Virus record (IMG/VR): IMGVR_UViG_3300014205_000177
Span: 113,805 to 177,804 of that record
Length of the DNA stretch: 64,000 nucleotides
Direction: 5' to 3' (one strand)
Origin: a virus
Taxonomy: Duplodnaviria > Caudoviricetes
Shown: positions 1-64,000 of the stretch, one piece after another
How positions within the stretch are numbered: the stretch's first letter is position 1
Layout: the number at the start of each line of letters is the position of its first letter
The notes under the pieces: generated by a model
Told to the model about the DNA's origin: nothing
Databases searched by the model: none
Seen by the model: the letters and a program-made list of their open reading frames with translations, nothing else
Position numbers and translations under genes: made by a program

Positions 1-3000
1 AAGATTCAGGAGTTAATTCTTTAACTTTATCTTCATCATCTTTCATCTTTCTGTGTTTTTCCATTAATTTAGAATATTCTTCACTAGTTACCTTTCTAGA
101 TAACTCAGATGGATTATTATATGACTCTTCTGATGGCTCAGTTCCATCATCAATTATTGAATTAAAATAATCTCTATATGATTTTTTGCTGGTACTTGCA
201 TCTTTTTCAAGTCCTGCTTTTTTATCATTAAACTTTTTATCTAATTGATTGTTGTATTCAGAATTAACATTTTTATCTGAAAGAAGTGTTTCAATTTGTT
301 TATTATCATTTTCTATTCCGGTTCTTTTTGCCAAATCAATAGCTTTTTTAATTGCAAAATTTGCTTTATTAGGTGCTATTTCATCTTTTTTCTCATCACT
401 CCATAAATGAGATATTGCAGCTATTGGAGAAATTACTCGAAGTGCTAGTGAAGCCTTATTGTTTTTAGATTCATATTCTCTTTTTAAAGATTCACGTTTT
501 GCTTCAAGTATTCTTTCACGAAAAATTCTAAATATATTACTTCTTTCCTCAAGTGTTTTCCCTTTTCCTTTATACATTGATGATTCTTGCAATATTGAAG
601 CTTGGGTATCTTGAGGCAATTCTTCTGTTGCTCCCATGGATTTAGCTAAATCCATTACCTTGGCAATAGAATTTTTATCTATTTCTCTTTCTCTTCTCTT
701 GTTTTCTCCATCATAATGAATTAAAGAATCTCTTTTAGATGGGTCATTTGTAGTATTTTTATGGGTTTTAACCATATTATAGATATTGTTTTGTTCTTCT
801 TTCTTTTCTATTTGATTGGCTTTTGAACCAAGTCTTTTTGAAACATAACCACCAGTTAAATATTTATCTGCTTGAGATATTGCCGTCGCAGACCTATCTA
901 AAATTTCTGATACAATTCCACCACCCTTTAGCATACCTGATTTATTAATATATCTTGATATTCCATTATTTCTGGAATTATATTCCCAATCTGTAAGTCC
1001 TACTGATTTTTTATAATTCTCATTTTCTTTTTGTGAAAAACCATCAATGTCATGTTTTTTACTACGAAAATATCCTTCAGAACCAAGCATATCTTGGGTT
1101 GCATTGATTCCACCACTCATAATAGCCATTGAAGGGTCTAATCCAAGAAACGCCAAATGAGAAGCCATCCCAACTGCATCTCCAATATCTTCTCTTCCTG
1201 TGATTCTTTCAGCTGCATATGATGTTAATGGAGCAGTCATAGATAAACCCATTCCAATAAGAGAACCCTTTGGATTCATAGCTCCTATTTTATTTATCCC
1301 TCTTGCAAGCTTCATTGGTGATTTCATCCATGATGGACTTTTCTCAATAGCCTTAGAAATATATGGAGTAGCTAATTTAGTAATACCTGTTTTGTCCCCT
1401 GCATATGAAGCAAGTTTTCCGCCCCATCCTCTAATTTTACTATTAAATGCTAAAAGTGGTAATGATTCAACTGCTGTATCACCCAAAGCCATTGGTATAT
1501 CTTTGTAATTATTAGTTTTAGCAAAATTGTTATATGCACTGCTTCCTGCGTACATTATAGAAGCTGCTGCTGTAGCAATTGAAGATTTAGGAGATTTAGA
1601 AAGAGCCTCATACAAGAAAGAACCAGAAACGGCAGATTTGCCAATTCCGCTAATTATAGATTTACTATCTCCTTTTTTGAAATCCTCAGCAGCATCCTTT
1701 CCATAATAATAAGCTGCCATTCCTGAAATGAACGAACTACCTGTTTTTTGGAAATTATCTCCAAACGATGGCTTAACTGCTGGTTCAAATGGAATTCCTT
1801 TGTTAGACATTCTTTCTCTTGCTATTCTACGAGAACGTTCTCCTGAAGTTTCAACCCTTACAGGTTCTTCAATTTTTTCTTTAGGTTTACGTCTATTTCT
1901 TATTTTTCTTGATTCTTCATCAAGTTTTCTTTTACGTGACACTGGTGTTGGTGGCTCTTGTCTTATTTCAATTTCATCTGCATAATCTTTTAATGTTTTA
2001 CTAACTTTAGGAAGTTTTTCACCTATTAATTCACCACCTTCTTTAAAAGTAAAGTTTTCCCCAATAATTTTTGCTAGTGGACCATATCCATTTTTACCAC
2101 CCATAATATCTGAAATAGTTTTTATTCTTGCATGTGGACTATTACCAGAAGATTCTAAGGCGTAATCAATTGATTTATATATGTTTTTATGTAATTTACC
2201 TGAACCTGATTTAGAAACAGGAGTGAAGTATGAATCAAGATTTATTCTACCCTTACTATATTTATTATCTAAAGCATGTGCTGCTGCTGAAGTAGATAAT
2301 TCATCAACTACCGTATCTCCTATATATCTAAATTTTTTATTATTTCTATTTGATAAATAATCCATTATACTATGATTTACTTCATGATTAGCATATCTAA
2401 CAGATTCTTTTGAAGATAGTCCTCTTCTTATATTTATTTCTTTTGTCAATGAATTAAAAGTACCATTAGCATCTTCTTGCATATTTTTTTGTAATTTAAT
2501 TTCTGGAATATGTCCAAAAACTGATTCTGCAACACTAGATGTTCTTTCCCCTATTTTCCCTTTATACATATCGTTTGGAGTAAAGAATTTTTTGATTGAT
2601 TTACCAATATTAGCAAATGTTTGTTTAGGCATTACAGCTAAAGGAATACCTAATGTAGCTAATCCTAATGCATTACTTCTTGAAGAATTTGAATTATTTT
2701 CTACACGTTCAGATGTAGGAGCTACTCTACTTATAACATTATAATTTATTTCTCTTGATTCAGCAGGAGTTATTACATCAGCACTTGTATTTCCTTTTTT
2801 TGATTCTTTCCATATTTTTTGTGCTTTTATAACCCCACTAAGATATGGGTTATTTAATGAATTAGCAGAACTAATAGCATTTTTTGCTCCACTGTCTAAA
2901 TTTTTACCAGTTTCTGATTCTTTACCAACTTTAGAAACTAATCTTTCTGCGATATTAGCTAAATGTAATAATATATTAGAAAGTTTTGATTGTGATTCTA

Positions 3001-6000
3001 CAAGCTTTGAACTCTCTTCTTGACGAACCATTTTATCCATTAAAGAACCAATTAATGAATGGTCTTTTGCATATTCTTTCATTCCTGTATCAGAAAAAAT
3101 TTCTTGTAAACTTATACCTGATTCTTTTTGTGACTCTATGAAACTTGCTATTGCTTGTTCTTGAGGAGAAGCTAATAACCAGTTTTTCATATATCCTGGG
3201 TCTCCACTCTTTCCAATTTCTTTTTCAGTATCTCCAAATTCTTTCATCAAAGAGAAAAATTCTTGGCTCATTCCACCCTTACCATAAAATGAATTTTCTT
3301 CAAGAGCATTAGTTATTCTTTTTGACAATTCAAACGCATCAGAAAGTCCACCTTTAGATAATTCTACTTGTGAACTTAATGTTCTTTCTGAACCCATCAT
3401 TTTATTTACAAAAAATTCAGTAGCAAGTTTTCTTTGAGTTTGCTCTCTTTGAGCTCTCATGTCTCCAACTTTATTATTTATCTCTTTTGTATTATTTAAA
3501 ATTGGAGATAGCGCATCTGAAAAACTCTTACTGTTTATTTCTGCTTGCCTTAACATTATTTTTTCTAAAGGTGTTATATCTTCACCCTTAGCTTTTATTC
3601 CTGCTATTTTATCATCTTCTATTTTCTTTGCTGCTTCTAGATTCTTTATTTGAGCTAAATTTATTAATAAATTATTTTCCTCCGAACCTGTATATCCACC
3701 AAGCAAATTACCCTTGGACGCTTCTCTTATAGCTTTTGATTTTGAATTTCTTATAATAAGACTTGTATTTTCATCTACTGGATTAATTTTAGCAGTGTTT
3801 TCTTCTAACATATTTAATAAATCAATATATGCTTTTTGTCTAGACTTAGATTCATTAATAGATTTTTCTTGACTAACTATTATGTCAGATAGACTTTTTC
3901 TTTCAGTTTCACTAGTTAATTTATTGTCACGCTTAAATTTATTGTTATCAACTTCAACCTGGTCTGATTCTATAGCTTTAGAAAAGTCACTTATTGCTTT
4001 TTCTTTTATTTTCTTTACAGAAGAGAAAATATTTTTAGTTATTTCTGCACTTTTTGTAATTACTTCAGAATCAACCATTGCAGCATCAGATTCTGTATAA
4101 TCACCAGTTTTTAATAATATCTCTCTTTTTCTTTTTTCTTTATAAAATCCTAAAGATTCTCTTGTGCTAGTTTGTACACCAGCTGTTTTTGAAACAAGGT
4201 CTATAATTTTCTTTTCATTTTCTTTTTCTGAGTCTGAAATACCGCTAGATTTTGAATATCTTTCCTTACCTATATTTGTAAATTTAGTTAATTCTTTTCT
4301 TAGTTTTTCTGGGTCATCTCCATATTTAGAGATAAGATGCTCTACGCTTACTCCAGTACCCTTAAATAAATCATTAAGTTCTTTCTTCATTAATTCGGCA
4401 GAAGTAAGATTTTCTGGTGATTCTTCACCAAGACTTGATAATTCAGCAGCTGACATTTTCTTTCTTGATTCTTGATTAACAAGAGTATTCACCATCTTTA
4501 TTGCTTTAATATCAAATCCACTTTTGAATTTTGACATATAAATAGAATTTTCCATTAACCCTGCAATACCAGAATTTTCATTATTAGATATTTCAGCTAA
4601 TCTTGAATTTATTTCTGCAAAATAATCTCTATTTGATTCTTCATTTGAAAGCTTCTTATAATCTTTAATATCAAAAGTAGATGTATCACCCATCAATTTA
4701 CTATAATTTGAACCAAAATCATTAAAAGATGCAAATCTACTGTCAAGTTCACTGTCAGAGTCTTTTGGTGTCAAGATTGACATCTTTTGGAAGTCTAATG
4801 GTTTAAATATTTTTCTTTCTAAACGTGTATAGTCATTAATTATTTCTTGGAATGAAGACTTGGCAGTTGTTGCAAATTGCTTTACTGATGTCATTGGCAA
4901 GTCAAACATTTCATCGCTTATTTCAGTTGTTGATAAAATAAATTCTTTTTTATCATCGTAAATACCGCCAAATTGTTTTTTAATTTCTTCTTTGGCTCTC
5001 TTTAGAACTTGAGTTTTGTTTAACCCTCTTTCTGTATCAAACCCTATAGTTTTTTGTTGATTAGTATAAACATCTTGAACAACAATTTTAAATTTCTTTA
5101 CGTTGTCTCCAACTTTTTGATACCCATCATTAAGCAATAAAAACATCTTATTTGTGTCTTTAGCCATTTGAAGTGCATCTTTATGTGGATTTAAACTTCT
5201 TCCACTCTCAGCAGTATCTTTAATTGCATTAAAACTTGTTTCTACATATTTATCTTTACCAAAAGTTTTAATATATGATTCTCTAGTTTTAACAAACCTT
5301 TCGTCAACTGTATCATTATTAAATACCCTACTTCCTCTTTCCCTTGCATCTGAGGATATTTGTCTTCCAGTTTCGTTAAACAAATCAATGAATGGCTCAA
5401 AAACTTTTTCAGCCTTTGTCTTTGCTTCTTCCATTCTTCCATAAACTTCATCCAACGCAGCGTCTAAATTATAAATTTTTGATTGATAATATACTTTATT
5501 ACTTTCTGATGTTGAACTATCCATTTTACCTACAAGAATTTTTCTTGTATCTGTTAATTCTTTTGCCCTGTCTCTTTCTTCTGCTAGATTTTCTGAAATA
5601 GATGATATTGCGGTTTTACCAAAAATTCCACCATCTGTCATAAATGCCTTTTTATAGGCTAAATTCATCCTTAATTCATCTTTTCTTTTTTCTCTAATTT
5701 CACCTTCTTGAGACATTTTTGAAACAAATTCTTCACTTAGTGATGGAAATCCATTTTTAAATACTACAGATTCTGGATTAGCTCTCATTAATATAGATGT
5801 TGCATTTTTAAGATTTGAATTTTCTAAAGTTGTTAGTATTTCTCCTTTTTCTTGTTTGCCAGTAAGCTTTTCATAAGTAGAAATAGAACTAGTTATTGAT
5901 TTTATTTTACTAGATTCTTTTTCTATCATTGCAACTGTTTTTCTATCGCTTCCACTCCAATATTCGGATATATTGTTAATTAAATCTTTAATATCAGATG

Positions 6001-9000
6001 CCATAGTTAATCCGGCAATGGTTAAACCTACAGCTCCACCTGCGAATTTACCACCTTTCCCACCAACCATATTGGAAACTTTTTGTCCAGCCATAAGTGC
6101 CATTGGAGCTATTGCAGCTCCAGAGCCTAGAGTATTAAGAGTGTCCCCAGTAAGACTTCTTCCAGAAATTGATTCTTTATCTTCAAATGTTTGTGCAAAA
6201 ACTTTTAAACCAACACCTGCTGCCATCATAGCAACCATGTTTTGCTTTACAAATTCAGATATTTTTATAGGTATTTGACCAGGTTCTTTTTGAATTATTG
6301 CATTTTGAGTTGTTTTGTCTATTTGAGAATTAAACTGTGTCCTAACTTTACCCTCAACAGTTTTTCTTTCTTCTTCACTAAATCTTGATACACCTTTTTC
6401 ACCATAATGGGATACCATAATCTTCTTTATTATTTCATTTTCATCTGAAGATTCCATTTTTTGAAGTTTATTATATTGATAATCATACATGGCTGGATTA
6501 TAAAGAGCTCTTGTTTTTCCAGTATAATCTTTTTTCAAATAAGAAGAAACCTCTTTAGCTGTTATTTTAGCTATTCTTGATTCCTCTGTCTTATGATTAA
6601 TCCATCTATCTGCACCAGAATAAGAAATTGTTCTTGCTATTGCTGTGCCAGCTCCAAAAACAGTTCCTCCAACCGCAGCTAACCCAGCTATTCCACTTGG
6701 CATACTATTCAATATTCCAAATATATTAGTAAGAGTATTAGAGAAATAAGTTAGAATTGATTTACCGCCACTTTCTCCAACTTTAGCATAAAATGAATCT
6801 ACACTAGCTTTCATTACTTCAACTTTTTTAGCATAAGTATCCATTATTAACATATTTTTTTGCATAGCTGAACCAGTAGAATCTTCACTCATTTTTGCTG
6901 CTTGAAGAACTTCATCCCATTGGTCCATTAATACCATCATTGTATTATATCTTCTTGCACCTGCTATTGTAACGGCTGCATTTTCTTTTTGAACTGTTGA
7001 TAAAGTAGTCCATTTTGATGCTAAATCTTGCATAATAGTAAATGAATCTCTAAATCCTCCATCTACATTATAAACTGCTACACCAAGATTTTGAAGAGCA
7101 GTTATAGATTCTTCCACTCTTAAATGTGAAAGTATATATTTAAATGAATTCCCTAAAGAATTACCTGTATCTCTTGTTGCAGAACCTACCGCAGAAACTA
7201 TACCGTTAAATTCATGAAAAGACATGCCAGAAACTCTAGCTGATGTACCGGCTTGTTTTACAGCATCAGAAAGGTTTTTAGAAGTAACAGCAGTTCTAGC
7301 TCCTACTTCAGTCCATGAGTCAATAATTGATAATGTCTTAGAATCTTCTATGCCAAATTGTCTTGTAGCTGCTGTAAGTGCCTCAGTAGCTTCTGTAGCC
7401 TTGAATCCAGCCACATTAGAAGCTAATAGTGATGCATTGGTTAAAGTTATTACATCAGATGTGCTTTTACCTTGTTGTGCAAATACAGCCATGGAATCGA
7501 CTACTTCTATTATATTTGTGCCATATATTGATGACATCTTCTTTGCACTGTCTGAAAGTCTTTCTGTAGAAGTCATCATTGGGTCCATAACTTTATTTAC
7601 ATTGACAAGAGCTGTCTCATAACTTGCCATTACTTTTGTTGCTTCTGCTATTTTATTAGTCATTCCGTAGAATGCATAAGAAAGACCTCCATATAAAACT
7701 ACTCTATTTATTACAGAATTAACTAATTTACCCTGAGATTGTTCTTGTCTATAATTCTTTGACATTGTACTGTCATATTCTTTTGAAATCTTTGAAGCTT
7801 GTGTAGAACTCATCAAAGCAGCCGCTGGGAAAGATTCTATTTTTGGGAGATTTTTAGCTGTTCTTTTCTTATTTTCGTTTTCAATATGACTTAATAATAC
7901 ACCCTTAGTTACAGATGCTATATGCTCTGGATTGCTTGTTCCAGGAGCATCTCTCAAGTCTCTTACAGTTGCTTCGTATGCAGATATTTTAACTGTTTCT
8001 GTTTCAAACTCTCCGTTCTTTTTTACCTTTTTGGGATTTACAATTTTTATTTCTTCTGCATCTGATAGTGATAATTTTTCTTCTTCTTTTTTATTTATCT
8101 TAGAAACAATATTCTTCATTATTGCTTCTCTTCTGCTGTCTTTTTCAACAGACATAGTTAATGCATATGTCAATAATCTTTTTGAATATTCTTCGTTTGT
8201 CTCAGATTTTGTTTTTTGTAATCTATCTTTAGTAACATCTACTGCTGTAATAGGTTGACTTTCTTTTAATATTGGTTTTAAAACCTCTTTAAATACTTGT
8301 TGACCTTCTGGAGAACTTGGCATTTTTTCTTGTACTTTATAACCAACATCGGCTACTATGGCAGTTTTACCTTCTTTGATTAATCCTATTTCAGCCATTG
8401 ATTGTGCGTCGTTTTTATATAAAGCTTTAGAACTTACAGTTTGAAAATATTTTTCAAACATCTTAATTCTTTGTCTAATGTCTTCTCTAACTGCTTTTTG
8501 TACTTCAGCAATATTTACACTTATATCTCCGTCTTTATATGAAGGACCACTAGTTTCTCCAACTTTTGGTCTAATAGGTGGCACATTAGTAGGAATTTCA
8601 GGAGTTTCTGCTTCTACTTTTATCTTTTTACCCCTACCATTATTTTTACCACTTAATGAATCTTTGTTATTTAAATTATTAGATTGTTGTTCTACTTTTA
8701 AGGCTGCTAAACGTGAATTAGATGAAGCGTTTTCTGCGTTTGCCGCTTCTAAATCTGAACTAGATGGAAGACTTGTTTCTTCTATGTTTGGTAAATTTAA
8801 TTTTTGGTTATTTACACCTTTACCGCTATCAATAATAAACTTGACTAGACTAATCATATTGTCAGTCACTTTACTCATATTTGATATGCTTTTAGAAACT
8901 ATAGTACTAAGATTTAATACTCCTCTTTCTATTTGAAGAAGAACATTCTCTATTTTATTTAATCCAGAAAATTGACCATTAGTTACAGGAGTAGATTCAC

Positions 9001-12000
9001 TAATAGCTTCACCTGCTTTTGTCACAGCTTTTTCTTTCATCTTTTTAGCTAATATAGCAGCATCCATTTGACTACTAGGGATTACTTCTTTATCAGGAAT
9101 TACTTCTTTATCAGTAATTACTTTTTCGTTATCTAATTCTTCAATCCTTTTGTCAATCTGTTCTTTTCTTTTTTTAATTTGTTTCTTTATACTTAACTTT
9201 TCTTCTGATGCTATTTTAACTTCTTCTAATTTTTTCTCATCAGGAATAGGTTTTTCTAAATTTTGACGTTCTCCATTATTATGTCTTAAAACTGTCATAA
9301 AACTATCTGTGTTTTCTTTACTCGAAGAAACCTTATCAAGACTTTCATTATCAAGACCATAATATGAAAATTTTTCTCTTAATGCAGATATTCTTTTTTC
9401 AACAGAATCTCTATTATTAAATTTGTCTTTTTTACCTTCTACTTCCATTCTTTGTAAATTAAGTTCTTCCATTTCTTGTATGGACTCTTTTTCTTTTTTA
9501 GAAAGTAATGAGGCTTCTGTTTTACCGTTTTTACTAAGAGCGTTTTGATATGTCTTTGTTGATTTCAAATTGTTCATTTTCTTCAATATAGAAGCATGTG
9601 TTATATCTAAAGGTTTTATATCTTGTGGGATATTCCCTAATTCCAATTTCGATTCTTGGTATTCTTTAAGTCCGTTTTCTATGTCATTATAATCTAATAT
9701 TGACATGTTAGAATTACTTGTAATTTTATTAAATTTTTCTAAACCATTCTCGTTACCGAATACATTGTTTAATAAATTTTTCTTACTATTAAGTAAATAT
9801 TGTATATAATTAACTTGTTCTTGTGGATTCTGATGACCTTTAATATTGTCTTGATTAAATGGAGATTCGTATCCTTCTGTTTTCTTCTTTCTTTGTTTTA
9901 TAAAATCTTTTATAGTTTCAAATTTTTCTCCATCAGGTCTGTGTAAATTAGCACCAAAAGCTGCAAAATTATCAGCATTTACCCCAGACATAATATTATT
10001 TTTACCTGAAACAATATCAATCATTCCTTGTAATAAAGCTTCGGGATTTTCTACATTCCCACCTCCAGCAAGTTGTATTAAGCTTTGAGAACTTTCTATT
10101 ATTTTAGAAAATGCTTCTATTTCTTTTTTTGGCATACCTTTAGGAGTATTAGCTAGTATTAAATCCTTTATACTGTCCATATTTCCATGCATTTGTACTG
10201 CACTGTAATTTCTTCCTAAAAGTCTTGTTGAAACACTCATACCTTCTTTCATAAAAGAAGGAAAAACATTTTCATATAAATTATCTAAAGAACCTTTTTT
10301 AGATTCAAGTTTTGCTATATCTTTAGATACTTTTAATCTTTCACTAGATGCTGGTAAAGTCTTTTTAAATAATTTTTCTTTTTCTTTAATTTGACTAACT
10401 ATCTTTTTATATTCTGGGTCATATTTTTTAGCTGTTTGCAATATCCCCTTTAATACACTATCTGTATCATTACTAGATGAAGAGATTATATTTAATGATT
10501 CATTTAATGTTTTTGATTCTTCTTCTGTAATGTTTCCACCACGAAATTCATAATCTTGTACTAATTGATAAACAGTTTTAAGAGCATTATAAGAATATTT
10601 AGTTTTTGCTTCTATATCTTTATCTATTGTGTTGCCCTTTTTATCTAAATTTTTATTATAAGCTTCAAAATCCTTTATAATATTTTCATTAACTTTGAAT
10701 TTACCTAAAGAACCAAAATCTTTTTTCTCTAAATCTAAACCACTAAGAACTATTCCTACATCTCCAAGTTTTTCAACTCCACTTCCAATATTTGGGGATA
10801 TTTTATTCTTTAAGAAATCTGCTAAAACACTTATATTATCTCCTGATTCTACATATTTAGTATCTTTTATATCAAACTTTTTATTTCCATATTTTACTAT
10901 TCCATCTTTACTCATTATTTCTTCATGAGCTTTTTCAAGTGCATTACCCTTGCCGAACAGTCTACCTGCTAATTCTTGAGCACCTGCATTGTTTTTTGCT
11001 TCTTTATATGCTGATTCTATTTCCATATGAGATGAAAGTTTATCCTGATAATTTTTATCATTTAAAAATTCTTTCGTTCCAAATTCTGGTCTTAATTTAC
11101 TACCAATTCCATCTTCTATAGCTTTAATTACTCCTTCTGGTGAGTAATCTTCGTTACCTTTTAAATATCTTGATATATCTTTTTCTTGTGAAACTTTTTC
11201 ATTTTCATCAGAATATCCAATCTTATCAACAAGAAATTTTACTATAGAGTTTTTAATCTCTCTACCAGATAATGAAAACTGTGCTTTTTTTGTTCCTATA
11301 TCATTATCAAAATATTTATTAGAATGATTGCTAATTGATGAAAGATTTTGAGGATTAAAAAGAACCGATTCTGTTGCAGGAATAGGAAATTTTGAATCTC
11401 TCCCTATTGATTCAAATTGATTCTTTTTAGTAGTAGAAATATCACCAATCATTCCTATTAAATTTTCTACAGCAAGACCAATAGGTGAAGAATCTGTATA
11501 TCCTGCAAACATACTTGAAGTAGCACCTGAAGCTAAACCCATTACTTCTGGTGAATATTTATGGTCTGGACTGTCTCCTCCGGCTAATTTTCTAAATGCT
11601 GTTTCACCAGAAAGGTTTAAATTAGACTTAGCTAATAAATTTTCTATAATAGAAATAAGTTTTAAATATTCTTTATTCTCTGAAATATTACTTTTTCTAA
11701 CCAATGAACCTGGTTCTATTCTATCATGATATTGATTTAAAATTTCTTGACCAGAAGCAATAGTTTCTGGAGTTATTACTGATTCTTTATCAAATAAACC
11801 TCCCCAGTTACCGTTTTTGGGACCAGTAATTGTTTCATAATTACCAATATTTGAGTTTTTTCTTACTCTCTTATTAACTGCTGTGCTTAAATTTCTACCC
11901 ATTGCTTCAAGCATTGGACCAGGAACTGATACATCTTTTTCATGCTCTTGTCCATCTTCAGTTTCCCATGTTTTTATTTTATAATTAGAAAATCCTACTG

Positions 12001-15000
12001 AGTTCTGAATAAATTGAGTAATATCATTACTATGTTCTCTAACACTTTCTCTTGATTGTCTAATCAAATTTTGAGCAATATTTTTCTCATGAACAGCATT
12101 CATTCTATCCTTACTTTCCAATCCTTCATTTATTTCACTTTTAGCTATTTCTCTTGTTTTTGCATATCTTGCTATTTCCTGTTCACTCATACCAGGGAAT
12201 TTCATTCCTAATGTTTTTAAAGCTTCTTTTCTTTGAGATATTGAATCTTTGTAAAATTCATTATTACCAAGATGTTCTTCTTCCAAATTATAAATATCTT
12301 TATAAATAGGAGTTTTCTCTTGTTCACTTTTCACATCCTTTAATTTTGCAAATAATTCTTTTCTTTTTTTAATAAATTCATCAAAAGAAGATACTTCAGA
12401 TTTTGCGTCGGCGTATGTTGTTATTTCTTTTACAGAATTAAGAACTGAATCATCTCCAAATAATATATTTGCCCCTGATTGCATTGATGGGACTGCTTCT
12501 GGATGTTCTTTATGTAAACCATGTGTTAACTTTCTTATCAAAGGATGTATTTTAGATTCAGATTCTTTTAATTGTTTTTTAAGTTTATCTTGTTGTCTTT
12601 TTGAACTATTTTCTGGTTTAGATAATGAAGATTTAATATTATCATAATCAACTAAATTTTGTTGTATACTAGAGTATTCTGAATTTTCTGTATTAACTCC
12701 ATTTTTGTAATCTTCTATAGAATTAACTAATCCAGTCAATCCTTTAAAGTCAGCTAGTGTCAACCCATAACCACTAAGCATCGCAGATTTTTTACTACTC
12801 TTAACTGTCATGCTTGAAGTGTGAAATAAATCAGGAAATAAACCTTTATTAACATTATCTGAAAGTACTGCTCCTTTTAATGAAGCTCTTTGTATATTAG
12901 AATTTTTAATAGCAATTAAATATTCAATTAACTTATCTATATTAGATTCATTAACCATCTCATTTAATACTTTTTTATTAAGTTTATTTTTATTAATATC
13001 TTGAATTAAACTTCTTAATAAATTAACTTTTTCTTCTTTATTTCCTGATACATCTTTTAATGAACCAGAAGTGTTATCATCTCCTACTAATCCTACAATT
13101 GAAGTTTTCCATATTTCTGATATTGCATTTTTATTTTTAGAATCTGAACTCAAACCTTTTATCTTTGAAAAATTAGATAACGCACTTAATCCTTCAGAAA
13201 TTTGACCTGATTGAACATAACTTAAACCCATATCTTCCATAATTTTATTTATATTCGAACTTGTTCTTTGAGTTCCACCTTTTCTTAATGCTATAGACTC
13301 TCTTCCTACATTTCTTAACTCATCAGATGATTTGTCTGAAAGAGATTTATTACCTGAAAAACCTCCTCTATAATTATTTGTAATAATAGACATTGGTCCA
13401 TTTTCAGTATTTAACATTTCTAATAACATAGCAGTAGATGGTGATGAAGATTTTTTATTAAATTCATTATCTTGATTAAATGCTCTCCATGACTCTTCTA
13501 TAATTTTAATTTTTTGAGGTTCTGAAAGAGTTACACCGTTTCTATCTTTTATATTATTATTTTTGAAATAATCCATTACTATCTTGCGATATTCTGACTT
13601 CATTTTTTCTATATTTTTTTGACTAGTATCTGAGCCTTGTTGACTATTAATTATATCATTAAAATGTTCTTCCATGCTATCTTGAGAAGATGCTTTTAAA
13701 TCAAAAAATCCAATCTTTATATTATTATGTTTTTTACCTTCTGAAACTTTTAATTTTTTATTTAAATAATCATCAATATTTTTATCAGTAGCACCATAGT
13801 CTTTAAAAAGCTTTCTTTGTTCTTTTGTTATTTTTTTAGTTTCTAATACCTTTTCATATTCTTTTCTTAACTCTATTGGCATTCCATCATCAACAGCAAC
13901 TTCATTTATAGCATTTTCATTAAATTCTGAATCCGATGCTTTTTCTTTAAAATTACCCATTTTAGCTTGTCTTATATATGCTCTTAAATTTTTAAATGCT
14001 TCTGGAGCACCTTGTTTGCCTCTAGTAACAACAGGATTTGAACTACTTACATTTAAAGAATGGAGAGCCATCCCTATTTCGTTATTAACATCAGCTTGAA
14101 CTGCTAAAGAATGTTCTGATAAAGGCTTTTGTACTTGTTTCATAGAATCTGTTTTTTCATCATACACTCTAGTTGATATTGGCATTCTACCAATATGCTT
14201 AGAAATATAACTTTGTTCATCTTCTCCTTCTTTACGTTCATCCCATTTAAATCTTTTACCAAACAATTCTTTCATTACTGATGTTTGTGATGGGAAAAAT
14301 TGTTTTTCTAGATACCTTGAAGAAGAAGCAGCATTTAAAGCTCCCTTTTGGAAATCTCTATTTATCAACCTCTTATCTGAACCAAAGCTTCCAAAAGACA
14401 TAGGAGATGAATTGCTAAAATATTGACTGACACTAGCTCTAATCATTTTTGCATAATTTTGTATAGCACGTTCAGATTGAATACCTTGAGATTCTATGAA
14501 TTTTAATATTCCAGACCTCAAAGACTCTTGTTTTTTAGATAAGTTTTTATCTTCTATATTAAGTGCTTTATCAATATCTGATGATACATTAGAAAAATCT
14601 TTAGATTTTATTAAAATATTAGATACTAAAGAAGATGCTAAATTAGCGGAACCACGAGCACCCATTCCATATGATTCAATATTGCTTGATAACTCATTTT
14701 TTAAATTGTTTTTTGAATTTTTATCAAGCTTTAATCCACTTTTTTTAACTTCAATTAATGATGCTATTTGAGTTGCAATTTCATTAATATTTATATTTGC
14801 AGTTTTTGGTTCTTTTTGTGCTAAATTTTCTAAACCAGTACCTTTATAGGCTGCTCTTGTATGAACATTTTCATGAACTCCAACTAAAAGTTCGCCTTCT
14901 TGGGAAAGACCTGGCTTTATATAAATGTTTGAATTTTGTCCAGAGTGTTCTACTCTACCAACTTCATTTTCTGAAAATTTTCCTCCATTAATGACTTTTA

Positions 15001-15991
15001 CATTTCTTCCTGTTTGCCTAGATGTTTCTTCTGAAAAGTCTTTTATGTAAGAAGTATATTTTCTTGAACTTTGCACAGAATTGTTATTATTCATTCTCAT
15101 ACTACTAGTAGCAACTGGAGGAGCATGTGTCCTGTGTTCTTTTTCCCCAGAATCTGTAGATACTGGATTTTCTGATGTATTTACTGGTGTTATTTTATCT
15201 TTTTTAACTTTATTAGTTTGTATTACTCTTTCTGAGGAAACAGTACCTACCATTTGAGCATATTCGTTTAATTTTTTCTTCAATTTTTTATCTTGTTCTA
15301 AAAACTTATTTAAAATACTATCAGATGCACTAAAATCAGGACCAGCTACTGGTGATACTGAACTTCCAGATTTTTGTGTTTTTTGTTGGGTGTTTGATTC
15401 TCCAGATGCAAATTTTTCAAAAACTTTAAGTCTATTATTGATAGATTCAATATTTGATGAAGAATTATTATTTAAAGCTACTTGTTCTGATAATTTATTA
15501 ATGGCAGTCATAACGGCTACTTGTTGCTGAGAAATAGCAACCATTTCGGCTCTTGAATCTGGGATATTAGTAACAGCTTGAGTTATTTTGCTTAGTTCAG
15601 GTTTTAAATTACTATTTGCGATATTAATTTTCATTGATTCGGCAATGTCTTTAATCGGGAATGATTCTGGACTTTGTGATTTTAATCCATTATTCATTTC
15701 ATTAAATGATGTGATTGTACTTTTCATACTATGAATTGCATTTGACATTTCTTCAAAATTTATAGAACTAAATTTCTTTTCTAATTTTGAACTTTCTGTA
15801 AACATTTTTTCAGCAGCTTTTAGGCGTGAATTTATTTGATTAAGGATACTATTTTCTCCAGAATCACTTAATTTACTTTCTAATGTAGTAACCTTATCTA
15901 TGAAATCTGATGTATTACCCTGGTCTACTTCAAGACCAAGTTTTATTAACCAGTTTTCCTGTTGCATTCCACCACTTTTATCTTCTGCCAT
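1..15991 (-). CDS. Giant tape measure protein, at least 5330 aa, 3' end outside window
   Basis: ATG at 15991 (MAEDKSGGMQQENWLIKLGLEV); frame open wherever translated by hand, including near base 1; absent from the ORF track, consistent with no stop in the window. TP901-type TMP core at about 6780-7650 (SYETALVNVNKV...LSDAVKQAGTSA...LQNLGVAVYNVDGGFRD); follows tail chaperone genes. Confidence 0.88.
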   Translation of the reverse strand, partial: MAEDKSGGMQQENWLIKLGLEVDQGNTSDFIDKVTTLESKLSDSGENSILNQINSRLKAAEKMFTESSKLEKKFSSINFEEMSNAIHSMKSTITSFNEMNNGLKSQSPESFPIKDIAESMKINIANSNLKPELSKITQAVTNIPDSRAEMVAISQQQVAVMTAINKLSEQVALNNNSSSNIESINNRLKVFEKFASGESNTQQKTQKSGSSVSPVAGPDFSASDSILNKFLEQDKKLKKKLNEYAQMVGTVSSERVIQTNKVKKDKITPVNTSENPVSTDSGEKEHRTHAPPVATSSMRMNNNNSVQSSRKYTSYIKDFSEETSRQTGRNVKVINGGKFSENEVGRVEHSGQNSNIYIKPGLSQEGELLVGVHENVHTRAAYKGTGLENLAQKEPKTANININEIATQIASLIEVKKSGLKLDKNSKNNLKNELSSNIESYGMGARGSANLASSLVSNILIKSKDFSNVSSDIDKALNIEDKNLSKKQESLRSGILKFIESQGIQSERAIQNYAKMIRASVSQYFSNSSPMSFGSFGSDKRLINRDFQKGALNAASSSRYLEKQFFPSQTSVMKELFGKRFKWDERKEGEDEQSYISKHIGRMPISTRVYDEKTDSMKQVQKPLSEHSLAVQADVNNEIGMALHSLNVSSSNPVVTRGKQGAPEAFKNLRAYIRQAKMGNFKEKASDSEFNENAINEVAVDDGMPIELRKEYEKVLETKKITKEQRKLFKDYGATDKNIDDYLNKKLKVSEGKKHNNIKIGFFDLKASSQDSMEEHFNDIINSQQGSDTSQKNIEKMKSEYRKIVMDYFKNNNIKDRNGVTLSEPQKIKIIEESWRAFNQDNEFNKKSSSPSTAMLLEMLNTENGPMSIITNNYRGGFSGNKSLSDKSSDELRNVGRESIALRKGGTQRTSSNINKIMEDMGLSYVQSGQISEGLSALSNFSKIKGLSSDSKNKNAISEIWKTSIVGLVGDDNTSGSLKDVSGNKEEKVNLLRSLIQDINKNKLNKKVLNEMVNESNIDKLIEYLIAIKNSNIQRASLKGAVLSDNVNKGLFPDLFHTSSMTVKSSKKSAMLSGYGLTLADFKGLTGLVNSIEDYKNGVNTENSEYSSIQQNLVDYDNIKSSLSKPENSSKRQQDKLKKQLKESESKIHPLIRKLTHGLHKEHPEAVPSMQSGANILFGDDSVLNSVKEITTYADAKSEVSSFDEFIKKRKELFAKLKDVKSEQEKTPIYKDIYNLEEEHLGNNEFYKDSISQRKEALKTLGMKFPGMSEQEIARYAKTREIAKSEINEGLESKDRMNAVHEKNIAQNLIRQSRESVREHSNDITQFIQNSVGFSNYKIKTWETEDGQEHEKDVSVPGPMLEAMGRNLSTAVNKRVRKNSNIGNYETITGPKNGNWGGLFDKESVITPETIASGQEILNQYHDRIEPGSLVRKSNISENKEYLKLISIIENLLAKSNLNLSGETAFRKLAGGDSPDHKYSPEVMGLASGATSSMFAGYTDSSPIGLAVENLIGMIGDISTTKKNQFESIGRDSKFPIPATESVLFNPQNLSSISNHSNKYFDNDIGTKKAQFSLSGREIKNSIVKFLVDKIGYSDENEKVSQEKDISRYLKGNEDYSPEGVIKAIEDGIGSKLRPEFGTKEFLNDKNYQDKLSSHMEIESAYKEAKNNAGAQELAGRLFGKGNALEKAHEEIMSKDGIVKYGNKKFDIKDTKYVESGDNISVLADFLKNKISPNIGSGVEKLGDVGIVLSGLDLEKKDFGSLGKFKVNENIIKDFEAYNKNLDKKGNTIDKDIEAKTKYSYNALKTVYQLVQDYEFRGGNITEEESKTLNESLNIISSSSNDTDSVLKGILQTAKKYDPEYKKIVSQIKEKEKLFKKTLPASSERLKVSKDIAKLESKKGSLDNLYENVFPSFMKEGMSVSTRLLGRNYSAVQMHGNMDSIKDLILANTPKGMPKKEIEAFSKIIESSQSLIQLAGGGNVENPEALLQGMIDIVSGKNNIMSGVNADNFAAFGANLHRPDGEKFETIKDFIKQRKKKTEGYESPFNQDNIKGHQNPQEQVNYIQYLLNSKKNLLNNVFGNENGLEKFNKITSNSNMSILDYNDIENGLKEYQESKLELGNIPQDIKPLDITHASILKKMNNLKSTKTYQNALSKNGKTEASLLSKKEKESIQEMEELNLQRMEVEGKKDKFNNRDSVEKRISALREKFSYYGLDNESLDKVSSSKENTDSFMTVLRHNNGERQNLEKPIPDEKKLEEVKIASEEKLSIKKQIKKRKEQIDKRIEELDNEKVITDKEVIPDKEVIPSSQMDAAILAKKMKEKAVTKAGEAISESTPVTNGQFSGLNKIENVLLQIERGVLNLSTIVSKSISNMSKVTDNMISLVKFIIDSGKGVNNQKLNLPNIEETSLPSSSDLEAANAENASSNSRLAALKVEQQSNNLNNKDSLSGKNNGRGKKIKVEAETPEIPTNVPPIRPKVGETSGPSYKDGDISVNIAEVQKAVREDIRQRIKMFEKYFQTVSSKALYKNDAQSMAEIGLIKEGKTAIVADVGYKVQEKMPSSPEGQQVFKEVLKPILKESQPITAVDVTKDRLQKTKSETNEEYSKRLLTYALTMSVEKDSRREAIMKNIVSKINKKEEEKLSLSDAEEIKIVNPKKVKKNGEFETETVKISAYEATVRDLRDAPGTSNPEHIASVTKGVLLSHIENENKKRTAKNLPKIESFPAAALMSSTQASKISKEYDSTMSKNYRQEQSQGKLVNSVINRVVLYGGLSYAFYGMTNKIAEATKVMASYETALVNVNKVMDPMMTSTERLSDSAKKMSSIYGTNIIEVVDSMAVFAQQGKSTSDVITLTNASLLASNVAGFKATEATEALTAATRQFGIEDSKTLSIIDSWTEVGARTAVTSKNLSDAVKQAGTSARVSGMSFHEFNGIVSAVGSATRDTGNSLGNSFKYILSHLRVEESITALQNLGVAVYNVDGGFRDSFTIMQDLASKWTTLSTVQKENAAVTIAGARRYNTMMVLMDQWDEVLQAAKMSEDSTGSAMQKNMLIMDTYAKKVEVMKASVDSFYAKVGESGGKSILTYFSNTLTNIFGILNSMPSGIAGLAAVGGTVFGAGTAIARTISYSGADRWINHKTEESRIAKITAKEVSSYLKKDYTGKTRALYNPAMYDYQYNKLQKMESSDENEIIKKIMVSHYGEKGVSRFSEEERKTVEGKVRTQFNSQIDKTTQNAIIQKEPGQIPIKISEFVKQNMVAMMAAGVGLKVFAQTFEDKESISGRSLTGDTLNTLGSGAAIAPMALMAGQKVSNMVGGKGGKFAGGAVGLTIAGLTMASDIKDLINNISEYWSGSDRKTVAMIEKESSKIKSITSSISTYEKLTGKQEKGEILTTLENSNLKNATSILMRANPESVVFKNGFPSLSEEFVSKMSQEGEIREKRKDELRMNLAYKKAFMTDGGIFGKTAISSISENLAEERDRAKELTDTRKILVGKMDSSTSESNKVYYQSKIYNLDAALDEVYGRMEEAKTKAEKVFEPFIDLFNETGRQISSDARERGSRVFNNDTVDERFVKTRESYIKTFGKDKYVETSFNAIKDTAESGRSLNPHKDALQMAKDTNKMFLLLNDGYQKVGDNVKKFKIVVQDVYTNQQKTIGFDTERGLNKTQVLKRAKEEIKKQFGGIYDDKKEFILSTTEISDEMFDLPMTSVKQFATTAKSSFQEIINDYTRLERKIFKPLDFQKMSILTPKDSDSELDSRFASFNDFGSNYSKLMGDTSTFDIKDYKKLSNEESNRDYFAEINSRLAEISNNENSGIAGLMENSIYMSKFKSGFDIKAIKMVNTLVNQESRKKMSAAELSSLGEESPENLTSAELMKKELNDLFKGTGVSVEHLISKYGDDPEKLRKELTKFTNIGKERYSKSSGISDSEKENEKKIIDLVSKTAGVQTSTRESLGFYKEKRKREILLKTGDYTESDAAMVDSEVITKSAEITKNIFSSVKKIKEKAISDFSKAIESDQVEVDNNKFKRDNKLTSETERKSLSDIIVSQEKSINESKSRQKAYIDLLNMLEENTAKINPVDENTSLIIRNSKSKAIREASKGNLLGGYTGSEENNLLINLAQIKNLEAAKKIEDDKIAGIKAKGEDITPLEKIMLRQAEINSKSFSDALSPILNNTKEINNKVGDMRAQREQTQRKLATEFFVNKMMGSERTLSSQVELSKGGLSDAFELSKRITNALEENSFYGKGGMSQEFFSLMKEFGDTEKEIGKSGDPGYMKNWLLASPQEQAIASFIESQKESGISLQEIFSDTGMKEYAKDHSLIGSLMDKMVRQEESSKLVESQSKLSNILLHLANIAERLVSKVGKESETGKNLDSGAKNAISSANSLNNPYLSGVIKAQKIWKESKKGNTSADVITPAESREINYNVISRVAPTSERVENNSNSSRSNALGLATLGIPLAVMPKQTFANIGKSIKKFFTPNDMYKGKIGERTSSVAESVFGHIPEIKLQKNMQEDANGTFNSLTKEINIRRGLSSKESVRYANHEVNHSIMDYLSNRNNKKFRYIGDTVVDELSTSAAAHALDNKYSKGRINLDSYFTPVSKSGSGKLHKNIYKSIDYALESSGNSPHARIKTISDIMGGKNGYGPLAKIIGENFTFKEGGELIGEKLPKVSKTLKDYADEIEIRQEPPTPVSRKRKLDEESRKIRNRRKPKEKIEEPVRVETSGERSRRIARERMSNKGIPFEPAVKPSFGDNFQKTGSSFISGMAAYYYGKDAAEDFKKGDSKSIISGIGKSAVSGSFLYEALSKSPKSSIATAAASIMYAGSSAYNNFAKTNNYKDIPMALGDTAVESLPLLAFNSKIRGWGGKLASYAGDKTGITKLATPYISKAIEKSPSWMKSPMKLARGINKIGAMNPKGSLIGMGLSMTAPLTSYAAERITGREDIGDAVGMASHLAFLGLDPSMAIMSGGINATQDMLGSEGYFRSKKHDIDGFSQKENENYKKSVGLTDWEYNSRNNGISRYINKSGMLKGGGIVSEILDRSATAISQADKYLTGGYVSKRLGSKANQIEKKEEQNNIYNMVKTHKNTTNDPSKRDSLIHYDGENKRREREIDKNSIAKVMDLAKSMGATEELPQDTQASILQESSMYKGKGKTLEERSNIFRIFRERILEAKRESLKREYESKNNKASLALRVISPIAAISHLWSDEKKDEIAPNKANFAIKKAIDLAKRTGIENDNKQIETLLSDKNVNSEYNNQLDKKFNDKKAGLEKDASTSKKSYRDYFNSIIDDGTEPSEESYNNPSELSRKVTSEEYSKLMEKHRKMKDDEDKVKELTPES

Positions 15992-15996
15992 AACCT

Positions 15997-16890
15997 TTAC
16001 ACCCTAACTTTGTATGGAGTATTTATGTTTACATTTTCTCCGTTATTTTTTTCACCACCAGAACTATTCATTTTGTTTATTTTTCTTATCCAATCAAATA
16101 GTTTTTCATCATCGTTCAAAACCTCGTCAGGAGGTGGATTTTTATATTCAAATATATTATCATAAAAATCAGTCCAATAACACAAATTTATTTTATTTTT
16201 ATCCCAAGAAGAACTGCTTCCTTCAAAAACAGGAGTACCTGTTTTTTTAGATGCATTCCATCTCTTTCTCCATCCATTGTTCCTTGCAACTGCTCTTATT
16301 TTTATAACTGGTATTCCCATTAAAAGATTTATAAAATTCTTTTTTGATTCTGTTATTAATTTTATATTATCTTCTTTACAGAAATCAGAATATGAATTCC
16401 AATATTTAGTATTTAATTCTAATCCACATAATAAACATTGAGATAGTATATAATTAGTTTTACAATCTTCTACTAAATACTCTATTGTATTAGTCATCAT
16501 AGAAGCTTCTTTATTTTCCATAATTCTTAATTGATTAAAATAATTTTCTATTTGAGAATTTATTTGATTAATTTGAAATTCAGAATTTGTTATTCTTTTA
16601 GTTTCATTTAAAGAACTTATTTGTTTTTCCAAGAAATCCATAATATTATAAAAATTATTACTTAATATACATTTTTTAATAAGTAAATCTTTCATTTGTT
16701 CTCTTGTTGGAATGCATTTTTTTTCTAATTCTTTCTTTTTCCTCCAAGATATTATCCTTGAATTATCTATTTCTAGTGTTGTTGGATGTCTTACGGCAAA
16801 GACGTTATCCATATAAATAAAAATCTTCTTGCCTACTATTATTTCAGCAAGAAGTTCTTCTAATTCATTATCTGTAAGTTTAAGGAACAT
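15997..16890 (-). CDS. Putative tail assembly chaperone, T-like part
   Basis: 297 aa ORF directly upstream of the TMP; assigned by position. Confidence 0.5.
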   Translation of the reverse strand: MFLKLTDNELEELLAEIIVGKKIFIYMDNVFAVRHPTTLEIDNSRIISWRKKKELEKKCIPTREQMKDLLIKKCILSNNFYNIMDFLEKQISSLNETKRITNSEFQINQINSQIENYFNQLRIMENKEASMMTNTIEYLVEDCKTNYILSQCLLCGLELNTKYWNSYSDFCKEDNIKLITESKKNFINLLMGIPVIKIRAVARNNGWRKRWNASKKTGTPVFEGSSSSWDKNKINLCYWTDFYDNIFEYKNPPPDEVLNDDEKLFDWIRKINKMNSSGGEKNNGENVNINTPYKVRV

Positions 16891-16891
16891 A

Positions 16892-17560
16892 TTACCCCTT
16901 TTTTTCAGTACTTACAGCAGTCTCCGTTTTCAATGGCTCTTCTTTTATAACAACTTCTTCTTTTTTTTCTGGTTTTTCAGATACTTTATTTTCTGGCAAT
17001 TGCTCAATAAAATCAGATGGTAAACCATTAGTGAAGGTCATATATTCATAAGTAGCCCTAAAAACAATATTTCCATCAGTTTCATTCATAAAATCTTCGA
17101 TATTTCTCCATACTTTTGCTCCATTTTTTGCAAACTCAGTAACCTGAGAAACTATAGAATCACGTTGAGCATTAGAAGCTTTAGCCTCTGCTGAATGAGC
17201 AAGGAGTCTTGACCTCTCTTGACGCATCTCAAAAAGTTTTGCTCTTGCATCCTTTAATCTATCTGCAACTTCTTGTTTGTTTTCACTTGGAGTGTTTTCT
17301 AATTCTTCTTCTAAAGAAGATACAAGTTCACCCTGCTCTTCTCTCTGTAGGTCTTTTTCTTCACTTAAAATACCCCTTTTACGAAGAGCACTTTCAAGTG
17401 TTTCTTGAGGCAAAAGTCCTGCAATAACAGAATTTGTAAAAGCTCTTGAATATTCCATATCAGAAATTTCAATTTCTTGATTATTAGGTCTTCTGGTAGA
17501 GATTTTTACTGATTCACCGTTTTGTTTTACTACATCAAAAACTCTTTTTTCAATATTCAT
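16892..17560 (-). CDS. Putative tail assembly chaperone, G-like part
   Basis: 222 aa; GGAG RBS; lies between tail tube and TMP; ends in A7G4-TAA. Confidence 0.5.
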   Translation of the reverse strand: MNIEKRVFDVVKQNGESVKISTRRPNNQEIEISDMEYSRAFTNSVIAGLLPQETLESALRKRGILSEEKDLQREEQGELVSSLEEELENTPSENKQEVADRLKDARAKLFEMRQERSRLLAHSAEAKASNAQRDSIVSQVTEFAKNGAKVWRNIEDFMNETDGNIVFRATYEYMTFTNGLPSDFIEQLPENKVSEKPEKKEEVVIKEEPLKTETAVSTEKKG

Positions 17561-17572
17561 ATTTCTTCTCCT

Positions 17573-17893
17573 TTATTTATCCCTTACCTTATAAGGCGTT
17601 TGAATGTCTTTAGTTTCAACTATTATATCAAATTCTTTTTGAATAAAATATTTTGACATAATTGTTGGTACTATTCTCAACTTGTCATTACCGCACCTTA
17701 AAATTCTGGCACGTAATCCTTTAAATTCTGCTTCGTTAGAGCTGCCATCTTCCCTTACATGAGGAAATCTATTTGAAATAATATTCAGAATTTCCCCAAA
17801 ATAAGAATTAAAAAGGGTAGAGATTTCATCTACTAAAAGACTATTATCTCTACCCGTTTGTTTTTCTTCAGCTCCCTTACCTTTATTATCCAT
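17573..17893 (-). CDS. Hypothetical protein
   Basis: 106 aa ORF with AAGGA RBS in the tail operon. Confidence 0.7.
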   Translation of the reverse strand: MDNKGKGAEEKQTGRDNSLLVDEISTLFNSYFGEILNIISNRFPHVREDGSSNEAEFKGLRARILRCGNDKLRIVPTIMSKYFIQKEFDIIVETKDIQTPYKVRDK

Positions 17894-17918
17894 TCCTTTT
17901 ATCCTTATTTATTTGCTG

Positions 17919-18824
17919 TTATGCATTCACCGCATTTGGTGTCAATGGAATCCACAAGTCAGATGCAGTATAATTGAACGTATATGTCAAATATCCGCCA
18001 ACATTAATACTTTCAGTTTCTTGTGTCTTTGATAGTCCACTTGCCATTACCAACAGTTTAGAAGAGTTAGCAAATGCTACTCCTGGGTCTGTTGCATATC
18101 CAGTTCTGTTTGAGTGACTGCTTCCTCCAGCAAGTTTTACTCCAATAGAAGTAAGATTACCAGCTGCTGCAATTACAGAAGATTTGTCAAACACTTCCAA
18201 ATTGACAGTAATATCAATAGGATATGTTGTAACAAACTGGATTGGGTTAGAACTACGGATGTCCATGATGTTGTTTTTGTTGATATTCGCAGAATAATTA
18301 ATACTTTGAACTCCAGAAGGAAGAATTGAAACACCTTCGGCATTTACAATATTCACTCCTGAGCCATCAGAACCCATTACTACTGCAAATACGGATTCTT
18401 CTCCGTCTACCAATACATCTGGAGCTTGAGCGGCTGCCACAAGGGCACTGCCAAGACCAGCGGTAAGATATCCGAACTTCAAAGTAGCTGGATTACCAGC
18501 TTGGAAACCAACAGAACAAGAATTAAGAACATATGACTCTGTACCTACAATCATTTCCTGTTCAGCATGTTTGTATACACCGGTATTAACGGTGGACTCA
18601 ACAGCTTGTTCAGTAAGAATGCAGTCCAAAGACAATTCTGTGGTAATTTGACCACTAGAAAAGTCAACAACCCCACGATAACCTACGGCTTGATGCGGAT
18701 TACGAGGAGTATTTCTTGTGATGTTGATTGTCTGAAGAGCATTTCCACCCCACGCTTCTGAATTATTGATTTTATCCATAATACCAGCGTTGAAGTCAAT
18801 GCCATGATGTTGAATTACAGACAT
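17919..18824 (-). CDS. Putative major tail tube protein
   Basis: 301 aa, beta-rich, strong GAGGT RBS, typical position. Confidence 0.6.
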   Translation of the reverse strand: MSVIQHHGIDFNAGIMDKINNSEAWGGNALQTINITRNTPRNPHQAVGYRGVVDFSSGQITTELSLDCILTEQAVESTVNTGVYKHAEQEMIVGTESYVLNSCSVGFQAGNPATLKFGYLTAGLGSALVAAAQAPDVLVDGEESVFAVVMGSDGSGVNIVNAEGVSILPSGVQSINYSANINKNNIMDIRSSNPIQFVTTYPIDITVNLEVFDKSSVIAAAGNLTSIGVKLAGGSSHSNRTGYATDPGVAFANSSKLLVMASGLSKTQETESINVGGYLTYTFNYTASDLWIPLTPNAVNA

Positions 18825-18962
18825 ATTTACACCTCTTTTTTTGTTTGTTTTTACCCGTTTTGTATCAACGTGATGGGGTTGTCAATACATATTCGGAACT
18901 ATTATTTAGCTAATGCTAAATTCCTATTATATAATATGTGTTTAAATATAAAAAAACACAAT

Positions 18963-19715
18963 TTAATATATTATTGTTATAAATCCATCAACTCTAGCCC
19001 TATATTTCATCTTTTTAGAGAATAAAACATCATTAAAAACTTTTCCACTAGGGTTTCCCTTGTCCTTTATGTGGAAAAGAAAATTATCTGATAATGAAAA
19101 ATTTGTGTTAATAGTTCCATCATTATTTAAAATCATTCCTGAAGTAAAATCCATTAAAGGCATCCACTCGCATTTTATTAAATATTGTAAACCATTTTTA
19201 ATGTTTCTTCTTATATTATCGTTTGAAGCAAATATATCTATATAATATAATATACTCCAAAAATTTTCGTTAGACCCTACTGCATATCCTCTGTAAGGTT
19301 CACTATCTTTAATATCTATTGATATAATTGGAACATTTACACTATCAAAAACTTCATCTTCTGGGAAAGAATCTCTAACCTCTACTGTTAAATATTTATA
19401 ATAAATTATTACATTATCTATAGTAGAATTAAATTTAATTTCTTTTGTATAGTAATTTATAGAATAGGATGAAGATGATACTATTACCCCATTGCTTTTA
19501 ACTATTACAGATGTCTCTATTTCACCATCTCCATTTATAATAATAATCTTTTCGTTACATATTGAATAAGTTTGATTAATTAATACCCTACCAATATTAT
19601 TTTGACCATCTGAAATGTAACCCATTTTAGGAAGTAAAACATTTTCAATCCAATATATAAATGATTGATTTACATTGTATTCCATGTTTAATTTTATTTT
19701 TCCATCCATAATCAA
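18963..19715 (-). CDS. Putative tail terminator/completion protein
   Basis: VPIISIDI...YYIDIFAS pattern; upstream of tail tube. Confidence 0.45.
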   Translation of the reverse strand: MIMDGKIKLNMEYNVNQSFIYWIENVLLPKMGYISDGQNNIGRVLINQTYSICNEKIIIINGDGEIETSVIVKSNGVIVSSSSYSINYYTKEIKFNSTIDNVIIYYKYLTVEVRDSFPEDEVFDSVNVPIISIDIKDSEPYRGYAVGSNENFWSILYYIDIFASNDNIRRNIKNGLQYLIKCEWMPLMDFTSGMILNNDGTINTNFSLSDNFLFHIKDKGNPSGKVFNDVLFSKKMKYRARVDGFITIIY

Positions 19716-20392
19716 CCCTTAGTAAAAATTTTTATAAATGCTGTATTTATTACCTTTTGAAAAAAATCTCTATTTAGTTTTACATCTTTAATAATCAAAT
19801 TTTGCATTGTTGTTAAATATCTTTGAGGAACTATTCCCTTATGTGGTTTTAGATGAAATCTACTCCAAAATTCACTTGTTATATCTACCATATAACCTTC
19901 TCCAAATCTTCCTGATAAAAATAAATTATCACCAAATATTTTTTCCAACAAAGACCTATTAACAAATCCTTTAACTGAACTCCCACCTACTCTCATTCCT
20001 GGTGCTCCTATTTCATGAAGAATCCACCATCCATGACCTGTATTAGAATCACCATGCATTGGTAGAAGGTTATCAAGCATTGATAAATCCATGATATTAA
20101 ACATACCTATATTTCCATTTTCATAGAATTTACTAGCATTTATTGCTAATTCATAAGCTGATTTTAAAGTAACCTCTTCTGGGTGCTGTTCTTTCCATAC
20201 TTCATCAAAATCTTTTTGCGCTACATTATTTATCATTTGCTCCATTCTATATTTACATAGAGCTCCAAAATGATAATAAAACGATTTTCTTATCTCTAAC
20301 TTTATTTTAGCTGGAGTTAATTTTAATATTTCATCTTTAGTTATCTTTTTAATGAGAGTACCATTTTTATATAAAGTCATAACTAATTTCAT
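19712..20392 (-). CDS. Putative neck/tail completion protein
   Basis: 226 aa; WWILHEIGA...HKGIVPQRYL pattern; position. Confidence 0.4.
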   Translation of the reverse strand: MKLVMTLYKNGTLIKKITKDEILKLTPAKIKLEIRKSFYYHFGALCKYRMEQMINNVAQKDFDEVWKEQHPEEVTLKSAYELAINASKFYENGNIGMFNIMDLSMLDNLLPMHGDSNTGHGWWILHEIGAPGMRVGGSSVKGFVNRSLLEKIFGDNLFLSGRFGEGYMVDITSEFWSRFHLKPHKGIVPQRYLTTMQNLIIKDVKLNRDFFQKVINTAFIKIFTKG

Positions 20393-20393
20393 T

Positions 20394-20885
20394 TTAATCC
20401 TCGTTTATTGTTGTATATCCAATAGCTACAACATCGTCTTTCAAACCTCTCCTTATTATAGACATTAAAGACGTTTGATTACCATCTATAATTATTTTTT
20501 TTGCAGATTTTATATCGTTATAATTAGCAACTAAAGTCTTTATTCTAAAAAAACCTATATTTATTAAACCAGCTGGAACAAATTCTTTCTGTCTTGATTT
20601 TGAATCTGGCTCAATCCATTTAGCTACTGCCTGGATTGTTTTTTGTGTTTCTATTATTATTTTACCTCTACCGTTACATACTGGGCAAATAGCACCTGTA
20701 AAAGATGATGGACCAGTTCCATTGTATTGACCAGAACTACTCTTATTTTTGTGGTCATAAAAACAATTATTACAAAAACCACCATCCTCTTCATTAACTA
20801 ATATTATACTTTTACTTAAATCTCTGATTAAAGCTTCTGTATACTTCTTATAAAGTTTAACATGTTTTTGTTTTATTAATGACAT
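20394..20885 (-). CDS. Putative head closure protein with Cys pairs
   Basis: CNNC...CPVCNGRG; position in neck module. Confidence 0.45.
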   Translation of the reverse strand: MSLIKQKHVKLYKKYTEALIRDLSKSIILVNEEDGGFCNNCFYDHKNKSSSGQYNGTGPSSFTGAICPVCNGRGKIIIETQKTIQAVAKWIEPDSKSRQKEFVPAGLINIGFFRIKTLVANYNDIKSAKKIIIDGNQTSLMSIIRRGLKDDVVAIGYTTINED

Positions 20886-20887
20886 TA

Positions 20888-21517
20888 TTATTCTGCAAAG
20901 CAGACTCCTGAAAATTTATTTGTTTTTACGGTCTTTAATAATTCATTCCATTCTTTAAGAACTGTAGAATAACCTTTAATAGCTTCTGATGATGCAACTG
21001 AAGTATTAATTACAGTATCACCGTCTCTAATCATAATAGCATCTCCAGTACTAGATAAAAGATTAATACCTGATAAATTAATAACACTACCTCTTACAAA
21101 TAATGATATAATGTTTTTGTCAATTACTTGTTCTGTAACTGTTGGTTTTGTTTCATCAGAACCAAATTCGAAATCTTTATTTAAAAGAGGTTCTACTACA
21201 TTAGATATTGTATCACCTATTATTGCCAAAATATCTTCATCGCTATATTTAACTATTGAATATTTAATAGATACTGAAGAACCAGCATCTATCATATACA
21301 CCATCTTTATAATATTTTTATCTACTTCATAAAAATCAGGAGATACCATTCCTTCATCTATTATAAGTTCATCTTCATATATTGTAGCATATCCCTCTTC
21401 CTCAAGGGTTATATAAAAAGAACTTTTTGGGAATGACTCTGTTTCCTCTAAAACTGTTACAGGATTATCGTCTATGCTTCTTCTAACTTGACTTATTAGT
21501 GTAGAATAATCAAACAT
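20888..21517 (-). CDS. Putative head-tail adaptor
   Basis: LISQVRRSIDD...YSDEDI pattern; ATG 21517 has a GGAG RBS and overlaps the upstream stop. Confidence 0.5.
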   Translation of the reverse strand: MFDYSTLISQVRRSIDDNPVTVLEETESFPKSSFYITLEEEGYATIYEDELIIDEGMVSPDFYEVDKNIIKMVYMIDAGSSVSIKYSIVKYSDEDILAIIGDTISNVVEPLLNKDFEFGSDETKPTVTEQVIDKNIISLFVRGSVINLSGINLLSSTGDAIMIRDGDTVINTSVASSEAIKGYSTVLKEWNELLKTVKTNKFSGVCFAE

Positions 21518-22232
21518 TTTTATTACTCCTATGTTCGCATCCATGAACTTTACAGTCTGGACTACATTTTATTCCAAGATATGAAACCTTATTTAATTCT
21601 CCATTTATTTGTTTGATAGCTTTTTCGGCAGATATTAAAGAAATATCATTAATTCCAGCTATAAAGTCTAGAATAGCTATACTCTTCTCCATATTATTTT
21701 CATATATTCTATTAGAATTACAAACATCAGTTATAAATGTAACAATATTTTCTCCAGAATCTTGACAAAAGTTTTGATATTTTTCTATTGCTATTTGTGG
21801 AATACCAGAATTATTCCATTCTGAAGTTGTTTCTTTATCCATATTTAATATTTTATTTTCCCAATAATCTTTAAGCTCTACATTATTTAAATTTAATATT
21901 TCTTCATTTTTAATATCTTTTAAGTGTTCAATTCTTTTTTTAAGTTTTATTTTTATAATATCTGTAAATATTTTATATCTTAATGGGCATGATATTCTTA
22001 ATCTATCAACTCTAAAATTAACCATTACATCAATCTTATGAAAAATTATAGAATCAGATATTTCTAATTTTGTATTTGAAAATTTAAACAATTTGATAAT
22101 ATTTTCATAATTTACTCTTACAATTTCAAATATTAAATATAAAAAAATTGTAATTATTAAAATTAAAAACAAACCACCAATGCCGAATTTATCAAATACA
22201 TATTTAAAATTATCTATAATAAAATTTTCCAT
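21510..22232 (-). CDS. Membrane protein with N-terminal TM helix, possible holin
   Basis: FGIGGLFLILIITIFLYLIF hydrophobic segment. Confidence 0.4.
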   Translation of the reverse strand: MENFIIDNFKYVFDKFGIGGLFLILIITIFLYLIFEIVRVNYENIIKLFKFSNTKLEISDSIIFHKIDVMVNFRVDRLRISCPLRYKIFTDIIKIKLKKRIEHLKDIKNEEILNLNNVELKDYWENKILNMDKETTSEWNNSGIPQIAIEKYQNFCQDSGENIVTFITDVCNSNRIYENNMEKSIAILDFIAGINDISLISAEKAIKQINGELNKVSYLGIKCSPDCKVHGCEHRSNKNV

Positions 22233-22249
22233 ATTTTTCTCCGTTTTTA

Positions 22250-22297
22250 AAAAAATAATCCCCTCTTTGTCCTAATTATAAGACCAAGAGAGGATTT
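22250..22297 (-). terminator. Intrinsic terminator after head genes
   Basis: Minus-strand hairpin ATCCTCTCTTGGTC/GGACAAAGAGGGAT followed by a T-run. Confidence 0.6.
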
Positions 22298-22312
22298 AAT
22301 GCGCATTTACGA

Positions 22313-22879
22313 TTAAGCTCTAATTTGCAATTCTCTTTCTGCAATTATTTTTTTTGAAGAATCTGCTGAACTAAATTTCATTTTTACGAATTCAGAAAGA
22401 ACTTCTTTTGAAGCTTTCTTTATTCTTAACTCTATTATTCCAAATGGAGCTTTCATTAATTCATCAGCAGTGATTTTCCCTATATTATTTCCAAGAATCT
22501 TTTGTTGTGCATTCACAGCAGCTATCCTGCTTTTTTTTAGTAGTTCATTTGTTGCTAATTCTTTTGCGGTCATTCTATCTTCAGTAGATACTGTTAATGA
22601 ACTTATAATATCATATCCAAGTTTCTTATCACAAGTGCAAGATTTTGCTCCAATATGTTTCTTATAACCACCTATACTTCCTAAAACTTTTAAACATGAA
22701 TTACAACGATACTTTCTAGGTGAAGATTCTTGTTTCTTTTTCCATGCAGAAGCAAGTTCTCTAGCTTTAATCATAGCTTTTTCAAAGCCTTCTCTCAGCT
22801 TTTCTGACGTATCAGAAGAAACCAATACCTCGTTGTTTGAGGTATTGGTTGTAGTTTCTCTTTGTATTCTTTCATCCAT
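22313..22879 (-). CDS. Hypothetical protein with Cys/His motif
   Basis: 188 aa; CNSC...H...C.C. Confidence 0.7.
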   Translation of the reverse strand: MDERIQRETTTNTSNNEVLVSSDTSEKLREGFEKAMIKARELASAWKKKQESSPRKYRCNSCLKVLGSIGGYKKHIGAKSCTCDKKLGYDIISSLTVSTEDRMTAKELATNELLKKSRIAAVNAQQKILGNNIGKITADELMKAPFGIIELRIKKASKEVLSEFVKMKFSSADSSKKIIAERELQIRA

Positions 22880-22920
22880 TTTTCCTGTTTCCTTTTATTT
22901 AACCTTTTCCGAATTTAAGA

Positions 22921-23802
22921 TTAGGCTGTGAATGTTACTTCAATCAAACCTTTTTCGTCGAGTACTGCGAATCCAAGAATTTCTCTAGCCATGATACCCA
23001 CTTTCCAGCTCATGATAGAAAGAGGATTGTCAAAAGTAGTAAGATTCTTACGAATTGGCATTACACCATAAGTTACACCATCACGCTGACCGAAAGCATA
23101 AGCTTTGTCATTGCTAACTAAAGCAGGATTATATACCTTATGGATATTTACACCCCAAACATTTGTCAATCCAGATTGATTGAATGCATTATCTTTCATA
23201 TTTTGTGAATATGTAGAGCTTTCAACCCAACTTCTCATATCTGAGAATCTGGAAGGAGAAACATATAAGTCTGTAATTTTTCTGCGAAGAACATCACCGG
23301 CTGTAACCAATTTGTTAAAAGCAGATACGTTAAGACCAGTATCGGATACCTTTTGAGATGCATCAAGAGTAGCTGCATGAGTATGGATTAAAGTCCAACC
23401 TGCAAGTTCTTCTTGGTCAATCACTTTATTTTTCAAAAGGGTAGTAGCTCTTTCAGCAACGTTAAAACGTCCTTGTTCTGCTACATCCATTTGATATTCT
23501 ACAGCTGCTTCAAGACCAAAGGTAGAAACCGAAATTTCTGTACCTTCTACTTGAATCTGTGGGATACCCCCAATTTTAGGCATTACCCATGCACAATTCA
23601 CGTCGTCAAACGGAATGTCATAAGTAGGTTGCGCACCAACCGGAAGTTGTTCAGGAGCAAAAATGCTTCTGATTGTTGATTGAGTATCGAGCAATGGAAG
23701 AATTACCATAGCACGAGACTGAGCAAATTCGCTTCTGCGAACAGGGTCACTTGCAGTTTGTTGAAACAAAGCAACCTTTTCATCGTAAGTCAATGTATTC
23801 AT
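22921..23802 (-). CDS. Major capsid protein (HK97-like)
   Basis: 293 aa; GGAGGT RBS; follows scaffold and decoration genes; LYVSPSRFSDM...WGVNI...GIMAREILGFAVLD pattern. Confidence 0.8.
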   Translation of the reverse strand: MNTLTYDEKVALFQQTASDPVRRSEFAQSRAMVILPLLDTQSTIRSIFAPEQLPVGAQPTYDIPFDDVNCAWVMPKIGGIPQIQVEGTEISVSTFGLEAAVEYQMDVAEQGRFNVAERATTLLKNKVIDQEELAGWTLIHTHAATLDASQKVSDTGLNVSAFNKLVTAGDVLRRKITDLYVSPSRFSDMRSWVESSTYSQNMKDNAFNQSGLTNVWGVNIHKVYNPALVSNDKAYAFGQRDGVTYGVMPIRKNLTTFDNPLSIMSWKVGIMAREILGFAVLDEKGLIEVTFTA

Positions 23803-23813
23803 TTTTACCTCCT

Positions 23814-24305
23814 TTATACTAATGAGAAGTCAACTCTTACACGAATATAAGAATCGCCATCTGTACCAGAGGTTTCAGCTACACCGACCGATTTATCAGA
23901 ACCCGTTTGAAAAGCTACTAGGTAGCCGCTAGGTCCAGGATAAAGCTCATCATGTTCGTTGATTTCACCAGCATAGTTAAGTGTTTCTACCCAACCTGCT
24001 CCAGTGATTACACCAACGGCATCTCCAATTCTGGCTTTTGTATTGTTGAAGAATTCATATCCTGCAAGCTCTCCTAAAACACTTGGGTCATAGGTTTGCT
24101 GTGCAAGAAATCCGAGACATCCTGCTGATGAACTACCAGGTACAGCAACTTTTACAGTTTCTGACTTAGCTGTGTCAATCACTACAGGAGCACCCTCTCT
24201 TGCCACTTCGTCGCATTTATAGAATGGGGCTACTATAACACCAAAAGTTGTCATAATACCTTTTCTATAGCGAGAAGGACGTTGGAACGGAATATTAGGA
24301 ACCAT
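23814..24305 (-). CDS. Capsid decoration/cement protein
   Basis: 163 aa Gly-rich beta protein between scaffold and capsid; AGGAGGT RBS. Confidence 0.6.
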   Translation of the reverse strand: MVPNIPFQRPSRYRKGIMTTFGVIVAPFYKCDEVAREGAPVVIDTAKSETVKVAVPGSSSAGCLGFLAQQTYDPSVLGELAGYEFFNNTKARIGDAVGVITGAGWVETLNYAGEINEHDELYPGPSGYLVAFQTGSDKSVGVAETSGTDGDSYIRVRVDFSLV

Positions 24306-24320
24306 AGTTACCTCCTATTT

Positions 24321-25205
24321 TTATATTGAAGCGTAGGCTTTCACCATATCAGCATCAACTTTTACTCCATCAGAAGCAGCTGCAACTGACCTTGCAAAAA
24401 TATCTCCCATACCTTTAACAGCTGGTGTAGAAGCAATTGCTTTCTTAACTTTTTCATCAGCTTGTTGTTCAGCAGTTTGAATCTTCGTAGATGCGGTTGT
24501 GCTTTCAACTTCTTCTTTTGTTGTTGGTTCTTTCTTGCTTGCGATTGCTGAAAGTTCTGCAACATAAGAATCAAAATCTTCTTTTTTCATTGCTGTAACT
24601 TTTTCAACTTGTTTTACTCGCAAGTCACCTTCAGGCATAAGAATATTTGCTTGAGTAAGAACTTCAGTTCTTTCAGCAACAGTCTTTTCTGCCACAATTT
24701 GGTCAATTTGTTTCTGCAACGTGCTGGCCTGCGTTAATGCTGTTTCCCTTTCAGAAGCAAGAGTTTGGTTCTGTGTCTTTAGTGTTTCCACTTCAGCTTT
24801 CACAGTTTCAAGTTCTGAGGAAACGTTAGCAGTGCTTGCCTTAGCGTCTGACAGTTCTTTTTCGAGAGTGGCACTTGAAGCTTGCATAGTTGCAATTTCT
24901 GCATCTTTGTCCGAAATCTTTTTAGCAATAGATGCTTCTGCATCTTTTTGTTTCAAAATTTCAGATACTTCAGCCTTGACCTGCTCTCTTAATTCTTTTT
25001 CGTCAGCCATAGCTTTTCCTCCGTTTTTGGTTTGTTCTTGCTCTGATGCAGAAATAGTATTCTTTTCACGACCCCCATCGTCAATTACAGAAACTTTTTC
25101 GTTTGCAGAGCTATTTGAGCTGGCTTCAGCCTTTAAAAAAACATTTCTAAATTCTTCAGAAACATTTTCATCAAGATTTATTCCAGTTTCACCCTTATTT
25201 TTCAT
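24321..25205 (-). CDS. Capsid scaffolding protein
   Basis: Ala/Glu/Lys coiled-coil; internal GGAGG-ATG restart near 25010. Confidence 0.65.
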   Translation of the reverse strand: MKNKGETGINLDENVSEEFRNVFLKAEASSNSSANEKVSVIDDGGREKNTISASEQEQTKNGGKAMADEKELREQVKAEVSEILKQKDAEASIAKKISDKDAEIATMQASSATLEKELSDAKASTANVSSELETVKAEVETLKTQNQTLASERETALTQASTLQKQIDQIVAEKTVAERTEVLTQANILMPEGDLRVKQVEKVTAMKKEDFDSYVAELSAIASKKEPTTKEEVESTTASTKIQTAEQQADEKVKKAIASTPAVKGMGDIFARSVAAASDGVKVDADMVKAYASI

Positions 25206-26073
25206 TTACTACCTCCATTGAAGCTACTAATCTTTCTATTTCTTCATGTTCTTTAATATATAATTCGTTTGGATTATATTTTTGTAAAATGTGCAATTCA
25301 TTATGTCTTGCTATTAACTTTTCTCTTGCTGTAACAAAACAAGAATATTCATTAGCTGGATTTGTTGTAGCCCCAACTCCACCAAATAATAATCCATTTA
25401 AAACTCTTGACACTCTTCTTCCTTTTACTTTTTCTCCAGCATTCCATTGTGATAAATACTTTTCTTTATTGCTATCTGTTGATTTTATAATTTCTTCACC
25501 AACCATAAAATCAAATCCTTTATACCAACATTCCATACTAACAGATATTTTTCCATCTTCAGTCATTTGTAATAAATCTGTTATTGTATTTGGAAAATAA
25601 AAAGAATATAAAACTGCTCCGCATACCATATCTAGACTATCTTCAACTTTTCTTTTTGGGTCATCTGTAGTATCAAGTTTTGATATTTCATCTTCTGAAA
25701 GTATTGTCCCATCTTTTTTAGCTAAAGCAGAATGAACCATATGTCCAATAATAGTATTCTGATTTTGATTATATAATGGTGATGTTATATAGCTTGATAC
25801 TTCTTTAAGTTTATGTTCTACGTTAAAAGGTTTATATATAGGACTATTTCTTGATGCCAATAATTGACTTCTTGAAAAATAATCTCCATTTTTATTCTCA
25901 TGTTCTGATGCTAATACAAATATTCTATAAGATAAATCAGGAACATCTATAGGTGAAAAAAGATTAACGGCTCCTTTTATTTTTTTAATACTAGCTTTAG
26001 CATTTTTAAAATAATCACTTTTTTCAGGAACCATAGTTGCTGTGACAATAGTTTTTTCGTAGTCTTTATGCAT
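25195..26073 (-). CDS. Prohead protease
   Basis: NKNGDYF...PFNVEH...IIGH...VSMEC...FGGVGATTNPA motifs. Confidence 0.75.
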   Translation of the reverse strand: MHKDYEKTIVTATMVPEKSDYFKNAKASIKKIKGAVNLFSPIDVPDLSYRIFVLASEHENKNGDYFSRSQLLASRNSPIYKPFNVEHKLKEVSSYITSPLYNQNQNTIIGHMVHSALAKKDGTILSEDEISKLDTTDDPKRKVEDSLDMVCGAVLYSFYFPNTITDLLQMTEDGKISVSMECWYKGFDFMVGEEIIKSTDSNKEKYLSQWNAGEKVKGRRVSRVLNGLLFGGVGATTNPANEYSCFVTAREKLIARHNELHILQKYNPNELYIKEHEEIERLVASMEVVNEK

Positions 26074-26074
26074 A

Positions 26075-26350
26075 TTATATTTTTGCGAAATCCCTAAGTG
26101 TTGGTTCTTTTACATTTGCCTCTGGCTTGCCTTCTATAAAACTTGCTGTTGATGGTTGATAAGAAAAATTTGTGACAGAACTAAATCCATCTTTATCTTT
26201 ATTATTTATAGAATAATTAAAACAAAGGTCTCTTCCACATGATTCGTATTCATAATAATACACATTAACAGACTTAAGATTCTTTATTTTAGCACCATCA
26301 ATTGTTAAAGATGCATCTTCTCCATCAATTGTAATAACGATTTTTGCCAT
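26075..26350 (-). CDS. Hypothetical protein
   Basis: 91 aa; GGAG RBS. Confidence 0.65.
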   Translation of the reverse strand: MAKIVITIDGEDASLTIDGAKIKNLKSVNVYYYEYESCGRDLCFNYSINNKDKDGFSSVTNFSYQPSTASFIEGKPEANVKEPTLRDFAKI

Positions 26351-26458
26351 TTTTTAATATCTCCACGTTTAGTTATTCAGCTTATTATATATTTACACAA
26401 CAGAATTAAACACTTTTTAAAATATATTTTCAATTTTTTTTTTTAATATTTTTAAATT

Positions 26459-28306
26459 TTATAAAGATAATGAATCTATAACCATAGAAACAACATTTAT
26501 TAAATCTTTATTTCCTGTTATTCTCATGTAATCAGAAGAAGCAGATATTATTTTAACCATAGCTATAGAGCTTTCTTTTTCATCTTGTATATTTTCCTTA
26601 ACATAATCTTCTAATATGGAAGACACTTCTTGAATTTGTTTTTTAGAAGTTGCGCTTTCGTATCCTGAATCTATACATTTCTTTATAAAACTTTCACTTG
26701 ATATTGATTTTGTTTTAGAAGGAGACTTTGGTTTATCTTTAGCTTTTGGTCTATTTCCCTCTTTAATAGGACTACTTGGTCTACCTTCTTGTTTACTTGG
26801 AGTAGAATTAGAAGCTTGTTGAGTAGGTGCAACTTGAGGTTTAAGTATTTCTTCTTTATCTCTAATTTTCTTTTCTCTTCTAAGTCTATCAAGTTCTTTT
26901 GGGAAATAGAACCCTATTGTTTCTATAGCTGTTTCATAAGAAATTATTTGACGGTCAACCATCTGCATAATTACGCCTATAAAAGCATTCTCATCTTTAA
27001 GATTTAATTTACCAAAACCTGATTCTGGTATTTTATCTATACCAATTACATTGCAAATATTTTCAAGTTCACCATCAAACCAATCACAAAATGATGTTTG
27101 AGCATTATCTAATTTTTCTATTAGTCCTTTCATATTTAATACATTATTGCCAGTATTTCCGCTATTTTCTCCAATTAGAGCTTGAGCAATACCAAAACAT
27201 GATAATATTTCTGAATTTACTAAATTATACTTTTCTGCATTTAGTGTATCAAGAGTTGGTTCTATATATTCTATATTAAGAGTATGATTCCAAAATATTG
27301 TAAGGTTTTTACTTGGGTTTTTAAAAGCAGTAGCAAGTGTTTTAAGTTCTTTATTATCTGTAACTGGAAATTGGTCTGAACCTATTGTAACTTTTAATAT
27401 TCTATTCTTAACTCCTCTCACAGTAGCTTTGTCCATCTCTCTTATTTCTTGTTTAAAGTCAAGAGAATCAAAACAATGAGAAACAGTAGGATTAGCCCAA
27501 GATTCATATGGTTGTTTTTCTTTATATATTATATCAAATAAATAATTTGGTATTTCAACTTCGTAATCTCCATTTAATGCTTTAGATTTAATTTCTTCTG
27601 GTATCATACCAAAAACATTATTACCTAAATCCATCATTTTTTTAAATTCTGAAGAAACAACCATTGAATAATAAGCATTTGAATTTTTAGAAAAAGTATT
27701 TATTCTTACATTTAGTGGATTTAATAATGTATAAAAAGCTGGAATACTATTATTTTTAAATTTATCTCTCAATAAAATTTTTTGTTCTGCTGTTAAATTT
27801 TTATAATTTTTAATTTCTGACAATATAGTATTACTATTTTTTGCTACTATAGATGATTTTTTATTATTTATTTCTTTTGGAATATATGGAATCATTGATT
27901 TTAATATAGGAACATTTCCTGAACGAAAATATTCTAAAAAGAAATATTTAAGAAATTCATTACCTCTTATGTCTTTCCACCATGTTTTGATAACTAATTC
28001 AGATTCTTTATCTTCACATGAAATTTTAAAATTATCATTTGCGAGTTGAGATAACATTGACACACATTGATAAACAATAGCATCTTTATTATAATAAAAA
28101 ACCGCTTTTCTAATATTTTGTTTATATTCACTTTCTGTTTGAGAAGAAGTAATTGCATAATTTTTTGCAGTTTGTTCTCCTTGGTAAGTATATTCTCTAT
28201 TATCAAAAGAACCAGTAGCCAACGACATAAAAAATGAGGTTGAACCATCTGGATTTTTTACAAACGGAATATCCCCAGTATCTCTTTTTTCAGTTATATT
28301 TTTCAT
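26459..28306 (-). CDS. Portal protein
   Basis: 615 aa directly after TerL; EYFRSGNV, ILKVTIG, charged C-terminal tail with GRP. Confidence 0.75.
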   Translation of the reverse strand: MKNITEKRDTGDIPFVKNPDGSTSFFMSLATGSFDNREYTYQGEQTAKNYAITSSQTESEYKQNIRKAVFYYNKDAIVYQCVSMLSQLANDNFKISCEDKESELVIKTWWKDIRGNEFLKYFFLEYFRSGNVPILKSMIPYIPKEINNKKSSIVAKNSNTILSEIKNYKNLTAEQKILLRDKFKNNSIPAFYTLLNPLNVRINTFSKNSNAYYSMVVSSEFKKMMDLGNNVFGMIPEEIKSKALNGDYEVEIPNYLFDIIYKEKQPYESWANPTVSHCFDSLDFKQEIREMDKATVRGVKNRILKVTIGSDQFPVTDNKELKTLATAFKNPSKNLTIFWNHTLNIEYIEPTLDTLNAEKYNLVNSEILSCFGIAQALIGENSGNTGNNVLNMKGLIEKLDNAQTSFCDWFDGELENICNVIGIDKIPESGFGKLNLKDENAFIGVIMQMVDRQIISYETAIETIGFYFPKELDRLRREKKIRDKEEILKPQVAPTQQASNSTPSKQEGRPSSPIKEGNRPKAKDKPKSPSKTKSISSESFIKKCIDSGYESATSKKQIQEVSSILEDYVKENIQDEKESSIAMVKIISASSDYMRITGNKDLINVVSMVIDSLSL

Positions 28307-28315
28307 ATTTATGGA

Positions 28316-31300
28316 TTAATTCCAGAATCCCCCAGCTAATGATTGAGGTTTGTTAATGTTTTCTAAATAATTATATGCTAAATCATGCCCTATTAACACA
28401 GCACTATATCTATCTTTTCTTTGTTTTTTCTGTGGAGTGTCCCAATGCATCCTTCCAGAACCAGGTGTTAAGGTCACAACAATGTTTTGTATTTCATTCA
28501 TTGTTTCTAATATTTGTTTATACATTAGTTCATCTTCAGTGCTTTCTTCATCATGACAATTTGTTAATAATCCTTTTTCACATGGGAATAATAAAGTACC
28601 ATTTTGTAAAGAAAGTAATAAATTATGATTTGCATTGTGAACCCATTCATATCTTGAAAATTCTACTAATTCAAGCATTCTATTGCCTTTCATAAATCTA
28701 TGTTCTTCAAATCCCCTTTGTAGAATAGGAGTTTCTCCAACAGACAATGTTTTGGAATCTGCCAATAAGTCTCTTATAGTTTGACCCCCTCCTCCTGAAT
28801 CCATTGCAAATTCAGTTATATTATATTCTTTTATAAGATTTCTTATTTCTCTATGCATAACAGGATATGGTTGTTTATTATAGGCTAAAACTCTTTTAAG
28901 TTTTATTAGTCTTTTTGCTATATCAATTGTAAATATGGCAATTGCAAAATTATCACCATTACGAGCTGGGTCTATACCCATTACATTTACAAAACCTGAT
29001 TGTTTAGCAAGTGATTTTTCACATGAAAATGAATAATGTAACTGTGATTTATCGAGAAGTGAACGTTGAAAGAAACCATCTGAGTCAGCAGGAAAATAAT
29101 TTTCATATTCCATTCTAAATTGATAGTCTGGCATATTTAACTTTGCTTCATCAATAGAACTTCTGTTCATAAATCCTTCTGGATAATCATTATGTGTAAA
29201 TGCTACTAAAGCCCTGTTATTATCTTTCATTATATTATAAGGTATTTGAGGACCAGATTCATTACCTCTTAATTCTATACCTTGTAAATCTTCTGGTATT
29301 TCTTGATTATTATTAAATAATTTAATATATCTATCTTGTTTTTCCATAATTGAATCAATATAACTCTTAACAGAAACCCAAAAATGATTATATTGATAAT
29401 AAGAAGTAGAAGAAAGAACTATTTTATTACTATATAATTTTTCTATTTTATTAATTTTACCTAAAGCTAAAAGTTTCTTTTGTTCTTCTATAAATCTTAC
29501 TTGTTCCATTGGGTTTTTAGAAGTTGCCATCATACCACGAATAACTACATCTAAAACTTCCTTATTTACCTGAGCTACTTCGTCTACAATAACAGTAAAA
29601 AAACGAGCACCACGAATTGTTCCCCCGTCACCTATAGGTAACGCTTGAATAACAGAGCCTGGTTTATTGCATACTGATTTAAATTGGAGATAGCACATAT
29701 CTGTCATTTTAGTAGGTTTCTTTTCACAACAATCTCTTAAAAGAAGAGATGTTTCATATATTCTTTCTATTTCAGAAAAAACAAATTTTGACTGACGAAA
29801 AGATGCACCAAATATACCAACTTTTTCGCCAGGAAATAGTAATGCTCTTAAAATTGCAAATACAGCATCAATAAAAGTATTGTGAGATATAAATCCATTG
29901 GATATAAAAGTATGGTCGTCTGGAATATGAACATCGTAAGTATGCTCTTCTGGAAGAATTTCTTTCTCTACAACAATATCAAAAAAGTAATTTTTTTCTG
30001 ATATATCTTTTAACTTTTTCCAATTTTCGCTATCACTGCAATCCTTAGTTAACTCTAAAAATTCATTTAAAAATCTATAAGATGGATTGTATTCTAATAG
30101 GTGAGTATTCTGCAATAACGTTCTTGATTTTCTATCTAGTTTATATTCCACCTTGTTTTTTAAGTAATCATTTTTCACAGAAATAAGAATATCCGATAGG
30201 AAAGGAATCACATCCTTATTGGGATTGAATTTTTTATTCAGCAATAACGTCTCAAGTTTGTCTTGTTTCCTATTACATTTAAATCCTATCTTTTCTGCAA
30301 AAATTTTTGCTGAATTTGAATATATAAACAATCTCCATGAATCTCTTCTTGATTCAATTCCTTTGTAAATATATTTTACCGACTTATAATGGATAGAAGA
30401 AATAATTCCAAAAGATAAAAGAACCACCTGAAGTTGTTTTAATAGTTTTTCAGAACATGATGAAAACTCAACCCCTCTATCAGTAACACTTCCATCGGTA
30501 TCTGCATATCCAGAAATAAATGATGCCAATACTTTTTTATTTGATTGTAGTATTGACTCTGGTATTTCTTTTTCTTTTGATTTTACTTTTTTAAGCTTGT
30601 ATTTACTAAAGAATTCTTTATCTCTATAAGCTCCTCCGAAATTCAAACTAAATTCTATTTTATCCTTTAGTTCTGAAAACTTACAAGCTCCTAGTTTTTT
30701 ATAATTTTCTCTGAAAATATTTATTATGTCTTCATCTGTATTGGTAAATCCAACCCCTCCGGATTTTACAAAGCATCCATCGCCAATTAATGCTCCAATC
30801 ATATATCCTTCTATTTCTGATATCCAGTTAAATTCTCCGCTGAATTCATACTTATCATCCCTATTAATGACTACATAATCTCCAATTTTTATATCATCAT
30901 TTCTTTTCCATGTAATATTTCCATTTTCAAAACATCTAATCATGTGCTTGTCTACTGATTTTATTTCGTAGCCGTGACAAGTTCTTGTTCTGTAAATTTG
31001 TTTTGGTTCGTTTTTGTATGTGTGCGATGTATTTTTGAATCCGTTTTCTCCATACATTTGGATTACACTCTCTTTAAGTCCAAACTCTTCTGATTTGTGA
31101 AGTCCTGCTATTTCATGGAATCCACTATTGAGAAGACACATAGAGTCTCCAACTATGCATTTACCAGAACCACGGGACAAAACCATAATCACATTATTAC
31201 AGTCCCACATTGCTCTAAGTGCAATTCTTTGATGTGGAGCAAGGTCAATACCAAGTAAATCCCTTGCTGCTGCTGCTGGGTCTTCTTTATAAATTCTTAC

Positions 31301-31345
31301 CATCTCCATTAATTGAATATCGTCTTCTGCAAAATTCTGTATCAT
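28316..31345 (-). CDS. terL: Terminase large subunit with intein
   Basis: Walker A SRGSGK(T), Walker B VIVDE, nuclease GIDPAR...MDSGGGG...KDRYSA. Confidence 0.93.
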   Translation of the reverse strand: MIQNFAEDDIQLMEMVRIYKEDPAAAARDLLGIDLAPHQRIALRAMWDCNNVIMVLSRGSGKCIVGDSMCLLNSGFHEIAGLHKSEEFGLKESVIQMYGENGFKNTSHTYKNEPKQIYRTRTCHGYEIKSVDKHMIRCFENGNITWKRNDDIKIGDYVVINRDDKYEFSGEFNWISEIEGYMIGALIGDGCFVKSGGVGFTNTDEDIINIFRENYKKLGACKFSELKDKIEFSLNFGGAYRDKEFFSKYKLKKVKSKEKEIPESILQSNKKVLASFISGYADTDGSVTDRGVEFSSCSEKLLKQLQVVLLSFGIISSIHYKSVKYIYKGIESRRDSWRLFIYSNSAKIFAEKIGFKCNRKQDKLETLLLNKKFNPNKDVIPFLSDILISVKNDYLKNKVEYKLDRKSRTLLQNTHLLEYNPSYRFLNEFLELTKDCSDSENWKKLKDISEKNYFFDIVVEKEILPEEHTYDVHIPDDHTFISNGFISHNTFIDAVFAILRALLFPGEKVGIFGASFRQSKFVFSEIERIYETSLLLRDCCEKKPTKMTDMCYLQFKSVCNKPGSVIQALPIGDGGTIRGARFFTVIVDEVAQVNKEVLDVVIRGMMATSKNPMEQVRFIEEQKKLLALGKINKIEKLYSNKIVLSSTSYYQYNHFWVSVKSYIDSIMEKQDRYIKLFNNNQEIPEDLQGIELRGNESGPQIPYNIMKDNNRALVAFTHNDYPEGFMNRSSIDEAKLNMPDYQFRMEYENYFPADSDGFFQRSLLDKSQLHYSFSCEKSLAKQSGFVNVMGIDPARNGDNFAIAIFTIDIAKRLIKLKRVLAYNKQPYPVMHREIRNLIKEYNITEFAMDSGGGGQTIRDLLADSKTLSVGETPILQRGFEEHRFMKGNRMLELVEFSRYEWVHNANHNLLLSLQNGTLLFPCEKGLLTNCHDEESTEDELMYKQILETMNEIQNIVVTLTPGSGRMHWDTPQKKQRKDRYSAVLIGHDLAYNYLENINKPQSLAGGFWN
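29879..31159 (-). mobile_element. 427 aa intein with LAGLIDADG homing endonuclease in TerL
   Basis: Starts CIVGDS, ends NGFISHN, followed by Thr; GALIGDG and SGYADTDG motifs. Confidence 0.93.
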
Positions 31346-31352
31346 AATATCC

Positions 31353-34300
31353 TTAATTTACATATAGTTTATTAGGAATAGTAGGGGGAGTATTTACTTT
31401 AAACATACCAACACTACTCCAATTTGAATATTCATGTCCATCAAAGGACCTAACTCTCCAATAATAATCTTTGCTTAAATAACTTATACTTATAATATAA
31501 TAATTTTGTAAAATATTCACAGAATTTAATATTATAGACTCATTTCCATTTAAATCTTTACCAAAATCAGACCTAGTTGCAATTTGTAAGTCATATAGCA
31601 ATGAATCTAATTGGTCAATATCAATACTTTGTTCCCACTCAAAAGTATTATTACCGTACCTAGAAACTAATACTGGTAATCTTTCTGAGTAAGAATTATT
31701 AATATAAAGATTAATAGGTATAGATGGTTTATGATTATATTTTATTTCAAAATGATTAACAGGTCCATAATTACCATATATATTTTTTGCTACTGCATGA
31801 AAATAATAAATACCAGCACCAGATAATATTTCTAAATCAAAATTTCTAATAAAATCTACACTTCTTTGGAAATTTTCAGATGGTTGTGTGGTTGGATTTT
31901 TATCCAGTTGAGTAAAATAACCATCAATTTCTACTTCTTGATTTTCTAAAGAATTCCATGTAAAAGTTATTAGATTATTTTCCTGCCAAGTTTCTCCGTT
32001 AACATTACAAAATACTGATAACATATCTGGTCTTGATGCAATAGTACTAACTCTACCATATATATTTATACTTGATTTTTTTGATATTATAACTGATGCT
32101 CCGATATTATTAGAAAAATCGTCTATATAACCAAAATTAGTAATATCATAAACATTTAAAGAGCATCCTATGTTTGAATAAGGTATAATATATAATCCAG
32201 CACCAATTGATGATATTTCTTTGTATTTTACAGTTACAGAACAATTTAATTCTGAATCGTATTTGTGACACACTCTTACTACTGAAGATATGTTATTATT
32301 TCCTTCAACATTTATTATGGTTACTCTACATTTTAATTCTATACCATAATTTATATTTACTTTAGCTTTTAATTCTAAATAAGACCTAATATTAATGACT
32401 GCTCCTATTTCAAAATCTCCTTTTTTACAAACTCTTAATTGGCAATTAATATCAGAATAATCACGTTTCCTTACATATACAGAAGCGTTTAAATTAGAAT
32501 AATTTATTATATATATTTTAGCACCAATATTTTTATTTGAATATATTGGTATTAATACTTTAGCTCCAACATCTATCTTTTCAGATACAATATCAAATGG
32601 ATATTGACTTTCAGTCCAGTCTCCATATTGTTTACCATCATAAGGTCTAACTCTCCATTTATAATGCCCTACGCTTATTGTATTTTGTATGTTATAAATA
32701 ACTTCATTACCAAGTGGAATATCAACTATATCATCAATAAAATTAGTTATAAATTCATCTTCAGAAATTTGTAATTCATAATTAACATAATCAAGTTGGT
32801 CAATATCCAAAGAACGATTCCATTGAAATTCTGGGAATGCTATTGGCCCATTATAAGAATATTCTCCATTTATTAACATTCCAGAAGGTGTAATATTTGA
32901 AGGGAGATTGTTAAAGGCTATGCAATAATGAGATGTTTCTTTACTATAATTTCCTATTCTATTTACTGCTCTTACATGTAAATACCATCTTCCACTATAG
33001 TCAGCAGTTTTTGTTACATAATTATCGTTTAATCTTTGGTCTAATTCTGTAACATTATAATATGGATTTGTATTAAAAGCTATATGATATTCGTCAACAA
33101 TAGACATATTATCATGTGGAACCTGCCATTCAAAATTTGCGCTATCATTGTTTTGCCATACATTTTCTTCAATATTTGATGTAATAATAACACTATCTGG
33201 TCTGTCTGCAATAGTATTGACAATAGCAGATATGTTTTTATAATTATATCTTGAAACTTTTATTATTGCATTTATATCAACATCTTTTGCTATAAATATA
33301 CATGCATTTATTAATTCTAAACCTTTTTGACAAACAAATAATGAAGCACCAATATCTTGAGAAGATTTTTTAATAACATTAACGCTTGCTGACAATCCAC
33401 CTACAAGAAAAACAGATGCAGATATAGAAGATACTCTAAATTTTGATACAACAACAGCAGCACCAAGTTTTTGTTGTGTTATTGCTACTATTACTTTAGA
33501 TTGTATATTAGATAATAGTTTACCACCAATCATTACTGAAGCATAAATATTTTGATTTTCTGATGTCACATTTACAGAACATCCTATTTCAGACCTAGGT
33601 ATAATATAAACAGAACCGTGAATCATCCTAATTATATTAACAGTTGAATTTATATCAGACTTTGGATTTATATATATTGAAGAACCTATACTTGAATATC
33701 CGTGTTGAGTAACATATAGTGAAGCTCCAACAACAGAACTGTTTTTACTTACAATATTTACCACTCCACCTATTGGTGAATATTCAATTCCATAATCTGA
33801 ATCCCATAGTGCTTCATAATCAATTCTAAAATTATCTATATATCCATCAAATGTACTAGAACCATCAGTGTCGTCAACATCACATTCTGGATGACTTCCA
33901 ATATAAAACGGTGCTGATGTAATATCATACAAACCATTAAAATTGTTTACAGGAATTCCATCTCCATAGTCCCTGATTCCACAAGATTGTAAAACACATA
34001 TTCCATTAATAAAAAATTTTAAAGATTGACCGTTTCTTACTAATGCAATCTTATATATTTTATTTAACTCTAATGCTCCTATGTCTAATGTATCAAAACT
34101 ATTATAGTTTGCATATGAATAATAAAAAACACCCCTACCATCTGGTAATAAATCGAATTGTATAGAGCTATCATAACCACCCTCTTCCATCTCATATACT
34201 TTAGCAAAGACTGTTTGTCTTTTATGTGATGTTATTAAAAAAGATAGTTGAATTGTCCAATATTCTTGAGTTTCAAGATTTATATTATGATTTTCTATTT

Positions 34301-34508
34301 TTACCCATCCGTTATTTTGGATAGATAATGAACCTTCTCCAATATCATAATATTCTGAACTTATAGATGTTAAATTATCGGTTATTTGCAGGTTTAATTC
34401 TGTACCATAATTTGTAAATTTAGATTCTGTAGAATCAAAAGGAAGGAAAATTTTTGTATTTCCTGTTATAGGTCTATTTAATAAGTTATCATATATATAG
34501 TCGCTCAT
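31353..34508 (-). CDS. Large virion/adhesin-like protein (LamG-like, repeats, FN3-like)
   Basis: N-terminal WTIQ...FDGYIDNFRI (LamG-like); IGASV-type repeats; YKWRVRPYDG and YYWRVRSFDG (FN3-like). Confidence 0.65.
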   Translation of the reverse strand: MSDYIYDNLLNRPITGNTKIFLPFDSTESKFTNYGTELNLQITDNLTSISSEYYDIGEGSLSIQNNGWVKIENHNINLETQEYWTIQLSFLITSHKRQTVFAKVYEMEEGGYDSSIQFDLLPDGRGVFYYSYANYNSFDTLDIGALELNKIYKIALVRNGQSLKFFINGICVLQSCGIRDYGDGIPVNNFNGLYDITSAPFYIGSHPECDVDDTDGSSTFDGYIDNFRIDYEALWDSDYGIEYSPIGGVVNIVSKNSSVVGASLYVTQHGYSSIGSSIYINPKSDINSTVNIIRMIHGSVYIIPRSEIGCSVNVTSENQNIYASVMIGGKLLSNIQSKVIVAITQQKLGAAVVVSKFRVSSISASVFLVGGLSASVNVIKKSSQDIGASLFVCQKGLELINACIFIAKDVDINAIIKVSRYNYKNISAIVNTIADRPDSVIITSNIEENVWQNNDSANFEWQVPHDNMSIVDEYHIAFNTNPYYNVTELDQRLNDNYVTKTADYSGRWYLHVRAVNRIGNYSKETSHYCIAFNNLPSNITPSGMLINGEYSYNGPIAFPEFQWNRSLDIDQLDYVNYELQISEDEFITNFIDDIVDIPLGNEVIYNIQNTISVGHYKWRVRPYDGKQYGDWTESQYPFDIVSEKIDVGAKVLIPIYSNKNIGAKIYIINYSNLNASVYVRKRDYSDINCQLRVCKKGDFEIGAVINIRSYLELKAKVNINYGIELKCRVTIINVEGNNNISSVVRVCHKYDSELNCSVTVKYKEISSIGAGLYIIPYSNIGCSLNVYDITNFGYIDDFSNNIGASVIISKKSSINIYGRVSTIASRPDMLSVFCNVNGETWQENNLITFTWNSLENQEVEIDGYFTQLDKNPTTQPSENFQRSVDFIRNFDLEILSGAGIYYFHAVAKNIYGNYGPVNHFEIKYNHKPSIPINLYINNSYSERLPVLVSRYGNNTFEWEQSIDIDQLDSLLYDLQIATRSDFGKDLNGNESIILNSVNILQNYYIISISYLSKDYYWRVRSFDGHEYSNWSSVGMFKVNTPPTIPNKLYVN

Positions 34509-34549
34509 TTTTCACCATTATATTGGTTGAATGAGCATTGCATTGCTCA

Positions 34550-35092
34550 TTAGAATCTAACTGTAGTTTCACTTCCATCATTATTTTTTATATTGGCAGT
34601 AAATGTAGTAGAAATACATGCCCTTAAAGAAATAGAATCAACAGAAATTAAAACCATTATTTTCTTTATAGTAACAAATTTATCGTTTTTCCAAAAATTA
34701 CATATATGGTCTGGAATATCAACTTTATAACCTATATTAAAACTTTTTGGAATAGCAACAACAGGAGGACCATATGGTACTGGAAAACTCTCTTTATATT
34801 GAATTAATCCTTCAAAATAATTTGTATCTGGAAGTCCACATAAATTGATAACTCTTCCTTCAACTTCTTTACCTACATTTATAGGAAATCCATTAAGTAT
34901 CAATTCCCCCGTAATTAAATTTATTGTATATAATATATTATTTTGCAAATCTTTTAAACATGCAAATTTTATATTTCCTTTTTCTTTTAATAATAGTTCT
35001 TTGCTAAAAATGGTTTCTTTACCATTATTATCAATTTCCATTATTTGAGAACCATCATGTTTTTCAAGAATCCAAATTACATGTTGTTTCAC
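34550..35092 (-). CDS. Hypothetical protein
   Basis: 180 aa ORF, GTG start. Confidence 0.65.
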   Translation of the reverse strand: MKQHVIWILEKHDGSQIMEIDNNGKETIFSKELLLKEKGNIKFACLKDLQNNILYTINLITGELILNGFPINVGKEVEGRVINLCGLPDTNYFEGLIQYKESFPVPYGPPVVAIPKSFNIGYKVDIPDHICNFWKNDKFVTIKKIMVLISVDSISLRACISTTFTANIKNNDGSETTVRF

Positions 35093-35154
35093 TTTTTTTT
35101 ATTCCCACCTTTTTTGCATTTTCCCATTTTTCTTTTCCCTTTTAAAATTATAAA

Positions 35155-35658
35155 TTAAGGATAAAGGAAGGAGAGCCTAAAACCCCAATCCTGAGTAAGT
35201 CCATCTGCTGCATTACTTGGTGGTTGTAAACATAAATAAATATATTTTGTATATTCTCCAGCTGCAATTGTATAATCAACACCAAAATTACTTACAGAGG
35301 GTTCTGTTTCTGGAGTTGTTGTAAAATCAACACCAACTGGGTTTGATGCTGTTCCGTTTTTTACATCAGCTGTTATTCCTGCATCATCAGGATTAAAAAA
35401 ACTTGTATTTATAGAAAGCTTATGTTTCCACGAAGCAGAAGCTGAAACATTTTGATTTCCACCAGATGAAGCTGTATCGTTTAACCAAAATTTAAGAGTT
35501 CTAACTGAATTTCCAGTAAAACCTGCTTGTACACATTTTGCATCAGACCAATATCCTGCTTCTACGTTACCAAAATCAATGATTGTTATAGCATTTCCTC
35601 TTTGAGGACTTCCACTATTATTCGTTACTGGATACCAAGTTACTGTAGGTGCTGCCAT
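35155..35658 (-). CDS. Putative virion structural protein
   Basis: 167 aa beta-rich, MAAPTVTWY N-terminus, AGGAG RBS. Confidence 0.55.
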   Translation of the reverse strand: MAAPTVTWYPVTNNSGSPQRGNAITIIDFGNVEAGYWSDAKCVQAGFTGNSVRTLKFWLNDTASSGGNQNVSASASWKHKLSINTSFFNPDDAGITADVKNGTASNPVGVDFTTTPETEPSVSNFGVDYTIAAGEYTKYIYLCLQPPSNAADGLTQDWGFRLSFLYP

Positions 35659-35661
35659 TTT

Positions 35662-36243
35662 TTATACTCCTATTGCTCTTACCGGAAAGAGGTCATCTTC
35701 CTCAGTTTTATTTTTTATACTTATATTTTTTATATTTAATATTTTTTCTTCATCAACTTTTCCACATAATATAGCAATATTTATTCCACCATTTTTATTG
35801 TAATTATCATTTTTAGCAGAACGTTTTGCTCCTAAATTATTTCTATATTGACTTTCCCTCCTTTTGCTATTAGATAGCTCTGCATCAGAATCTCCGCTTG
35901 GTTTTTTCTTTAATGCTCTATATTGCATAATCTTTTCTAATGCTAAGTTATTAATATCTTCAATATCTTCTACATTATTCCAATCAGGATGGGCTTCCAC
36001 CCACTTCTTAACTTCATCAATATATATTTTAAATTCTATAGGATTTAATGTCATAGCCGCTATTACAGAAACTTTACCATCTAGACATTCTGGAATTTTA
36101 TTTTTACCATGAATTATGTCTGATGTTTTATTTGATATCTGTATTTCTTTTTTATTACAAATACTTACATCTTCAAAAAATTTTTTAGACATTTCTTCTG
36201 GGTTTTTAATCCCTATACTATTTATATTGTCATTTTTATCCAT
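35662..36243 (-). CDS. Hypothetical protein, possible terminase small subunit
   Basis: 193 aa helical ORF upstream of the packaging genes; position only. Confidence 0.4.
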   Translation of the reverse strand: MDKNDNINSIGIKNPEEMSKKFFEDVSICNKKEIQISNKTSDIIHGKNKIPECLDGKVSVIAAMTLNPIEFKIYIDEVKKWVEAHPDWNNVEDIEDINNLALEKIMQYRALKKKPSGDSDAELSNSKRRESQYRNNLGAKRSAKNDNYNKNGGINIAILCGKVDEEKILNIKNISIKNKTEEDDLFPVRAIGV

Positions 36244-36297
36244 TTAAAAACCTTTTTCTTAATTATTCTATATTAAAAAAAAATAAAAAACACCAAT

Positions 36298-36894
36298 TTA
36301 GAATTTTTTATCAGTCTTAATTCTTTTCCTCATTCTATTAAGTATCGCACTTACAGCTGACGGGTAACTATAGTTTAATTTTTCTGATATTTCTCTTTGG
36401 GTTATTTTGGGATTTTCGAATATCAATTTTAATACATTTTTTTCGTTTTCTTTTAAATAACATTCTGGTGAATTATCATCAATCATTAGTCTTAAATTTT
36501 TTATTCTTTCTTCATCAAAACTCTTTTTTTCTGATTCTTCACAATTAGAATCTATAAAAGGGAAATCTTTCATGAATAAATCTTCTCCAGAAAAAACATA
36601 TGATTTATATTTTTGATATTTTATGCAGTTATGTTGTACAAGATTTGATATACAACGGAAGGCAAATACTGAAAATTTAACACCTTTTGATGGGTCATAT
36701 TTTGGAATTATTTTTTCTATAACGAAAAGACACGAATTTTGAAATATATCTTCTTTTTCTTCTTTTGGGATATTGTTATATCTGTGAATTATTGACCAAA
36801 TCATTGGTTCAATACTTTTTAACATCAATTCATTTTTTTTATCAACTACCTTCTCTTTCTCCATTTTCAACTCCACTTCCTGTCGTAAAGACAA
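36298..36894 (-). CDS. Sigma70-family RNA polymerase sigma factor
   Basis: EDIFQ...KYDPSKGVKFSVFAFRCI (region 2); ITQREISEKL HTH. Confidence 0.8.
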   Translation of the reverse strand: MSLRQEVELKMEKEKVVDKKNELMLKSIEPMIWSIIHRYNNIPKEEKEDIFQNSCLFVIEKIIPKYDPSKGVKFSVFAFRCISNLVQHNCIKYQKYKSYVFSGEDLFMKDFPFIDSNCEESEKKSFDEERIKNLRLMIDDNSPECYLKENEKNVLKLIFENPKITQREISEKLNYSYPSAVSAILNRMRKRIKTDKKF

Positions 36895-37048
36895 TTTTTA
36901 ATTCTATTGTTTGAAAGGAAGTAGAATCTTGATTAGATTGTGTTCCAACACATCCCATATATTGAATTAAGCTTTCTTTGTTTATACTGTTAAGTATTTC
37001 TAAAATAGAGCTAAATGGTACTATATTACCATCAACTATGTTTACCAT
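36842..37048 (-). CDS. Hypothetical protein
   Basis: ATG 37048 with GGAGG RBS. Confidence 0.5.
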   Translation of the reverse strand: MVNIVDGNIVPFSSILEILNSINKESLIQYMGCVGTQSNQDSTSFQTIELKIVFTTGSGVENGEREGS

Positions 37049-37208
37049 TCTCAACCTCCTCTTTAATGCTTGCAAGGGTTCTTTGAAATTCTTTCTTCTC
37101 CTTGCTTCCGCATTTTGGACAAATGTTGGAGTCTGTATAAATATTTTTACATTTTATACATGTGAATGTTTTTTTATAAATTTTACCAGTAGTCTTTTGA
37201 TATTCCAT
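37032..37208 (-). CDS. Small Zn-ribbon protein, 58 aa
   Basis: Translated by hand: MEYQKTTG...CIKC...CPKCGS; GAGGT RBS. Confidence 0.6.
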   Translation of the reverse strand: MEYQKTTGKIYKKTFTCIKCKNIYTDSNICPKCGSKEKKEFQRTLASIKEEVENGKHS

Positions 37209-37209
37209 T

Positions 37210-37431
37210 TTAACCTCTTGTTGACCTTAAAATTAGGTCTAAATCTTTTATCCCTATTACAAATCTAACATCAATTCCAGGGATTGTTAACAATAATGAA
37301 TCTGTAGAAATTTCGGTAGGATATGTACCATCTGCAAAAATATTATTGTCTTCTGCTTTTGATAATTCTAGTTCAGTATTTTGACAATTTCCATTCTCTA
37401 TTGCAACACACTTAATATTAAATCTTACCAT
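37210..37431 (-). CDS. Hypothetical protein
   Basis: 73 aa; AAGGAG RBS; TGcTATAAT promoter just upstream on the minus strand. Confidence 0.65.
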   Translation of the reverse strand: MVRFNIKCVAIENGNCQNTELELSKAEDNNIFADGTYPTEISTDSLLLTIPGIDVRFVIGIKDLDLILRSTRG

Positions 37432-37689
37432 AAAATCTCCTTGTTATAAAACATATTATAGCATAAATAAATAATATTTCAATTTTTTTAAATAAAATAC
37501 TTGACATTTTTATTGAACATGCTTCACTTTTATTTTTAAGGATAAACTTTAAACATTTTGTTTTATAAATCTATACAACAATGTTATAATCAAATTTTAA
37601 CTACATAGAACGAACGCTATTTAATTTTTTGTTAAGATATGACTCTTTGCCCATTATTGTTGTTTTGGTGGTCTTATTTTTCTTTTATT

Positions 37690-38025
37690 TGATTCTAGTT
37701 AATACTTTACTAGTTTATTTATCTAGTAATTATATTTACCAGTATAAATTACTTACTAGTATAATCTTCTAGTATACTTTCTTTATTGGACTATGCTATT
37801 TAGTGCGTGTATGTGATTATACTAGATAAGTATACCGCACATTACACGTTATTACTAACTAGTTAATTAATTATACTAGTTAATACACAAACTAATATAG
37901 TATTCACGTTAATACGTTACTAGTAATTCTCTGATGTATTAAACTAGTAAAGTATTCACGCACACACGCACGATTATAATAATATATTAATTAATTACTA
38001 GTATTCACGTATGTGCGCACGTAAG
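37690..38025. repeat. AT-rich non-coding region with clustered ACTAGT palindromes
   Basis: ACTAGT at 37709, 37755, 37858, 37875, 37919, 37943, 37997; AGTATTCACG three times. Confidence 0.75.
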
Positions 38026-38088
38026 GATAATTAATAAAAAAACTAAAACATTAATTTTAAAAAAAATTGAAAAAAAATAAAACTTTGT

Positions 38089-38116
38089 TTGTTTTTATTT
38101 GGTTTTATGCTATAAT
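38089..38116 (+). promoter_or_regulatory. Extended -10 promoter of tRNA array 1
   Basis: TTGTTT-N16-TATAAT with TGC; same motif at 39313, 43185, 44551, 46866, 50144. Confidence 0.75.
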
Positions 38117-38159
38117 ATAAAACAGAAACAAAAATAATTTAAAAATGGTGATATTAAAA

Positions 38160-38237
38160 ATGAGAACAATGCAAGATATGACAGTGGCGACAGCCAATAC
38201 CAATCCGGAGAATTCTCCAGTGTGGTACGTCTCTTAG
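38160..38237 (+). CDS. Attenuator leader peptide 1 (MRTMQDMTVATANTNPENSPVWYVS)
   Basis: GGTGA RBS; codons match array 1 tRNAs; 3' end overlaps the antiterminator strand. Confidence 0.8.
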   Translation: MRTMQDMTVATANTNPENSPVWYVS

Positions 38238-38266
38238 TCTTTGTTTTTATTTGTAAATAATGATTT

Positions 38267-38297
38267 AAGAGCGAACCCTAAAAAGTTCGCTTTTTTG
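38267..38297 (+). terminator. Attenuator terminator 1
   Basis: AGCGAAC/GTTCGCT stem plus T-run; alternative pairing with 38224-38237. Confidence 0.8.
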
Positions 38298-38324
38298 TTG
38301 ATTGAAAACTTAATATAATAAAAT

Positions 38325-38417
38325 GCTAGTGTGGCTGAGTGGTCTAAAGCAGCGCACCTGTAATGCGCCGAGTTCATATCAATGGCTCCGTGGGTTCAAA
38401 TCCTACCACTAGCTCCA
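38325..38417 (+). tRNA. tRNA-Thr(UGU), atypical (C33, long variable arm)
   Basis: Acceptor GCTAGTG/CACTAGC, stem GCGCA/TGCGC, loop CCTGTAA, CCA; a Tyr reading needs a broken stem. Confidence 0.7.
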
Positions 38418-38497
38418 GTCTTCCGGCTTCGTAAAAACGAATATAATAACATAGCAATATGTGAAGCGGATATTCCCAGCCGGTTTTATTTTAGAAT

Positions 38498-38575
38498 GGG
38501 GCAATAGCTCAGTTGGCTTAGAGCATCTCGCTTGCACCGAGAAGGTCCAGGGTTCAATTCCCTGTTGTTCCACCA
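38498..38575 (+). tRNA. tRNA-Ala(UGC)
   Basis: Cloverleaf, loop CTTGCAC, G3:U70, CCA. Confidence 0.93.
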
Positions 38576-38583
38576 TTTTACGT

Positions 38584-38661
38584 TGGCTAGTAGCTCAGTT
38601 GGTAGTAAGCGTTCGCCTGTTAAGCGAAAGGTCGCACGTTCGAACCGTGCCTAGCCAGCCA
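38584..38661 (+). tRNA. tRNA-Asn(GUU)
   Basis: Loop CTGTTAA, CCA. Confidence 0.92.
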
Positions 38662-38709
38662 ATTTTATTAACAATGTGTGTTAATATTATTCTAGTTTAA
38701 AATAATTTT

Positions 38710-38795
38710 TGCAGGGATAAGTCTCGGAAGACTGGTAAGGCTCATAACCTTATGCGGAAACGCTGAGTGGGTTCGACTCTCCACCCCTGCTACCA
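38710..38795 (+). tRNA. tRNA-Met(CAU), initiator-like, extra variable hairpin
   Basis: Loop CTCATAA; 1:72 mismatch; GCGGAAACGC V-arm. Confidence 0.75.
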
Positions 38796-38863
38796 TTTCT
38801 CTACCAGAGGTAGGGATATTATAAAGGGTTATCGCTGTCCCCGTCTGACGAAACAGCGAACGT

Positions 38864-38939
38864 GGCTCGTATGGATAATGGCTATCCACAAGTATCATAA
38901 ACTTGTTTAAGGTGGGTTCGATTCCCCCACGAGCTACCA
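38864..38939 (+). tRNA. tRNA with CAU anticodon (Met or Ile2)
   Basis: Stem CAAGT/ACTTG, loop ATCATAA, CCA. Confidence 0.75.
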
Positions 38940-38948
38940 ATTTAAAAC

Positions 38949-39024
38949 GGGGATGTAGCTCAATTAGGAGAGCATCGGTCTGTCGAACCGAAGGTCGTGG
39001 GGGCAGAACCCATCATCCTCGCCA
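38949..39024 (+). tRNA. tRNA-Asp(GUC)
   Basis: Loop CTGTCGA, G73, CCA. Confidence 0.9.
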
Positions 39025-39032
39025 TTTTATAT

Positions 39033-39109
39033 GCTCGGTTAGCTCAATTGGCTAGAGCACTTGGTTTACACCCAAGTTGTTACAGATTCGAGTTCTGTAC
39101 CGAGTACCA
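39033..39109 (+). tRNA. tRNA-Val(UAC)
   Basis: Loop TTTACAC, CCA. Confidence 0.92.
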
Positions 39110-39118
39110 GTTTTATAT

Positions 39119-39208
39119 GGGGAGGTAGCTCAGAGGCAGAGCGTCGGGCTAGGTGGTGAAAACCACCGAATCTGAAGGTCGCTGGTTCGAATCCAGCCTT
39201 CCCCACCA
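39119..39208 (+). ncRNA. tRNA-like RNA with a hairpin inserted in the anticodon loop
   Basis: Intact acceptor, D and T arms and CCA; loop reads CTA-GGTGGT-GAAA-ACCACC-GAA. Confidence 0.8.
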
Positions 39209-39213
39209 GTTTC

Positions 39214-39287
39214 GTTGCGAGATAATATAATTTTTAGTACCCCATTGTGGATGGGAAATGTTGGTGAAAATCCAACTCTCGCAACCA
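39214..39287 (+). tRNA. tRNA-His(GUG), degenerate
   Basis: G-1, loop TTGTGGA; D-loop lacks GG; T-loop atypical. Confidence 0.55.
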
Positions 39288-39312
39288 TTTTTTAAAAAAA
39301 TAGAAAAGTAAT

Positions 39313-39340
39313 TTGTTTTTGAAGTAAATTATGCTATATT
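39313..39340 (+). promoter_or_regulatory. Internal promoter in tRNA array 1
   Basis: TTGTTT-N16-TATATT with TGC. Confidence 0.6.
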
Positions 39341-39431
39341 TTAAAGTATAAGAAAGTTGTTGGATAATTACCAACTGAACTCTGAGGTTATGGGAATATC
39401 AGAGAGAGATTAACAAATAACCCGTACATAT

Positions 39432-39505
39432 CAGAGCGTGAGATAATGGTAGTCGTCCTTCCTTGGAAGAAGGGGGTGGTCGTTCGAATCGACCCGCTCT
39501 GACCA
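39432..39505 (+). tRNA. tRNA-Pro(UGG)
   Basis: C1:G72, loop CTTGGAA, CCA. Confidence 0.9.
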
Positions 39506-39555
39506 TTTTAAATTTAACCATAGTGGTTTAAATAAAAAATAACATAGGAAAAGTT

Positions 39556-39762
39556 ATGGAAGAAGATTTAATTCCTGAAATTTGGGAAAACGGAAAGGGG
39601 AGAACAAAACCCTTTGTAAAAAGTAAGAAAAACAATTATGAAGAACCCAAAAAAAGATTTGGGATAATTGGTAAGAAAAAAGTAAAAGAAAATAGAGAAC
39701 TTCAAGATATAGATGAAGTAGAAGATAAAATAAGTTCTTCTATACTTAGTAAAATTAAATAA
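39556..39762 (+). CDS. Small Lys-rich hypothetical protein
   Basis: 68 aa; AGGA RBS. Confidence 0.6.
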   Translation: MEEDLIPEIWENGKGRTKPFVKSKKNNYEEPKKRFGIIGKKKVKENRELQDIDEVEDKISSSILSKIK

Positions 39763-39767
39763 TATGT

Positions 39768-39843
39768 GTCCGGTTCTTCTAGTTGGACAGGATAAGGGAC
39801 CTTCACTCCCTCGACACGGGTTCGAATCCCGTACCGGATACCA
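39768..39843 (+). tRNA. tRNA-Glu(UUC), C33
   Basis: Stem AGGGA/TCCCT, loop CCTTCAC, CCA. Confidence 0.85.
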
Positions 39844-39846
39844 TAA

Positions 39847-39922
39847 AGCCCTGAAGTGTAACGGCTGCACACTTGTCTTTGACACAAGTAGACTTATGGT
39901 TCAACTCCATGCAGGGCTGCCA
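39847..39922 (+). tRNA. tRNA-Gln(UUG)
   Basis: Loop CTTTGAC, G73, CCA. Confidence 0.88.
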
Positions 39923-39930
39923 GTTTTCGA

Positions 39931-40005
39931 GTTCCCTTAATTCAGAGGAAGAAATTATCGGTCCTAACGATAAAGTCGCTGGTTCAAGTCCAGCAGGGAA
40001 CGCCA
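39931..40005 (+). tRNA. tRNA-Arg(CCU)
   Basis: Stem TATCG/CGATA, loop GTCCTAA, CCA. Confidence 0.82.
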
Positions 40006-40019
40006 GTTTTGTTTTATGT

Positions 40020-40052
40020 GTGCCAGTAGCTGAGAGGATAGAGCAGTGGTTT
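40020..40052 (+). pseudogene. tRNA 5'-half remnant
   Basis: GTGCCAG-TAGCTGAGAGGATAGAGCA-GTGGTTT stops at the anticodon loop, just before the endonuclease gene. Confidence 0.6.
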
Positions 40053-40123
40053 AAATTAAATATTTAAGATTGACGTGTGTTCGATTCAATGTTTCGATGG
40101 TATTATATAAAAAGGAGTTTTAT

Positions 40124-41102
40124 ATGAAAGCCATTGAAATAGATTGGAAATTAGTTCAGGAATACCATAATAATGAGCACTGCTTGAGTGATGTCATGAA
40201 AAATTTTAAGGTTTCAAGAGCATCCATAGATACAGCGGTAAAACATGGATGCTTTGTTAAAAAATATTTTAAACAAGAACACACTGAGGAAACAAAGAAG
40301 GCAATATCTGAAAAAAGGAAAAAATGGTTGGCAGACAATCCAGATAAACATGTATGGAAAAGGAAGGGAAAATTCAAATCTGAACCATGCGAAGTATTAA
40401 AGAAAAAAACTTGAAGAAAATGGAGTTAGTTTTTATCCAGAATTTTCACCAATAGAAAGCCATTCATTCTCTTTAGATATAGCTTTTCCAAAAGATAAGT
40501 TTGGCATAGAAATAAATGGAAACCAGCACTATGAAAGAGACGGTAGACTAAAGGATTATTATCAGAAACGACATGATTTAATCGTTGCAGATGGTTGGGA
40601 ACTATTGGAAATACCTTGTGCTATGGTTTGGAACAAGGAGTTTATTGATGGTTTAATAGAATCACTTAAAACTAAGGTCTGCGGTTTTGAGTATAAAGAA
40701 CAAGTGGAAGAATATAATAAAAAGAAAAGAGAAAAGTATATTTGCCCGACTTGTGACAATAGAAAGAGCAAAAACTCGATGCTTTGTAGAAAGTGTTCTT
40801 TTAAGCCGAAAGTAAAAAAGCAAGTAGTCAGAATTTTTGTAAATAAAAACCATATGTGTCCGAATTGTAAAAACGCTAAAGATGCAAAAGCGGTTTTATG
40901 TAAGGAATGCTTTAGTTTGTCAAAGAGGAAAGTTGAAAGACCAAATAAGGAAGAGTTGGAAAAATTGGTCAAAGAGTTATCGATGACTAAGATAGGCAAG
41001 ATGTTCGGAGTTAGCGACAATGCCGTAAAAAAATGGTGTAAAATTTATGAAATAGAATTAGGAGACAGACGAGGGTACTGGGCAAAGATTTATGCAAGGT
41101 GA
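40124..41102 (+). pseudogene. Frameshifted Vsr/DUF559-like homing endonuclease (NUMOD3-like, nuclease, Zn fingers, HTH)
   Basis: Removing one A from the A7 run at 40403-40409 joins both ORFs through LDIAFP...IEINGNQH...GWELL. Confidence 0.75.
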
Positions 41103-41110
41103 TTTAACAT

Positions 41111-41185
41111 GGTCTCATAGCTTAACGGATAAAGTTCGTGTCTTCTAAACACGCCATTCGGGTTCAATTCCCGATGAGACCTCCA
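41111..41185 (+). tRNA. tRNA-Arg(UCU)
   Basis: Stem CGTGT/ACACG, loop CTTCTAA, CCA. Confidence 0.88.
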
Positions 41186-41206
41186 ATTTTAAAAAAGGAA
41201 TTTTTT

Positions 41207-41464
41207 ATGAAAAGAGCTAGACCTATTTACTCACTAGGGCAGTATTATAGAAACAGGGGCACTCATAAACGAGAAGAAGCAATAAGCGAAGACGAAGAAC
41301 ATAGTCCATTAACTAGAGCCAAGAGAGAATCAAATTTACCTGACTCTTGGGATACAAAAAAGATTTGCAGACCTAAGACATGGAAGAGGAGATGCAAGAA
41401 AGCAAAACAGTGGATGAAACATTTTATGACAGATTTAGAAAAGAAATTTATAAGAGGAGAATAA
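41207..41464 (+). CDS. Basic hypothetical protein
   Basis: ATG 41207 with AAGGA RBS; RAKR..LPDSWD...WK motif. Confidence 0.7.
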   Translation: MKRARPIYSLGQYYRNRGTHKREEAISEDEEHSPLTRAKRESNLPDSWDTKKICRPKTWKRRCKKAKQWMKHFMTDLEKKFIRGE

Positions 41465-41467
41465 ACG

Positions 41468-41572
41468 ATGAGTGGAAAAGGATGTAAGAGAAGACCTCAA
41501 CAGATAAGCGAAGAAAAAATGCAAAGCAATTGGGAAAAAGCATTTAACAAAGGAAATAAAAAGAAAAAATGA
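41468..41572 (+). CDS. Small phage protein (MSGKGCKRRP...NWEKAF)
   Basis: 34 aa; GAGGAG RBS; ATGA overlap with the next gene. Confidence 0.65.
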   Translation: MSGKGCKRRPQQISEEKMQSNWEKAFNKGNKKKK

Positions 41573-42156
41573 GTGAAGTATTGGTTTTAAACAAGCTATG
41601 GCAACCAGTTAAAGTTATTAACGTATGGGATGCAATTTGCAAAGTATATCAAGATAAAGCTTCTTTTTTAGATGCTAATTATGTTATGCATAATTGGGAA
41701 TCTTGGGTTATATCATGGAAAGATGCAGAAATTCATGCAAAAGATATGATACATGGTTCATCTTGTTCTATTAGAAAACCAACTGTAATTGTTTTAAAAA
41801 ACTACAGTGGGTATGTTTTTAAAAAACCAAAGATGAGTAGGCGTAACATTTACTTAAGGGATGCAAACCAGTGCCAATATTGTGGTATAACATACGAAAC
41901 AAAGAAACTAAATATAGACCATATTATACCTAAATCTCATGGGGGAAGAACTCAATGGACTAATGTAGTAGTTTCATGTATAAAATGTAATAGTTTTAAA
42001 GCAGATAGAACTCCTGAACAGGCAGGAATGAAACTTTTAAGAAAGCCAAAAGCTCCTACCTGGAAAGATGTTAACATGGAAGCTTTTCAAAGAAATTATT
42101 CTAATTGGCACGGTCTGTTAAATGACATGTACTGGAATGTTACTTTAGAAAAATAG
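41569..42156 (+). CDS. HNH endonuclease (McrA-like)
   Basis: VLVLN...RD..CQYCG...DHIIPKSHGG...N...C..CN..K. Confidence 0.9.
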   Translation: MSEVLVLNKLWQPVKVINVWDAICKVYQDKASFLDANYVMHNWESWVISWKDAEIHAKDMIHGSSCSIRKPTVIVLKNYSGYVFKKPKMSRRNIYLRDANQCQYCGITYETKKLNIDHIIPKSHGGRTQWTNVVVSCIKCNSFKADRTPEQAGMKLLRKPKAPTWKDVNMEAFQRNYSNWHGLLNDMYWNVTLEK

Positions 42157-42235
42157 AATTATAAGATTGACAAATAAAAAAAAGATGCTATACTTAATAA
42201 GTGTAGCATTTTTTATATATAAATAAGGAGATAAA

Positions 42236-42622
42236 ATGAGTGAAAAAATTGTAATGGGTAAAATGTTTTCTATTGAAAATAAAAACAAAAAAACCGGTGA
42301 AAATGAAAAATACATAGCCGTTTATGTAGAAGACGAAAGCGGAAATGAAGAAACCGAAAGGTGCTTACTATTTACGGAAATAGAGCTTTCCGACATGGAA
42401 AAAGTTGTACTTCCATTTGTTAAGAATACAATGAAAAAAGGAAGAATTTATTCTGTTATTATAGACAAAAAAGAAACAAATCTTTTAAAAGTAGAAACAG
42501 AACGTAATGGAAATATTATTTTTAGGGTTTCTAATTCTCAACTTAAATCGGCAGAAGAAAGGGTTAAAAGAAATCCAGAAGATGTTGAAAAGAAAGATTT
42601 TATAACTGATTTACTTGACTAA
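42236..42622 (+). CDS. Hypothetical protein
   Basis: 128 aa; AAGGAG RBS; promoter upstream. Confidence 0.75.
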   Translation: MSEKIVMGKMFSIENKNKKTGENEKYIAVYVEDESGNEETERCLLFTEIELSDMEKVVLPFVKNTMKKGRIYSVIIDKKETNLLKVETERNGNIIFRVSNSQLKSAEERVKRNPEDVEKKDFITDLLD

Positions 42623-42631
42623 CAAGGAAAT

Positions 42632-42865
42632 ATGATGAAATTAAAAATAAAATGTCCAGAATGTAAAAGGGAACATCTTGTCACTATATCAAATGAACAA
42701 CCTATTATGGAAATTAAAAAGATAAAATGTTTATCTTGTAGTATAATTATAAAATATAGAATAGGAATAAAAAAAGAAAATACCAGTGATAGTTCTTCTA
42801 AACTTTTTGATAGTATGGGAATGTTTGGAGATGTTTTTAAAAATATTATGGGGAGTAAAAGATGA
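42632..42865 (+). CDS. Zn-ribbon protein
   Basis: CPEC...CLSC. Confidence 0.65.
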   Translation: MMKLKIKCPECKREHLVTISNEQPIMEIKKIKCLSCSIIIKYRIGIKKENTSDSSSKLFDSMGMFGDVFKNIMGSKR

Positions 42866-43188
42866 TAGGTACAATAGAAGTGGTAAATAAATATACATAT
42901 GAAGGTGATTATATAGATATAATGAGAGGAACTCCACTTGGTAATCCATATATAGTTTCTGATTCAATGAGCAGAGAACAATCAGTTTTAAATTTTTATA
43001 AATATTTCAGAAAAGAATTTTTTAAAAAAACAGATGTATATAATGCAATAATGGAGATAGTTGAAAAGGTTAAGTCTGGAGAAAATGTAAAAATTAAATG
43101 TTGTTGTAAACCAAAATTATGCCATGGCGATATTATAAAAATTGCAATAGAAAGTATTTTAGAAAAACAAATTAGAAATAATACTTGA
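42862..43188 (+). CDS. DUF4326-like protein
   Basis: IMRGTPLGNPY...CCCKPKLCHGDII. Confidence 0.8.
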   Translation: MIGTIEVVNKYTYEGDYIDIMRGTPLGNPYIVSDSMSREQSVLNFYKYFRKEFFKKTDVYNAIMEIVEKVKSGENVKIKCCCKPKLCHGDIIKIAIESILEKQIRNNT

Positions 43189-43343
43189 TTTTTAAAAATA
43201 TTATGCTATAGTTAATATTATAAAATTTCTTATTATGAGAAATTAAAAAAAAGAGGTAAAAAATGATGTAGAATAATAAATCTCCATAACGTGTTTCTTT
43301 GTTTTAATGATTTTAATAATAATAATAAACAAAGGAGAGTATA
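43185..43343 (+). promoter_or_regulatory. Promoter, amber-interrupted leader and RBS-sequestering hairpin
   Basis: TTGATT-N16-TATAGT; GAGGT RBS; ATG ATG TAG AAT AAT AAA TCT CCA TAA at 43263-43289; 43294-43304 pairs with 43327-43337. Confidence 0.65.
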
Positions 43344-43718
43344 ATGAATACTTTAAGAAACACGAACGAAGAAGTAATAGATTTGAAGAAAGAGGAATAT
43401 AAGAAGAATATTAAAAGGATGAAGGCTAACGTTAAACTGGTGTCAAATAACATAAAAGAAATGAAAGAAGAATTAAAGACTAAGCAAAAAAAAGGTGATT
43501 ATAAAAGTTGGTCTTTAATGAGTGATTTAAATTCTTATAAAAATGATGTCAGAAATACACATATAGCTTATGCTATGGCAAAAGGGAGAGTCTACCAAAA
43601 AATTGAGTCAAAAGTTAGAGATAACAATGAACCAAACTGGTGGGCAATAAAGGCAAATATAGAAAATTTCTTCGGAAAGAAATTTGAAATTGTTGACTTC
43701 AAGGTAAACTTTCTATGA
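43344..43718 (+). CDS. Hypothetical protein upstream of Pth2-like gene
   Basis: 124 aa; RNTHIAYAMAKGRVYQKIE motif. Confidence 0.75.
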   Translation: MNTLRNTNEEVIDLKKEEYKKNIKRMKANVKLVSNNIKEMKEELKTKQKKGDYKSWSLMSDLNSYKNDVRNTHIAYAMAKGRVYQKIESKVRDNNEPNWWAIKANIENFFGKKFEIVDFKVNFL

Positions 43719-44017
43719 AAAAGGTATTTATAATAACCAGGAAAGACCTTGAAAATGGAGCAAGAATAGTTCAGTCTGTTCATTCATTCCATGAGTTGGC
43801 AAGAAAAAATGAAGAAATATTGAATCAGGTATATAATACAATATGTTACAAAATAGAAGACGAACTATCATTAAAAGAAGTTTCTGAGAGGATAGCAAGT
43901 AATCTAAACGAAAAAGAATATGCATGGTTCAGAGAAACAGATTACAATAATCAATTGACCTCTTTTGCAGTCTTTACAAACAAGAAAGAGCTGTTTAAAG
44001 GTTTAAGATTGGCGTAA
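43715..44017 (+). CDS. Peptidyl-tRNA hydrolase 2-like protein
   Basis: IITRKDL..GARIVQSVH...FRETDYNNQLTSFA...LF..LRL pattern. Confidence 0.7.
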   Translation: MKKVFIITRKDLENGARIVQSVHSFHELARKNEEILNQVYNTICYKIEDELSLKEVSERIASNLNEKEYAWFRETDYNNQLTSFAVFTNKKELFKGLRLA

Positions 44018-44021
44018 TAAA

Positions 44022-44051
44022 TAGGGAGGAGTAAATCCTCCCATTATTTTA
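44022..44051 (+). terminator. Intrinsic terminator
   Basis: GGGAGGA/TCCTCCC stem with T-rich tail. Confidence 0.65.
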
Positions 44052-44067
44052 TAAAAAATGGAGAAAA

Positions 44068-44538
44068 ATGAGCAATAAAGAAAATTATTTTTTAGACCTA
44101 GCACTTAGAAGTGCTCATCAAGGTTCCTGTACAAGAAGAAACTACGGAGCAATTATAGTAAACGAGAAAAAGCATATAGTAGCAACTGGTTATACAGGAA
44201 ATGTATCAGGAGAAGAGCACTGTAATAGTCTTGGAATTTGCTGGAGAAAAGAGAATAATATTCCAAGTGGAACCTCCTACGAACGCTGTAAATCAATACA
44301 TGCCGAACAGAATGCGTTAATTCAAGCCGGTAAAGAATCTTATGGTTCTGTAATATATATTGCCGGATATGATGTAGAAACAGGAAGGGAAATAGCTGGT
44401 ATACCTTGCTTTATTTGTGCAAAACTAATTGTTAATGCTGGAATATCTTCTATTATATATAGAGATACATCTTTAGTGTTCAGGAAGGGTCCAGTTGCCC
44501 ATTATCGTGAACTAGAAAGAAAAATATTTGGAAAATAA
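44068..44538 (+). CDS. dCMP deaminase (ComEB-like)
   Basis: HAEQNA and PCFIC zinc motifs. Confidence 0.88.
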   Translation: MSNKENYFLDLALRSAHQGSCTRRNYGAIIVNEKKHIVATGYTGNVSGEEHCNSLGICWRKENNIPSGTSYERCKSIHAEQNALIQAGKESYGSVIYIAGYDVETGREIAGIPCFICAKLIVNAGISSIIYRDTSLVFRKGPVAHYRELERKIFGK

Positions 44539-44550
44539 TAGTTTATGGTG

Positions 44551-44578
44551 TTGTTTTTTTATAAAGTAATGCTATAAT
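44551..44578 (+). promoter_or_regulatory. Promoter of tRNA array 2
   Basis: TTGTTT-N16-TATAAT with TGC. Confidence 0.75.
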
Positions 44579-44718
44579 ATAATCAACAGCCACCGATATA
44601 GAAATATACGGTAATGTATAGCTCATCTGCCAGGTGTAGAGTGAGTTTCCGAGAATGACGATGACAAAATTCAAAGTTGTTCTCCGTTTTTAAAAAAAAA
44701 TAAAAGGAATTATATTAA

Positions 44719-44790
44719 ATGATGAACGTTTTTAAAAAGATTAGTTTTGGTCGTTGGGGTTTTAAACCTCACGTCCGTCTATTCTTGTAA
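44719..44790 (+). CDS. Attenuator leader peptide 2 (MMNVFKKISFGRWGFKPHVRLFL)
   Basis: AAGGA RBS; codons match all 8 array 2 tRNAs. Confidence 0.82.
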   Translation: MMNVFKKISFGRWGFKPHVRLFL

Positions 44791-44816
44791 CGTTTATCGT
44801 TAGTTGTTGGAGAAGT

Positions 44817-44850
44817 AGGCGGACTAGAAATAGTTCGCCTTTTTGTTTTT
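44817..44850 (+). terminator. Attenuator terminator 2
   Basis: AGGCGGACTA-GAAA-TAGTTCGCCT plus TTTTGTTTTT; alternative pairing with 44773-44785. Confidence 0.85.
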
Positions 44851-44852
44851 AT

Positions 44853-44928
44853 GGGTTGATAGCAAACGTGGTCAATGCATACCGTTGAAGCCGGTACTAC
44901 TTCGGTTCAATTCCGAATCAACCCACCA
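44853..44928 (+). tRNA. tRNA-Phe(GAA)
   Basis: Loop TTGAAGC, CCA. Confidence 0.88.
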
Positions 44929-44938
44929 GTTTATGTGA

Positions 44939-45029
44939 GCAAGGTTGTCTTAGCGGCTTGAGAAACCGACTTTTAATCGGTCAGAGGGTAATGCCTCGTA
45001 GGTGGGTTCGACTCCCACACCTTGCACCA
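44939..45029 (+). tRNA. tRNA-Lys(UUU) with long variable arm
   Basis: Stem ACCGA/TCGGT, loop CTTTTAA, V-arm GAGG/CCTC, CCA. Confidence 0.82.
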
Positions 45030-45040
45030 TTTTATAGTAT

Positions 45041-45125
45041 GCGTCGATGTCATAGCGGTTGTGAGGCTGACTCTTAATCAGTGAGAGAAATCTCTAGGTG
45101 GGTTCAACTCCCACTCGGCGCACCA
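45041..45125 (+). tRNA. tRNA-Lys(CUU) with long variable arm
   Basis: Loop CTCTTAA, V-arm GAGA-GAAA-TCTC, CCA. Confidence 0.82.
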
Positions 45126-45137
45126 AGTTTTTTGTGT

Positions 45138-45211
45138 ATGTCTATAGTTCAATAGTAGAACGGGAGTCTCCAAAACTCTTGACGAGGGGGCAGTACCTTC
45201 TAGACATGCCA
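45138..45211 (+). tRNA. tRNA-Trp(CCA)
   Basis: Loop CTCCAAA, G73, CCA. Confidence 0.88.
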
Positions 45212-45220
45212 GTTTTATAT

Positions 45221-45296
45221 GCGCTGTTAGCTCAGTTGGAAGAGCCCAAAAATACGAATTTTGAGGTCGGGGATTCGAATTCTCCACGGCGCACCA
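45221..45296 (+). tRNA. tRNA-Arg(ACG)
   Basis: Stem CAAAA/TTTTG, loop ATACGAA, CCA. Confidence 0.88.
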
Positions 45297-45303
45297 TTTT
45301 CAT

Positions 45304-45379
45304 TGGCGTATCATATAACGGTCAATTATGTGAGACTGATATTCTCATCACCAAGGTTCAACTCCTTGTACGCCAACCA
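45304..45379 (+). tRNA. tRNA-Ile(GAU)
   Basis: Loop CTGATAT, CCA. Confidence 0.87.
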
Positions 45380-45388
45380 GTTATACAT

Positions 45389-45464
45389 ATTCGGTTAGTT
45401 TAGCGGCTAGAACAATACGTTGACATCGTATAAATCATGGGTTCGATTCCCATACCGAATACCA
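45389..45464 (+). tRNA. tRNA-Val(GAC)
   Basis: Loop TTGACAT, CCA. Confidence 0.88.
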
Positions 45465-45472
45465 GTTTTCAT

Positions 45473-45546
45473 GCGAATATAGTACAGTAGCAGTATTTGA
45501 CGTTGCCAACGTTAGGACGAGGGTGCAATTCCCTCTATTCGCACCA
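45473..45546 (+). tRNA. tRNA-Gly(GCC)
   Basis: Loop TTGCCAA, CCA. Confidence 0.85.
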
Positions 45547-45610
45547 TTTTTTGCAACGAAAAATATAATCTTTATGTTGCAAAACCAAGATATTGTGCTA
45601 TACTATCAAT

Positions 45611-45734
45611 GGCGGTTTAGAGAAAGGTTCATCGCCCTCTAACAAGGGAGGGATTGCAGTAGATTCACCGTGGAAGAAAAGTACATCAGTGAAGGAACCA
45701 ATCCAATGTTTTTTCGATAAAACAATCGCCACCA
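45611..45734 (+). ncRNA. Structured RNA with tRNA-like ends
   Basis: GGCGGTT/AATCGCC-A-CCA; T-arm-like GTTTT-TTCGAT-AAAAC; promoter just upstream. Confidence 0.55.
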
Positions 45735-45792
45735 TTTGACATTTATAAAAATCATGCTATTGTACCTCAACAAACTAAAAAGGAGATATGCA

Positions 45793-46191
45793 ATGTGTAT
45801 CAAAATCAAGGCGATGGAAAATGGAGTAATGATTCAAAGCAGAGAAGAATATGAAGATATAATGGATATTCTATTGGATGCAGGTCTTCGGACAGTGAGT
45901 GGAAAATATTTTGGAGAATGTGACTGGTTTAATGAAACCGGAACCGAAACAGTTATAGATTTGAGAAATCTGGAGTCTATTGCATATGGTGAATATCAGT
46001 ATTTTATTGATAATGATATCCCGGTTTGTAATTTCCAGGATTTTCTTACAGAACAGGGTTTAACACCAAACGGATGCATTAGCGGTGAACAACAGATATT
46101 TATGCGTAGGGCAAAGTTGAAATGTCCAAAAATGAAAAAGAAAGAAATCAGAAGACTTGCAAAGGCAATCGTGAGGGAGATGAACAAATGA
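45793..46191 (+). CDS. Hypothetical protein
   Basis: AGGAG RBS; promoter upstream. Confidence 0.7.
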   Translation: MCIKIKAMENGVMIQSREEYEDIMDILLDAGLRTVSGKYFGECDWFNETGTETVIDLRNLESIAYGEYQYFIDNDIPVCNFQDFLTEQGLTPNGCISGEQQIFMRRAKLKCPKMKKKEIRRLAKAIVREMNK

Positions 46192-46769
46192 AAGCAAGAA
46201 CTAAAAAAGAAGTAGTGCAAATAGGATTATTAGTTGATGAGAGTGGTTCTATGTATAGCCTCTCTGGTGATACAATCGGTACGGTTAATGGTTTCATTAA
46301 AGACCAGAAAAAAGTAAAAGGAGAAGCAGAAATAACAATAGCTTCATTTAATGATAACTATAAACTCATTAAAGATAGAGAAGATATCAAAAATATTGAA
46401 GAAATTACCAGCGAAGATTATTCTCCATCTGGAATGACGGCATTATATGATTCTATTATGAAAATAATTTCTTCCATAGAAGAGACAAAAGCTAAAAAAG
46501 CGATAATCGCTATTATTACAGATGGAATGGAAAACTCAAGTATTGAATATAAAGATTCAAGTGTAATTAAAGAAAAAATACAGCAGAAACAAAAAGACGG
46601 GTGGCAGATATTATTTCTAGCTGCAAATATTGACGAAAAGGCAGTGGGTGCAAGTTTCGGAATAAATGCAATGTACACTCAGGCGTTTACTCCTACAGCA
46701 GATGGCGTAATAGGTGCTATGTCATATACATCGAGATGCGTTAGTGATTACAGGGGCAATAATGATTAA
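46188..46769 (+). CDS. vWA-domain protein
   Basis: MIDAS DESGSM, GMTALYD, ITDGMENSS. Confidence 0.88.
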   Translation: MKARTKKEVVQIGLLVDESGSMYSLSGDTIGTVNGFIKDQKKVKGEAEITIASFNDNYKLIKDREDIKNIEEITSEDYSPSGMTALYDSIMKIISSIEETKAKKAIIAIITDGMENSSIEYKDSSVIKEKIQQKQKDGWQILFLAANIDEKAVGASFGINAMYTQAFTPTADGVIGAMSYTSRCVSDYRGNND

Positions 46770-46865
46770 AATAGGGATAACACAGAGAGAGGTGATGCGG
46801 CTTTAGATTTAAAATGGTTGTGTTTATTGGAAATAAATAAAAATCAAAAAAAGTTTTAAAACTAT

Positions 46866-46893
46866 TTGTTTTTATCGAAAGTAATGCTATAAT
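46866..46893 (+). promoter_or_regulatory. Promoter of tRNA array 3
   Basis: TTGTTT-N16-TATAAT with TGC. Confidence 0.75.
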
Positions 46894-46932
46894 ATAGATG
46901 TGTAAGATAAATAAATTAAAAAGGAAATCATC

Positions 46933-47007
46933 ATGAACAAGTTGTTATCAAGTCATTCACTATCGCTCTCATCCTATATAGGATGCGAGATAGGTCTGCT
47001 TTGGTAA
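46933..47007 (+). CDS. Attenuator leader peptide 3 (MNKLLSSHSLSLSSYIGCEIGLLW)
   Basis: AAGGA RBS; Ser/Leu-rich codons match array 3 tRNAs. Confidence 0.82.
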   Translation: MNKLLSSHSLSLSSYIGCEIGLLW

Positions 47008-47034
47008 TACTTTTTAGATATTCCCAGTTTTTAA

Positions 47035-47071
47035 AAAGAGCAGACCGTAAAAAGTCTGCTCTTTGTTTTTG
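47035..47071 (+). terminator. Attenuator terminator 3
   Basis: AAAGAGCAGAC/GTCTGCTCTTT plus GTTTTT; alternative pairing with 46993-47002. Confidence 0.85.
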
Positions 47072-47080
47072 TTGTGATAT

Positions 47081-47155
47081 GCTCCAGTAACATAATGGCT
47101 AGTGTAGGTGACTTCCACTCACCCAATGAGAGTTCGATTCTCTCCTGGAGTACCA
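47081..47155 (+). tRNA. tRNA-Gly(UCC)
   Basis: Loop CTTCCAC, CCA. Confidence 0.88.
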
Positions 47156-47163
47156 GTTTATAT

Positions 47164-47261
47164 GGAAGAATAAGCCGAAAGATTCTGGGTAGCGGCAACG
47201 GTCTTGAAAACCGAAGGCTCTAAAACAGGGCGTGTGGGTTCGAATCCTACTTCTTCCGCCA
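47164..47261 (+). tRNA. tRNA-Ser(UGA)
   Basis: Loop CTTGAAA, long V-arm, G73. Confidence 0.88.
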
Positions 47262-47303
47262 GTTTAGACTAGAAATAGTTGATGTTGTTTGAAAATTATA
47301 TAT

Positions 47304-47376
47304 GTCCCGTGAGCCAGATGGAGAGGCGATTGTCTGCAAAACAATGGAAACAGTTCGATTCTGTAACGGGACTCCA
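47304..47376 (+). tRNA. tRNA-Cys(GCA)
   Basis: Loop CTGCAAA, U73, CCA. Confidence 0.87.
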
Positions 47377-47384
47377 GTTTATAA

Positions 47385-47476
47385 GGAGATGTAATCCTAA
47401 AGGCAAGGAAAGAGTTTGCTAAACTCTTAGTAACCGAGAAATCGGCGTGGGTTTTCAAGACACCCCATCTCCGCCA
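47385..47476 (+). tRNA. tRNA-Ser(GCU)
   Basis: Loop TTGCTAA, long V-arm, G73. Confidence 0.82.
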
Positions 47477-47550
47477 GTTTTAAGTAGACAACTCACTATG
47501 TCATAAAAGTACCAAGAGGGCGACATAGTAATCAGAATAGAATATTATTT

Positions 47551-47626
47551 CCGCAGGTAGCTCAGGGGTCAGAGCTCTATTCTTATAAAGTAGCTGTCAG
47601 TGGTTCAATTCCACTCCTGCGGACCA
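47551..47626 (+). tRNA. tRNA-Ile(UAU)
   Basis: Stem CTATT/AGTAG, loop CTTATAA, CCA. Confidence 0.85.
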
Positions 47627-47637
47627 TTTTAAAATAA

Positions 47638-47725
47638 GGGTGTTGTCCCCCACGGAAGTCTGTAAAACTTTTGACATATGTAAGTGGGGTGGCGTCAAGT
47701 GGTTCAATTCCACCAATACCCACCA
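47638..47725 (+). tRNA. tRNA-Tyr(GUA), non-canonical fold
   Basis: Loop CTGTAAA; 8-bp acceptor, 4-bp T stem; no normal D-arm. Confidence 0.65.
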
Positions 47726-47752
47726 TTTTTAGGCGACTTAGCGGTCGTCTTT

Positions 47753-47883
47753 GAGCGCACAACGCCTAGTAATCTAAGTGGCATCCAAAGTTGCTCTTGG
47801 TGCTTAGAGGGCTTGTATTTCGAGTGTGGTTTGCAACAGCCCACATGAGAAGCATATAGGTATTGCCGGAAGATTGTGTGCTC
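47753..47883 (+). ncRNA. Unidentified structured RNA
   Basis: Closing stem GAGCGCACAA/TTGTGTGCTC enclosing two hairpins. Confidence 0.5.
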
Positions 47884-47893
47884 TAAATTTTAT

Positions 47894-47984
47894 GGAAGTT
47901 TGCCGGAGATGGATTATCGGCTCTCATTGGAAATGAGATGGTCACTTAAGTGGCACGAAGATTCGAATTCTTCAACTTCCGCCA
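47894..47984 (+). tRNA. tRNA-Ser(GGA)
   Basis: Loop TTGGAAA, long V-arm, G73. Confidence 0.88.
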
Positions 47985-47992
47985 GTTTTAAT

Positions 47993-48125
47993 GGGGGTGA
48001 AATTTATTCGATTATGGTTTCGCAATGTGGTAGCTTGGAAGCAATGGTAGCAAATGCACTTGAAAACTCTACCATCCACACTTAGGAAACCGTAAGACCT
48101 GGGTTAAATCCCAGCACTTCCACCA
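47993..48125 (+). ncRNA. Minimal tmRNA-like RNA, 133 nt
   Basis: GGGGGTG/CACTTCC-A-CCA with G3:U70; ATTCGA D-loop analogue; helix TTATGGTTTC/GAAACCGTAA; GAC then T-arm. Confidence 0.7.
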
Positions 48126-48130
48126 GTTTT

Positions 48131-48305
48131 GGTAAACGTGAAGACGAAGATTGAGGAATGGTTTGTTTTGGACGAACGCCCCGTTATCCATGGGGAGAAG
48201 ACATAAAACTCAGCACCAAGTCATTTCGTGGTGGCGTTGCCAGAGAAGTTATGGGTACGATTGTGGCTCGTATTTAGACCGGAGCATTACCGGTACGTCA
48301 CCCCA
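48131..48305 (+). ncRNA. Structured RNA with tRNA-like 3' end
   Basis: GGTAAACGT/ACGTCACC-CCA; ACCGG-N7-CCGGT; several internal hairpins. Confidence 0.45.
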
Positions 48306-48315
48306 ATTTTTATGT

Positions 48316-48392
48316 GCGCCTATAGGAGAATTGGCATATCCGTCTGGTTTAGGCCCAGAATTTTCTCGGTTCGAGTCCGAGTAGGCGTACCA
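48316..48392 (+). tRNA. tRNA-Leu(UAG), short variable loop
   Basis: Loop TTTAGGC, CCA. Confidence 0.85.
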
Positions 48393-48447
48393 CATTTTTT
48401 AGACTAGAAATAGTCGACGTTGTTTGAAAAAGTATATATGAAAATAT

Positions 48448-48724
48448 CCCCATGTGGCGGAATGGCAGACGCAACGGACTTATTAATTTGAGCCTTATAT
48501 TGGAAACTTTATAAGTGGACATGGCTAATTCGGTGAATCCTTTAATATGGTAACGCCGAGCTATCGAAAGAGAGTGTAGAGACTTTACACCATGTGCCTA
48601 AGTCTATGAAGATATGGCAAAGACAAAGTCCAGACCACGCAAGAAGAGAGTAGTGAAAACTATAGTGGTACGAAAATTCGTCGCCCGTTAGGGCGTGAGG
48701 GTTCGACTCCCTCCTTGGGGACCA
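48448..48724 (+). tRNA. tRNA-Leu(UAA) split by a group I intron
   Basis: Exons 48448-48481 and 48673-48724 rebuild loop CT-TAA-AA. Confidence 0.9.
48482..48672 (+). mobile_element. Group I intron (trnL-UAA type), 191 nt
   Basis: Inserted U^AA; P AATTCGGTGAA, Q AACGCCGAGC, R GTAGAGACT, S AAGACAAAGTCC; terminal G. Confidence 0.9.
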
Positions 48725-48802
48725 AATATTTATGTTATAGTTATTTTTTTGTGTTATTTGCATCTGCCATGTTATATTATAATAAAACAGCGGGAGTAAA
48801 TA

Positions 48803-49717
48803 ATGAAATATACAAAAGAGATGCTAGAAGAGGCAATTAAAAATAATGTTAGTTTTGCGGGAGTTCTAAAAAGTTTTGGATTACATCCGTCCGGTGGTAG
48901 TCATAGACTAATAAAATCAAAAGCATTAAGTTTTGGAATAAGTACGGAACATTTTCTTGGAAAGGCATCAAATTGCGGAAGTAGGTACAAAGGTGGGTTA
49001 GAAAAAATAAGTTTTTCAGATGTGTTAGTGTACGATAGAAGAAATGGAATGAGGGAGAGTGCCTCTAAACTAAAAAGGTCTATGCTGGAAAGCGGGATAG
49101 AATATAAGTGCGAAAAGTGTAACAATGATGGTGTCTGGATGGATGGTTTTGTGTCTTTGGAGGTTCATCACAAAAATGGAGATACTTTTGACAACACAAA
49201 AGAAAACCTTGTATTTATATGTCCCAATTGTCACAGTCAAACTGACAACTTTCGTGGAAGAAATAAGGTTGAAAAAGATATTCAACAAATAAGAACAGAA
49301 GAGGAGGTTGTTGCAGCACTTCTAAAGAGTAAAAATATAAGACAATCACTTATAGAACTAAATTTGGCTCCATACGGAGGTAATTACGATAGGATTAAAA
49401 GAGTAATGATAAAAAAGGATATTGAGTTCAATAAAAAAGAAAAGAAAACTGCAACATGTCCGTCGTGCGGAAATAAAAAAGATTACTCCAGCGCAGAATG
49501 TAGAAAGTGCGCAAGTATAAAGAGAGGTTTGGCAGAAAGAAAAGTTGAACGTCCATCAAAAGAAGGCTTGGAGAAAATGATTGCTGAACTTCCAATGACA
49601 AAGATTGGAAAAATGTTTGGAGTAAGTGATAATACTATTAGAAAATGGTGTAAGAATTACGGAATAGAATTAGGTAATAGATTAGGATACTGGACGAAGA
49701 TAAAATATAGCAAATAA
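48803..49717 (+). CDS. HNH homing endonuclease with C-terminal Zn finger and HTH
   Basis: CEKC...LEVHHKNGD..DNTKENL...CPNCHSQT. Confidence 0.9.
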   Translation: MKYTKEMLEEAIKNNVSFAGVLKSFGLHPSGGSHRLIKSKALSFGISTEHFLGKASNCGSRYKGGLEKISFSDVLVYDRRNGMRESASKLKRSMLESGIEYKCEKCNNDGVWMDGFVSLEVHHKNGDTFDNTKENLVFICPNCHSQTDNFRGRNKVEKDIQQIRTEEEVVAALLKSKNIRQSLIELNLAPYGGNYDRIKRVMIKKDIEFNKKEKKTATCPSCGNKKDYSSAECRKCASIKRGLAERKVERPSKEGLEKMIAELPMTKIGKMFGVSDNTIRKWCKNYGIELGNRLGYWTKIKYSK

Positions 49718-49721
49718 ATAT

Positions 49722-49798
49722 GGTCTCGTAACCGAATTGGCATAGGTATCGTGCCCAAACCACGAGTTTTATGGGTTCGACCCCCATCGAGACCACCA
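49722..49798 (+). tRNA. tRNA-Leu(CAA), C33, short variable loop
   Basis: Stem TCGTG/CACGA, loop CCCAAAC, CCA. Confidence 0.78.
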
Positions 49799-49979
49799 TT
49801 TAGATTTGAAATTACTTGTTTATATGCTATATTAATAAAAAATATTGAAGAAGTAAAAGAAATATTATATAAAATTTTAAATCAAAGATGGTAACTTATC
49901 CGTAATCTGTTGTAGATTCTTGAATGAGAGGAGATAGGGACAAGGATAAGTTATTATTTTTAATGATAAAGGAGAGAAT

Positions 49980-50147
49980 ATGAACTATATAGATGTAATT
50001 ATTGATAAACACGAAGAAAAAATTAAAGCAGTAAAAGAATCTTCTTCATGTAAAGGTGATTTTGCTAGAAAACTTTTAGAAAAAGGAATTGTACCTTATT
50101 TTTCTGATGGAATAAAAATTTATGAAAAACTTTATAAATCTTCTTGA
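49980..50147 (+). CDS. Small hypothetical protein, 55 aa
   Basis: AAGGAG RBS; MNYIDVIIDKH... Confidence 0.55.
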   Translation: MNYIDVIIDKHEEKIKAVKESSSCKGDFARKLLEKGIVPYFSDGIKIYEKLYKSS

Positions 50148-50209
50148 TTTTAATAAAAAGTGTGCTATAATATAGATGTAATGAAAATTACGAGTTGTTT
50201 AAATTTTTT

Positions 50210-50283
50210 GAGGAAGCGGTTAGATGAGTTACTTCAATGATTTTAAATCTTTGCCAAAAAACGCTTGTCTTATTATTCTCCTC
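50210..50283 (+). ncRNA. Y RNA-like RNA, short
   Basis: GAGGA/TCCTC closing stem; ATGAGTTACTTCAA...GCTTGT shared with 50498-50616; upstream of Ro60. Confidence 0.7.
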
Positions 50284-50293
50284 ATACATTTTT

Positions 50294-50488
50294 ATCTGTT
50301 ATATGGATTCCTCGCCACTGTTACAGTAGTGGAGGTTGAACGTTCATACGTTCCTAGGAGGTTGTGGTTAAATACTGCTCAGGTGTGGATTAAATAGGTC
50401 TGTAAATATTAAACATTAATGCCTATTTTAACATGGTTGTATATTGCGCAATATATGACATAAGCAGTCAGAATTTTAACTAACAGAT
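50294..50488 (+). ncRNA. Unidentified multi-stem RNA between the Y RNAs
   Basis: ATCTGTTA/TAACAGAT closing stem with several internal hairpins. Confidence 0.5.
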
Positions 50489-50497
50489 TACATTTTT

Positions 50498-50616
50498 GTT
50501 GGGTAGTGTAGATATGAGTTACTTCAAAGCTCAATGGTAGAGCATTTCTCTTGAAAAGAAAATGTTACTGGTTCAAATCCAGTTGATAATAAAGCTTGTA
50601 TCGCTTTTCTCCCAAC
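50498..50616 (+). ncRNA. YrlA-type Y RNA with tRNA-like domain
   Basis: GTTGGG/CCCAAC stem enclosing D-arm AGCTCAATGGTAGAGC, anticodon-like arm and T-arm CTGGTTCAAATCCAG; no acceptor CCA. Confidence 0.82.
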
Positions 50617-50740
50617 TCTTATTTTACGTCAACCATGTGTTGAATGTAGTGAACCTGTCATGGTACAGGTTTTGAGTTGGGTGGGGTTCTCGCATACCTC
50701 ACCCATTTTTTTTACAATTTATGCGAAAGGAAAAAGGAAA

Positions 50741-52294
50741 ATGACTATCAACGCAAAAAGGGAAAAGGTAGAAATGTCTCACAAAAATTTTATGAATGGA
50801 AAGTCTTATAATGTATCTCCATTTATAAGATTACAAATGGTAGCAGCTTCATGTTTTATGGGAGAACCTCAATATTACAAAAAAGCCGGAACAAAATATT
50901 CAACTATTGAATATATTGAAAAAGTTCTTGGGTCTCATTCAACAAACGATTGGAAAGGACTTAATTCAGTAGAAATTATAGAAAAAACTATTGATGAATG
51001 TTTAAGTATTGATGTTGAAAAAACTCTTATAATTGCAGAATCATTAAGGGTTGAAGACTATATGAGAGAAACACCACAAGTAATTTTAGTTAGAGCAGCA
51101 GTCCATAAAAATCAAAAGGGAACCGGTTTAGTAAATAAATATGGACTAAGAATTTGTATTCGTGGAGATGAACCAGCAACCGGACTAGCTTATCTATTGA
51201 AAGCTTTTGGAAGAAAATCAATTCCTAATTCCCTTAAAAAAGTTTGGAAAAGTGTTCTAGAAAGCCTGACCGATTATGAAATTGCAAAATATAAGATGGG
51301 TTCAAGAGAAGTTCGTACTATTGATGTTGTTCGTATTTGTCATGCTAATTCTGCATCCATTAATAAGTTAATGAGTGGAAATGCTAAAGAATTTAACACT
51401 TATCGTTCTATTATCTCTAATAGTGATAATTCAACATCTGAAGCAAGAGAAATTAACTGGAGAAAGGTTGTAGAAAAGTCTGGACATATGGCTTTATTGA
51501 GAAATATTCGTAACTTCGTTAAAAACGGAATACCTGTTTCTTATTTTTCAAATAAATTGAAGAATGGAGTTTTGGAAGGAAAGCAATTTCCATTTAGATA
51601 CTACAATGCAATGATTGAAAATAATGGTAATGGATATGTTAAAAACTGTTTGGAAGAATGTATGGATATTGCAATTAATAATATGCCAAAGTTCGAAGGT
51701 CGTGTAATGTCATTATGTGATAATTCAGGTTCTGCAACAAGTTCAAAATTATCTACACTTGGAAATACAAGTGTTTCTACAGTTGCTAACCTTATGGGTA
51801 TCATTACTGCAAAATGTTTCAGTAAAGGTGGACAATTGGGTCTTTTCGGAGATAAATTATCTATTGATGATGTAAATCCATCAAGAGGAGTTCTGTCAAC
51901 TCTTCAAACTATAGAAGAAAAGTCAAGATGGGTTGGGGGTGGAACAGAACATGGAGCATGGTTATTTTGGGATTATGCAACTAAAAACAACGAACATTAT
52001 GATTATGTTTTTGTTTATAGTGACATGCAAGCAGGACATGGTGGTCTTTATGGTAGCGATAATAGTTATATAAATTATATATATCCTGGAACTAGAAATT
52101 ATATAGATATTCCAAAATTAATATCTGAATATAGAAAGAAAGTAAACCCAAATGTTAAGGTATTTCTTGTACAAGTTGCAGGATATGAAGATACATTGAT
52201 TCCTGAATTCTATAAAAACACATATATTCTTGGTGGATGGAGTGAAAATATTCTTAAATTCGCAAAGAAAATGGAACAAATAAAACAATATTAA
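50741..52294 (+). CDS. rsr: Ro60/TROVE-domain RNA-binding protein with vWA domain
   Basis: GEPQYY, MRETPQ, HMALLRNIRN, QFPFRY, DNSGS, SDMQ; adjacent Y RNAs. Confidence 0.9.
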   Translation: MTINAKREKVEMSHKNFMNGKSYNVSPFIRLQMVAASCFMGEPQYYKKAGTKYSTIEYIEKVLGSHSTNDWKGLNSVEIIEKTIDECLSIDVEKTLIIAESLRVEDYMRETPQVILVRAAVHKNQKGTGLVNKYGLRICIRGDEPATGLAYLLKAFGRKSIPNSLKKVWKSVLESLTDYEIAKYKMGSREVRTIDVVRICHANSASINKLMSGNAKEFNTYRSIISNSDNSTSEAREINWRKVVEKSGHMALLRNIRNFVKNGIPVSYFSNKLKNGVLEGKQFPFRYYNAMIENNGNGYVKNCLEECMDIAINNMPKFEGRVMSLCDNSGSATSSKLSTLGNTSVSTVANLMGIITAKCFSKGGQLGLFGDKLSIDDVNPSRGVLSTLQTIEEKSRWVGGGTEHGAWLFWDYATKNNEHYDYVFVYSDMQAGHGGLYGSDNSYINYIYPGTRNYIDIPKLISEYRKKVNPNVKVFLVQVAGYEDTLIPEFYKNTYILGGWSENILKFAKKMEQIKQY

Positions 52295-52305
52295 TAATTA
52301 AAATG

Positions 52306-52614
52306 ATATGTTTTTGAGTTGAATTTAGATTAATTATGAGACCAAAGGCGTGATAATACTATTAGTTTATCAGTAAGTTTACCGTAAAATCTCATGCAGA
52401 AATCTAAAGGGATGATGTTTCATCATCCTATTAAAATACTCATCTGCAATAAATATTGACTTGAAGTGTAACAAACTGCGTTTATTACACTAGGGAGAAG
52501 TCAGATAATAAGTCAGATACTACGTATCTGACTCCATATCAGACTTTGTCAAGTCAAAAATTGTAAGTTTTATAGTATAATAAAACTTAAATTTACAAGA
52601 ACTCAAAAACATAT
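52306..52614 (+). other. 309 nt element bounded by a perfect 15-bp inverted repeat (large ncRNA or MITE)
   Basis: ATATGTTTTTGAGTT/AACTCAAAAACATAT with nested hairpins. Confidence 0.6.
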
Positions 52615-52806
52615 TTTTAAAAATCTAGGACTGCTTAATAAAAAGCAACGATGTCATTCTAGAAATAGCATTGGGGTGTACAACGCACTACGTCATTTTT
52701 AATGTTGACCATGAGCCCGACATGGTGAAGTTCAAACGGGAATAATTTAAAAGAGGATAACGAATAAAGAACAAATAGCCGCAGAACTTAACTCGGAGAG
52801 TGAAAG

Positions 52807-52959
52807 ATGAAAATTCATTACTGGACTTTAAAACTAAACAAGCATGATTTATATATCCTCTGCACTACAAAACTCAAATGGAACGCCGGTAATTTATCGG
52901 AGAAAACGAACGAAGTGACATGCAAAAGATGTCTTAAATTATTAAAAAAGGATAATTAA
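52807..52959 (+). CDS. Small Cys/His protein, 50 aa
   Basis: GGAG RBS; MKIH...LC...VTCKRCLK. Confidence 0.6.
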   Translation: MKIHYWTLKLNKHDLYILCTTKLKWNAGNLSEKTNEVTCKRCLKLLKKDN

Positions 52960-52960
52960 A

Positions 52961-53212
52961 ATGGAAAAAGTATTAGTAATAGGCAATGAAAACTTGGAAG
53001 AGCAAAAAAATAAAGTAGCACTAAGAGAAAACAGCAAAGATAATACTCTTTGTTTCGTGGCTAAACAATTTAACGAAAACATCGCAAAAGAACATAATAA
53101 AATAATATTGGTAGATGATAATGAAATGTGGGTTGATTATGTTTTAGAATATTTGACTTTTGCATTCATACATGATATAAAAATAGAACTTATAAAAGCA
53201 AATGGTGTATAA
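52961..53212 (+). CDS. Hypothetical protein
   Basis: 83 aa; AAGGA RBS. Confidence 0.65.
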   Translation: MEKVLVIGNENLEEQKNKVALRENSKDNTLCFVAKQFNENIAKEHNKIILVDDNEMWVDYVLEYLTFAFIHDIKIELIKANGV

Positions 53213-53430
53213 TGAAAGAAAGAAAATTAAAAGATATTGAAACCAAAAAAAAAGAAAGAAAAGAACTAGAAGAATGCATAGACATGTGTTGTTATGATTT
53301 TCCTCTAGTCTTTTATAGGGATGGTAAATTTGAAGTAATATGTAAGTGGTGTTCAACTAAAATAAGCAACGAAGATTCCACAAAAGCTATGATTGAGTGG
53401 AATAAAGAGATAAGAGCAAGAAAAGTTTAA
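53212..53430 (+). CDS. Hypothetical protein (Lar-like Cys pattern)
   Basis: CC...VICKWC...AMIEWN. Confidence 0.55.
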   Translation: MKERKLKDIETKKKERKELEECIDMCCYDFPLVFYRDGKFEVICKWCSTKISNEDSTKAMIEWNKEIRARKV

Positions 53431-54084
53431 TTATATCTTTTTGCAATCTTCATAACTTCTATATATTGGTTTGTTTACACATTGATAATCCTCGTTTAAA
53501 TTACTGGCATTTATAAAAGTAATTCCACGACTACTGCTGTGCATAGAGCCATGATTCTCATGTATATGACCAAACACATGTATTTTTGGCTTTATTGTTT
53601 CAACTCTAGCAAGCAAATCTTTACAACCACAATTAACTTCATAAAGATTCATATCAAGTATATCCATAGGTGGTCCATGAGTAACCAAAATATCAATACC
53701 TTCAGGTATTTTACTCCATACTTCAGCAATTTCTTTACCCCTGTTTTTCATAAAAGCCCATCTTCCAAAAGTTGGACAATAAGGACTCCCATATATTTTA
53801 AGACCATCTATCTCAATCATACTATCCTGTAAATAGAAAACTCCACTTGGTATATTGAAATGTTCTAAGGGGTAATTTTGTAATCCAAAGTCATGATTAC
53901 CGGCAATAAACACCTTATATTGATAAGGAAGACTACCAAACCACTTTAAAAACCCTCTAATTTCCTTAGTATGACCCATAGAAGTGACATCGCCAGCATG
54001 AATTATCATGAAACCACCATCTAATTGGCTCTCTATATCTTTGTGGATACCATGAGTATCGCTTATGAATGTAATTTTCTTCAT
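53431..54084 (-). CDS. Calcineurin-like metallophosphoesterase
   Basis: SDTH, HAGD, AGNHD, THGPP, FGHIHE; ATG 54084 with AAGGA RBS. Confidence 0.9.
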   Translation of the reverse strand: MKKITFISDTHGIHKDIESQLDGGFMIIHAGDVTSMGHTKEIRGFLKWFGSLPYQYKVFIAGNHDFGLQNYPLEHFNIPSGVFYLQDSMIEIDGLKIYGSPYCPTFGRWAFMKNRGKEIAEVWSKIPEGIDILVTHGPPMDILDMNLYEVNCGCKDLLARVETIKPKIHVFGHIHENHGSMHSSSRGITFINASNLNEDYQCVNKPIYRSYEDCKKI

Positions 54085-54097
54085 TGTTTTTTCCTTT

Positions 54098-54532
54098 TTA
54101 TCCAATGCGAACGTCTTTTCTTGTTGATTTGTTTGTTGCGTAATAGGGCTGATTCCATTCTTTATTTTCTTTGTCGATATTACATAATCTATTATACGCA
54201 TTATAAAGCGGGGCATTATTTTCATCAAGCATTCCGCAAAACCACGATGAGTATACCTCTTCAAATTTGGTATCGTATTTTTTAATCTGCCATTTTATAG
54301 CCTCTCCAAGAATGTCTTTTTGATTGACTATATTAAAGAGTTTTCTCTTACATTCTTTAACCACTTCTGCACTTTGCTGAACGTAACCTTCCCAATTAAG
54401 TTCTTTGGGTATTGGCTTTAGTAATGACATAGCATTATCAACCTGCTCAATCATCTTTTCTCTAGTATTACATTCTTCTTCGGTGTTCCATTCAGAACCA
54501 TCAATAGCTTGATATTTTGTTATGATTTTCAT
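54098..54532 (-). CDS. Hypothetical protein
   Basis: 144 aa; YQAIDGSEW...EEC. Confidence 0.7.
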   Translation of the reverse strand: MKIITKYQAIDGSEWNTEEECNTREKMIEQVDNAMSLLKPIPKELNWEGYVQQSAEVVKECKRKLFNIVNQKDILGEAIKWQIKKYDTKFEEVYSSWFCGMLDENNAPLYNAYNRLCNIDKENKEWNQPYYATNKSTRKDVRIG

Positions 54533-54848
54533 ATTTTTCTATTAACCTCAAAAATTTTTTAAAATTTGAACACTTTATACTATTTTTATAAAATAGCACA
54601 TTTTTTATTAAAATCAACTAAATTGTAATAAAAATATTAAGTAATCCTGTACACAGCAATAAGAACCTCTTCTCCAATCCCCACTAATATAATAGAATAT
54701 CGAAGAAAGAAAACTTAACAAAATTAATGCAATTGGGAATATATATTGAGAGTATTTCATTATTTCCTTTGTTTCACTACTAAATTTTCATCTTAATTTA
54801 ATGTTTTAATAATTTTATACGATACCAAGCTTGAACTTAGTATAAAAA

Positions 54849-55337
54849 CTAATTATTACAAAAATCAGGGCAACAACATTTATTGATTAATGTATGCATT
54901 TTATTCTTACCACACCACAATACCCTACCTCTTCCAGTAGGAAAACTATTAAAACACTGACCACATGAATAAGAACACCATCTTTCTTTCCTTTTATATG
55001 TCTCTCCTTTAATAAAAATATTTTTTAAGTATTTTTCTTCTACTGCAACCCCATTATAAACTATTGGGTGTTCAATTTCTTCTATATTACATTGTTCGGT
55101 TCTATAATGAATGTCACATCCTTTAGTTAATTTACACATAAGTGATTCTATATAATTTAAAATATGTTTATTAATATTTTCCATACTATTAGGATTGTTG
55201 TTTTTATAATTAATTTTAATAGTTATTGTCCTATTTGTTATATCTATAGCAATATTTTTTACATAAATATAAGTCCAATAGTAAAGACAAACATAAGCCT
55301 CAACAGCAATCATCTTCATTTTTTCTTCATTGTACAT
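54849..55337 (-). CDS. Hypothetical protein, Cys-rich C-terminus
   Basis: 162 aa; AAGGA RBS. Confidence 0.6.
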   Translation of the reverse strand: MYNEEKMKMIAVEAYVCLYYWTYIYVKNIAIDITNRTITIKINYKNNNPNSMENINKHILNYIESLMCKLTKGCDIHYRTEQCNIEEIEHPIVYNGVAVEEKYLKNIFIKGETYKRKERWCSYSCGQCFNSFPTGRGRVLWCGKNKMHTLINKCCCPDFCNN

Positions 55338-55506
55338 AATTATTCATTTCCTTTTTACTCATTTAAATACTATATATTTACATTAAATAAAACACAACAG
55401 AGGTTAAAACTAAAATAATTATTGAAGTTACTATAGAAGATAATACAAAATAAAGAATATACTTTGCCACTGTCATTTTATATCTCCATCTTTTTGATAA
55501 AATTAA

Positions 55507-55962
55507 TCATTGTTTTTCCCATGTTGAACCTTTATATTTAAAAAATTTACAATTACTTAAATCTACTTCATAAAATATCTCCTCTTCATGATTACACTTA
55601 TTCTTTTTTATTATCTTTGGACTCATTGCAATAAATTCAAAATCAATGACAAATAATGCCCCAGCTTCACATATTGCAAAATATAAACCTCTTTTTGTTA
55701 CAAATTTCTCCTTTCTAGCTGGAATAGTAAGTGTTTTATACTTAAAGTCAGTACCATTCCAGTGTTCACTTGGTCTTACTTCAACCTCAACGTCATAACT
55801 AATTCCACTATGCTTTCCTATAAAATAACAATCAACCTTATACTTTTCACCAAGTAAAAGGTCAATGTTAAACTGTTTAAGAAAAGACTTCGCAATGAAA
55901 ATTCCATAATCATTATAGGTATCATACAATTTCTTATCAAAAGGTTTGCCTATCACAGCCAT
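55507..55962 (-). CDS. Putative PD-(D/E)xK-like nuclease
   Basis: VD...VEVEVR...W...IPARKEK. Confidence 0.5.
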   Translation of the reverse strand: MAVIGKPFDKKLYDTYNDYGIFIAKSFLKQFNIDLLLGEKYKVDCYFIGKHSGISYDVEVEVRPSEHWNGTDFKYKTLTIPARKEKFVTKRGLYFAICEAGALFVIDFEFIAMSPKIIKKNKCNHEEEIFYEVDLSNCKFFKYKGSTWEKQ

Positions 55963-56501
55963 TATAATGTTATTCCTTTATTATTACAAATCTTAACTAA
56001 ATGAAGAGCCTGTCCAATGGAATCATCTAATGCATTATGTTTTACACCATAACTTGCAAAAGGAATATCTGAAAACATCTCTCTCATAGTTTTATAACAC
56101 CTCTCTCTTCTATAATTCCAGGGAATCTTAATTCCAGAACGCTCATAAGCACTTTCAAGTATAACCAAATCAAAAGTAGCCCCATTCCCCCACACGCATA
56201 AATCTTCACAACCTATCCAACGTGAAAATTCTATAAGCGCAAACTTTATATTGTACTTAATTTGTTCTTTAAATACACTCTTGGCATCTTCACTTTGTTC
56301 CATCCACCAAATAACAGTACTTGCATCCATAATGCCACCTTCATCTACAGAGCTGTTTAAATCAACGCTACAGTAAAATGATGACCTTCTGTTATCATTA
56401 TATACAATACCGTCTTTGTTAAATTCTACAGCACCTATAGCGACTATAGGAGCATTGTTGTTTTTACCCATAGTTTCCAAATCAATCATTACGTGTTTCA
56501 T
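55962..56501 (-). CDS. DEDDh 3'-5' exoribonuclease (DUF5051/RNase AS-like)
   Basis: MIDLETMG...WGNGATFD...HNALDD. Confidence 0.88.
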   Translation of the reverse strand: MKHVMIDLETMGKNNNAPIVAIGAVEFNKDGIVYNDNRRSSFYCSVDLNSSVDEGGIMDASTVIWWMEQSEDAKSVFKEQIKYNIKFALIEFSRWIGCEDLCVWGNGATFDLVILESAYERSGIKIPWNYRRERCYKTMREMFSDIPFASYGVKHNALDDSIGQALHLVKICNNKGITL

Positions 56502-56571
56502 GATTTAATACTCCTTTTTTGTAATTTTATAAAATGTCAGTTACGGAAACATCCGTAACTTAAATCAATAA

Positions 56572-57099
56572 TTAAACAGATTTTACAAGATAATCCTTGT
56601 AACACTCAGATATACCATTCAAAACCTGCAACTCCTGTGAACCAAAACCATGACGAACTATAATGTCATGAAAACCCCACATTACTACATCATGCTTCTT
56701 TAATTTTAACTTTACCTTACTAGATTCATCAGAAATAGTAACAACCTCTCCAGTCTTTGGATTCTTTACTATATACAAATGATATAACTCATGGTCTAAT
56801 AAAGCATTCTTCTCTTCCAATGATAATCTTTGCCAAATGTTCAAATCTAATACTATCTTAGCATCAAAACTGTCTGTCATACGATTTAAATCAGATATCA
56901 AACTAATCTTACCACTGCAAGTCCTACCATCTTTCTTTAAACACGCTTCGTTTTGTACCTCCCCATCCTTGTCAACCTTTACTACATAAAATAACCCTAC
57001 ATTAACTCCGTTCTCTATCAACTCCGGATAATTAGAACTCATTAACCCGTTCATCAACTCTACGTCTTCTGCATTCCCTACAATGTAATTCTTTGACAT
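56572..57099 (-). CDS. Putative phage metallopeptidase
   Basis: ALLDHELYH (HExxH)...KHD...F..IVRHG. Confidence 0.75.
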   Translation of the reverse strand: MSKNYIVGNAEDVELMNGLMSSNYPELIENGVNVGLFYVVKVDKDGEVQNEACLKKDGRTCSGKISLISDLNRMTDSFDAKIVLDLNIWQRLSLEEKNALLDHELYHLYIVKNPKTGEVVTISDESSKVKLKLKKHDVVMWGFHDIIVRHGFGSQELQVLNGISECYKDYLVKSV

Positions 57100-57422
57100 C
57101 TTTTATGTCTCCTTTTTGTTAAAGTTAATATAAATATAGCACACTTTATCATTTTTTCAAGCCTATGAATACTGTTCATTTTATATTTTATACCTCCCCC
57201 CAATTTTTTGACCTCAACTATATTGTGAATGCCGTTCAGTCATAGAAAATAGTCACTTACGATGAGTGTACCACCCCATAGGGTGTTAGTTTGAGGGTAA
57301 ACAGGCTGATTTTAGAAGGCGGTGGGTGGTGGGTTCGGTTTAAATCATATTGTCAAAGGAATGATGAATTGATAAAAATAGTTTTTATTAGTTCTAGTTC
57401 TAAAAATAAAAGGGATTTTAAA

Positions 57423-57806
57423 ATGAGTAAAGTGCAAAAAGCCGCAATGAGTGAAGTCGTAGAAAACAACAACGTTTTGACTTTCGGTGAAGTCAAAGAG
57501 AATTATCTCACGTTGGAACGTAATGGGAAATACTGTGGTAACATCAAAAGAACGTCCAAAGGCGGTTTTGTAATCAAGTCAAACACCGGCGTGTTTTATG
57601 ATTCCGACCTCGAAAATATCAAGCTCGCTATTGTTGAAGCTGATGAAAAATTGCCAGCTCTGCAAGTCGCCGCAAGTTCAGGACGTGGAACTGCAAGCAA
57701 ATTAGCGGTTAATCCAGTTGACACCTTGAAGATGAAATTCGTAAACGGCGAGATTACAGCCGAAGACTTTCAAGCGAAAATGGAAATTTTGAAATCAGTC
57801 GGATAA
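57423..57806 (+). CDS. Hypothetical protein with SHOCT-like C-terminus
   Basis: LKMKFVNGEITAEDFQAKMEIL. Confidence 0.65.
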   Translation: MSKVQKAAMSEVVENNNVLTFGEVKENYLTLERNGKYCGNIKRTSKGGFVIKSNTGVFYDSDLENIKLAIVEADEKLPALQVAASSGRGTASKLAVNPVDTLKMKFVNGEITAEDFQAKMEILKSVG

Positions 57807-57811
57807 CCGGC

Positions 57812-57836
57812 AAGGGGGGAAAACCCCCCTTTTTTA
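57812..57836 (+). terminator. Intrinsic terminator
   Basis: GGGGGG-AAAA-CCCCCC plus T-run. Confidence 0.8.
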
Positions 57837-58136
57837 TTACCTAGTGGTTATAGTGGTTATTATGAAAAAAGATAATAGCTGCGAGATAAAAATCCCCACT
57901 AAATGTTAGTAATTTCTGGATAGGACAAAATTAAATTTGTATTATACAGAGATTATTGGTTCTAACGGTTTTATAGACTACACCGTAAAAAAGTAGTGAA
58001 AATAAAGGATAGGGTATCATGAAAAAGAAATTATGGAATTTTCTAGTTGAGGCAATAGCCTATACAACAATAATGAGTATGGTTTTTTTATTTCTTGTAG
58101 CAATATATTGGCTTGCTTACATAAAGGGATTCTAAA

Positions 58137-58448
58137 ATGAATAAACTTTTAGTCGCAGTTTCCTTTAATGAGGAATTGTCCGAAGAAAATATTAACCTAC
58201 TTAAAAAATGTTTAGGAGGAAATGATATTGAAGTTTCGATTGTTATTCCAAAATGGAGTACAACCAACAATGTAACAAGGGATTTCAACTGCAACATCAA
58301 CAACTGGAAAAGATTTGAAGATTATGACGTAGTAGTCTTTAGAAATATGCCAGTCGTTGCTATTGAATCAATGCGGCATTGTTCACAAGTGGTAGTAGAT
58401 TCGGTAATTGATGATAACGGGCAAATAGTCCGATTCGTTGTTAAATAA
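58137..58448 (+). CDS. Hypothetical protein
   Basis: 103 aa ORF. Confidence 0.65.
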   Translation: MNKLLVAVSFNEELSEENINLLKKCLGGNDIEVSIVIPKWSTTNNVTRDFNCNINNWKRFEDYDVVVFRNMPVVAIESMRHCSQVVVDSVIDDNGQIVRFVVK

Positions 58449-58480
58449 AAGAGCTACAATAGTAGCGAAAGGTGGTAAAG

Positions 58481-58774
58481 ATGAGTATTTATAGCGAGGC
58501 GAAAAGTTTGTCAGGTGCAAGAGGTAATTTTAACCTCAAGAAAGAGGTTAAGAAAACTGAACCACGTTTTGCAAAATACACTTTGGAGCAGTTGTATACT
58601 GCCCAGAAGAACTTGCAAGATTTGGGGACAGACGGAGAATATTCGTTGTCCATAAGGATGTTGAAAGCTATCGAGAGAGAACTTCATTATCGTAAGTCAG
58701 TTGGTGAAAACCTTAAAGAGGCTCAACGCAATGTTGGGTTGGTTAATTTAAGTGCCGTTTTCGGGGGATTATAA
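58481..58774 (+). CDS. Hypothetical protein
   Basis: ORF with GGTGG RBS. Confidence 0.65.
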   Translation: MSIYSEAKSLSGARGNFNLKKEVKKTEPRFAKYTLEQLYTAQKNLQDLGTDGEYSLSIRMLKAIERELHYRKSVGENLKEAQRNVGLVNLSAVFGGL

Positions 58775-58844
58775 AAGTCATAACTTCTAACATGTTTCCA
58801 AGTACTTATAACAAATAAAGGTCCTATTGGACAGGAGAAAGAAA

Positions 58845-59417
58845 ATGAGTAGATTGTTTAAAGCTGTAAGAGAAATTCGCAATTCGCAAATCACGAAAAC
58901 ATCTAAAGTCCAAGATGACTTGTTCGGTGATATTAACGACGGTTTGTTCAGTGATATTCAAGCCTTGAGTCCTGAACAGGTTGAAATTATCGGACTTCGT
59001 GCAAAAAACAAATTCCTGCAAGTTCAAAATAAACGTCAAGCTGAATTGATTGCCATTGCAGAAGTTGAAATACCTAAACAGGCAATACAGTTGAACGAAG
59101 TAATTGATACAAACAAAAAATTGACAAGACGTTTGAACTCAGTGCCTGTGCTTTTTGAAGCATTGTCCAATTCAAACCGGACATTGAAAGGCTGGTGTAC
59201 AAAATACCGTAATTACATCAATCAGGAAAGTGAAGCTGAAGCATATATCAAACATCTGGAAGAGCAAGAGCTCAAAAGAACCGGTTCTATTCCGTTTCCA
59301 ACTGGTGAAACTATTACTGGATTGGATATGGCGGCGAGTATTTCGGAATGCAGAGCTGACAAGCTCGAAAGACTTAATGCGAAACGGCTGTTAAAAGCAG
59401 TTGTTAACGCAAAATAA
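58845..59417 (+). CDS. Coiled-coil hypothetical protein
   Basis: AGGAG RBS. Confidence 0.7.
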   Translation: MSRLFKAVREIRNSQITKTSKVQDDLFGDINDGLFSDIQALSPEQVEIIGLRAKNKFLQVQNKRQAELIAIAEVEIPKQAIQLNEVIDTNKKLTRRLNSVPVLFEALSNSNRTLKGWCTKYRNYINQESEAEAYIKHLEEQELKRTGSIPFPTGETITGLDMAASISECRADKLERLNAKRLLKAVVNAK

Positions 59418-59813
59418 CTTTGGGGTGTGAGCAATTGCTCTATATTATCATCCCTAACTGTGGAAAACAAGGCAAAACCCCGTGTTTTCTAGCATAATGA
59501 ACAGTGTTTACCGGTTTATTTGCTGTATATTGTCATACATTTAGTTTATAAGTGCAAGAAAAACGACAAAAATATAGCAAATCATTAATTGCATAATGAA
59601 AATCGGTTTAATCTCATTGTTCAATAAGGGGTTTTAATAGTGGTAATTCCACTAGACCACAATATATGGTATAGGACACTTCAAAAATAAGACGAAACCC
59701 CGTGTTTTGGAAGCCATTTGATAAATGAACCGCTATATGTTGTGGTCTTTAATTTTGCTTTTGCCAAGCTTTTACTATAAAAGCGTAAAGATAAAACATA
59801 AAGGATAGAACAA

Positions 59814-60071
59814 ATGAAAGTTAAAGTAAACGAATTACTTGGAAAACCATTCTTAGAAAAAGCTATCTGTGAATATAACACTGATGAAGAGGATACTCTT
59901 CCTTCTATTGGTGACATACTAATCATAGGAGAATACAAGCCTAGTGTTGAATGGGAAAAAAACTTAGTACATACTGAGTTTGAGGTGGTACAACGTAAAT
60001 TCCAAATAATCGGCAATGCAAGTGGAAAGCTTTATCAGGGAAAACCAACGTTAATGGTAAAAAGATTGTAA
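59814..60071 (+). CDS. Hypothetical protein
   Basis: 85 aa; AAGGA RBS. Confidence 0.65.
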   Translation: MKVKVNELLGKPFLEKAICEYNTDEEDTLPSIGDILIIGEYKPSVEWEKNLVHTEFEVVQRKFQIIGNASGKLYQGKPTLMVKRL

Positions 60072-60254
60072 ATCACTTATAGTGAAAGGAGGTTATCTAT
60101 TTCCATTAAATGAACATTGAATTAATTTAAAAAGGTTAATAAAAGTATCCAGCAATTAAAGGTTTAAAAGTATAAGGGATTATTCATATTTCCCTATGAA
60201 TGGTATGAATTTACCAGTAATGTATTATATAGATAAATAGAAAGGATAGTTATT

Positions 60255-61268
60255 ATGGATTATGGTAAGCTTTGTTTAGTAGTAATAGACAAGTTTGGTA
60301 AGGGTGAGGAGTTAACTGATATTTGTTATGGTATCAGGCTTATTGTTCCATCAAACCCCCCTAGACTTTCGCCCCCCAGCTTTGAGGGGCAGTCTATTAA
60401 GACTGGGTTATTCGTTAGAGTTTCCATCTTTAAACGTAAGATGGCAGTGTTTGGCAGCAAGAACAACAACCCAGATACAGACGTAAGTAGTATGAACTAT
60501 ATACAACAAAAGCAGAACGAAGCAATGCGTAACGGCAATGCAGCACGTTTTGTTGAGTTGTCCAATATATTAGCTAATAAGCTGAACAACCCTAAAAAGA
60601 TAAAGTACACTGTTGAAAAGTTCATTGAACTAAAGTGTGTATGTTTGAAAGGTGATTGGACATGGTGCAATGAGTATGGTTTAGTTGACTTAACCGAAGA
60701 CCCTAAAAGCAGTAACACTCTTTATCCTGCTCCAGCTGATGTATTAAGGCTTGAAGATGCCAGTGATTTCCATAGAGGGTATTTCCAAATAAAGGATATT
60801 CCTGAAACTGAACATCGGGATATATTCTTTGAACAGTTCAAACCAACTGAAAAAGCCAAACGTCAAGAGCGTGGAATGGCTTTGGGCAATCTGTGGCAGT
60901 TGGTAAAACTGGATACAGTGAATGACCTTGAAGAAGACCCAAATGACCCTAATTATGTTGATGCAAAGAATGACTTTCCTGAACCTGAGTTTTTCACTGA
61001 TTTAATTGGTGAACATCCTGAAATGGCTTTTACCCAGATTGATGAATGTTATTCTGAGTTATTCAGCCAAAAAGCTGAAAAAGATGGGTTTTTCTCTTAC
61101 GGTTATATTATTGGAGCCGCTCAATTGGTAGCAGATGGTAAAGAACTTTTCGTAAACTGTGATTGTGGCAGAAGTGAAAAGGGCTGTCATTGTACATGGT
61201 TAAAGAATAAAATTACTGAAATTGCAAGAATTATCAAGTCAAAACAGTTAAATCAAAAAGGAATATAA
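60255..61268 (+). CDS. Hypothetical protein with C-terminal CxC...CH motif
   Basis: 337 aa; NCDCGRSEKGCHC resembles the DUF4326 C-terminus. Confidence 0.65.
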   Translation: MDYGKLCLVVIDKFGKGEELTDICYGIRLIVPSNPPRLSPPSFEGQSIKTGLFVRVSIFKRKMAVFGSKNNNPDTDVSSMNYIQQKQNEAMRNGNAARFVELSNILANKLNNPKKIKYTVEKFIELKCVCLKGDWTWCNEYGLVDLTEDPKSSNTLYPAPADVLRLEDASDFHRGYFQIKDIPETEHRDIFFEQFKPTEKAKRQERGMALGNLWQLVKLDTVNDLEEDPNDPNYVDAKNDFPEPEFFTDLIGEHPEMAFTQIDECYSELFSQKAEKDGFFSYGYIIGAAQLVADGKELFVNCDCGRSEKGCHCTWLKNKITEIARIIKSKQLNQKGI

Positions 61269-61270
61269 TT

Positions 61271-61732
61271 ATGAACAACAAATTTAAGCGTATCGGAAAA
61301 GAACTCGCATATATAATTTCAAAATTCGACAATATGTATCTTTCTCCAAATTGCTGTTTTAACGGCGAATGTAAGCCGACAGATGAAGACCTCGGCAAGC
61401 TCCTTATTGAGCCAGGTTCAAGAATCATGTTTTGTCCGAAGTGCCATAAAAAATATATCGTAACCCGAAAGGGAAACGAAAAAGAATTTCATAAAGTTGA
61501 AATTATGGAGTTCATTGAACCATCGGAAGTGCTTATTCATTCAAACCCAGTTTCTGAAGTTGCCGGTTCAAGTGGTAACTGTAAATCCTTTGAAGCAATG
61601 GCTGAAATTATTCACGAAAAAGAAACTCAAGAATCTTTCAAAAAGCACTTTATGTCCGGTTTTACTGACAGAGTATCTCATCTGTTTAATGCCTCAATCA
61701 AAAATCCGAGAATCTTAATCGGCAAGAACTGA
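61271..61732 (+). CDS. Hypothetical Zn-binding protein
   Basis: PNCC...CPKC. Confidence 0.65.
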   Translation: MNNKFKRIGKELAYIISKFDNMYLSPNCCFNGECKPTDEDLGKLLIEPGSRIMFCPKCHKKYIVTRKGNEKEFHKVEIMEFIEPSEVLIHSNPVSEVAGSSGNCKSFEAMAEIIHEKETQESFKKHFMSGFTDRVSHLFNASIKNPRILIGKN

Positions 61733-62052
61733 ACAACACGTTTTAATAAAGATAGTACAACAGAAAGGAATAATGAGATGAAGACACTGTATGGATTAGG
61801 ACAAAAATCGAATATCTTAAACAAAACAATGACGGGGCAAAGAACATCAAGGCGGAAACGCAATAAACATGCAAAAGAAAATGCAGAATTAATTAAAACT
61901 CTAACAAAACCTTGGTGGATTATTTAGCTGATTCAACTACAAAGGGGTGAGCAATTGCCCTTTTTAGTTTCTTTTTTATGTGTATATTGAAATAGTCTAA
62001 TAGCGGCGAACATTTTTATCCCATGAAATGTGAGTAAAATAGGAGGTGGCAA

Positions 62053-62271
62053 ATGATTAATTGTTGCGGATATTGCGGAAGAAGTAATATAGATATAATG
62101 GGAGCTGTTATAGTTACACTTCTTCTTTCACTTGCAGTCTTTGCGTTAATATTTTCAATAATATTTGGATATGGATACAAACAAGGTCAAATTGATGCCA
62201 TTAACGGCAATATAAAGTACCAATTAAAGAAATCAGAGAAACAGGAGTGGATACCGATTAAGGGAAAATAA
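62053..62271 (+). CDS. Small membrane protein
   Basis: TM helix then GYKQGQIDAING; AGGAGG RBS. Confidence 0.7.
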   Translation: MINCCGYCGRSNIDIMGAVIVTLLLSLAVFALIFSIIFGYGYKQGQIDAINGNIKYQLKKSEKQEWIPIKGK

Positions 62272-62372
62272 AATGTTTGTAAGAATAAGAGAAAAGATAG
62301 GTTAATTAAATTACCCTGCTTAACAGTGAAAGAGCATAATTAACATTATAAGAAATAAAAAAGGATAGTTAA

Positions 62373-62876
62373 ATGAGTATTAAATTAGAAAGTGGCGAAA
62401 TTTTTAGTCTTCATGATGATGATGGGGAAAAAAGAACCCCTTGTGGCTGGGTTTTACCAAAACATTCTTGCAATACAGATAGTGATTGTACGAAATGTCC
62501 ACTCATAAACAATGTAATACTAATGACAAGAGAAGAAGCGGTACATTATATTGCAAAACAAGGAGTAAAAATGAGAGTTTGTCCTGACTGCGGCGGAATA
62601 AAAAACAACCATGAAGCAAAATGTGCTGATTGCACAAAACTTGACTCGGTACAAATCAGACTTGTGACTCTTCAAAAATCACAAAGCTTAAGGAAAAAGA
62701 GTAATACAAACTCTTTTCTAAGAAATGTTAAAGGTTTTTCTCCTCCCGTTGCCAAAGAAATACAAAACCTCTGGAGAAGAGGAAATGCTATTCAGGCTAT
62801 TAAGATTTACAGAACCTTTACCAAAGAAGACCTTAAAACAGCAAAAGATACTTTAACTGAATTTTTTGGGAAATAA
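62373..62876 (+). CDS. Cys-rich protein with L7/L12 CTD-like C-terminus
   Basis: IQAIKIYRTFTKEDLKTAKDTL. Confidence 0.6.
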   Translation: MSIKLESGEIFSLHDDDGEKRTPCGWVLPKHSCNTDSDCTKCPLINNVILMTREEAVHYIAKQGVKMRVCPDCGGIKNNHEAKCADCTKLDSVQIRLVTLQKSQSLRKKSNTNSFLRNVKGFSPPVAKEIQNLWRRGNAIQAIKIYRTFTKEDLKTAKDTLTEFFGK

Positions 62877-63000
62877 GAAAGCTACTTAGTTCCCATTGGA
62901 AACCGGAATGGATTTAACCCTATCCTTTTCGGCGACATAAGGGGCATATGATTGCGGTTGGGTCTGGGGTTTGTCTTCAACTAATAAACATAGGAAAATA

Positions 63001-63327
63001 ATGAAAGATACAAAAGAATATATACCAGAATATTGGTCACATCAAAAGAAACGAGTGTTATTAACGTGTTTATTAATGGTTATATCTTGGTTGTTGGCTG
63101 TCGTATTTATTACATGGCTTATACTTATGCCTTATTGGGATTGTTATCCACTTGGAAATCCTACATTTTACGAAGCATGTACTAAATGTTGGAATGATTT
63201 AAAACCAGAATTAATTGGTTTTTGGATTACTTCAACTATACTGTGTTTATTTGGGGTATTAGCTAATGTGGCTGATTATATTACAGAAGTTGAAAATGCA
63301 AAAAATAGCAACAAAATGGGTTGGTAG
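63001..63327 (+). CDS. Two-TM membrane protein
   Basis: Two hydrophobic segments; AGGA RBS. Confidence 0.65.
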   Translation: MKDTKEYIPEYWSHQKKRVLLTCLLMVISWLLAVVFITWLILMPYWDCYPLGNPTFYEACTKCWNDLKPELIGFWITSTILCLFGVLANVADYITEVENAKNSNKMGW

Positions 63328-63382
63328 TTACAGTAAAACAAAATGATAAAAGAACTTAATTAAAAGTAAAGGAAAATTTAAA

Positions 63383-64000
63383 ATGAAAAAAATGCAATTC
63401 ACCCTCATTGAACTCCTCGTTGTAATTTCTATAATCGCAATTCTGGCAGGAATGTTGCTCCCTGCCTTGAACAAAGCAAGGGAGAAAGCCAGAGCAACAA
63501 CCTGTATGAATAACCTGAAACAAATGGGTCTGATTATCAATGACTACGCCAATGATAACAACGAGATGCTTCTCCAAAGGCATAACGATGGTATTAACTG
63601 GAGTGAAAGGTTGATACAATTCGGTTATGTCAAGAATCGTAATGTTCTGCTCTGCCATTCATGGGACCCGTTTAAGGATGACGGCGTTAGCAGTAGGACA
63701 TACGGTGGCAATGGTTCTGTATTTCTTGATGATACCAGCACTATCAAATGCTGGAAGCTCTCTGCCCTTGTCCAGAAAGTAAGGAATCAATCCAGCAAAG
63801 TACCATTGCTGATGGACAGCATTTTCTATGGTTCGGGTGCTGGCGGTTCAATGCTTAAACAAACCTATTATATCACCAGTGCGGAAGGAGCTGATGCCAG
63901 AGCGGTTCACTTGAGACATTCCGGATTTGCCAACATGCTGATGCTTGACAGTCATGTTTCAGCAGTGGACAAAAACAACGAAAACTGGGGAAAAGCTGAA
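63383..64000 (+). CDS. Type IV prepilin-like protein with H-X9-DG-like motif, partial
   Basis: Translated by hand: [47 protein letters not shown]...[16 protein letters not shown]; runs off the window. Confidence 0.88.

Follow-up and report, generated by a model that had tools for sequence, protein, structure and literature searches.

Among described systems, the closest to the element discussed here are the multivalent leader-peptide attenuators, such as those of ilvGMEDA (Ile/Leu/Val) and thr (Thr/Ile) (PMC1183508). In these leaders, a promoter-proximal short ORF contains several kinds of regulatory codons, and the position of the ribosome controls which of two mutually exclusive hairpins, antiterminator or terminator, will form, resulting in negative feedback; the phage leaders appear to be alike in all of these respects. 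Attenuation may also act on a component of the decoding machinery itself, as it would in the phage, and does so in pheST and other aminoacyl-tRNA-synthetase leaders and in the histidine leader before the hisS paralogues of bacilli (PMC2965389). T-box riboswitches, which are common in low-GC Gram-positive bacteria, likewise combine sensing of tRNA status with a choice between terminator and antiterminator.

Why do phages carry tRNA genes? The question is more than 50 years old, and the regulation of tRNAs in phages is essentially unstudied. Phage tRNAs replace host tRNAs lost to anticodon nucleases, and thus act as counter-defence (PMC10264068, PMC11464382). This is the likely biological setting for the present locus. 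However, both studies cover the role of the tRNAs rather than the control of their expression, and no report of leader-peptide or codon-sensing inducible control of tRNA genes was found in the literature searched.

The window analysed here is a stretch of 64,000 nucleotides (positions 113,805 to 177,804 of the IMG/VR virus record IMGVR_UViG_3300014205_000177). It forms part of a 177.8-kb contig of 30% G+C (C2 of a 4.0-Mb assembly) that encodes a large terminase, a major head protein, a sigma factor, a Ro/TROVE-like protein and at least 30 tRNAs; the contig represents the genome of an uncultured phage of the jumbo type that had been binned together with a bacterial MAG. The tRNA genes of the window are all-plus-strand and grouped into three arrays (38325-41185, 44853-45546 and 47081-49798), and a terminator scan placed an intrinsic terminator directly 5' of each. 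(In the tRNA region as a whole, the scan returned 20 terminator-like sites against 7.5 expected.) The stretch at 44551-44850, upstream of the eight-tRNA array 2, is likely to be a ribosome-mediated (leader-peptide) transcription attenuator that gates the array by sensing the decoding of the array's own codons. This is an inference from sequence alone, with nothing experimental behind it.

Architecture of unit 2 and its sister units

The elements of the locus, all on the + strand, are as follows.

44551-44578 (+): promoter 2, with -35 TTGTTT (44551-44556), a 16-nt spacer and an extended -10 TGcTATAAT (44570-44578); a consensus match only, with no mapped transcription start site
44651-44691 (+): hairpin and T-run within a ~110-nt insert between promoter 2 and leader ORF 2 (fold and sequence)
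44703-44709 (+): Shine-Dalgarno-like AAAGGAA, 9 nt upstream of the leader ORF 2 ATG
44719-44790 (+): leader ORF 2, ATG ATG ... TAA, 23 codons plus TAA
44728-44763 (+): predicted sensing window of the leader, codons 4-15, 11 of 12 of them own-array codons (nascent-RNA folding with a ribosome mask)
44756-44770 (+): small hairpin within leader ORF 2, just 5' of the antiterminator strand (folds); identical in sequence in the relative L034
44772-44787 (+): antiterminator 5' strand, in the last ORF codons, 18-23 (RNAduplex)
44809-44825 (+): antiterminator 3' strand, overlapping the 5' arm of the terminator (fold and RNAduplex)
44817-44850 (+): intrinsic terminator of unit 2, with hairpin 44817-44840 (10 pairs, 5 G-C; dG -14.7) and T-run 44841-44850
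44853-45546 (+): tRNA array 2, Phe-GAA, Lys-UUU, Lys-CUU, Trp-CCA, Arg-ACG, Ile-GAU, Val-GAC, Gly-GCC
38089-38294 (+): sister unit 1, with promoter 38089-38116, leader ORF 38160-38237, antiterminator 38223-38240 x 38261-38274 and terminator 38267-38294; array 1 follows at 38325-41185
46866-47064 (+): sister unit 3, with promoter 46866-46893, leader ORF 46933-47007, antiterminator 46992-47003 x 47036-47045 and terminator 47035-47064; array 3 follows at 47081-49798

An earlier note on this locus had proposed a leader ORF and attenuator at 44719-44850, and its coordinates and counts proved correct. The pairing that it described between 44773-44785 and 44811-44824 was also recovered (duplex dG -19.3 to -19.5), as was the competing terminator said to end 2 nt before tRNA-Phe (T-run to 44850, tRNA from 44853). 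Over its full extent, 44772-44787 x 44809-44825, the antiterminator duplex has a dG of about -19.4, which only 4 of 300 codon-shuffled versions of the ORF matched. In the unobstructed region this duplex is the structure of minimum free energy, and it overlaps the 5' arm of the terminator by 9 of 10 nt. The terminator is reached from promoter 2 ahead of any gene, and the distance from its hairpin to the tRNA is just 12 nt, with no space for another promoter. (In unit 3, the terminator ends 16 nt upstream of the tRNA.) The same promoter layout, TTGTTT-N16-TGnTATAAT, precedes leaders 1 and 3, and similar promoters precede the leaders of related phages. Shine-Dalgarno-like sites are found before 12 of the 13 leaders examined, the exception being leader 1 of the window (W1), which has GGTGA.

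The ~110-nt insert (44585-44700) contains a terminator-like 9-bp hairpin (44651-44684) followed by a T-run (44687-44691). The close relative L034 lacks the insert and has only ~40 nt between promoter and ATG. Conceivably, the insert represents a small RNA or a second checkpoint, and might limit or otherwise control entry. The small hairpin at 44756-44770 could be a pause hairpin, a possible function that is only inferred. Pairing of the 1:2 type is seen in the full-length fold of unit 2 and is absent from its nascent-RNA fold; a strong 1:2 anti-antiterminator was not found in the leader folds.

Seven of the eight tRNAs in array 2 are called by ARAGORN. The eighth, Trp-CCA at 45138-45208, is missed by that program; it matches the Rfam tRNA model with 48.5 bits, and its CCA anticodon loop was read from the fold. 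(ARAGORN at -ps80 was left out because it gave many false intron-bearing tRNAs.) A caveat is that several of the array tRNAs have unusual structures, and there is no proof that they function. Long variable arms, which in bacteria are normally limited to Leu, Ser and Tyr tRNAs, are found in Thr-UGU (38325-38417, 93 nt), a tRNA with a CAU anticodon (38711-38791, 81 nt), Lys-UUU (44939-45029, 91 nt) and Lys-CUU (45041-45125, 85 nt). An Arg-ACG-like tRNA (39119-39208) has a 15-nt hairpin inserted in its anticodon loop (11 nt in L034, 6839-6929), which ARAGORN calls an intron. The Leu-UAA tRNA (48448-48724) is split by an insert of 191 nt, which in L028 (15165-15503) measures 253 nt; there is no Rfam group I intron match at E<=1. 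A Tyr-GUA-like tRNA with an odd D arm was missed by both tRNA finders, and its codons occur in leader 3; this tRNA and two further structured stretches without explanation occupy 47637-47727, 47735-47890 and 47990-48125 in the array 3 region.

Several other features of the surrounding DNA were observed in passing. Downstream of array 2, the interval 45577-45792 begins with a promoter-like TTGCAA-16-TGcTATACT, followed by a structured leader of ~130 nt that has no Rfam match and a second promoter-like site (45736-45763), before an ORF at 45793. Just after array 3, matches of ~80 nt to the Rfam tmRNA model occur in related contigs (L029 16518-16598, L028 15607-15687 and L024 6452-6534); these are likely to be tRNA-like domains only. 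A partial tRNA-like element (50524-50586; Rfam tRNA positions 5-66, 53.9 bits) lies directly 5' of the gene for the Ro/TROVE-like RNA-binding protein (phrog_850, 50660-52294). Bacterial Rsr and its tRNA-like Y RNAs show the same arrangement as 50524-52294. The large terminase (28316-31345, - strand) has 1009 aa, compared with 576-584 aa in relatives, and probably contains an intein, judging from its length and from the intein and LAGLIDADG domains carried by relatives of similar length. Finally, an ORF of at least 5330 codons (2-15991, - strand) runs off the start of the window.

Leader codons and tRNA content across related phages

Does each leader list the codons of its own array? For leader 2, the earlier note had claimed that 12 of the 13 codons at positions 4-16 are read by array 2 tRNAs, and that every member of the array is represented. 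Both claims held: under standard wobble the sole exception is AGT, and all 8 of the 8 tRNAs are represented. In a test against the codon usage of long ORFs, with strict wobble rules and the start codon excluded, the three leaders of the window matched the three arrays as follows.

Leader 1, 24 codons counted: array 1, 17; array 2, 2; array 3, 2; own-array p 2e-3
Leader 2, 22 codons counted: array 1, 5; array 2, 15; array 3, 4; own-array p 4e-5 (background 0.26)
Leader 3, 23 codons counted: array 1, 3; array 2, 3; array 3, 15; own-array p 3e-5

The tRNA species of the leader's own array are represented at 10/13, 8/8 and 10/10 in leaders 1, 2 and 3, respectively. As an empirical control, all 554 ATG-initiated ORFs of 20-35 codons in the 177.8-kb contig were scored. 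For every array, the highest-scoring ORF was its own leader, and leaders 2 and 3 each stand alone among the 554 in reaching their matched-codon fraction and their tRNA coverage.

The following relatives were available for comparison.

G001 (IMG/VR): 175.4 kb, complete, with terminal repeats; TerL 64% identical to that of the window
L028 (ENA): the same phage as L026
L029 (ENA): a 170-kb contig
L034 (ENA): a 144.7-kb contig, with leaders alignable to those of the window
L020: a 4.4-kb fragment with unit 3 only

Because its leaders can be aligned, L034 is taken as the closest relative of the window among those obtained. The clade is rare. There was no match to 44000-46200 in the GenBank phage collection (blastn, distant mode), none in IMG/VR with the dCMP deaminase and the 1051-aa neighbour as queries, and none in JGI metagenomes and GTDB genomes with TerL, whether as a single protein or as an alignment; an exact 20-nt terminator pattern was found in IMG/VR in G001 only. 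Two more distant TerL relatives, L030 (59%) and L031 (44%), have no tRNA arrays beside TerL and are hence uninformative. In an unrelated phage, L013, which has only a VWA gene in common, there is no leader, and plain promoters lie directly 5' of the tRNAs.

Every array examined in the five relatives is preceded by a promoter, a Shine-Dalgarno site, an ORF of 21-33 codons, an antiterminator and a terminator. The leader ORF has been kept open in all five, and ORF, Shine-Dalgarno site and antiterminator are retained across the six phages despite sequence divergence. Own-array codons are enriched in 16 of 16 leaders from the six phages (9-20 matches, compared with 0-13 for other arrays), with per-leader p from 0.05 to 1e-6. 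Fisher's combined value of 4e-29 is overstated, since the leaders share ancestry.

The strongest evidence for the attenuator reading, by the ranking of the analysis itself, is the co-variation of leader codons with relocated tRNAs. When a tRNA gene is found in a different array in another phage, its codon is found in the corresponding leader. The Ile-UAU tRNA and ATA codons occur together in unit 3 of the window and in unit 2 of G001 and L028, and are absent from both arrays and leaders in L029; the Cys tRNA relocates likewise, if less cleanly. The His tRNA and CAY codons are either both present (window, G001 and L020) or both absent (L028 and L029). Glu-UUC has been relocated to array 3 in L029, where leader 3 has five Glu codons and leader 1, unlike all other leader 1s, has none. 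The Gln-CUG tRNA is present in L034, G001, L028 and L029, and CAG codons are found in leader 1 of the first three of these but not of L029; the window lacks both. For four phages, a 2x2 table of tRNA in array j against codon in leader j gives an odds ratio of 9.1 (p=4e-18), and a permutation test, with leaders of the same class exchanged between phages, gives p~0.001. Leader 1 of the window and that of L034 are separated by radical amino-acid changes (D>R, M>T, V>P and P>Q), all of them within array-1 codons, which fits selection on codon identity and not on the peptide.

The stop codons of the leaders call for a separate remark. An amber suppressor-type tRNA with a CUA anticodon is encoded by the phage of the window (G000:C2:18254-18329) and by a relative (G001rc 8843-8918). 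TAG is the stop codon of 6 of 16 leaders, compared with 24 of 208 long ORFs. It is possible that suppression of leader TAG stops overrides the switch.

The predicted RNA switch, its proposed operation and rival readings

In all 16 leaders, the ORF segment that pairs best with the terminator 5' arm is located in the 3' half, at 0.49 of the ORF length or beyond. For 13 of 16, this pairing beats 95% of codon-shuffled ORFs, and in 11 of 16 the antiterminator strand ends no more than 6 nt from the end of the ORF. Compensatory changes are found in the stems: the pair at the base of the terminator 2 stem, A-T in the window, is replaced by G-C in L034, and in terminator 3 the window has G-C at a pair where L034 has A-T. 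Leader 2 exists in two forms, one shared by the window and L034 and the other by G001, L028 and L029, between which concerted changes in the ORF strand and in both arms of the terminator (5' and 3') preserve the two alternative helices. (This covariation was read by hand, since MAFFT aligned the 5' arms of the five leader-2 switches wrongly.) The geometry of leader 2 is different in the latter three phages, where the ORF extends 13-29 nt past the antiterminator strand; by inference, a ribosome at the stop codon would sit between both strands instead of on one of them. These three phages also have, downstream of the leader 3 terminator and ahead of the first tRNA, a second promoter-like site of the TTGACA/TTGAAA type (G001rc 9800-9845, L028 13575-13619 and L029 15060-15100), which might allow the switch to be bypassed.

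Nascent RNA was folded as far as the terminator loop, with 29 nt masked to represent the ribosome. Under these conditions, the antiterminator is predicted to form with the A site at codons 1-19 of leader 1, 1-15 of leader 2 and 1-17 of leader 3, and to be blocked when the ribosome is on the last 5-9 codons of the three leaders. In unit 2, accordingly, the terminator 5' arm is paired to the ORF with the A site at codons 1-15 and unpaired to it at codons 16-23. Own-array codons fall in the antiterminator-permissive zone, and non-matching codons mostly in the blocking zone. The antiterminator also forms in the absence of a ribosome, so that the predicted default is ON. In equilibrium folding of the complete leader RNA with a ribosome mask, on the other hand, the terminator is preferred for most stall positions, and the choice must therefore be kinetic, as in known attenuators.

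In the proposed mechanism, transcription would start from promoter 2, and a ribosome would translate the 23-codon leader. If decoding is fast, the ribosome would reach the last codons and cover or wedge apart 44772-44787; with this strand blocked, the terminator at 44817-44840 would fold and transcription would stop 2 nt before tRNA-Phe. A ribosome held at any of codons ~4-15, which would be read by Val-GAC, Phe-GAA, Lys-UUU, Lys-CUU, Ile-GAU, Gly-GCC, Arg-ACG and Trp-CCA, would instead leave the antiterminator strand free to pair with the terminator 5' arm once that is made, and RNA polymerase would continue into array 2. The new tRNAs would then relieve the stall, presumably amounting to negative feedback on the supply of those same tRNAs, separately for each array. 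Absent translation, the antiterminator would form and the array would be ON. Candidate triggers include the destruction of host tRNAs by defence nucleases, an attractive option in the light of recent studies (PMC10264068, PMC11464382), decay of host tRNAs induced by the phage, increased demand in late infection, and amino-acid starvation.

The analysis demonstrates the elements in the sequence, their alternative pairings, the match of each leader's codons to its own array, and co-variation among the relatives. Expression of the array, translation of the leader ORF, its coupling with RNA polymerase, the rise in read-through upon shortage of cognate tRNAs and the natural trigger are inferred. 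The attenuator reading of the earlier note is thus supported at the sequence and comparative level, while the leader translation and tRNA-responsive read-through that it entails stay inferred. Cleavage of tRNA-Lys by PrrC, which the note names, is as a specific trigger likewise inference only; amino-acid starvation or any other slowing of decoding would act equally. Moreover, most sensor codons occur only once or twice, and it is possible that a mild shortage would not hold the ribosome long enough.

This last concern bears on a rival reading in which the machinery is the same and the signal is general translation capacity or amino-acid starvation instead of the loss of particular tRNAs to host defence, making the leaders a timing device that switches the arrays on as translation in the infected cell slows. 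In its favor, a ribosome cannot distinguish a missing tRNA from an uncharged one at the A site, any failure of translation would turn all arrays on, since the antiterminator forms without a ribosome, and each codon is present only once or twice. However, a general sensor would need neither array-specific codon sets nor codons that track relocated tRNAs, and three separately matched leaders suggest separate read-outs, making this reading unlikely. Even less plausible is the view that the terminators merely end or insulate upstream units, that the small ORFs are chance frames, and that the arrays are driven by unrecognised promoters. It is true that the promoter calls are consensus matches only, their number in the window being equal to that in shuffled sequence, and that a second promoter-like site follows the leader 3 terminator in three relatives. 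Nevertheless, terminator-tRNA gaps of 2 nt (unit 2) and 16 nt (unit 3) are too short for a promoter, each of the three leaders ranks first in codon match among the 554 small ORFs, and the ORF, the Shine-Dalgarno site and the antiterminator have been kept in six phages amid divergence. This reading must be considered very unlikely.

Two further alternatives can be all but excluded. If the small ORFs encoded functional micro-proteins whose array-like composition is a coincidence, one could point to a short K-W-F-containing stretch that is common to the leader-2 peptides of G001, L028 and L029. Against this, the radical residue changes between close relatives preserve array membership and not residue chemistry, leaders of the same class are otherwise dissimilar, and the coupling to the terminator 5' arm would be left unexplained. 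Direct binding of tRNAs by the leader RNA, in the manner of a T-box and without translation, would have the precedent that T-box leaders also couple tRNA status to the terminator/antiterminator choice. However, neither a T-box nor any other Rfam cis-regulatory family reaches the gathering score in 36000-52000, and 8 to 14 different codons in one frame following a Shine-Dalgarno site and ATG suit a ribosome and not a single specifier loop. Leader-peptide attenuation that senses the array's own codons thus remains the preferred reading.

Comparison with described attenuators

An Rfam scan of 36000-52000, with the listing opened to E<=1, gave only tRNA-clan hits that reach or approach gathering scores; there was no leader family (Trp, His, Leu, Thr and others) and no T-box. 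(A CsrC-like match at 44694-44857 has 16 bits, far below the cut-off of 61.) A similar layout was found in Caulobacter phage phiCbK (JX100813), which has two blocks of tRNA genes. In block 1, gp083 and an annotated rho-independent terminator precede Pro, Pro, Lys, Lys, Leu x3 and Ser x2, and 9 of 9 tRNAs are represented; in block 2, a 32-codon ORF and an annotated terminator precede Phe, Val, Ile x2, Val, Gln x2 and Gly, with 7 of 7 species represented. This phage belongs to an unrelated lineage with a high-GC host, and one of its two leaders looks leaderless. The likeness is one of layout and of the tRNA species represented. Since phiCbK seemingly has the same layout, the idea may be tested in a standard laboratory phage-host pair.

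A bolder reading is that tailed phages with many tRNA genes share a general, hitherto undescribed control circuit in which each array is gated by a translated catalogue of its codons that gauges, for each codon, whether decoding of what the array provides still works in the infected cell, so that exactly the missing set of tRNAs is induced against tRNA-cleaving immunity or host tRNA decay. The circuit would be modular, with codons added or dropped as tRNA genes join or leave, and would have arisen in several unrelated lineages (the low-GC jumbo-phage clade and the phiCbK-like Caulobacter phages). The balance of the evidence tips only slightly in favor of this generalization.

If the attenuator reading is true, the phage measures decoding capacity and supplies specific sets of tRNAs on demand, linking tRNA arrays to the defence systems that target tRNAs. 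The leader codons would constitute a sequence signature that predicts which odd phage tRNAs are functional and what they decode, and the leaders might offer synthetic biology a compact natural sensor of tRNA supply. Leader-peptide attenuation would also be extended from amino-acid and synthetase genes to tRNA genes.

How, then, does the phage element differ from the described systems? The ilv and thr leaders, which have no sequence or Rfam relationship to the phage leaders, control biosynthetic enzymes with runs of one to three codon types, whereas the phage leaders would control tRNAs with 8-14 codon types, mostly present once or twice. The trp leader differs in another respect, since the phage leader is predicted to be ON without translation. 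Synthetase leaders serve one synthetase with the codons of one amino acid, compared with whole tRNA arrays and a catalogue of their codons in the phage. A T-box, unlike the proposed phage switch, needs no ribosome: its specifier codon and T-box sequence make direct contact with one uncharged tRNA. By inference from sequence, it is likely that the element functions like the known multivalent leader-peptide attenuators, and that its new part is the control of tRNA genes by a leader of many codons.

Follow-up and report, generated by a model that had tools for sequence, protein, structure and literature searches.

We conclude that the leader in front of the third tRNA gene array of this phage is probably a trp-type, ribosome-mediated attenuator that gates the array and reports the decoding of the array's own codons. 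Judged on its sequence, we give this reading a probability of roughly 0.75. The initial annotation had proposed a leader-peptide attenuator matched to array 3, and every computational test that we ran, whether of its parts, its codon match, its alternative helices, the geometry of the ribosome or its relatives, supported that proposal. Stalling itself, the switching of termination by a stall, and tRNA supply as the physiological signal are what we infer from these results.

The window (the whole stretch of 64,000 nucleotides analysed here) is the final 64 kb of a 177.8-kb phage contig (30% G+C). The contig ends overlap by ∼123 nt, indicating a complete, circularly assembled phage genome. The contig is included in a 4-Mb MAG bin from a landfill metagenome, and no sequence is common to the MAG and the contig. 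Pieces identical to window positions 46838-46987 and 47006-47070, covering promoter, leader and terminator, occur in a wastewater run of 2025 that belongs to another study, and thus this phage, or a near-identical one, is present beyond the landfill sample. Three tRNA arrays lie on the + strand between 38.3 and 49.8 kb of the window, and a promoter, leader ORF and terminator are laid out in the same way at the start of each. The parts of the unit at array 3 (unit 3), with the promoter elements assigned by sequence, are:

46866-46871, + strand: -35 hexamer of the attenuator promoter, TTGTTT, 16 nt upstream of the -10 element
46885-46893, + strand: extended -10 element TGcTATAAT of a sigma-70-type promoter
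46921-46925, + strand: Shine-Dalgarno site AAGGA, 7 nt 5' of the ATG
46933-47007, + strand: leader ORF of 24 codons plus TAA (ATG 46933-46935, TAA 47005-47007)
46942-46980, + strand: matched block of leader 3, codons 4-16 (Leu Leu Ser Ser His Ser Leu Ser Leu Ser Ser Tyr Ile)
46949-46960, + strand: segment 1, inside the leader ORF, the partner of segment 2 before segment 3 exists
46993-47003, + strand: segment 2, the antiterminator strand, a near copy of the terminator 3' arm
47035-47045, + strand: segment 3, the terminator 5' arm, which pairs with segment 2 in the antiterminator
47054-47064, + strand: segment 4, the terminator 3' arm
47065-47074, + strand: T-rich tail of the terminator, ending 6 nt 5' of tRNA-Gly

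The 13-mer ATGCTATAATATA is present as an exact copy at all three array promoters and, with one mismatch allowed, occurs 6 times in the window against 0.34 expected. The -35 hexamer is likewise unchanged in an alignment with three orthologous units of relatives. The strength of the Shine-Dalgarno sites and the presence of extended -10 promoters point to a host in which both are in use. The leader is the only ORF of at least 6 codons in the stretch from the promoter to the first tRNA of array 3, and its final four sense codons share their positions with segment 2. The intrinsic terminator (47035-47064) has an 11-bp stem with 5 G-C pairs, an 8-nt loop and a folding energy of -16.3 kcal/mol, and is followed by a T-run. 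The gap from the terminator to tRNA-Gly is just 6-16 nt, and therefore unit 3 has no room for a second promoter. Downstream of the terminator, array 3 consists of the following genes, given with the leader codons that they read:

47081-47155, + strand: tRNA-Gly (TCC), reads GGA
47164-47261, + strand: tRNA-Ser (TGA), reads TCA (three times) and TCG; found by ARAGORN at a lower threshold, 37 bits with the tRNA-Sec model
47304-47376, + strand: tRNA-Cys (GCA), reads TGC
47385-47476, + strand: tRNA-Ser (GCT), reads AGT
47551-47626, + strand: tRNA-Ile (TAT), reads ATA (twice)
47638-47726, + strand: aberrant tRNA-Tyr (GTA), reads TAT; identified by eye
47894-47984, + strand: tRNA-Ser (GGA), reads TCC
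48231-48305, + strand: tRNA-His (GTG), reads CAT
48316-48392, + strand: tRNA-Leu (TAG), reads CTA and CTG
48448-48724, + strand: tRNA-Leu (TAA) with an intron of ∼191 nt, reads TTA; found by ARAGORN with introns allowed
49722-49798, + strand: tRNA-Leu (CAA), reads TTG

An HNH endonuclease ORF (48803-49717) sits between tRNA-Leu (CAA) and the remainder of the array. The statement that the leader samples every tRNA of array 3 stands, while the accompanying count of ten does not: eleven are decodable, tRNA-His (GTG) having been omitted even though its codon, CAT, was listed. tRNA-Tyr (GTA), which neither ARAGORN nor Rfam finds at 47638-47726, is without a normal D arm, and its homologue in the relative L107 (6568-6655) carries compensatory changes in the acceptor and anticodon stems, suggesting a functional, remodelled tRNA. 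The intron of tRNA-Leu (TAA) has matching 3' exon pieces in two relatives (L108 ∼7482-7565 and L111 ∼6903-6986), which suggests that it is conserved there; no Rfam match to a group I intron was reported for it. Being sampled by the leader had been taken as an argument that the odd tRNAs are functional. That argument runs indirectly, and for Tyr-GTA it is helped by the conserved, co-varying L107 homologue.

The codons of leader 3 fit array 3 closely. We re-read codons 4-18 (46942-46986) as TTG TTA TCA AGT CAT TCA CTA TCG CTC TCA TCC TAT ATA GGA TGC, exactly as first annotated, and 14 of these 15 are matched in frame, a score that falls to 7 and 3 when the frame is shifted. Over the leader as a whole, array 3 reads 16/23 codons under strict wobble, or 19/23 if U34 reads whole family boxes, and 11/11 of its anticodons are sampled, while arrays 1 and 2 read only 2/23 and 3/23 codons, respectively, under strict wobble. 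Among 200,000 windows of 23 codons drawn from the phage's own long ORFs, a match to array 3 at this level arises with P = 1.4e-4, and match and coverage jointly in none (0/200,000). The two sister units behave in the same manner:

38160-38294, + strand: sister unit 1, 5' of array 1 (leader ORF 38160-38237, terminator 38267-38294)
44719-44840, + strand: sister unit 2, 5' of array 2 (leader ORF 44719-44790, terminator 44817-44840)

Leaders 1 and 2 are matched to their own arrays in both the random-window test and the 3x3 matrix of leaders by arrays, the diagonal of which shows that each of the three leaders fits its own array only. Taking the amino acids as given, 23 of 29 informative synonymous choices fit the leader's own array (15.7 expected, p = 0.003). 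The codons of single amino acids are partitioned accordingly: arrays 1 and 2, in that order, divide Val (GTG and GTT/GTC) and Arg (AGA and CGT), and arrays 2 and 3 divide Ile (ATT and ATA) and Gly (GGT and GGA). The leaders also choose codons that are rare in the phage (TCG, CTC, TCC and TGC, RSCU 0.15-0.39), which argues for selection for probing isoacceptors rather than for ordinary codon usage. The match is not perfect, in that no array tRNA reads CTC, CTT or GGT under strict wobble. CTC had been counted among the codons read by array 3; this holds only if Leu-UAG reads all four CUN codons and fails under strict wobble, and a Leu-GAG tRNA that would read it was looked for and not found. Most array 3 tRNAs are represented by a single leader codon, and sensitivity to any one tRNA may therefore be low compared with classical attenuators, which carry runs of regulatory codons.

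Complementarity between codons and anticodons would also be predicted if the leader were a T-box-like RNA, binding tRNAs directly through specifier-like triplets without a ribosome. We think this very unlikely. The triplets lie in one frame, running from a Shine-Dalgarno site and ATG to a stop codon, in all orthologues, and there would be 13-15 consecutive "specifiers", where a T-box has one. In Rfam searches (positions 37900-51000 with E up to 1, and the whole window with gathering scores), neither the T-box nor the amino-acid leader families (Trp, His, Leu, Thr) matched, nor did any other cis-regulatory family, even at E up to 1.

The RNA of the leader is predicted to fold as a trp-type attenuator would require. 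The initial annotation had paired GGTCTGCTTT (46993-47002) with AGAGCAGACC (47037-47046); both placements are exact, and the pairing comprises 10 bp with one G-U. The 2:3 antiterminator duplex has a predicted energy of -12.7 kcal/mol, compared with -6.9 ± 1.8 when the leader tail is shuffled 1000 times with its dinucleotides kept (p ∼0.009), and the fold of the whole of leader 3 has z = -6.57 against shuffles. In the predicted folds, the helices 1:2, 2:3 and 3:4 are mutually exclusive, and the favoured structure changes as the transcript lengthens. A transcript that ends before segment 3, represented by 46906-47030, folds with helix 1:2 in place (-29.7 kcal/mol). When 47035-47046 has been made and the 3' arm has not, the minimum-energy fold is that in which segment 2 pairs with 47035-47046. 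The full transcript folds into helix 1:2 plus the terminator, and over 46988-47072 the terminator form comes to -20.7 kcal/mol and the antiterminator form to -17.6 kcal/mol.

The position of the matched codons agrees with these helices. The model ribosome covered positions -15 to +14 relative to the A site. With this footprint, the antiterminator is allowed with the A site at codons 1-16 and blocked at codons 17-25, the stop codon included. The productive zone thus holds 13 of the 15 codons in the matched block 4-18, with GGA and TGC (codons 17-18) borderline because a ribosome stalled there would already cover part of segment 2. Across ten units, 114/149 residues within the stall zone are matched against 42/100 beyond it (Fisher p = 6e-8, which is not a strict probability, as the units are related). 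In each of the ten, the end of the matched block falls no more than about two codons from the furthest A-site position at which segment 2 is still free.

Four syntenic metagenomic contigs (L107, L108, L111 and L113) were reached through homologues of the TROVE/Ro60 gene of the window, their TROVE proteins being ∼50% identical. The window and all four relatives have a common gene order: DUF4326, dCMP deaminase, array 2, VWA protein, array 3, TROVE. Orthologous attenuator units are kept in the four, with promoter, Shine-Dalgarno site, ORF and terminator. The type-3 units (L107 5036-5107, L108 5496-5573 and L111 4039-4119; one was looked for in L113 and not found) align with the window through an invariant promoter core, and have a GGAG-type ribosome site at the same distance as in the window, an ORF of 23-26 codons and a terminator.

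The homologues were tested for the codon match, and the leaders of the relatives fit their own arrays. A Val tRNA in array 3 is accompanied by two Val codons in leader 3 in L108 and L111, and tRNA and codons alike are missing from the window and L107; His-GTG occurs together with a His codon in the window and in L107, and L108 lacks both. Cys-GCA and Ile-TAT belong to array 2 in the relatives, where TGC and ATA are in leader 2, while in the window the two tRNAs have shifted to unit 3 and their codons with them. For amino acids with a tRNA in only some of the orthologous arrays, the leader contains the residue in 16/16 cases where the tRNA is there and in 11/22 where it is absent (p = 7e-4, indicative only, given that the units are related). 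Terminator sequences vary between genomes, and the best partner of segment 2 is the terminator of the same unit in 4/4 type-3 units.

These comparisons also bear on the possibility that there is no switch at all, and that the hairpin is a fixed, leaky stop or an element of RNA processing or stability, with the ORF translated for the sake of a micropeptide or of ribosome loading. Two units without significant antiterminator complementarity (unit 1, p = 0.36; L107 unit 3, p = 0.54) speak for this explanation, as does a promoter-like element (TTGACA/TTGAAA, N16, TATTGT/TATATT) that is conserved in the relatives 3' of the terminator:

L107 5165-5228, L108 5626-5683, L111 4176-4229: promoter-like element between the type-3 terminator and tRNA-Gly

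With such an element in place, the attenuator cannot be the sole input to array 3 in the relatives. The window does not have it at that place; a similar sequence, TGTTGTTTGAAAAT, is found at 47283-47296, between Ser-TGA and Cys-GCA. We nevertheless consider a switchless leader improbable, since it would leave unexplained why leader codons track their own array within and between genomes, why the match is specific to frame and codon, why the boundary of the footprint, ahead of segment 2, is where the matched block stops, and why segment 2 co-varies with its own terminator. The poor conservation of the leader peptides also counts against it.

Searches of GenBank phages and IMG/VR turned up no close relative. 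The region gave only tRNA matches, at no more than 82% identity, in a BLAST search of GenBank phages. In IMG/VR and metagenomes, the VWA protein found only relatives of at most 43% identity; the TROVE protein found nothing in IMG/VR, and neither did the type-2 terminator 24-mer in IMG/VR and species genomes. In IMG/VR the promoter 18-mer found three unrelated contigs, and 166 genomes from the family of the MAG, searched at the DNA level, gave no match. When tRNA arrays of other phages were screened for codon match, no matched leader was found in Bacillus phage G, nor in L009-L012, L032/33, L056, L110, L114, L118 or L119. The codon-matched leader design is not universal among tRNA-bearing phages. 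A 429-kb phage (L001/L027) has one candidate unit (L027 14257-14420), 5' of His, Glu, Val and Trp tRNAs, with 9/23 codons and 4/4 anticodons matched and a 13-bp terminator; its antiterminator is weak (p = 0.16), the remaining 24 tRNAs of that phage are without a leader, and the unit is only a lead.

AT-rich DNA commonly holds short ORFs and hairpins, and one might accordingly take the leader for a chance ORF in AT-rich intergenic DNA beside an ordinary terminator. This we find scarcely credible: the random windows, the synonymous choices, the reading frame, the boundary of the stall zone and the relatives' matches to their own arrays all oppose it, and the pattern is present three times in this genome and again in four relatives, while the arrays of unrelated phages gave nothing.

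Several other elements were noted in the course of this work. Downstream of the array 2 promoter but ahead of leader 2 is a 12-codon mini-ORF (44655-44693); of its 11 codons, array 2 reads 7, and it has no clear ribosome-binding site. Thr-TGT (38325-38417), Lys-TTT (44939-45029) and Lys-CTT (45041-45125) have variable arms that are long and paired, as is normally seen only in tRNAs for Leu, Ser, Tyr and Sec. A tRNA body at 39119-39208 (54.6 bits in Rfam) carries a 6-bp, GAAA-capped hairpin inside its anticodon loop, and ARAGORN either leaves it undetermined or calls it Arg-ACG, with an intron of 15 nt. A CTA anticodon (amber-suppressor-like, labelled "Pyl" by ARAGORN) recurs among tRNAs of the phage and its relatives (G000:C2:18254, L107 4247, L113 7547 and L112 2077). 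Matches of just ∼80 nt to the Rfam tmRNA family are found at L108 7671-7751 and L107 8117-8199, for which the equivalent window position is 47993-48125. Finally, a partial tRNA-like element (50524-50586, Rfam tRNA positions 5-66) lies just 5' of the TROVE/Ro60 gene (50741-52294). The locus has its own promoter (50144-50174) and terminator (50678-50705), the pairing of element and gene is kept in relatives (L107 9071-9133, L113 9595-9650), and the two are probably a phage Ro protein and its Y-RNA (YrlA-like) partner.

We propose that unit 3 would operate as follows. Host RNA polymerase would start at the extended -10 promoter and produce a leader of ∼170 nt. Without a ribosome, segment 1 would hold segment 2, the terminator would form, and transcription would stop 6-16 nt before tRNA-Gly. 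A ribosome that translates quickly would reach the stop codon and cover segment 2, so that the terminator would form again. If the tRNA for Leu, Ser, His, Tyr or Ile were scarce, uncharged or cut, the ribosome would dwell at codons 4-16, melt helix 1:2 and free segment 2; the Gly and Cys codons (17-18) may act likewise, though less certainly. The free segment 2 could then pair with the terminator 5' arm, and polymerase would proceed into the eleven tRNA genes. The new tRNAs would hasten decoding of the leader and close the gate, constituting a negative feedback, and with arrays 1 and 2 under their own leaders there would be three independent channels. Such a mechanism would require transcription and translation to be tightly coupled. 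A point against it is that, when infection begins, host tRNAs should be able to read all of the leader codons; the arrays would in that case be off unless supply falls, as it plausibly may.

The anatomy described so far would be identical if the attenuator sensed amino-acid starvation, that is uncharged tRNA, and not the abundance or integrity of tRNAs, with the extra tRNA serving some other end; a missing and an uncharged tRNA are indistinguishable to the ribosome. We regard this version as unlikely, however, because extra tRNA gives no relief from amino-acid starvation, and because the leaders are split by isoacceptor and not by amino acid (as seen for Val, Ile, Gly and Arg), which fits the sensing of individual tRNAs.

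A more speculative suggestion, which we make tentatively and would not rely upon, is that the three codon-partitioned attenuators are together a phage-borne sensor of tRNA depletion, replacing tRNAs on demand. A host or competing element would cut or withhold tRNAs, for instance through anticodon nucleases, and only the stalled channel would open, supplying replacements that include structurally remodelled tRNAs which the nucleases may not recognise. If this were true, the leaders would also be a list, readable from sequence, of those odd tRNA genes that really decode. On the attenuator reading itself, if it holds, at least this phage lineage would treat tRNA supply as a regulated quantity, and leader-peptide attenuation would reach beyond amino-acid metabolism to the translation apparatus itself. 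When and why phages need tRNA genes has been debated for decades, and a decoding test wired to a terminator bears on that question. The corresponding sequence rule, that leader codons equal array content, would if true predict which tRNAs are co-transcribed and functional, and a unit of this kind could serve again as a synthetic device that senses whether chosen tRNAs are available.

Large phage-encoded tRNA sets such as that of this phage are already described, and are treated there as codon supplements or as counter-defence, standing in for host tRNAs in short supply or cleaved by anticodon nucleases (PMC10264068, PMC11555353, PMC11464382). A text search of PMC10264068 and of the Sf14 tRNA study PMC12482277 found leaders, attenuators, terminators and promoters of tRNA genes unmentioned. 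We found no published account of leader-peptide control of tRNA genes, in a literature coverage that is incomplete, such that an earlier description may exist; on-demand control of phage tRNA genes would be new. That leader-peptide attenuators can sense tRNA abundance or gene dosage is indicated by the loss of pheR, one tRNA-Phe gene, which de-represses the pheA attenuator 6-7 fold (PMC3082878). An attenuator-like leader at E. coli pheV was considered and discarded, the K-12 sequence having none.

T-box riboswitches resemble the phage unit in being tRNA-responsive antitermination devices 5' of translation-related genes that use a codon-anticodon logic. They differ in that a T-box binds one uncharged tRNA directly, through a conserved fold and a single specifier, whereas the phage triplets form a translated ORF. 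A further comparison is offered by pheM, the leader of the E. coli pheST (Phe-tRNA synthetase) operon, which senses one amino acid through a run of Phe codons. There, as in the phage unit, a component of translation is controlled by the speed at which its own cognate codons are translated in a leader; pheM, however, is cellular and controls a synthetase, while the phage unit is viral and would control tRNA genes.

The anatomy of unit 3 is that of the enterobacterial leader attenuators (trpL, hisL, leuL, pheL, thrL and ilvGMEDA), with which it has in common the promoter, the Shine-Dalgarno site, a short ORF of regulatory codons and the terminator, as well as the exclusive 1:2, 2:3 and 3:4 helices and a stop codon placed to let a finishing ribosome cover segment 2. 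Like phage leader 3, ilvL is multivalent, answering to several amino acids. The phage unit departs from these systems in its targets, which are tRNA genes and not enzymes, so that the product would feed directly back on the sensor, and in its codons, where a sampler of 11 isoacceptors, mostly once each, takes the place of the runs of a single codon in enterobacterial leaders. Finally, unlike the enterobacterial leaders, the phage attenuators are carried by a phage and come as three codon-partitioned copies.

Follow-up and report, generated by a model that had tools for sequence, protein, structure and literature searches.

The phage-encoded RNAs most closely comparable to the element described here are tmRNAs that hold little more than a tRNA-like domain (TLD). 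Mycobacterium phage DS6A (NC_023744, about 28478-28560; tmRNA Website tmID 11587) carries such a "TLD-only", or CDS-less, tmRNA (PMC4131195, PMC11915505). Its proposed role is interference with trans-translation and tagging; in E. coli, tmRNA is strongly inhibited by a DS6A-like molecule, whether or not that molecule can be charged, and titration of SmpB may be the cause (PMC4131195, PMC11915505). The CDS-less organellar tmRNAs, found in jakobid mitochondria and, at about 65 bp, in Mallomonadaceae plastids, likewise contain little beyond the TLD and are thought to be still SmpB-active (PMC11915505).

We describe a 133-nt element that combines a tmRNA-style TLD with a helix-2-like stem, located at positions 47993-48125 on the + strand of a 64,000-nt stretch of phage DNA (the window). 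RNAs of this kind are already known from DS6A and from the CDS-less organellar forms; what is new here is a length greater than that of DS6A, a location within a tRNA operon, and an unusual elbow. The element and the DS6A RNA are both phage-borne and share a G3·U70 acceptor, a stemless D-loop analogue, a helix-2 stub, a GAC, and a T-arm; neither has pseudoknots or a conserved tag frame, and both are recovered by the same covariance model. The DS6A molecule is about 80 nt long with an 18-nt interior, whereas the element has a structured interior of 64 nt; DS6A has kept a 7-nt T-loop and the D-loop GG, and its CCA is not encoded, whereas the element lacks the GG, has a 6-nt T-loop, and encodes CCA. 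Unlike DS6A, it sits in a tRNA array. The hosts also differ: Mycobacterium for DS6A, whereas the phage studied here falls in the bin of a low-GC MAG, the tmRNA tag of which ends in ...NYALAA. The organellar CDS-less tmRNAs are organelle-encoded, shorter, and vertically inherited with no phage involved, in contrast to this phage-encoded element.

Anatomy and predicted fold

The tmRNA-style features that an earlier note on this DNA had listed for the tRNA-like domain are all present in sequence and fold, with two corrections of detail: the T-loop has 6 nt (UUAAAU) rather than 7, and the D-loop analogue lacks GG. The 5' strand of the acceptor stem, GGGGGUG (47993-47999), pairs at seven of seven positions with 48115-48121; the resulting 7-bp stem includes G3·U70 (47995·48119) and a second wobble, G4·U69. 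The stemless D-loop analogue that follows, AAAUUUAUUCGA (48000-48011), is 12 nt long, ends in UUCGA without the usual GG before it, and is unpaired in both the minimum free energy (MFE) and the centroid structure. Next comes the 5' strand of a helix-2a-like stem (48012-48021), which pairs with 48086-48095 over 10 bp without a mismatch; its counterpart in the phage mini-tmRNA class described below shows covariation. This stem encloses a 64-nt interior (48022-48085) where a full tmRNA would have its pseudoknots and message. The predicted fold of the interior comprises a 7-bp helix and two hairpins, one of 3 bp and one of 7 bp with an 18-nt loop, all of them nested; the tmRNA pseudoknots PK1-PK4 are absent.

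The 3' strand of the helix-2a-like stem leads directly into GAC (48096-48098), a trinucleotide preceding the T-arm that is common to the element, the tmRNAs of the MAG's order, and the class consensus. The T-arm (48099-48114) has a 5-bp stem, CUGGG/CCCAG, and the UUAAAU loop, one base below normal length and without the usual C. The 3' acceptor strand CACUUCC (48115-48121), in which U69 is position 48118 and U70 is position 48119, is followed by the discriminator A73 and an encoded CCA (48122-48125). All of these features lie on the + strand. The D-stem and the anticodon arm are both absent, and the architecture is therefore that of a tmRNA TLD plus helix 2.

The MFE of the element is -40.2 kcal/mol (z = -2.6), a value equalled in 2 of 200 shuffles. 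MFE and centroid structures concur, and all 39 predicted pairs are standard, with no mismatch. A motif that combines UUCGA with the 5' and 3' ends of the element has a single match in the window and none in 100 shuffled sequences.

Location in a phage tRNA array

The window corresponds to G000:C2:113805-177804, the final part of a 177,804-bp contig with a GC content of 0.30. The first ~123 bases of this contig recur at its end, which closes it into a circle of about 177.7 kb. The contig is a phage genome binned into a 4.04-Mb, 93%-complete MAG, and is read as such because of its phage genes: an intein-split large terminase (28316-31345) and a portal-like protein distantly related to those of Bacillus phages. 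A search with the portal protein across 400 genomes of the MAG's order found no related phage. The intein within the terminase gene (28316-31345, - strand) carries a LAGLIDADG homing-endonuclease domain (Intein_splicing 5e-13, LAGLIDADG_3 1e-18, Terminase_6C). On the same strand, positions 2-15991 form a single open frame of more than 5,330 codons that runs off the window start.

About 30 tRNA genes lie on the + strand between 38.3 and 50.6 kb of the window. The upstream neighbour of the element is tRNA-Ser(GGA) (47894-47984, +; called by ARAGORN and Rfam); the element begins 8 nt past its CCA, and no terminator-like site was found between the two. With a same-strand tRNA at this distance, the element belongs to the co-oriented tRNA array. 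Downstream, 105 nt separate its end from tRNA-His.

Further genes were noted in the array and its surroundings. A predicted tRNA-Leu(UAA) gene (48448-48724, +) has a 191-nt insertion in its anticodon loop (ARAGORN, introns allowed), in which Rfam at gathering thresholds found no group I intron; a free-standing HNH endonuclease gene (48803-49717, +) follows it. Four tRNA-like genes, all on the + strand, were either found by a single tool out of two or needed relaxed thresholds: 39119-39208, with a 15-nt insertion in the anticodon region; 47638-47725, Tyr-like with an aberrant D region; 38949-39024; and 45138-45211. No suppressor tRNA was seen in the window; a tRNA with a CUA anticodon (amber suppressor type, labelled Pyl by ARAGORN) occurs in a related phage, at 4247-4322 of a 164-kb ENA scaffold (L036). 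A small VWA-domain protein (phrog_7371; 46122-46769, +) adjoins tRNA arrays here and in several of the distantly related large phages retrieved, and is possibly a conserved partner of the Ro60/tRNA region. A VWA protein with 59% identity is present in ERZ1426829.

Comparison with full-length tmRNAs and standard models

The earlier note had proposed ARAGORN or Infernal tmRNA models as a check, and by these the element goes uncalled. ARAGORN reports neither a tmRNA nor a tRNA for it under default settings, and under relaxed settings yields only a spurious permuted call spanning tRNA-Ser. The element is unmatched at E <= 10 by all Rfam families, the tmRNA and organellar models included. An intron-containing tRNA was also considered and rejected: the one ARAGORN prediction obtained with introns allowed passes only a low threshold and begins at a base other than G1.

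The MAG itself encodes a full-length tmRNA (G000:C37:1-353; 170 bits; tag ...GEYNYALAA) and an SmpB (G000:C20:47159-47584). We compared the element with 28 tmRNAs from the MAG and related genomes of its order, most of which start with GGGGGUGAAAUUGGCUUCGAC and most of which finish with GGACGCGGGUUCGACUCCCGCCACCUCCA, with CCA encoded in about half. The GGGGGUG 5' end of the element is identical to that of most members of this set. Agreement with the order's tmRNAs, as with the MAG copy of standard SsrA (RF00023), extends over the first 12 nt, UUCGA, and GAC; in the acceptor 3' strand, six of seven bases match the order's CACCUCC, and the one C-to-U change creates G4·U69. In the T-stem the two outer pairs are changed on both sides, with pairing preserved. 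The element is also about 220 nt shorter than standard SsrA and differs from it in having no PK1-PK4, no degron tag, and an unrelated interior.

That interior resembles the interiors of the order's tmRNAs no more than shuffled sequences do. A recent internal deletion of the host tmRNA was therefore dropped. An antisense RNA to the host tmRNA was dropped as well, as the duplex energy at best equals that of shuffles. With an interior unlike those of the order's tmRNAs and no unusual complementarity to the host tmRNA, the element is neither a fresh deletion product nor an antisense RNA.

The identity elements for AlaRS are G3·U70 and A73 (PMC3968760). The phage's own tRNA-Ala has the same GGGG...UUCC-ACCA acceptor top, with G3·U70 and G4·U69; because of this shared design, the acceptor of the element is presumably acceptable to the host AlaRS.

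A class of phage mini-tmRNAs

We searched IMG/VR with a generic TLD pattern that placed no constraint on how long the D-loop was, on the T-stem, on the interior, or on acceptor positions 5 and 6 and the bases opposite them. The pattern returned 36 stretches of 98-127 nt. Despite the free positions 5 and 6, the acceptor is paired at 6 or 7 of 7 positions in 32 of them. Convincing mini-tmRNAs of 98-127 nt number 32 among these IMG/VR loci (L086-L120; for example L094:1671-1782, L103:8937-9046, and L120:2413-2529); a 112-nt form was found in about 10 viral contigs, and an interior motif, AAAGGCCCAYGCA, occurs in several. ARAGORN called no class member at the ten IMG/VR loci that were checked.

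From these sequences we assembled an alignment, A3, of 18 unrelated phage mini-tmRNAs of 100-127 nt, whose 7-nt T-loop was imposed by the search pattern. In A3, 93% of cells are paired, as against 69% after shuffling and 50-60% in slid controls; double-sided changes occur in 13 of 19 pairs (10.2 shuffled, 5-8 slid), and the covariation score is 0.66 (0.165 shuffled, 0.10-0.19 slid). Covariation is strong in the acceptor, helix 2a, and the T-stem.

A covariance model built from A3, here called R2, recovers the DS6A TLD-only tmRNA, used as a positive control, at 57.4 bits (E 3e-10). It recovers the element end to end (47993-48125, model positions 1-114) at 40.6 bits (E about 9e-7). Among the tRNAs of the window the highest score is 27.6 bits, and the phage tRNA-Ala reaches 23.2 bits. 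The element thus scores 13 bits over any of the ~30 tRNAs of the window and 17 bits under DS6A. On account of these scores, the element belongs with the phage mini-tmRNAs, and the earlier reading of it as a mini-tmRNA TLD is supported by both its anatomy and its recognition by a model that also finds DS6A.

The IMG/VR mini-tmRNAs and the element are alike in acceptor, D-loop analogue, helix 2a, GAC, and T-arm, as well as in having a variable interior of tens of nucleotides; two of them, L098 and L103, adjoin tRNA genes. Interior homology is lacking, except for a short CCAUCCAC match to L095 that was spotted by eye.

An unusual elbow

In tRNA-type elbows, the D-loop GG and the T-loop C pair with each other. 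The element has neither partner. Its D-loop analogue carries UA in place of GG and is one base shorter, whereas GG is present in all 28 tmRNAs of the order. The first G is invariant in all 18 aligned mini-tmRNAs, where it was not forced by the pattern. The T-loop is 7 nt long in 28 of 28 order tmRNAs, with the sequence UUCGACU or a close variant, and a C stands at its third position in every tmRNA examined; the UUAAAU of the element is without this C. The joint loss of the D-loop GG and the T-loop C could represent a remodelled elbow or the onset of decay.

The interaction between D-loop and T-loop has been linked to SmpB binding in the literature. The odd elbow of the element lowers our confidence that it would bind SmpB normally.

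Competition with host tmRNA as the favoured explanation

We lean, though only modestly, towards the view that the element is a real phage gene for a tag-less tmRNA mimic: a processed and probably alanylated competitor of the host tmRNA. We favour this reading because of the analogy with DS6A and the absence of a credible tag. The element would be transcribed with the tRNAs of the array, and RNase P and 3' trimming would release a CCA-ended RNA. G3·U70 and A73 would let the host AlaRS charge this RNA with alanine, and the product would vie with the host full-length tmRNA for stalled ribosomes and for SmpB and EF-Tu. Having no usable message, the RNA would blunt or short-circuit trans-translation, and with it the proteolytic tagging of infection-time proteins. 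The option of an SmpB/AlaRS decoy, raised in the earlier note, matches the published proposal for DS6A (PMC4131195, PMC11915505). Both the absent D-loop GG and the shortened T-loop weaken competition as an explanation. Also counting against it are the failure of the searches below to turn up a homologue that would reveal conservation or covariation of this RNA, the tRNA-Ser(CGA) that related phages have in its place, and the silence of ARAGORN and the Rfam tmRNA families. A phage-encoded rescue partner was considered and dropped: no SmpB, PTH2 (PF01981), or RF-1/ArfB domain is encoded on the phage contig. The gene at 43715-44017 (+) of the window has no Pfam match.

Searches for homologues and the possibility of decay

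No homologue of this particular RNA was found in IMG/VR, JGI metagenomes, or GTDB genomes. The motif of 5' end, UUCGA, and 3' end has only 6 matches in IMG/VR, JGI metagenomes, and 596 Gb of genomes; by folding and reading, these are unstructured and due to chance. BLAST found no match to the element in 166 genomes of the MAG's family, and none to a surrounding 601-nt stretch in GenBank phages. A single-sequence covariance model of the element (R1), run over 25 sources that included the related phages, and also over L076 and L077, over two IMG/VR records, and over the whole MAG, found only the element itself, which is single-copy in the MAG.

Related phages were identified via the neighbouring Ro60 and VWA genes, at about 40-59% protein identity; the closest Ro60 relative lies on a 2.2-kb contig too short to include the tRNA array. 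Their local order is tRNA-Ser(GGA) ... tRNA-His - tRNA-Leu, as in this phage, with tRNA-Ser(CGA) occupying the slot of the mini-tmRNA after tRNA-Ser(GGA). Because of this occupant, the mini-tmRNA gene looks like a lineage-specific cassette in a variable tRNA array.

These observations bear on an explanation that we regard as unlikely, although it survives better than the other alternatives: that a captured tmRNA-like cassette, decaying or neutral, is functionless and is merely carried and processed in the tRNA array. The element is a singleton in every collection searched, a tRNA-Ser(CGA) takes its position in related phages, the D-loop GG (with its class-invariant first G) and the T-loop C are lost, and the R2 score falls 17 bits short of that of DS6A, all of which would fit a remnant. 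The state of the molecule argues otherwise: all helices are intact and free of mismatches, and CCA, A73, and G3·U70 are retained. Moreover, the T-stem departs from the order's tmRNAs solely by pair-preserving double changes, and the mutually pairing GG and T-loop C were lost together, not singly.

The putative tag frame

The earlier note had also pointed to a possible non-degron tag. The frame exists: positions 48056-48085 read ALENSTIHT, or ANALENSTIHT from 48050, with a UAG stop, and the peptide contains no degron. Statistically, the proposal of a tag finds no support. We counted frames with a G(C/G)N start, 6-25 codons, and a closing stop, with a stricter version that adds A at -4. A frame of the first kind turns up in 62% of shuffled interiors and one of the stricter kind in 26%; the 32 phage mini-tmRNAs yield 16 and 4, respectively, and so show no enrichment. 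The UAG stop is immediately followed by the 3' strand of the 10-bp helix, and the T-arm is 14 nt away. Because of its chance frequency in shuffles, the lack of enrichment in the class, and the stop abutting a helix, the ALENSTIHT frame is not evidence of a message, and there is statistically no credible tag.

E. coli tmRNA takes its frame from the five nucleotides that precede the resume codon, chiefly A86 at -4; the change U85C is tolerated, and the pseudoknots are replaceable (PMC2481249). Ahead of the GCA at 48056 stand an A at -4, which corresponds to E. coli A86, and a C at -5, where E. coli tolerates that base (PMC2481249). The frame is open and closed by UAG, and the resume codon falls in the 18-nt loop of the predicted fold. 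These features fit a working minimal tmRNA, on which the ribosome would resume at GCA (48056 or 48050) and add ALENSTIHT or ANALENSTIHT without an LAA-type degron, so that ribosomes would be rescued and phage proteins spared. We judge such a molecule improbable. Frames of this sort are as common as chance predicts, they are not enriched in the class, and the searches returned no homologue in which conservation of the frame could be seen. The position of the stop, tight against the helix and close to the T-arm, also gives a geometry that we judge unfavourable for a closed RNA loop.

In its boldest form, this proposal would make the element a complete working trans-translation template, the smallest known, composed of a TLD, a single helix, a hairpin standing in for PK1, and a message of 10-12 codons, (A)NALENSTIHT, that encodes no degron. 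We consider this quite improbable. If true, it would mean that the phage runs its own ribosome rescue without destroying the rescued proteins; without the D-loop/T-loop pair, such an RNA might also engage SmpB in a manner unlike that of every known tmRNA.

Ro60, Y RNA-like genes, and attachment sites

A TROVE/Ro60 orthologue is encoded downstream of the tRNA array (50660-52294, +). Its relatives carry PF05731; the best non-self match, from SRR24750923, is 76% identical, and many others are about 50% identical. Directly upstream of this gene, at about 50498-50616 (+), lies a Y-RNA-like candidate in which a long closing stem surrounds a tRNA-like module; it matches the Rfam tRNA model at 53.9 bits (model positions 5-66), with a fold z of -2.3. 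Its motif GAGUUACUUCAA recurs at about 50227, and because of this recurrence there may be a second Y-RNA-like RNA there.

With a Ro60 gene 2.5 kb away, the element might be a tRNA-like RNA with a job outside ribosome rescue, for example as the Y RNA of the phage Ro60 or as a decoy for host enzymes that attack tRNAs. Work by Chen et al. in 2014 reportedly described tRNA-like modules in bacterial Y RNAs. We nonetheless hold a role of this kind to be highly improbable. The Ro60 gene has a separate Y-RNA-like candidate of its own directly upstream, and the closest matches of the element are tmRNA TLDs, not tRNAs. YrlA-type RNAs bring their 5' and 3' ends together in a long stem that binds Ro, and hold a closed tRNA-like module inside; the element is built the other way round, its acceptor ends and CCA being free and its interior capped.

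It is barely credible that the element is an attachment-site remnant, a tmRNA gene fragment carried so that the host gene is restored on phage insertion. Integration at tmRNA genes is frequent (PMC11915505), but here the 5' and 3' halves are both present and paired, when a 3' end would suffice for an attP copy; only 22 of the final 32 nt agree with the MAG tmRNA (manual alignment), and the element is part of a tRNA array in a ~178-kb genome with overlapping ends that make it circular.

Implications for phage biology

The only phage mini-tmRNA described in print is that of DS6A; dozens of unannotated relatives are now apparent in viral contigs. RNA genes missed by standard tools can lie concealed in ~130-nt gaps within phage tRNA arrays. 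The element, without its D-loop/T-loop contact, provides a natural test of the TLD features needed by a competitor or a minimal rescuer. More broadly, phage tmRNA mimics suggest that phages manipulate ribosome rescue and protein tagging in their hosts.
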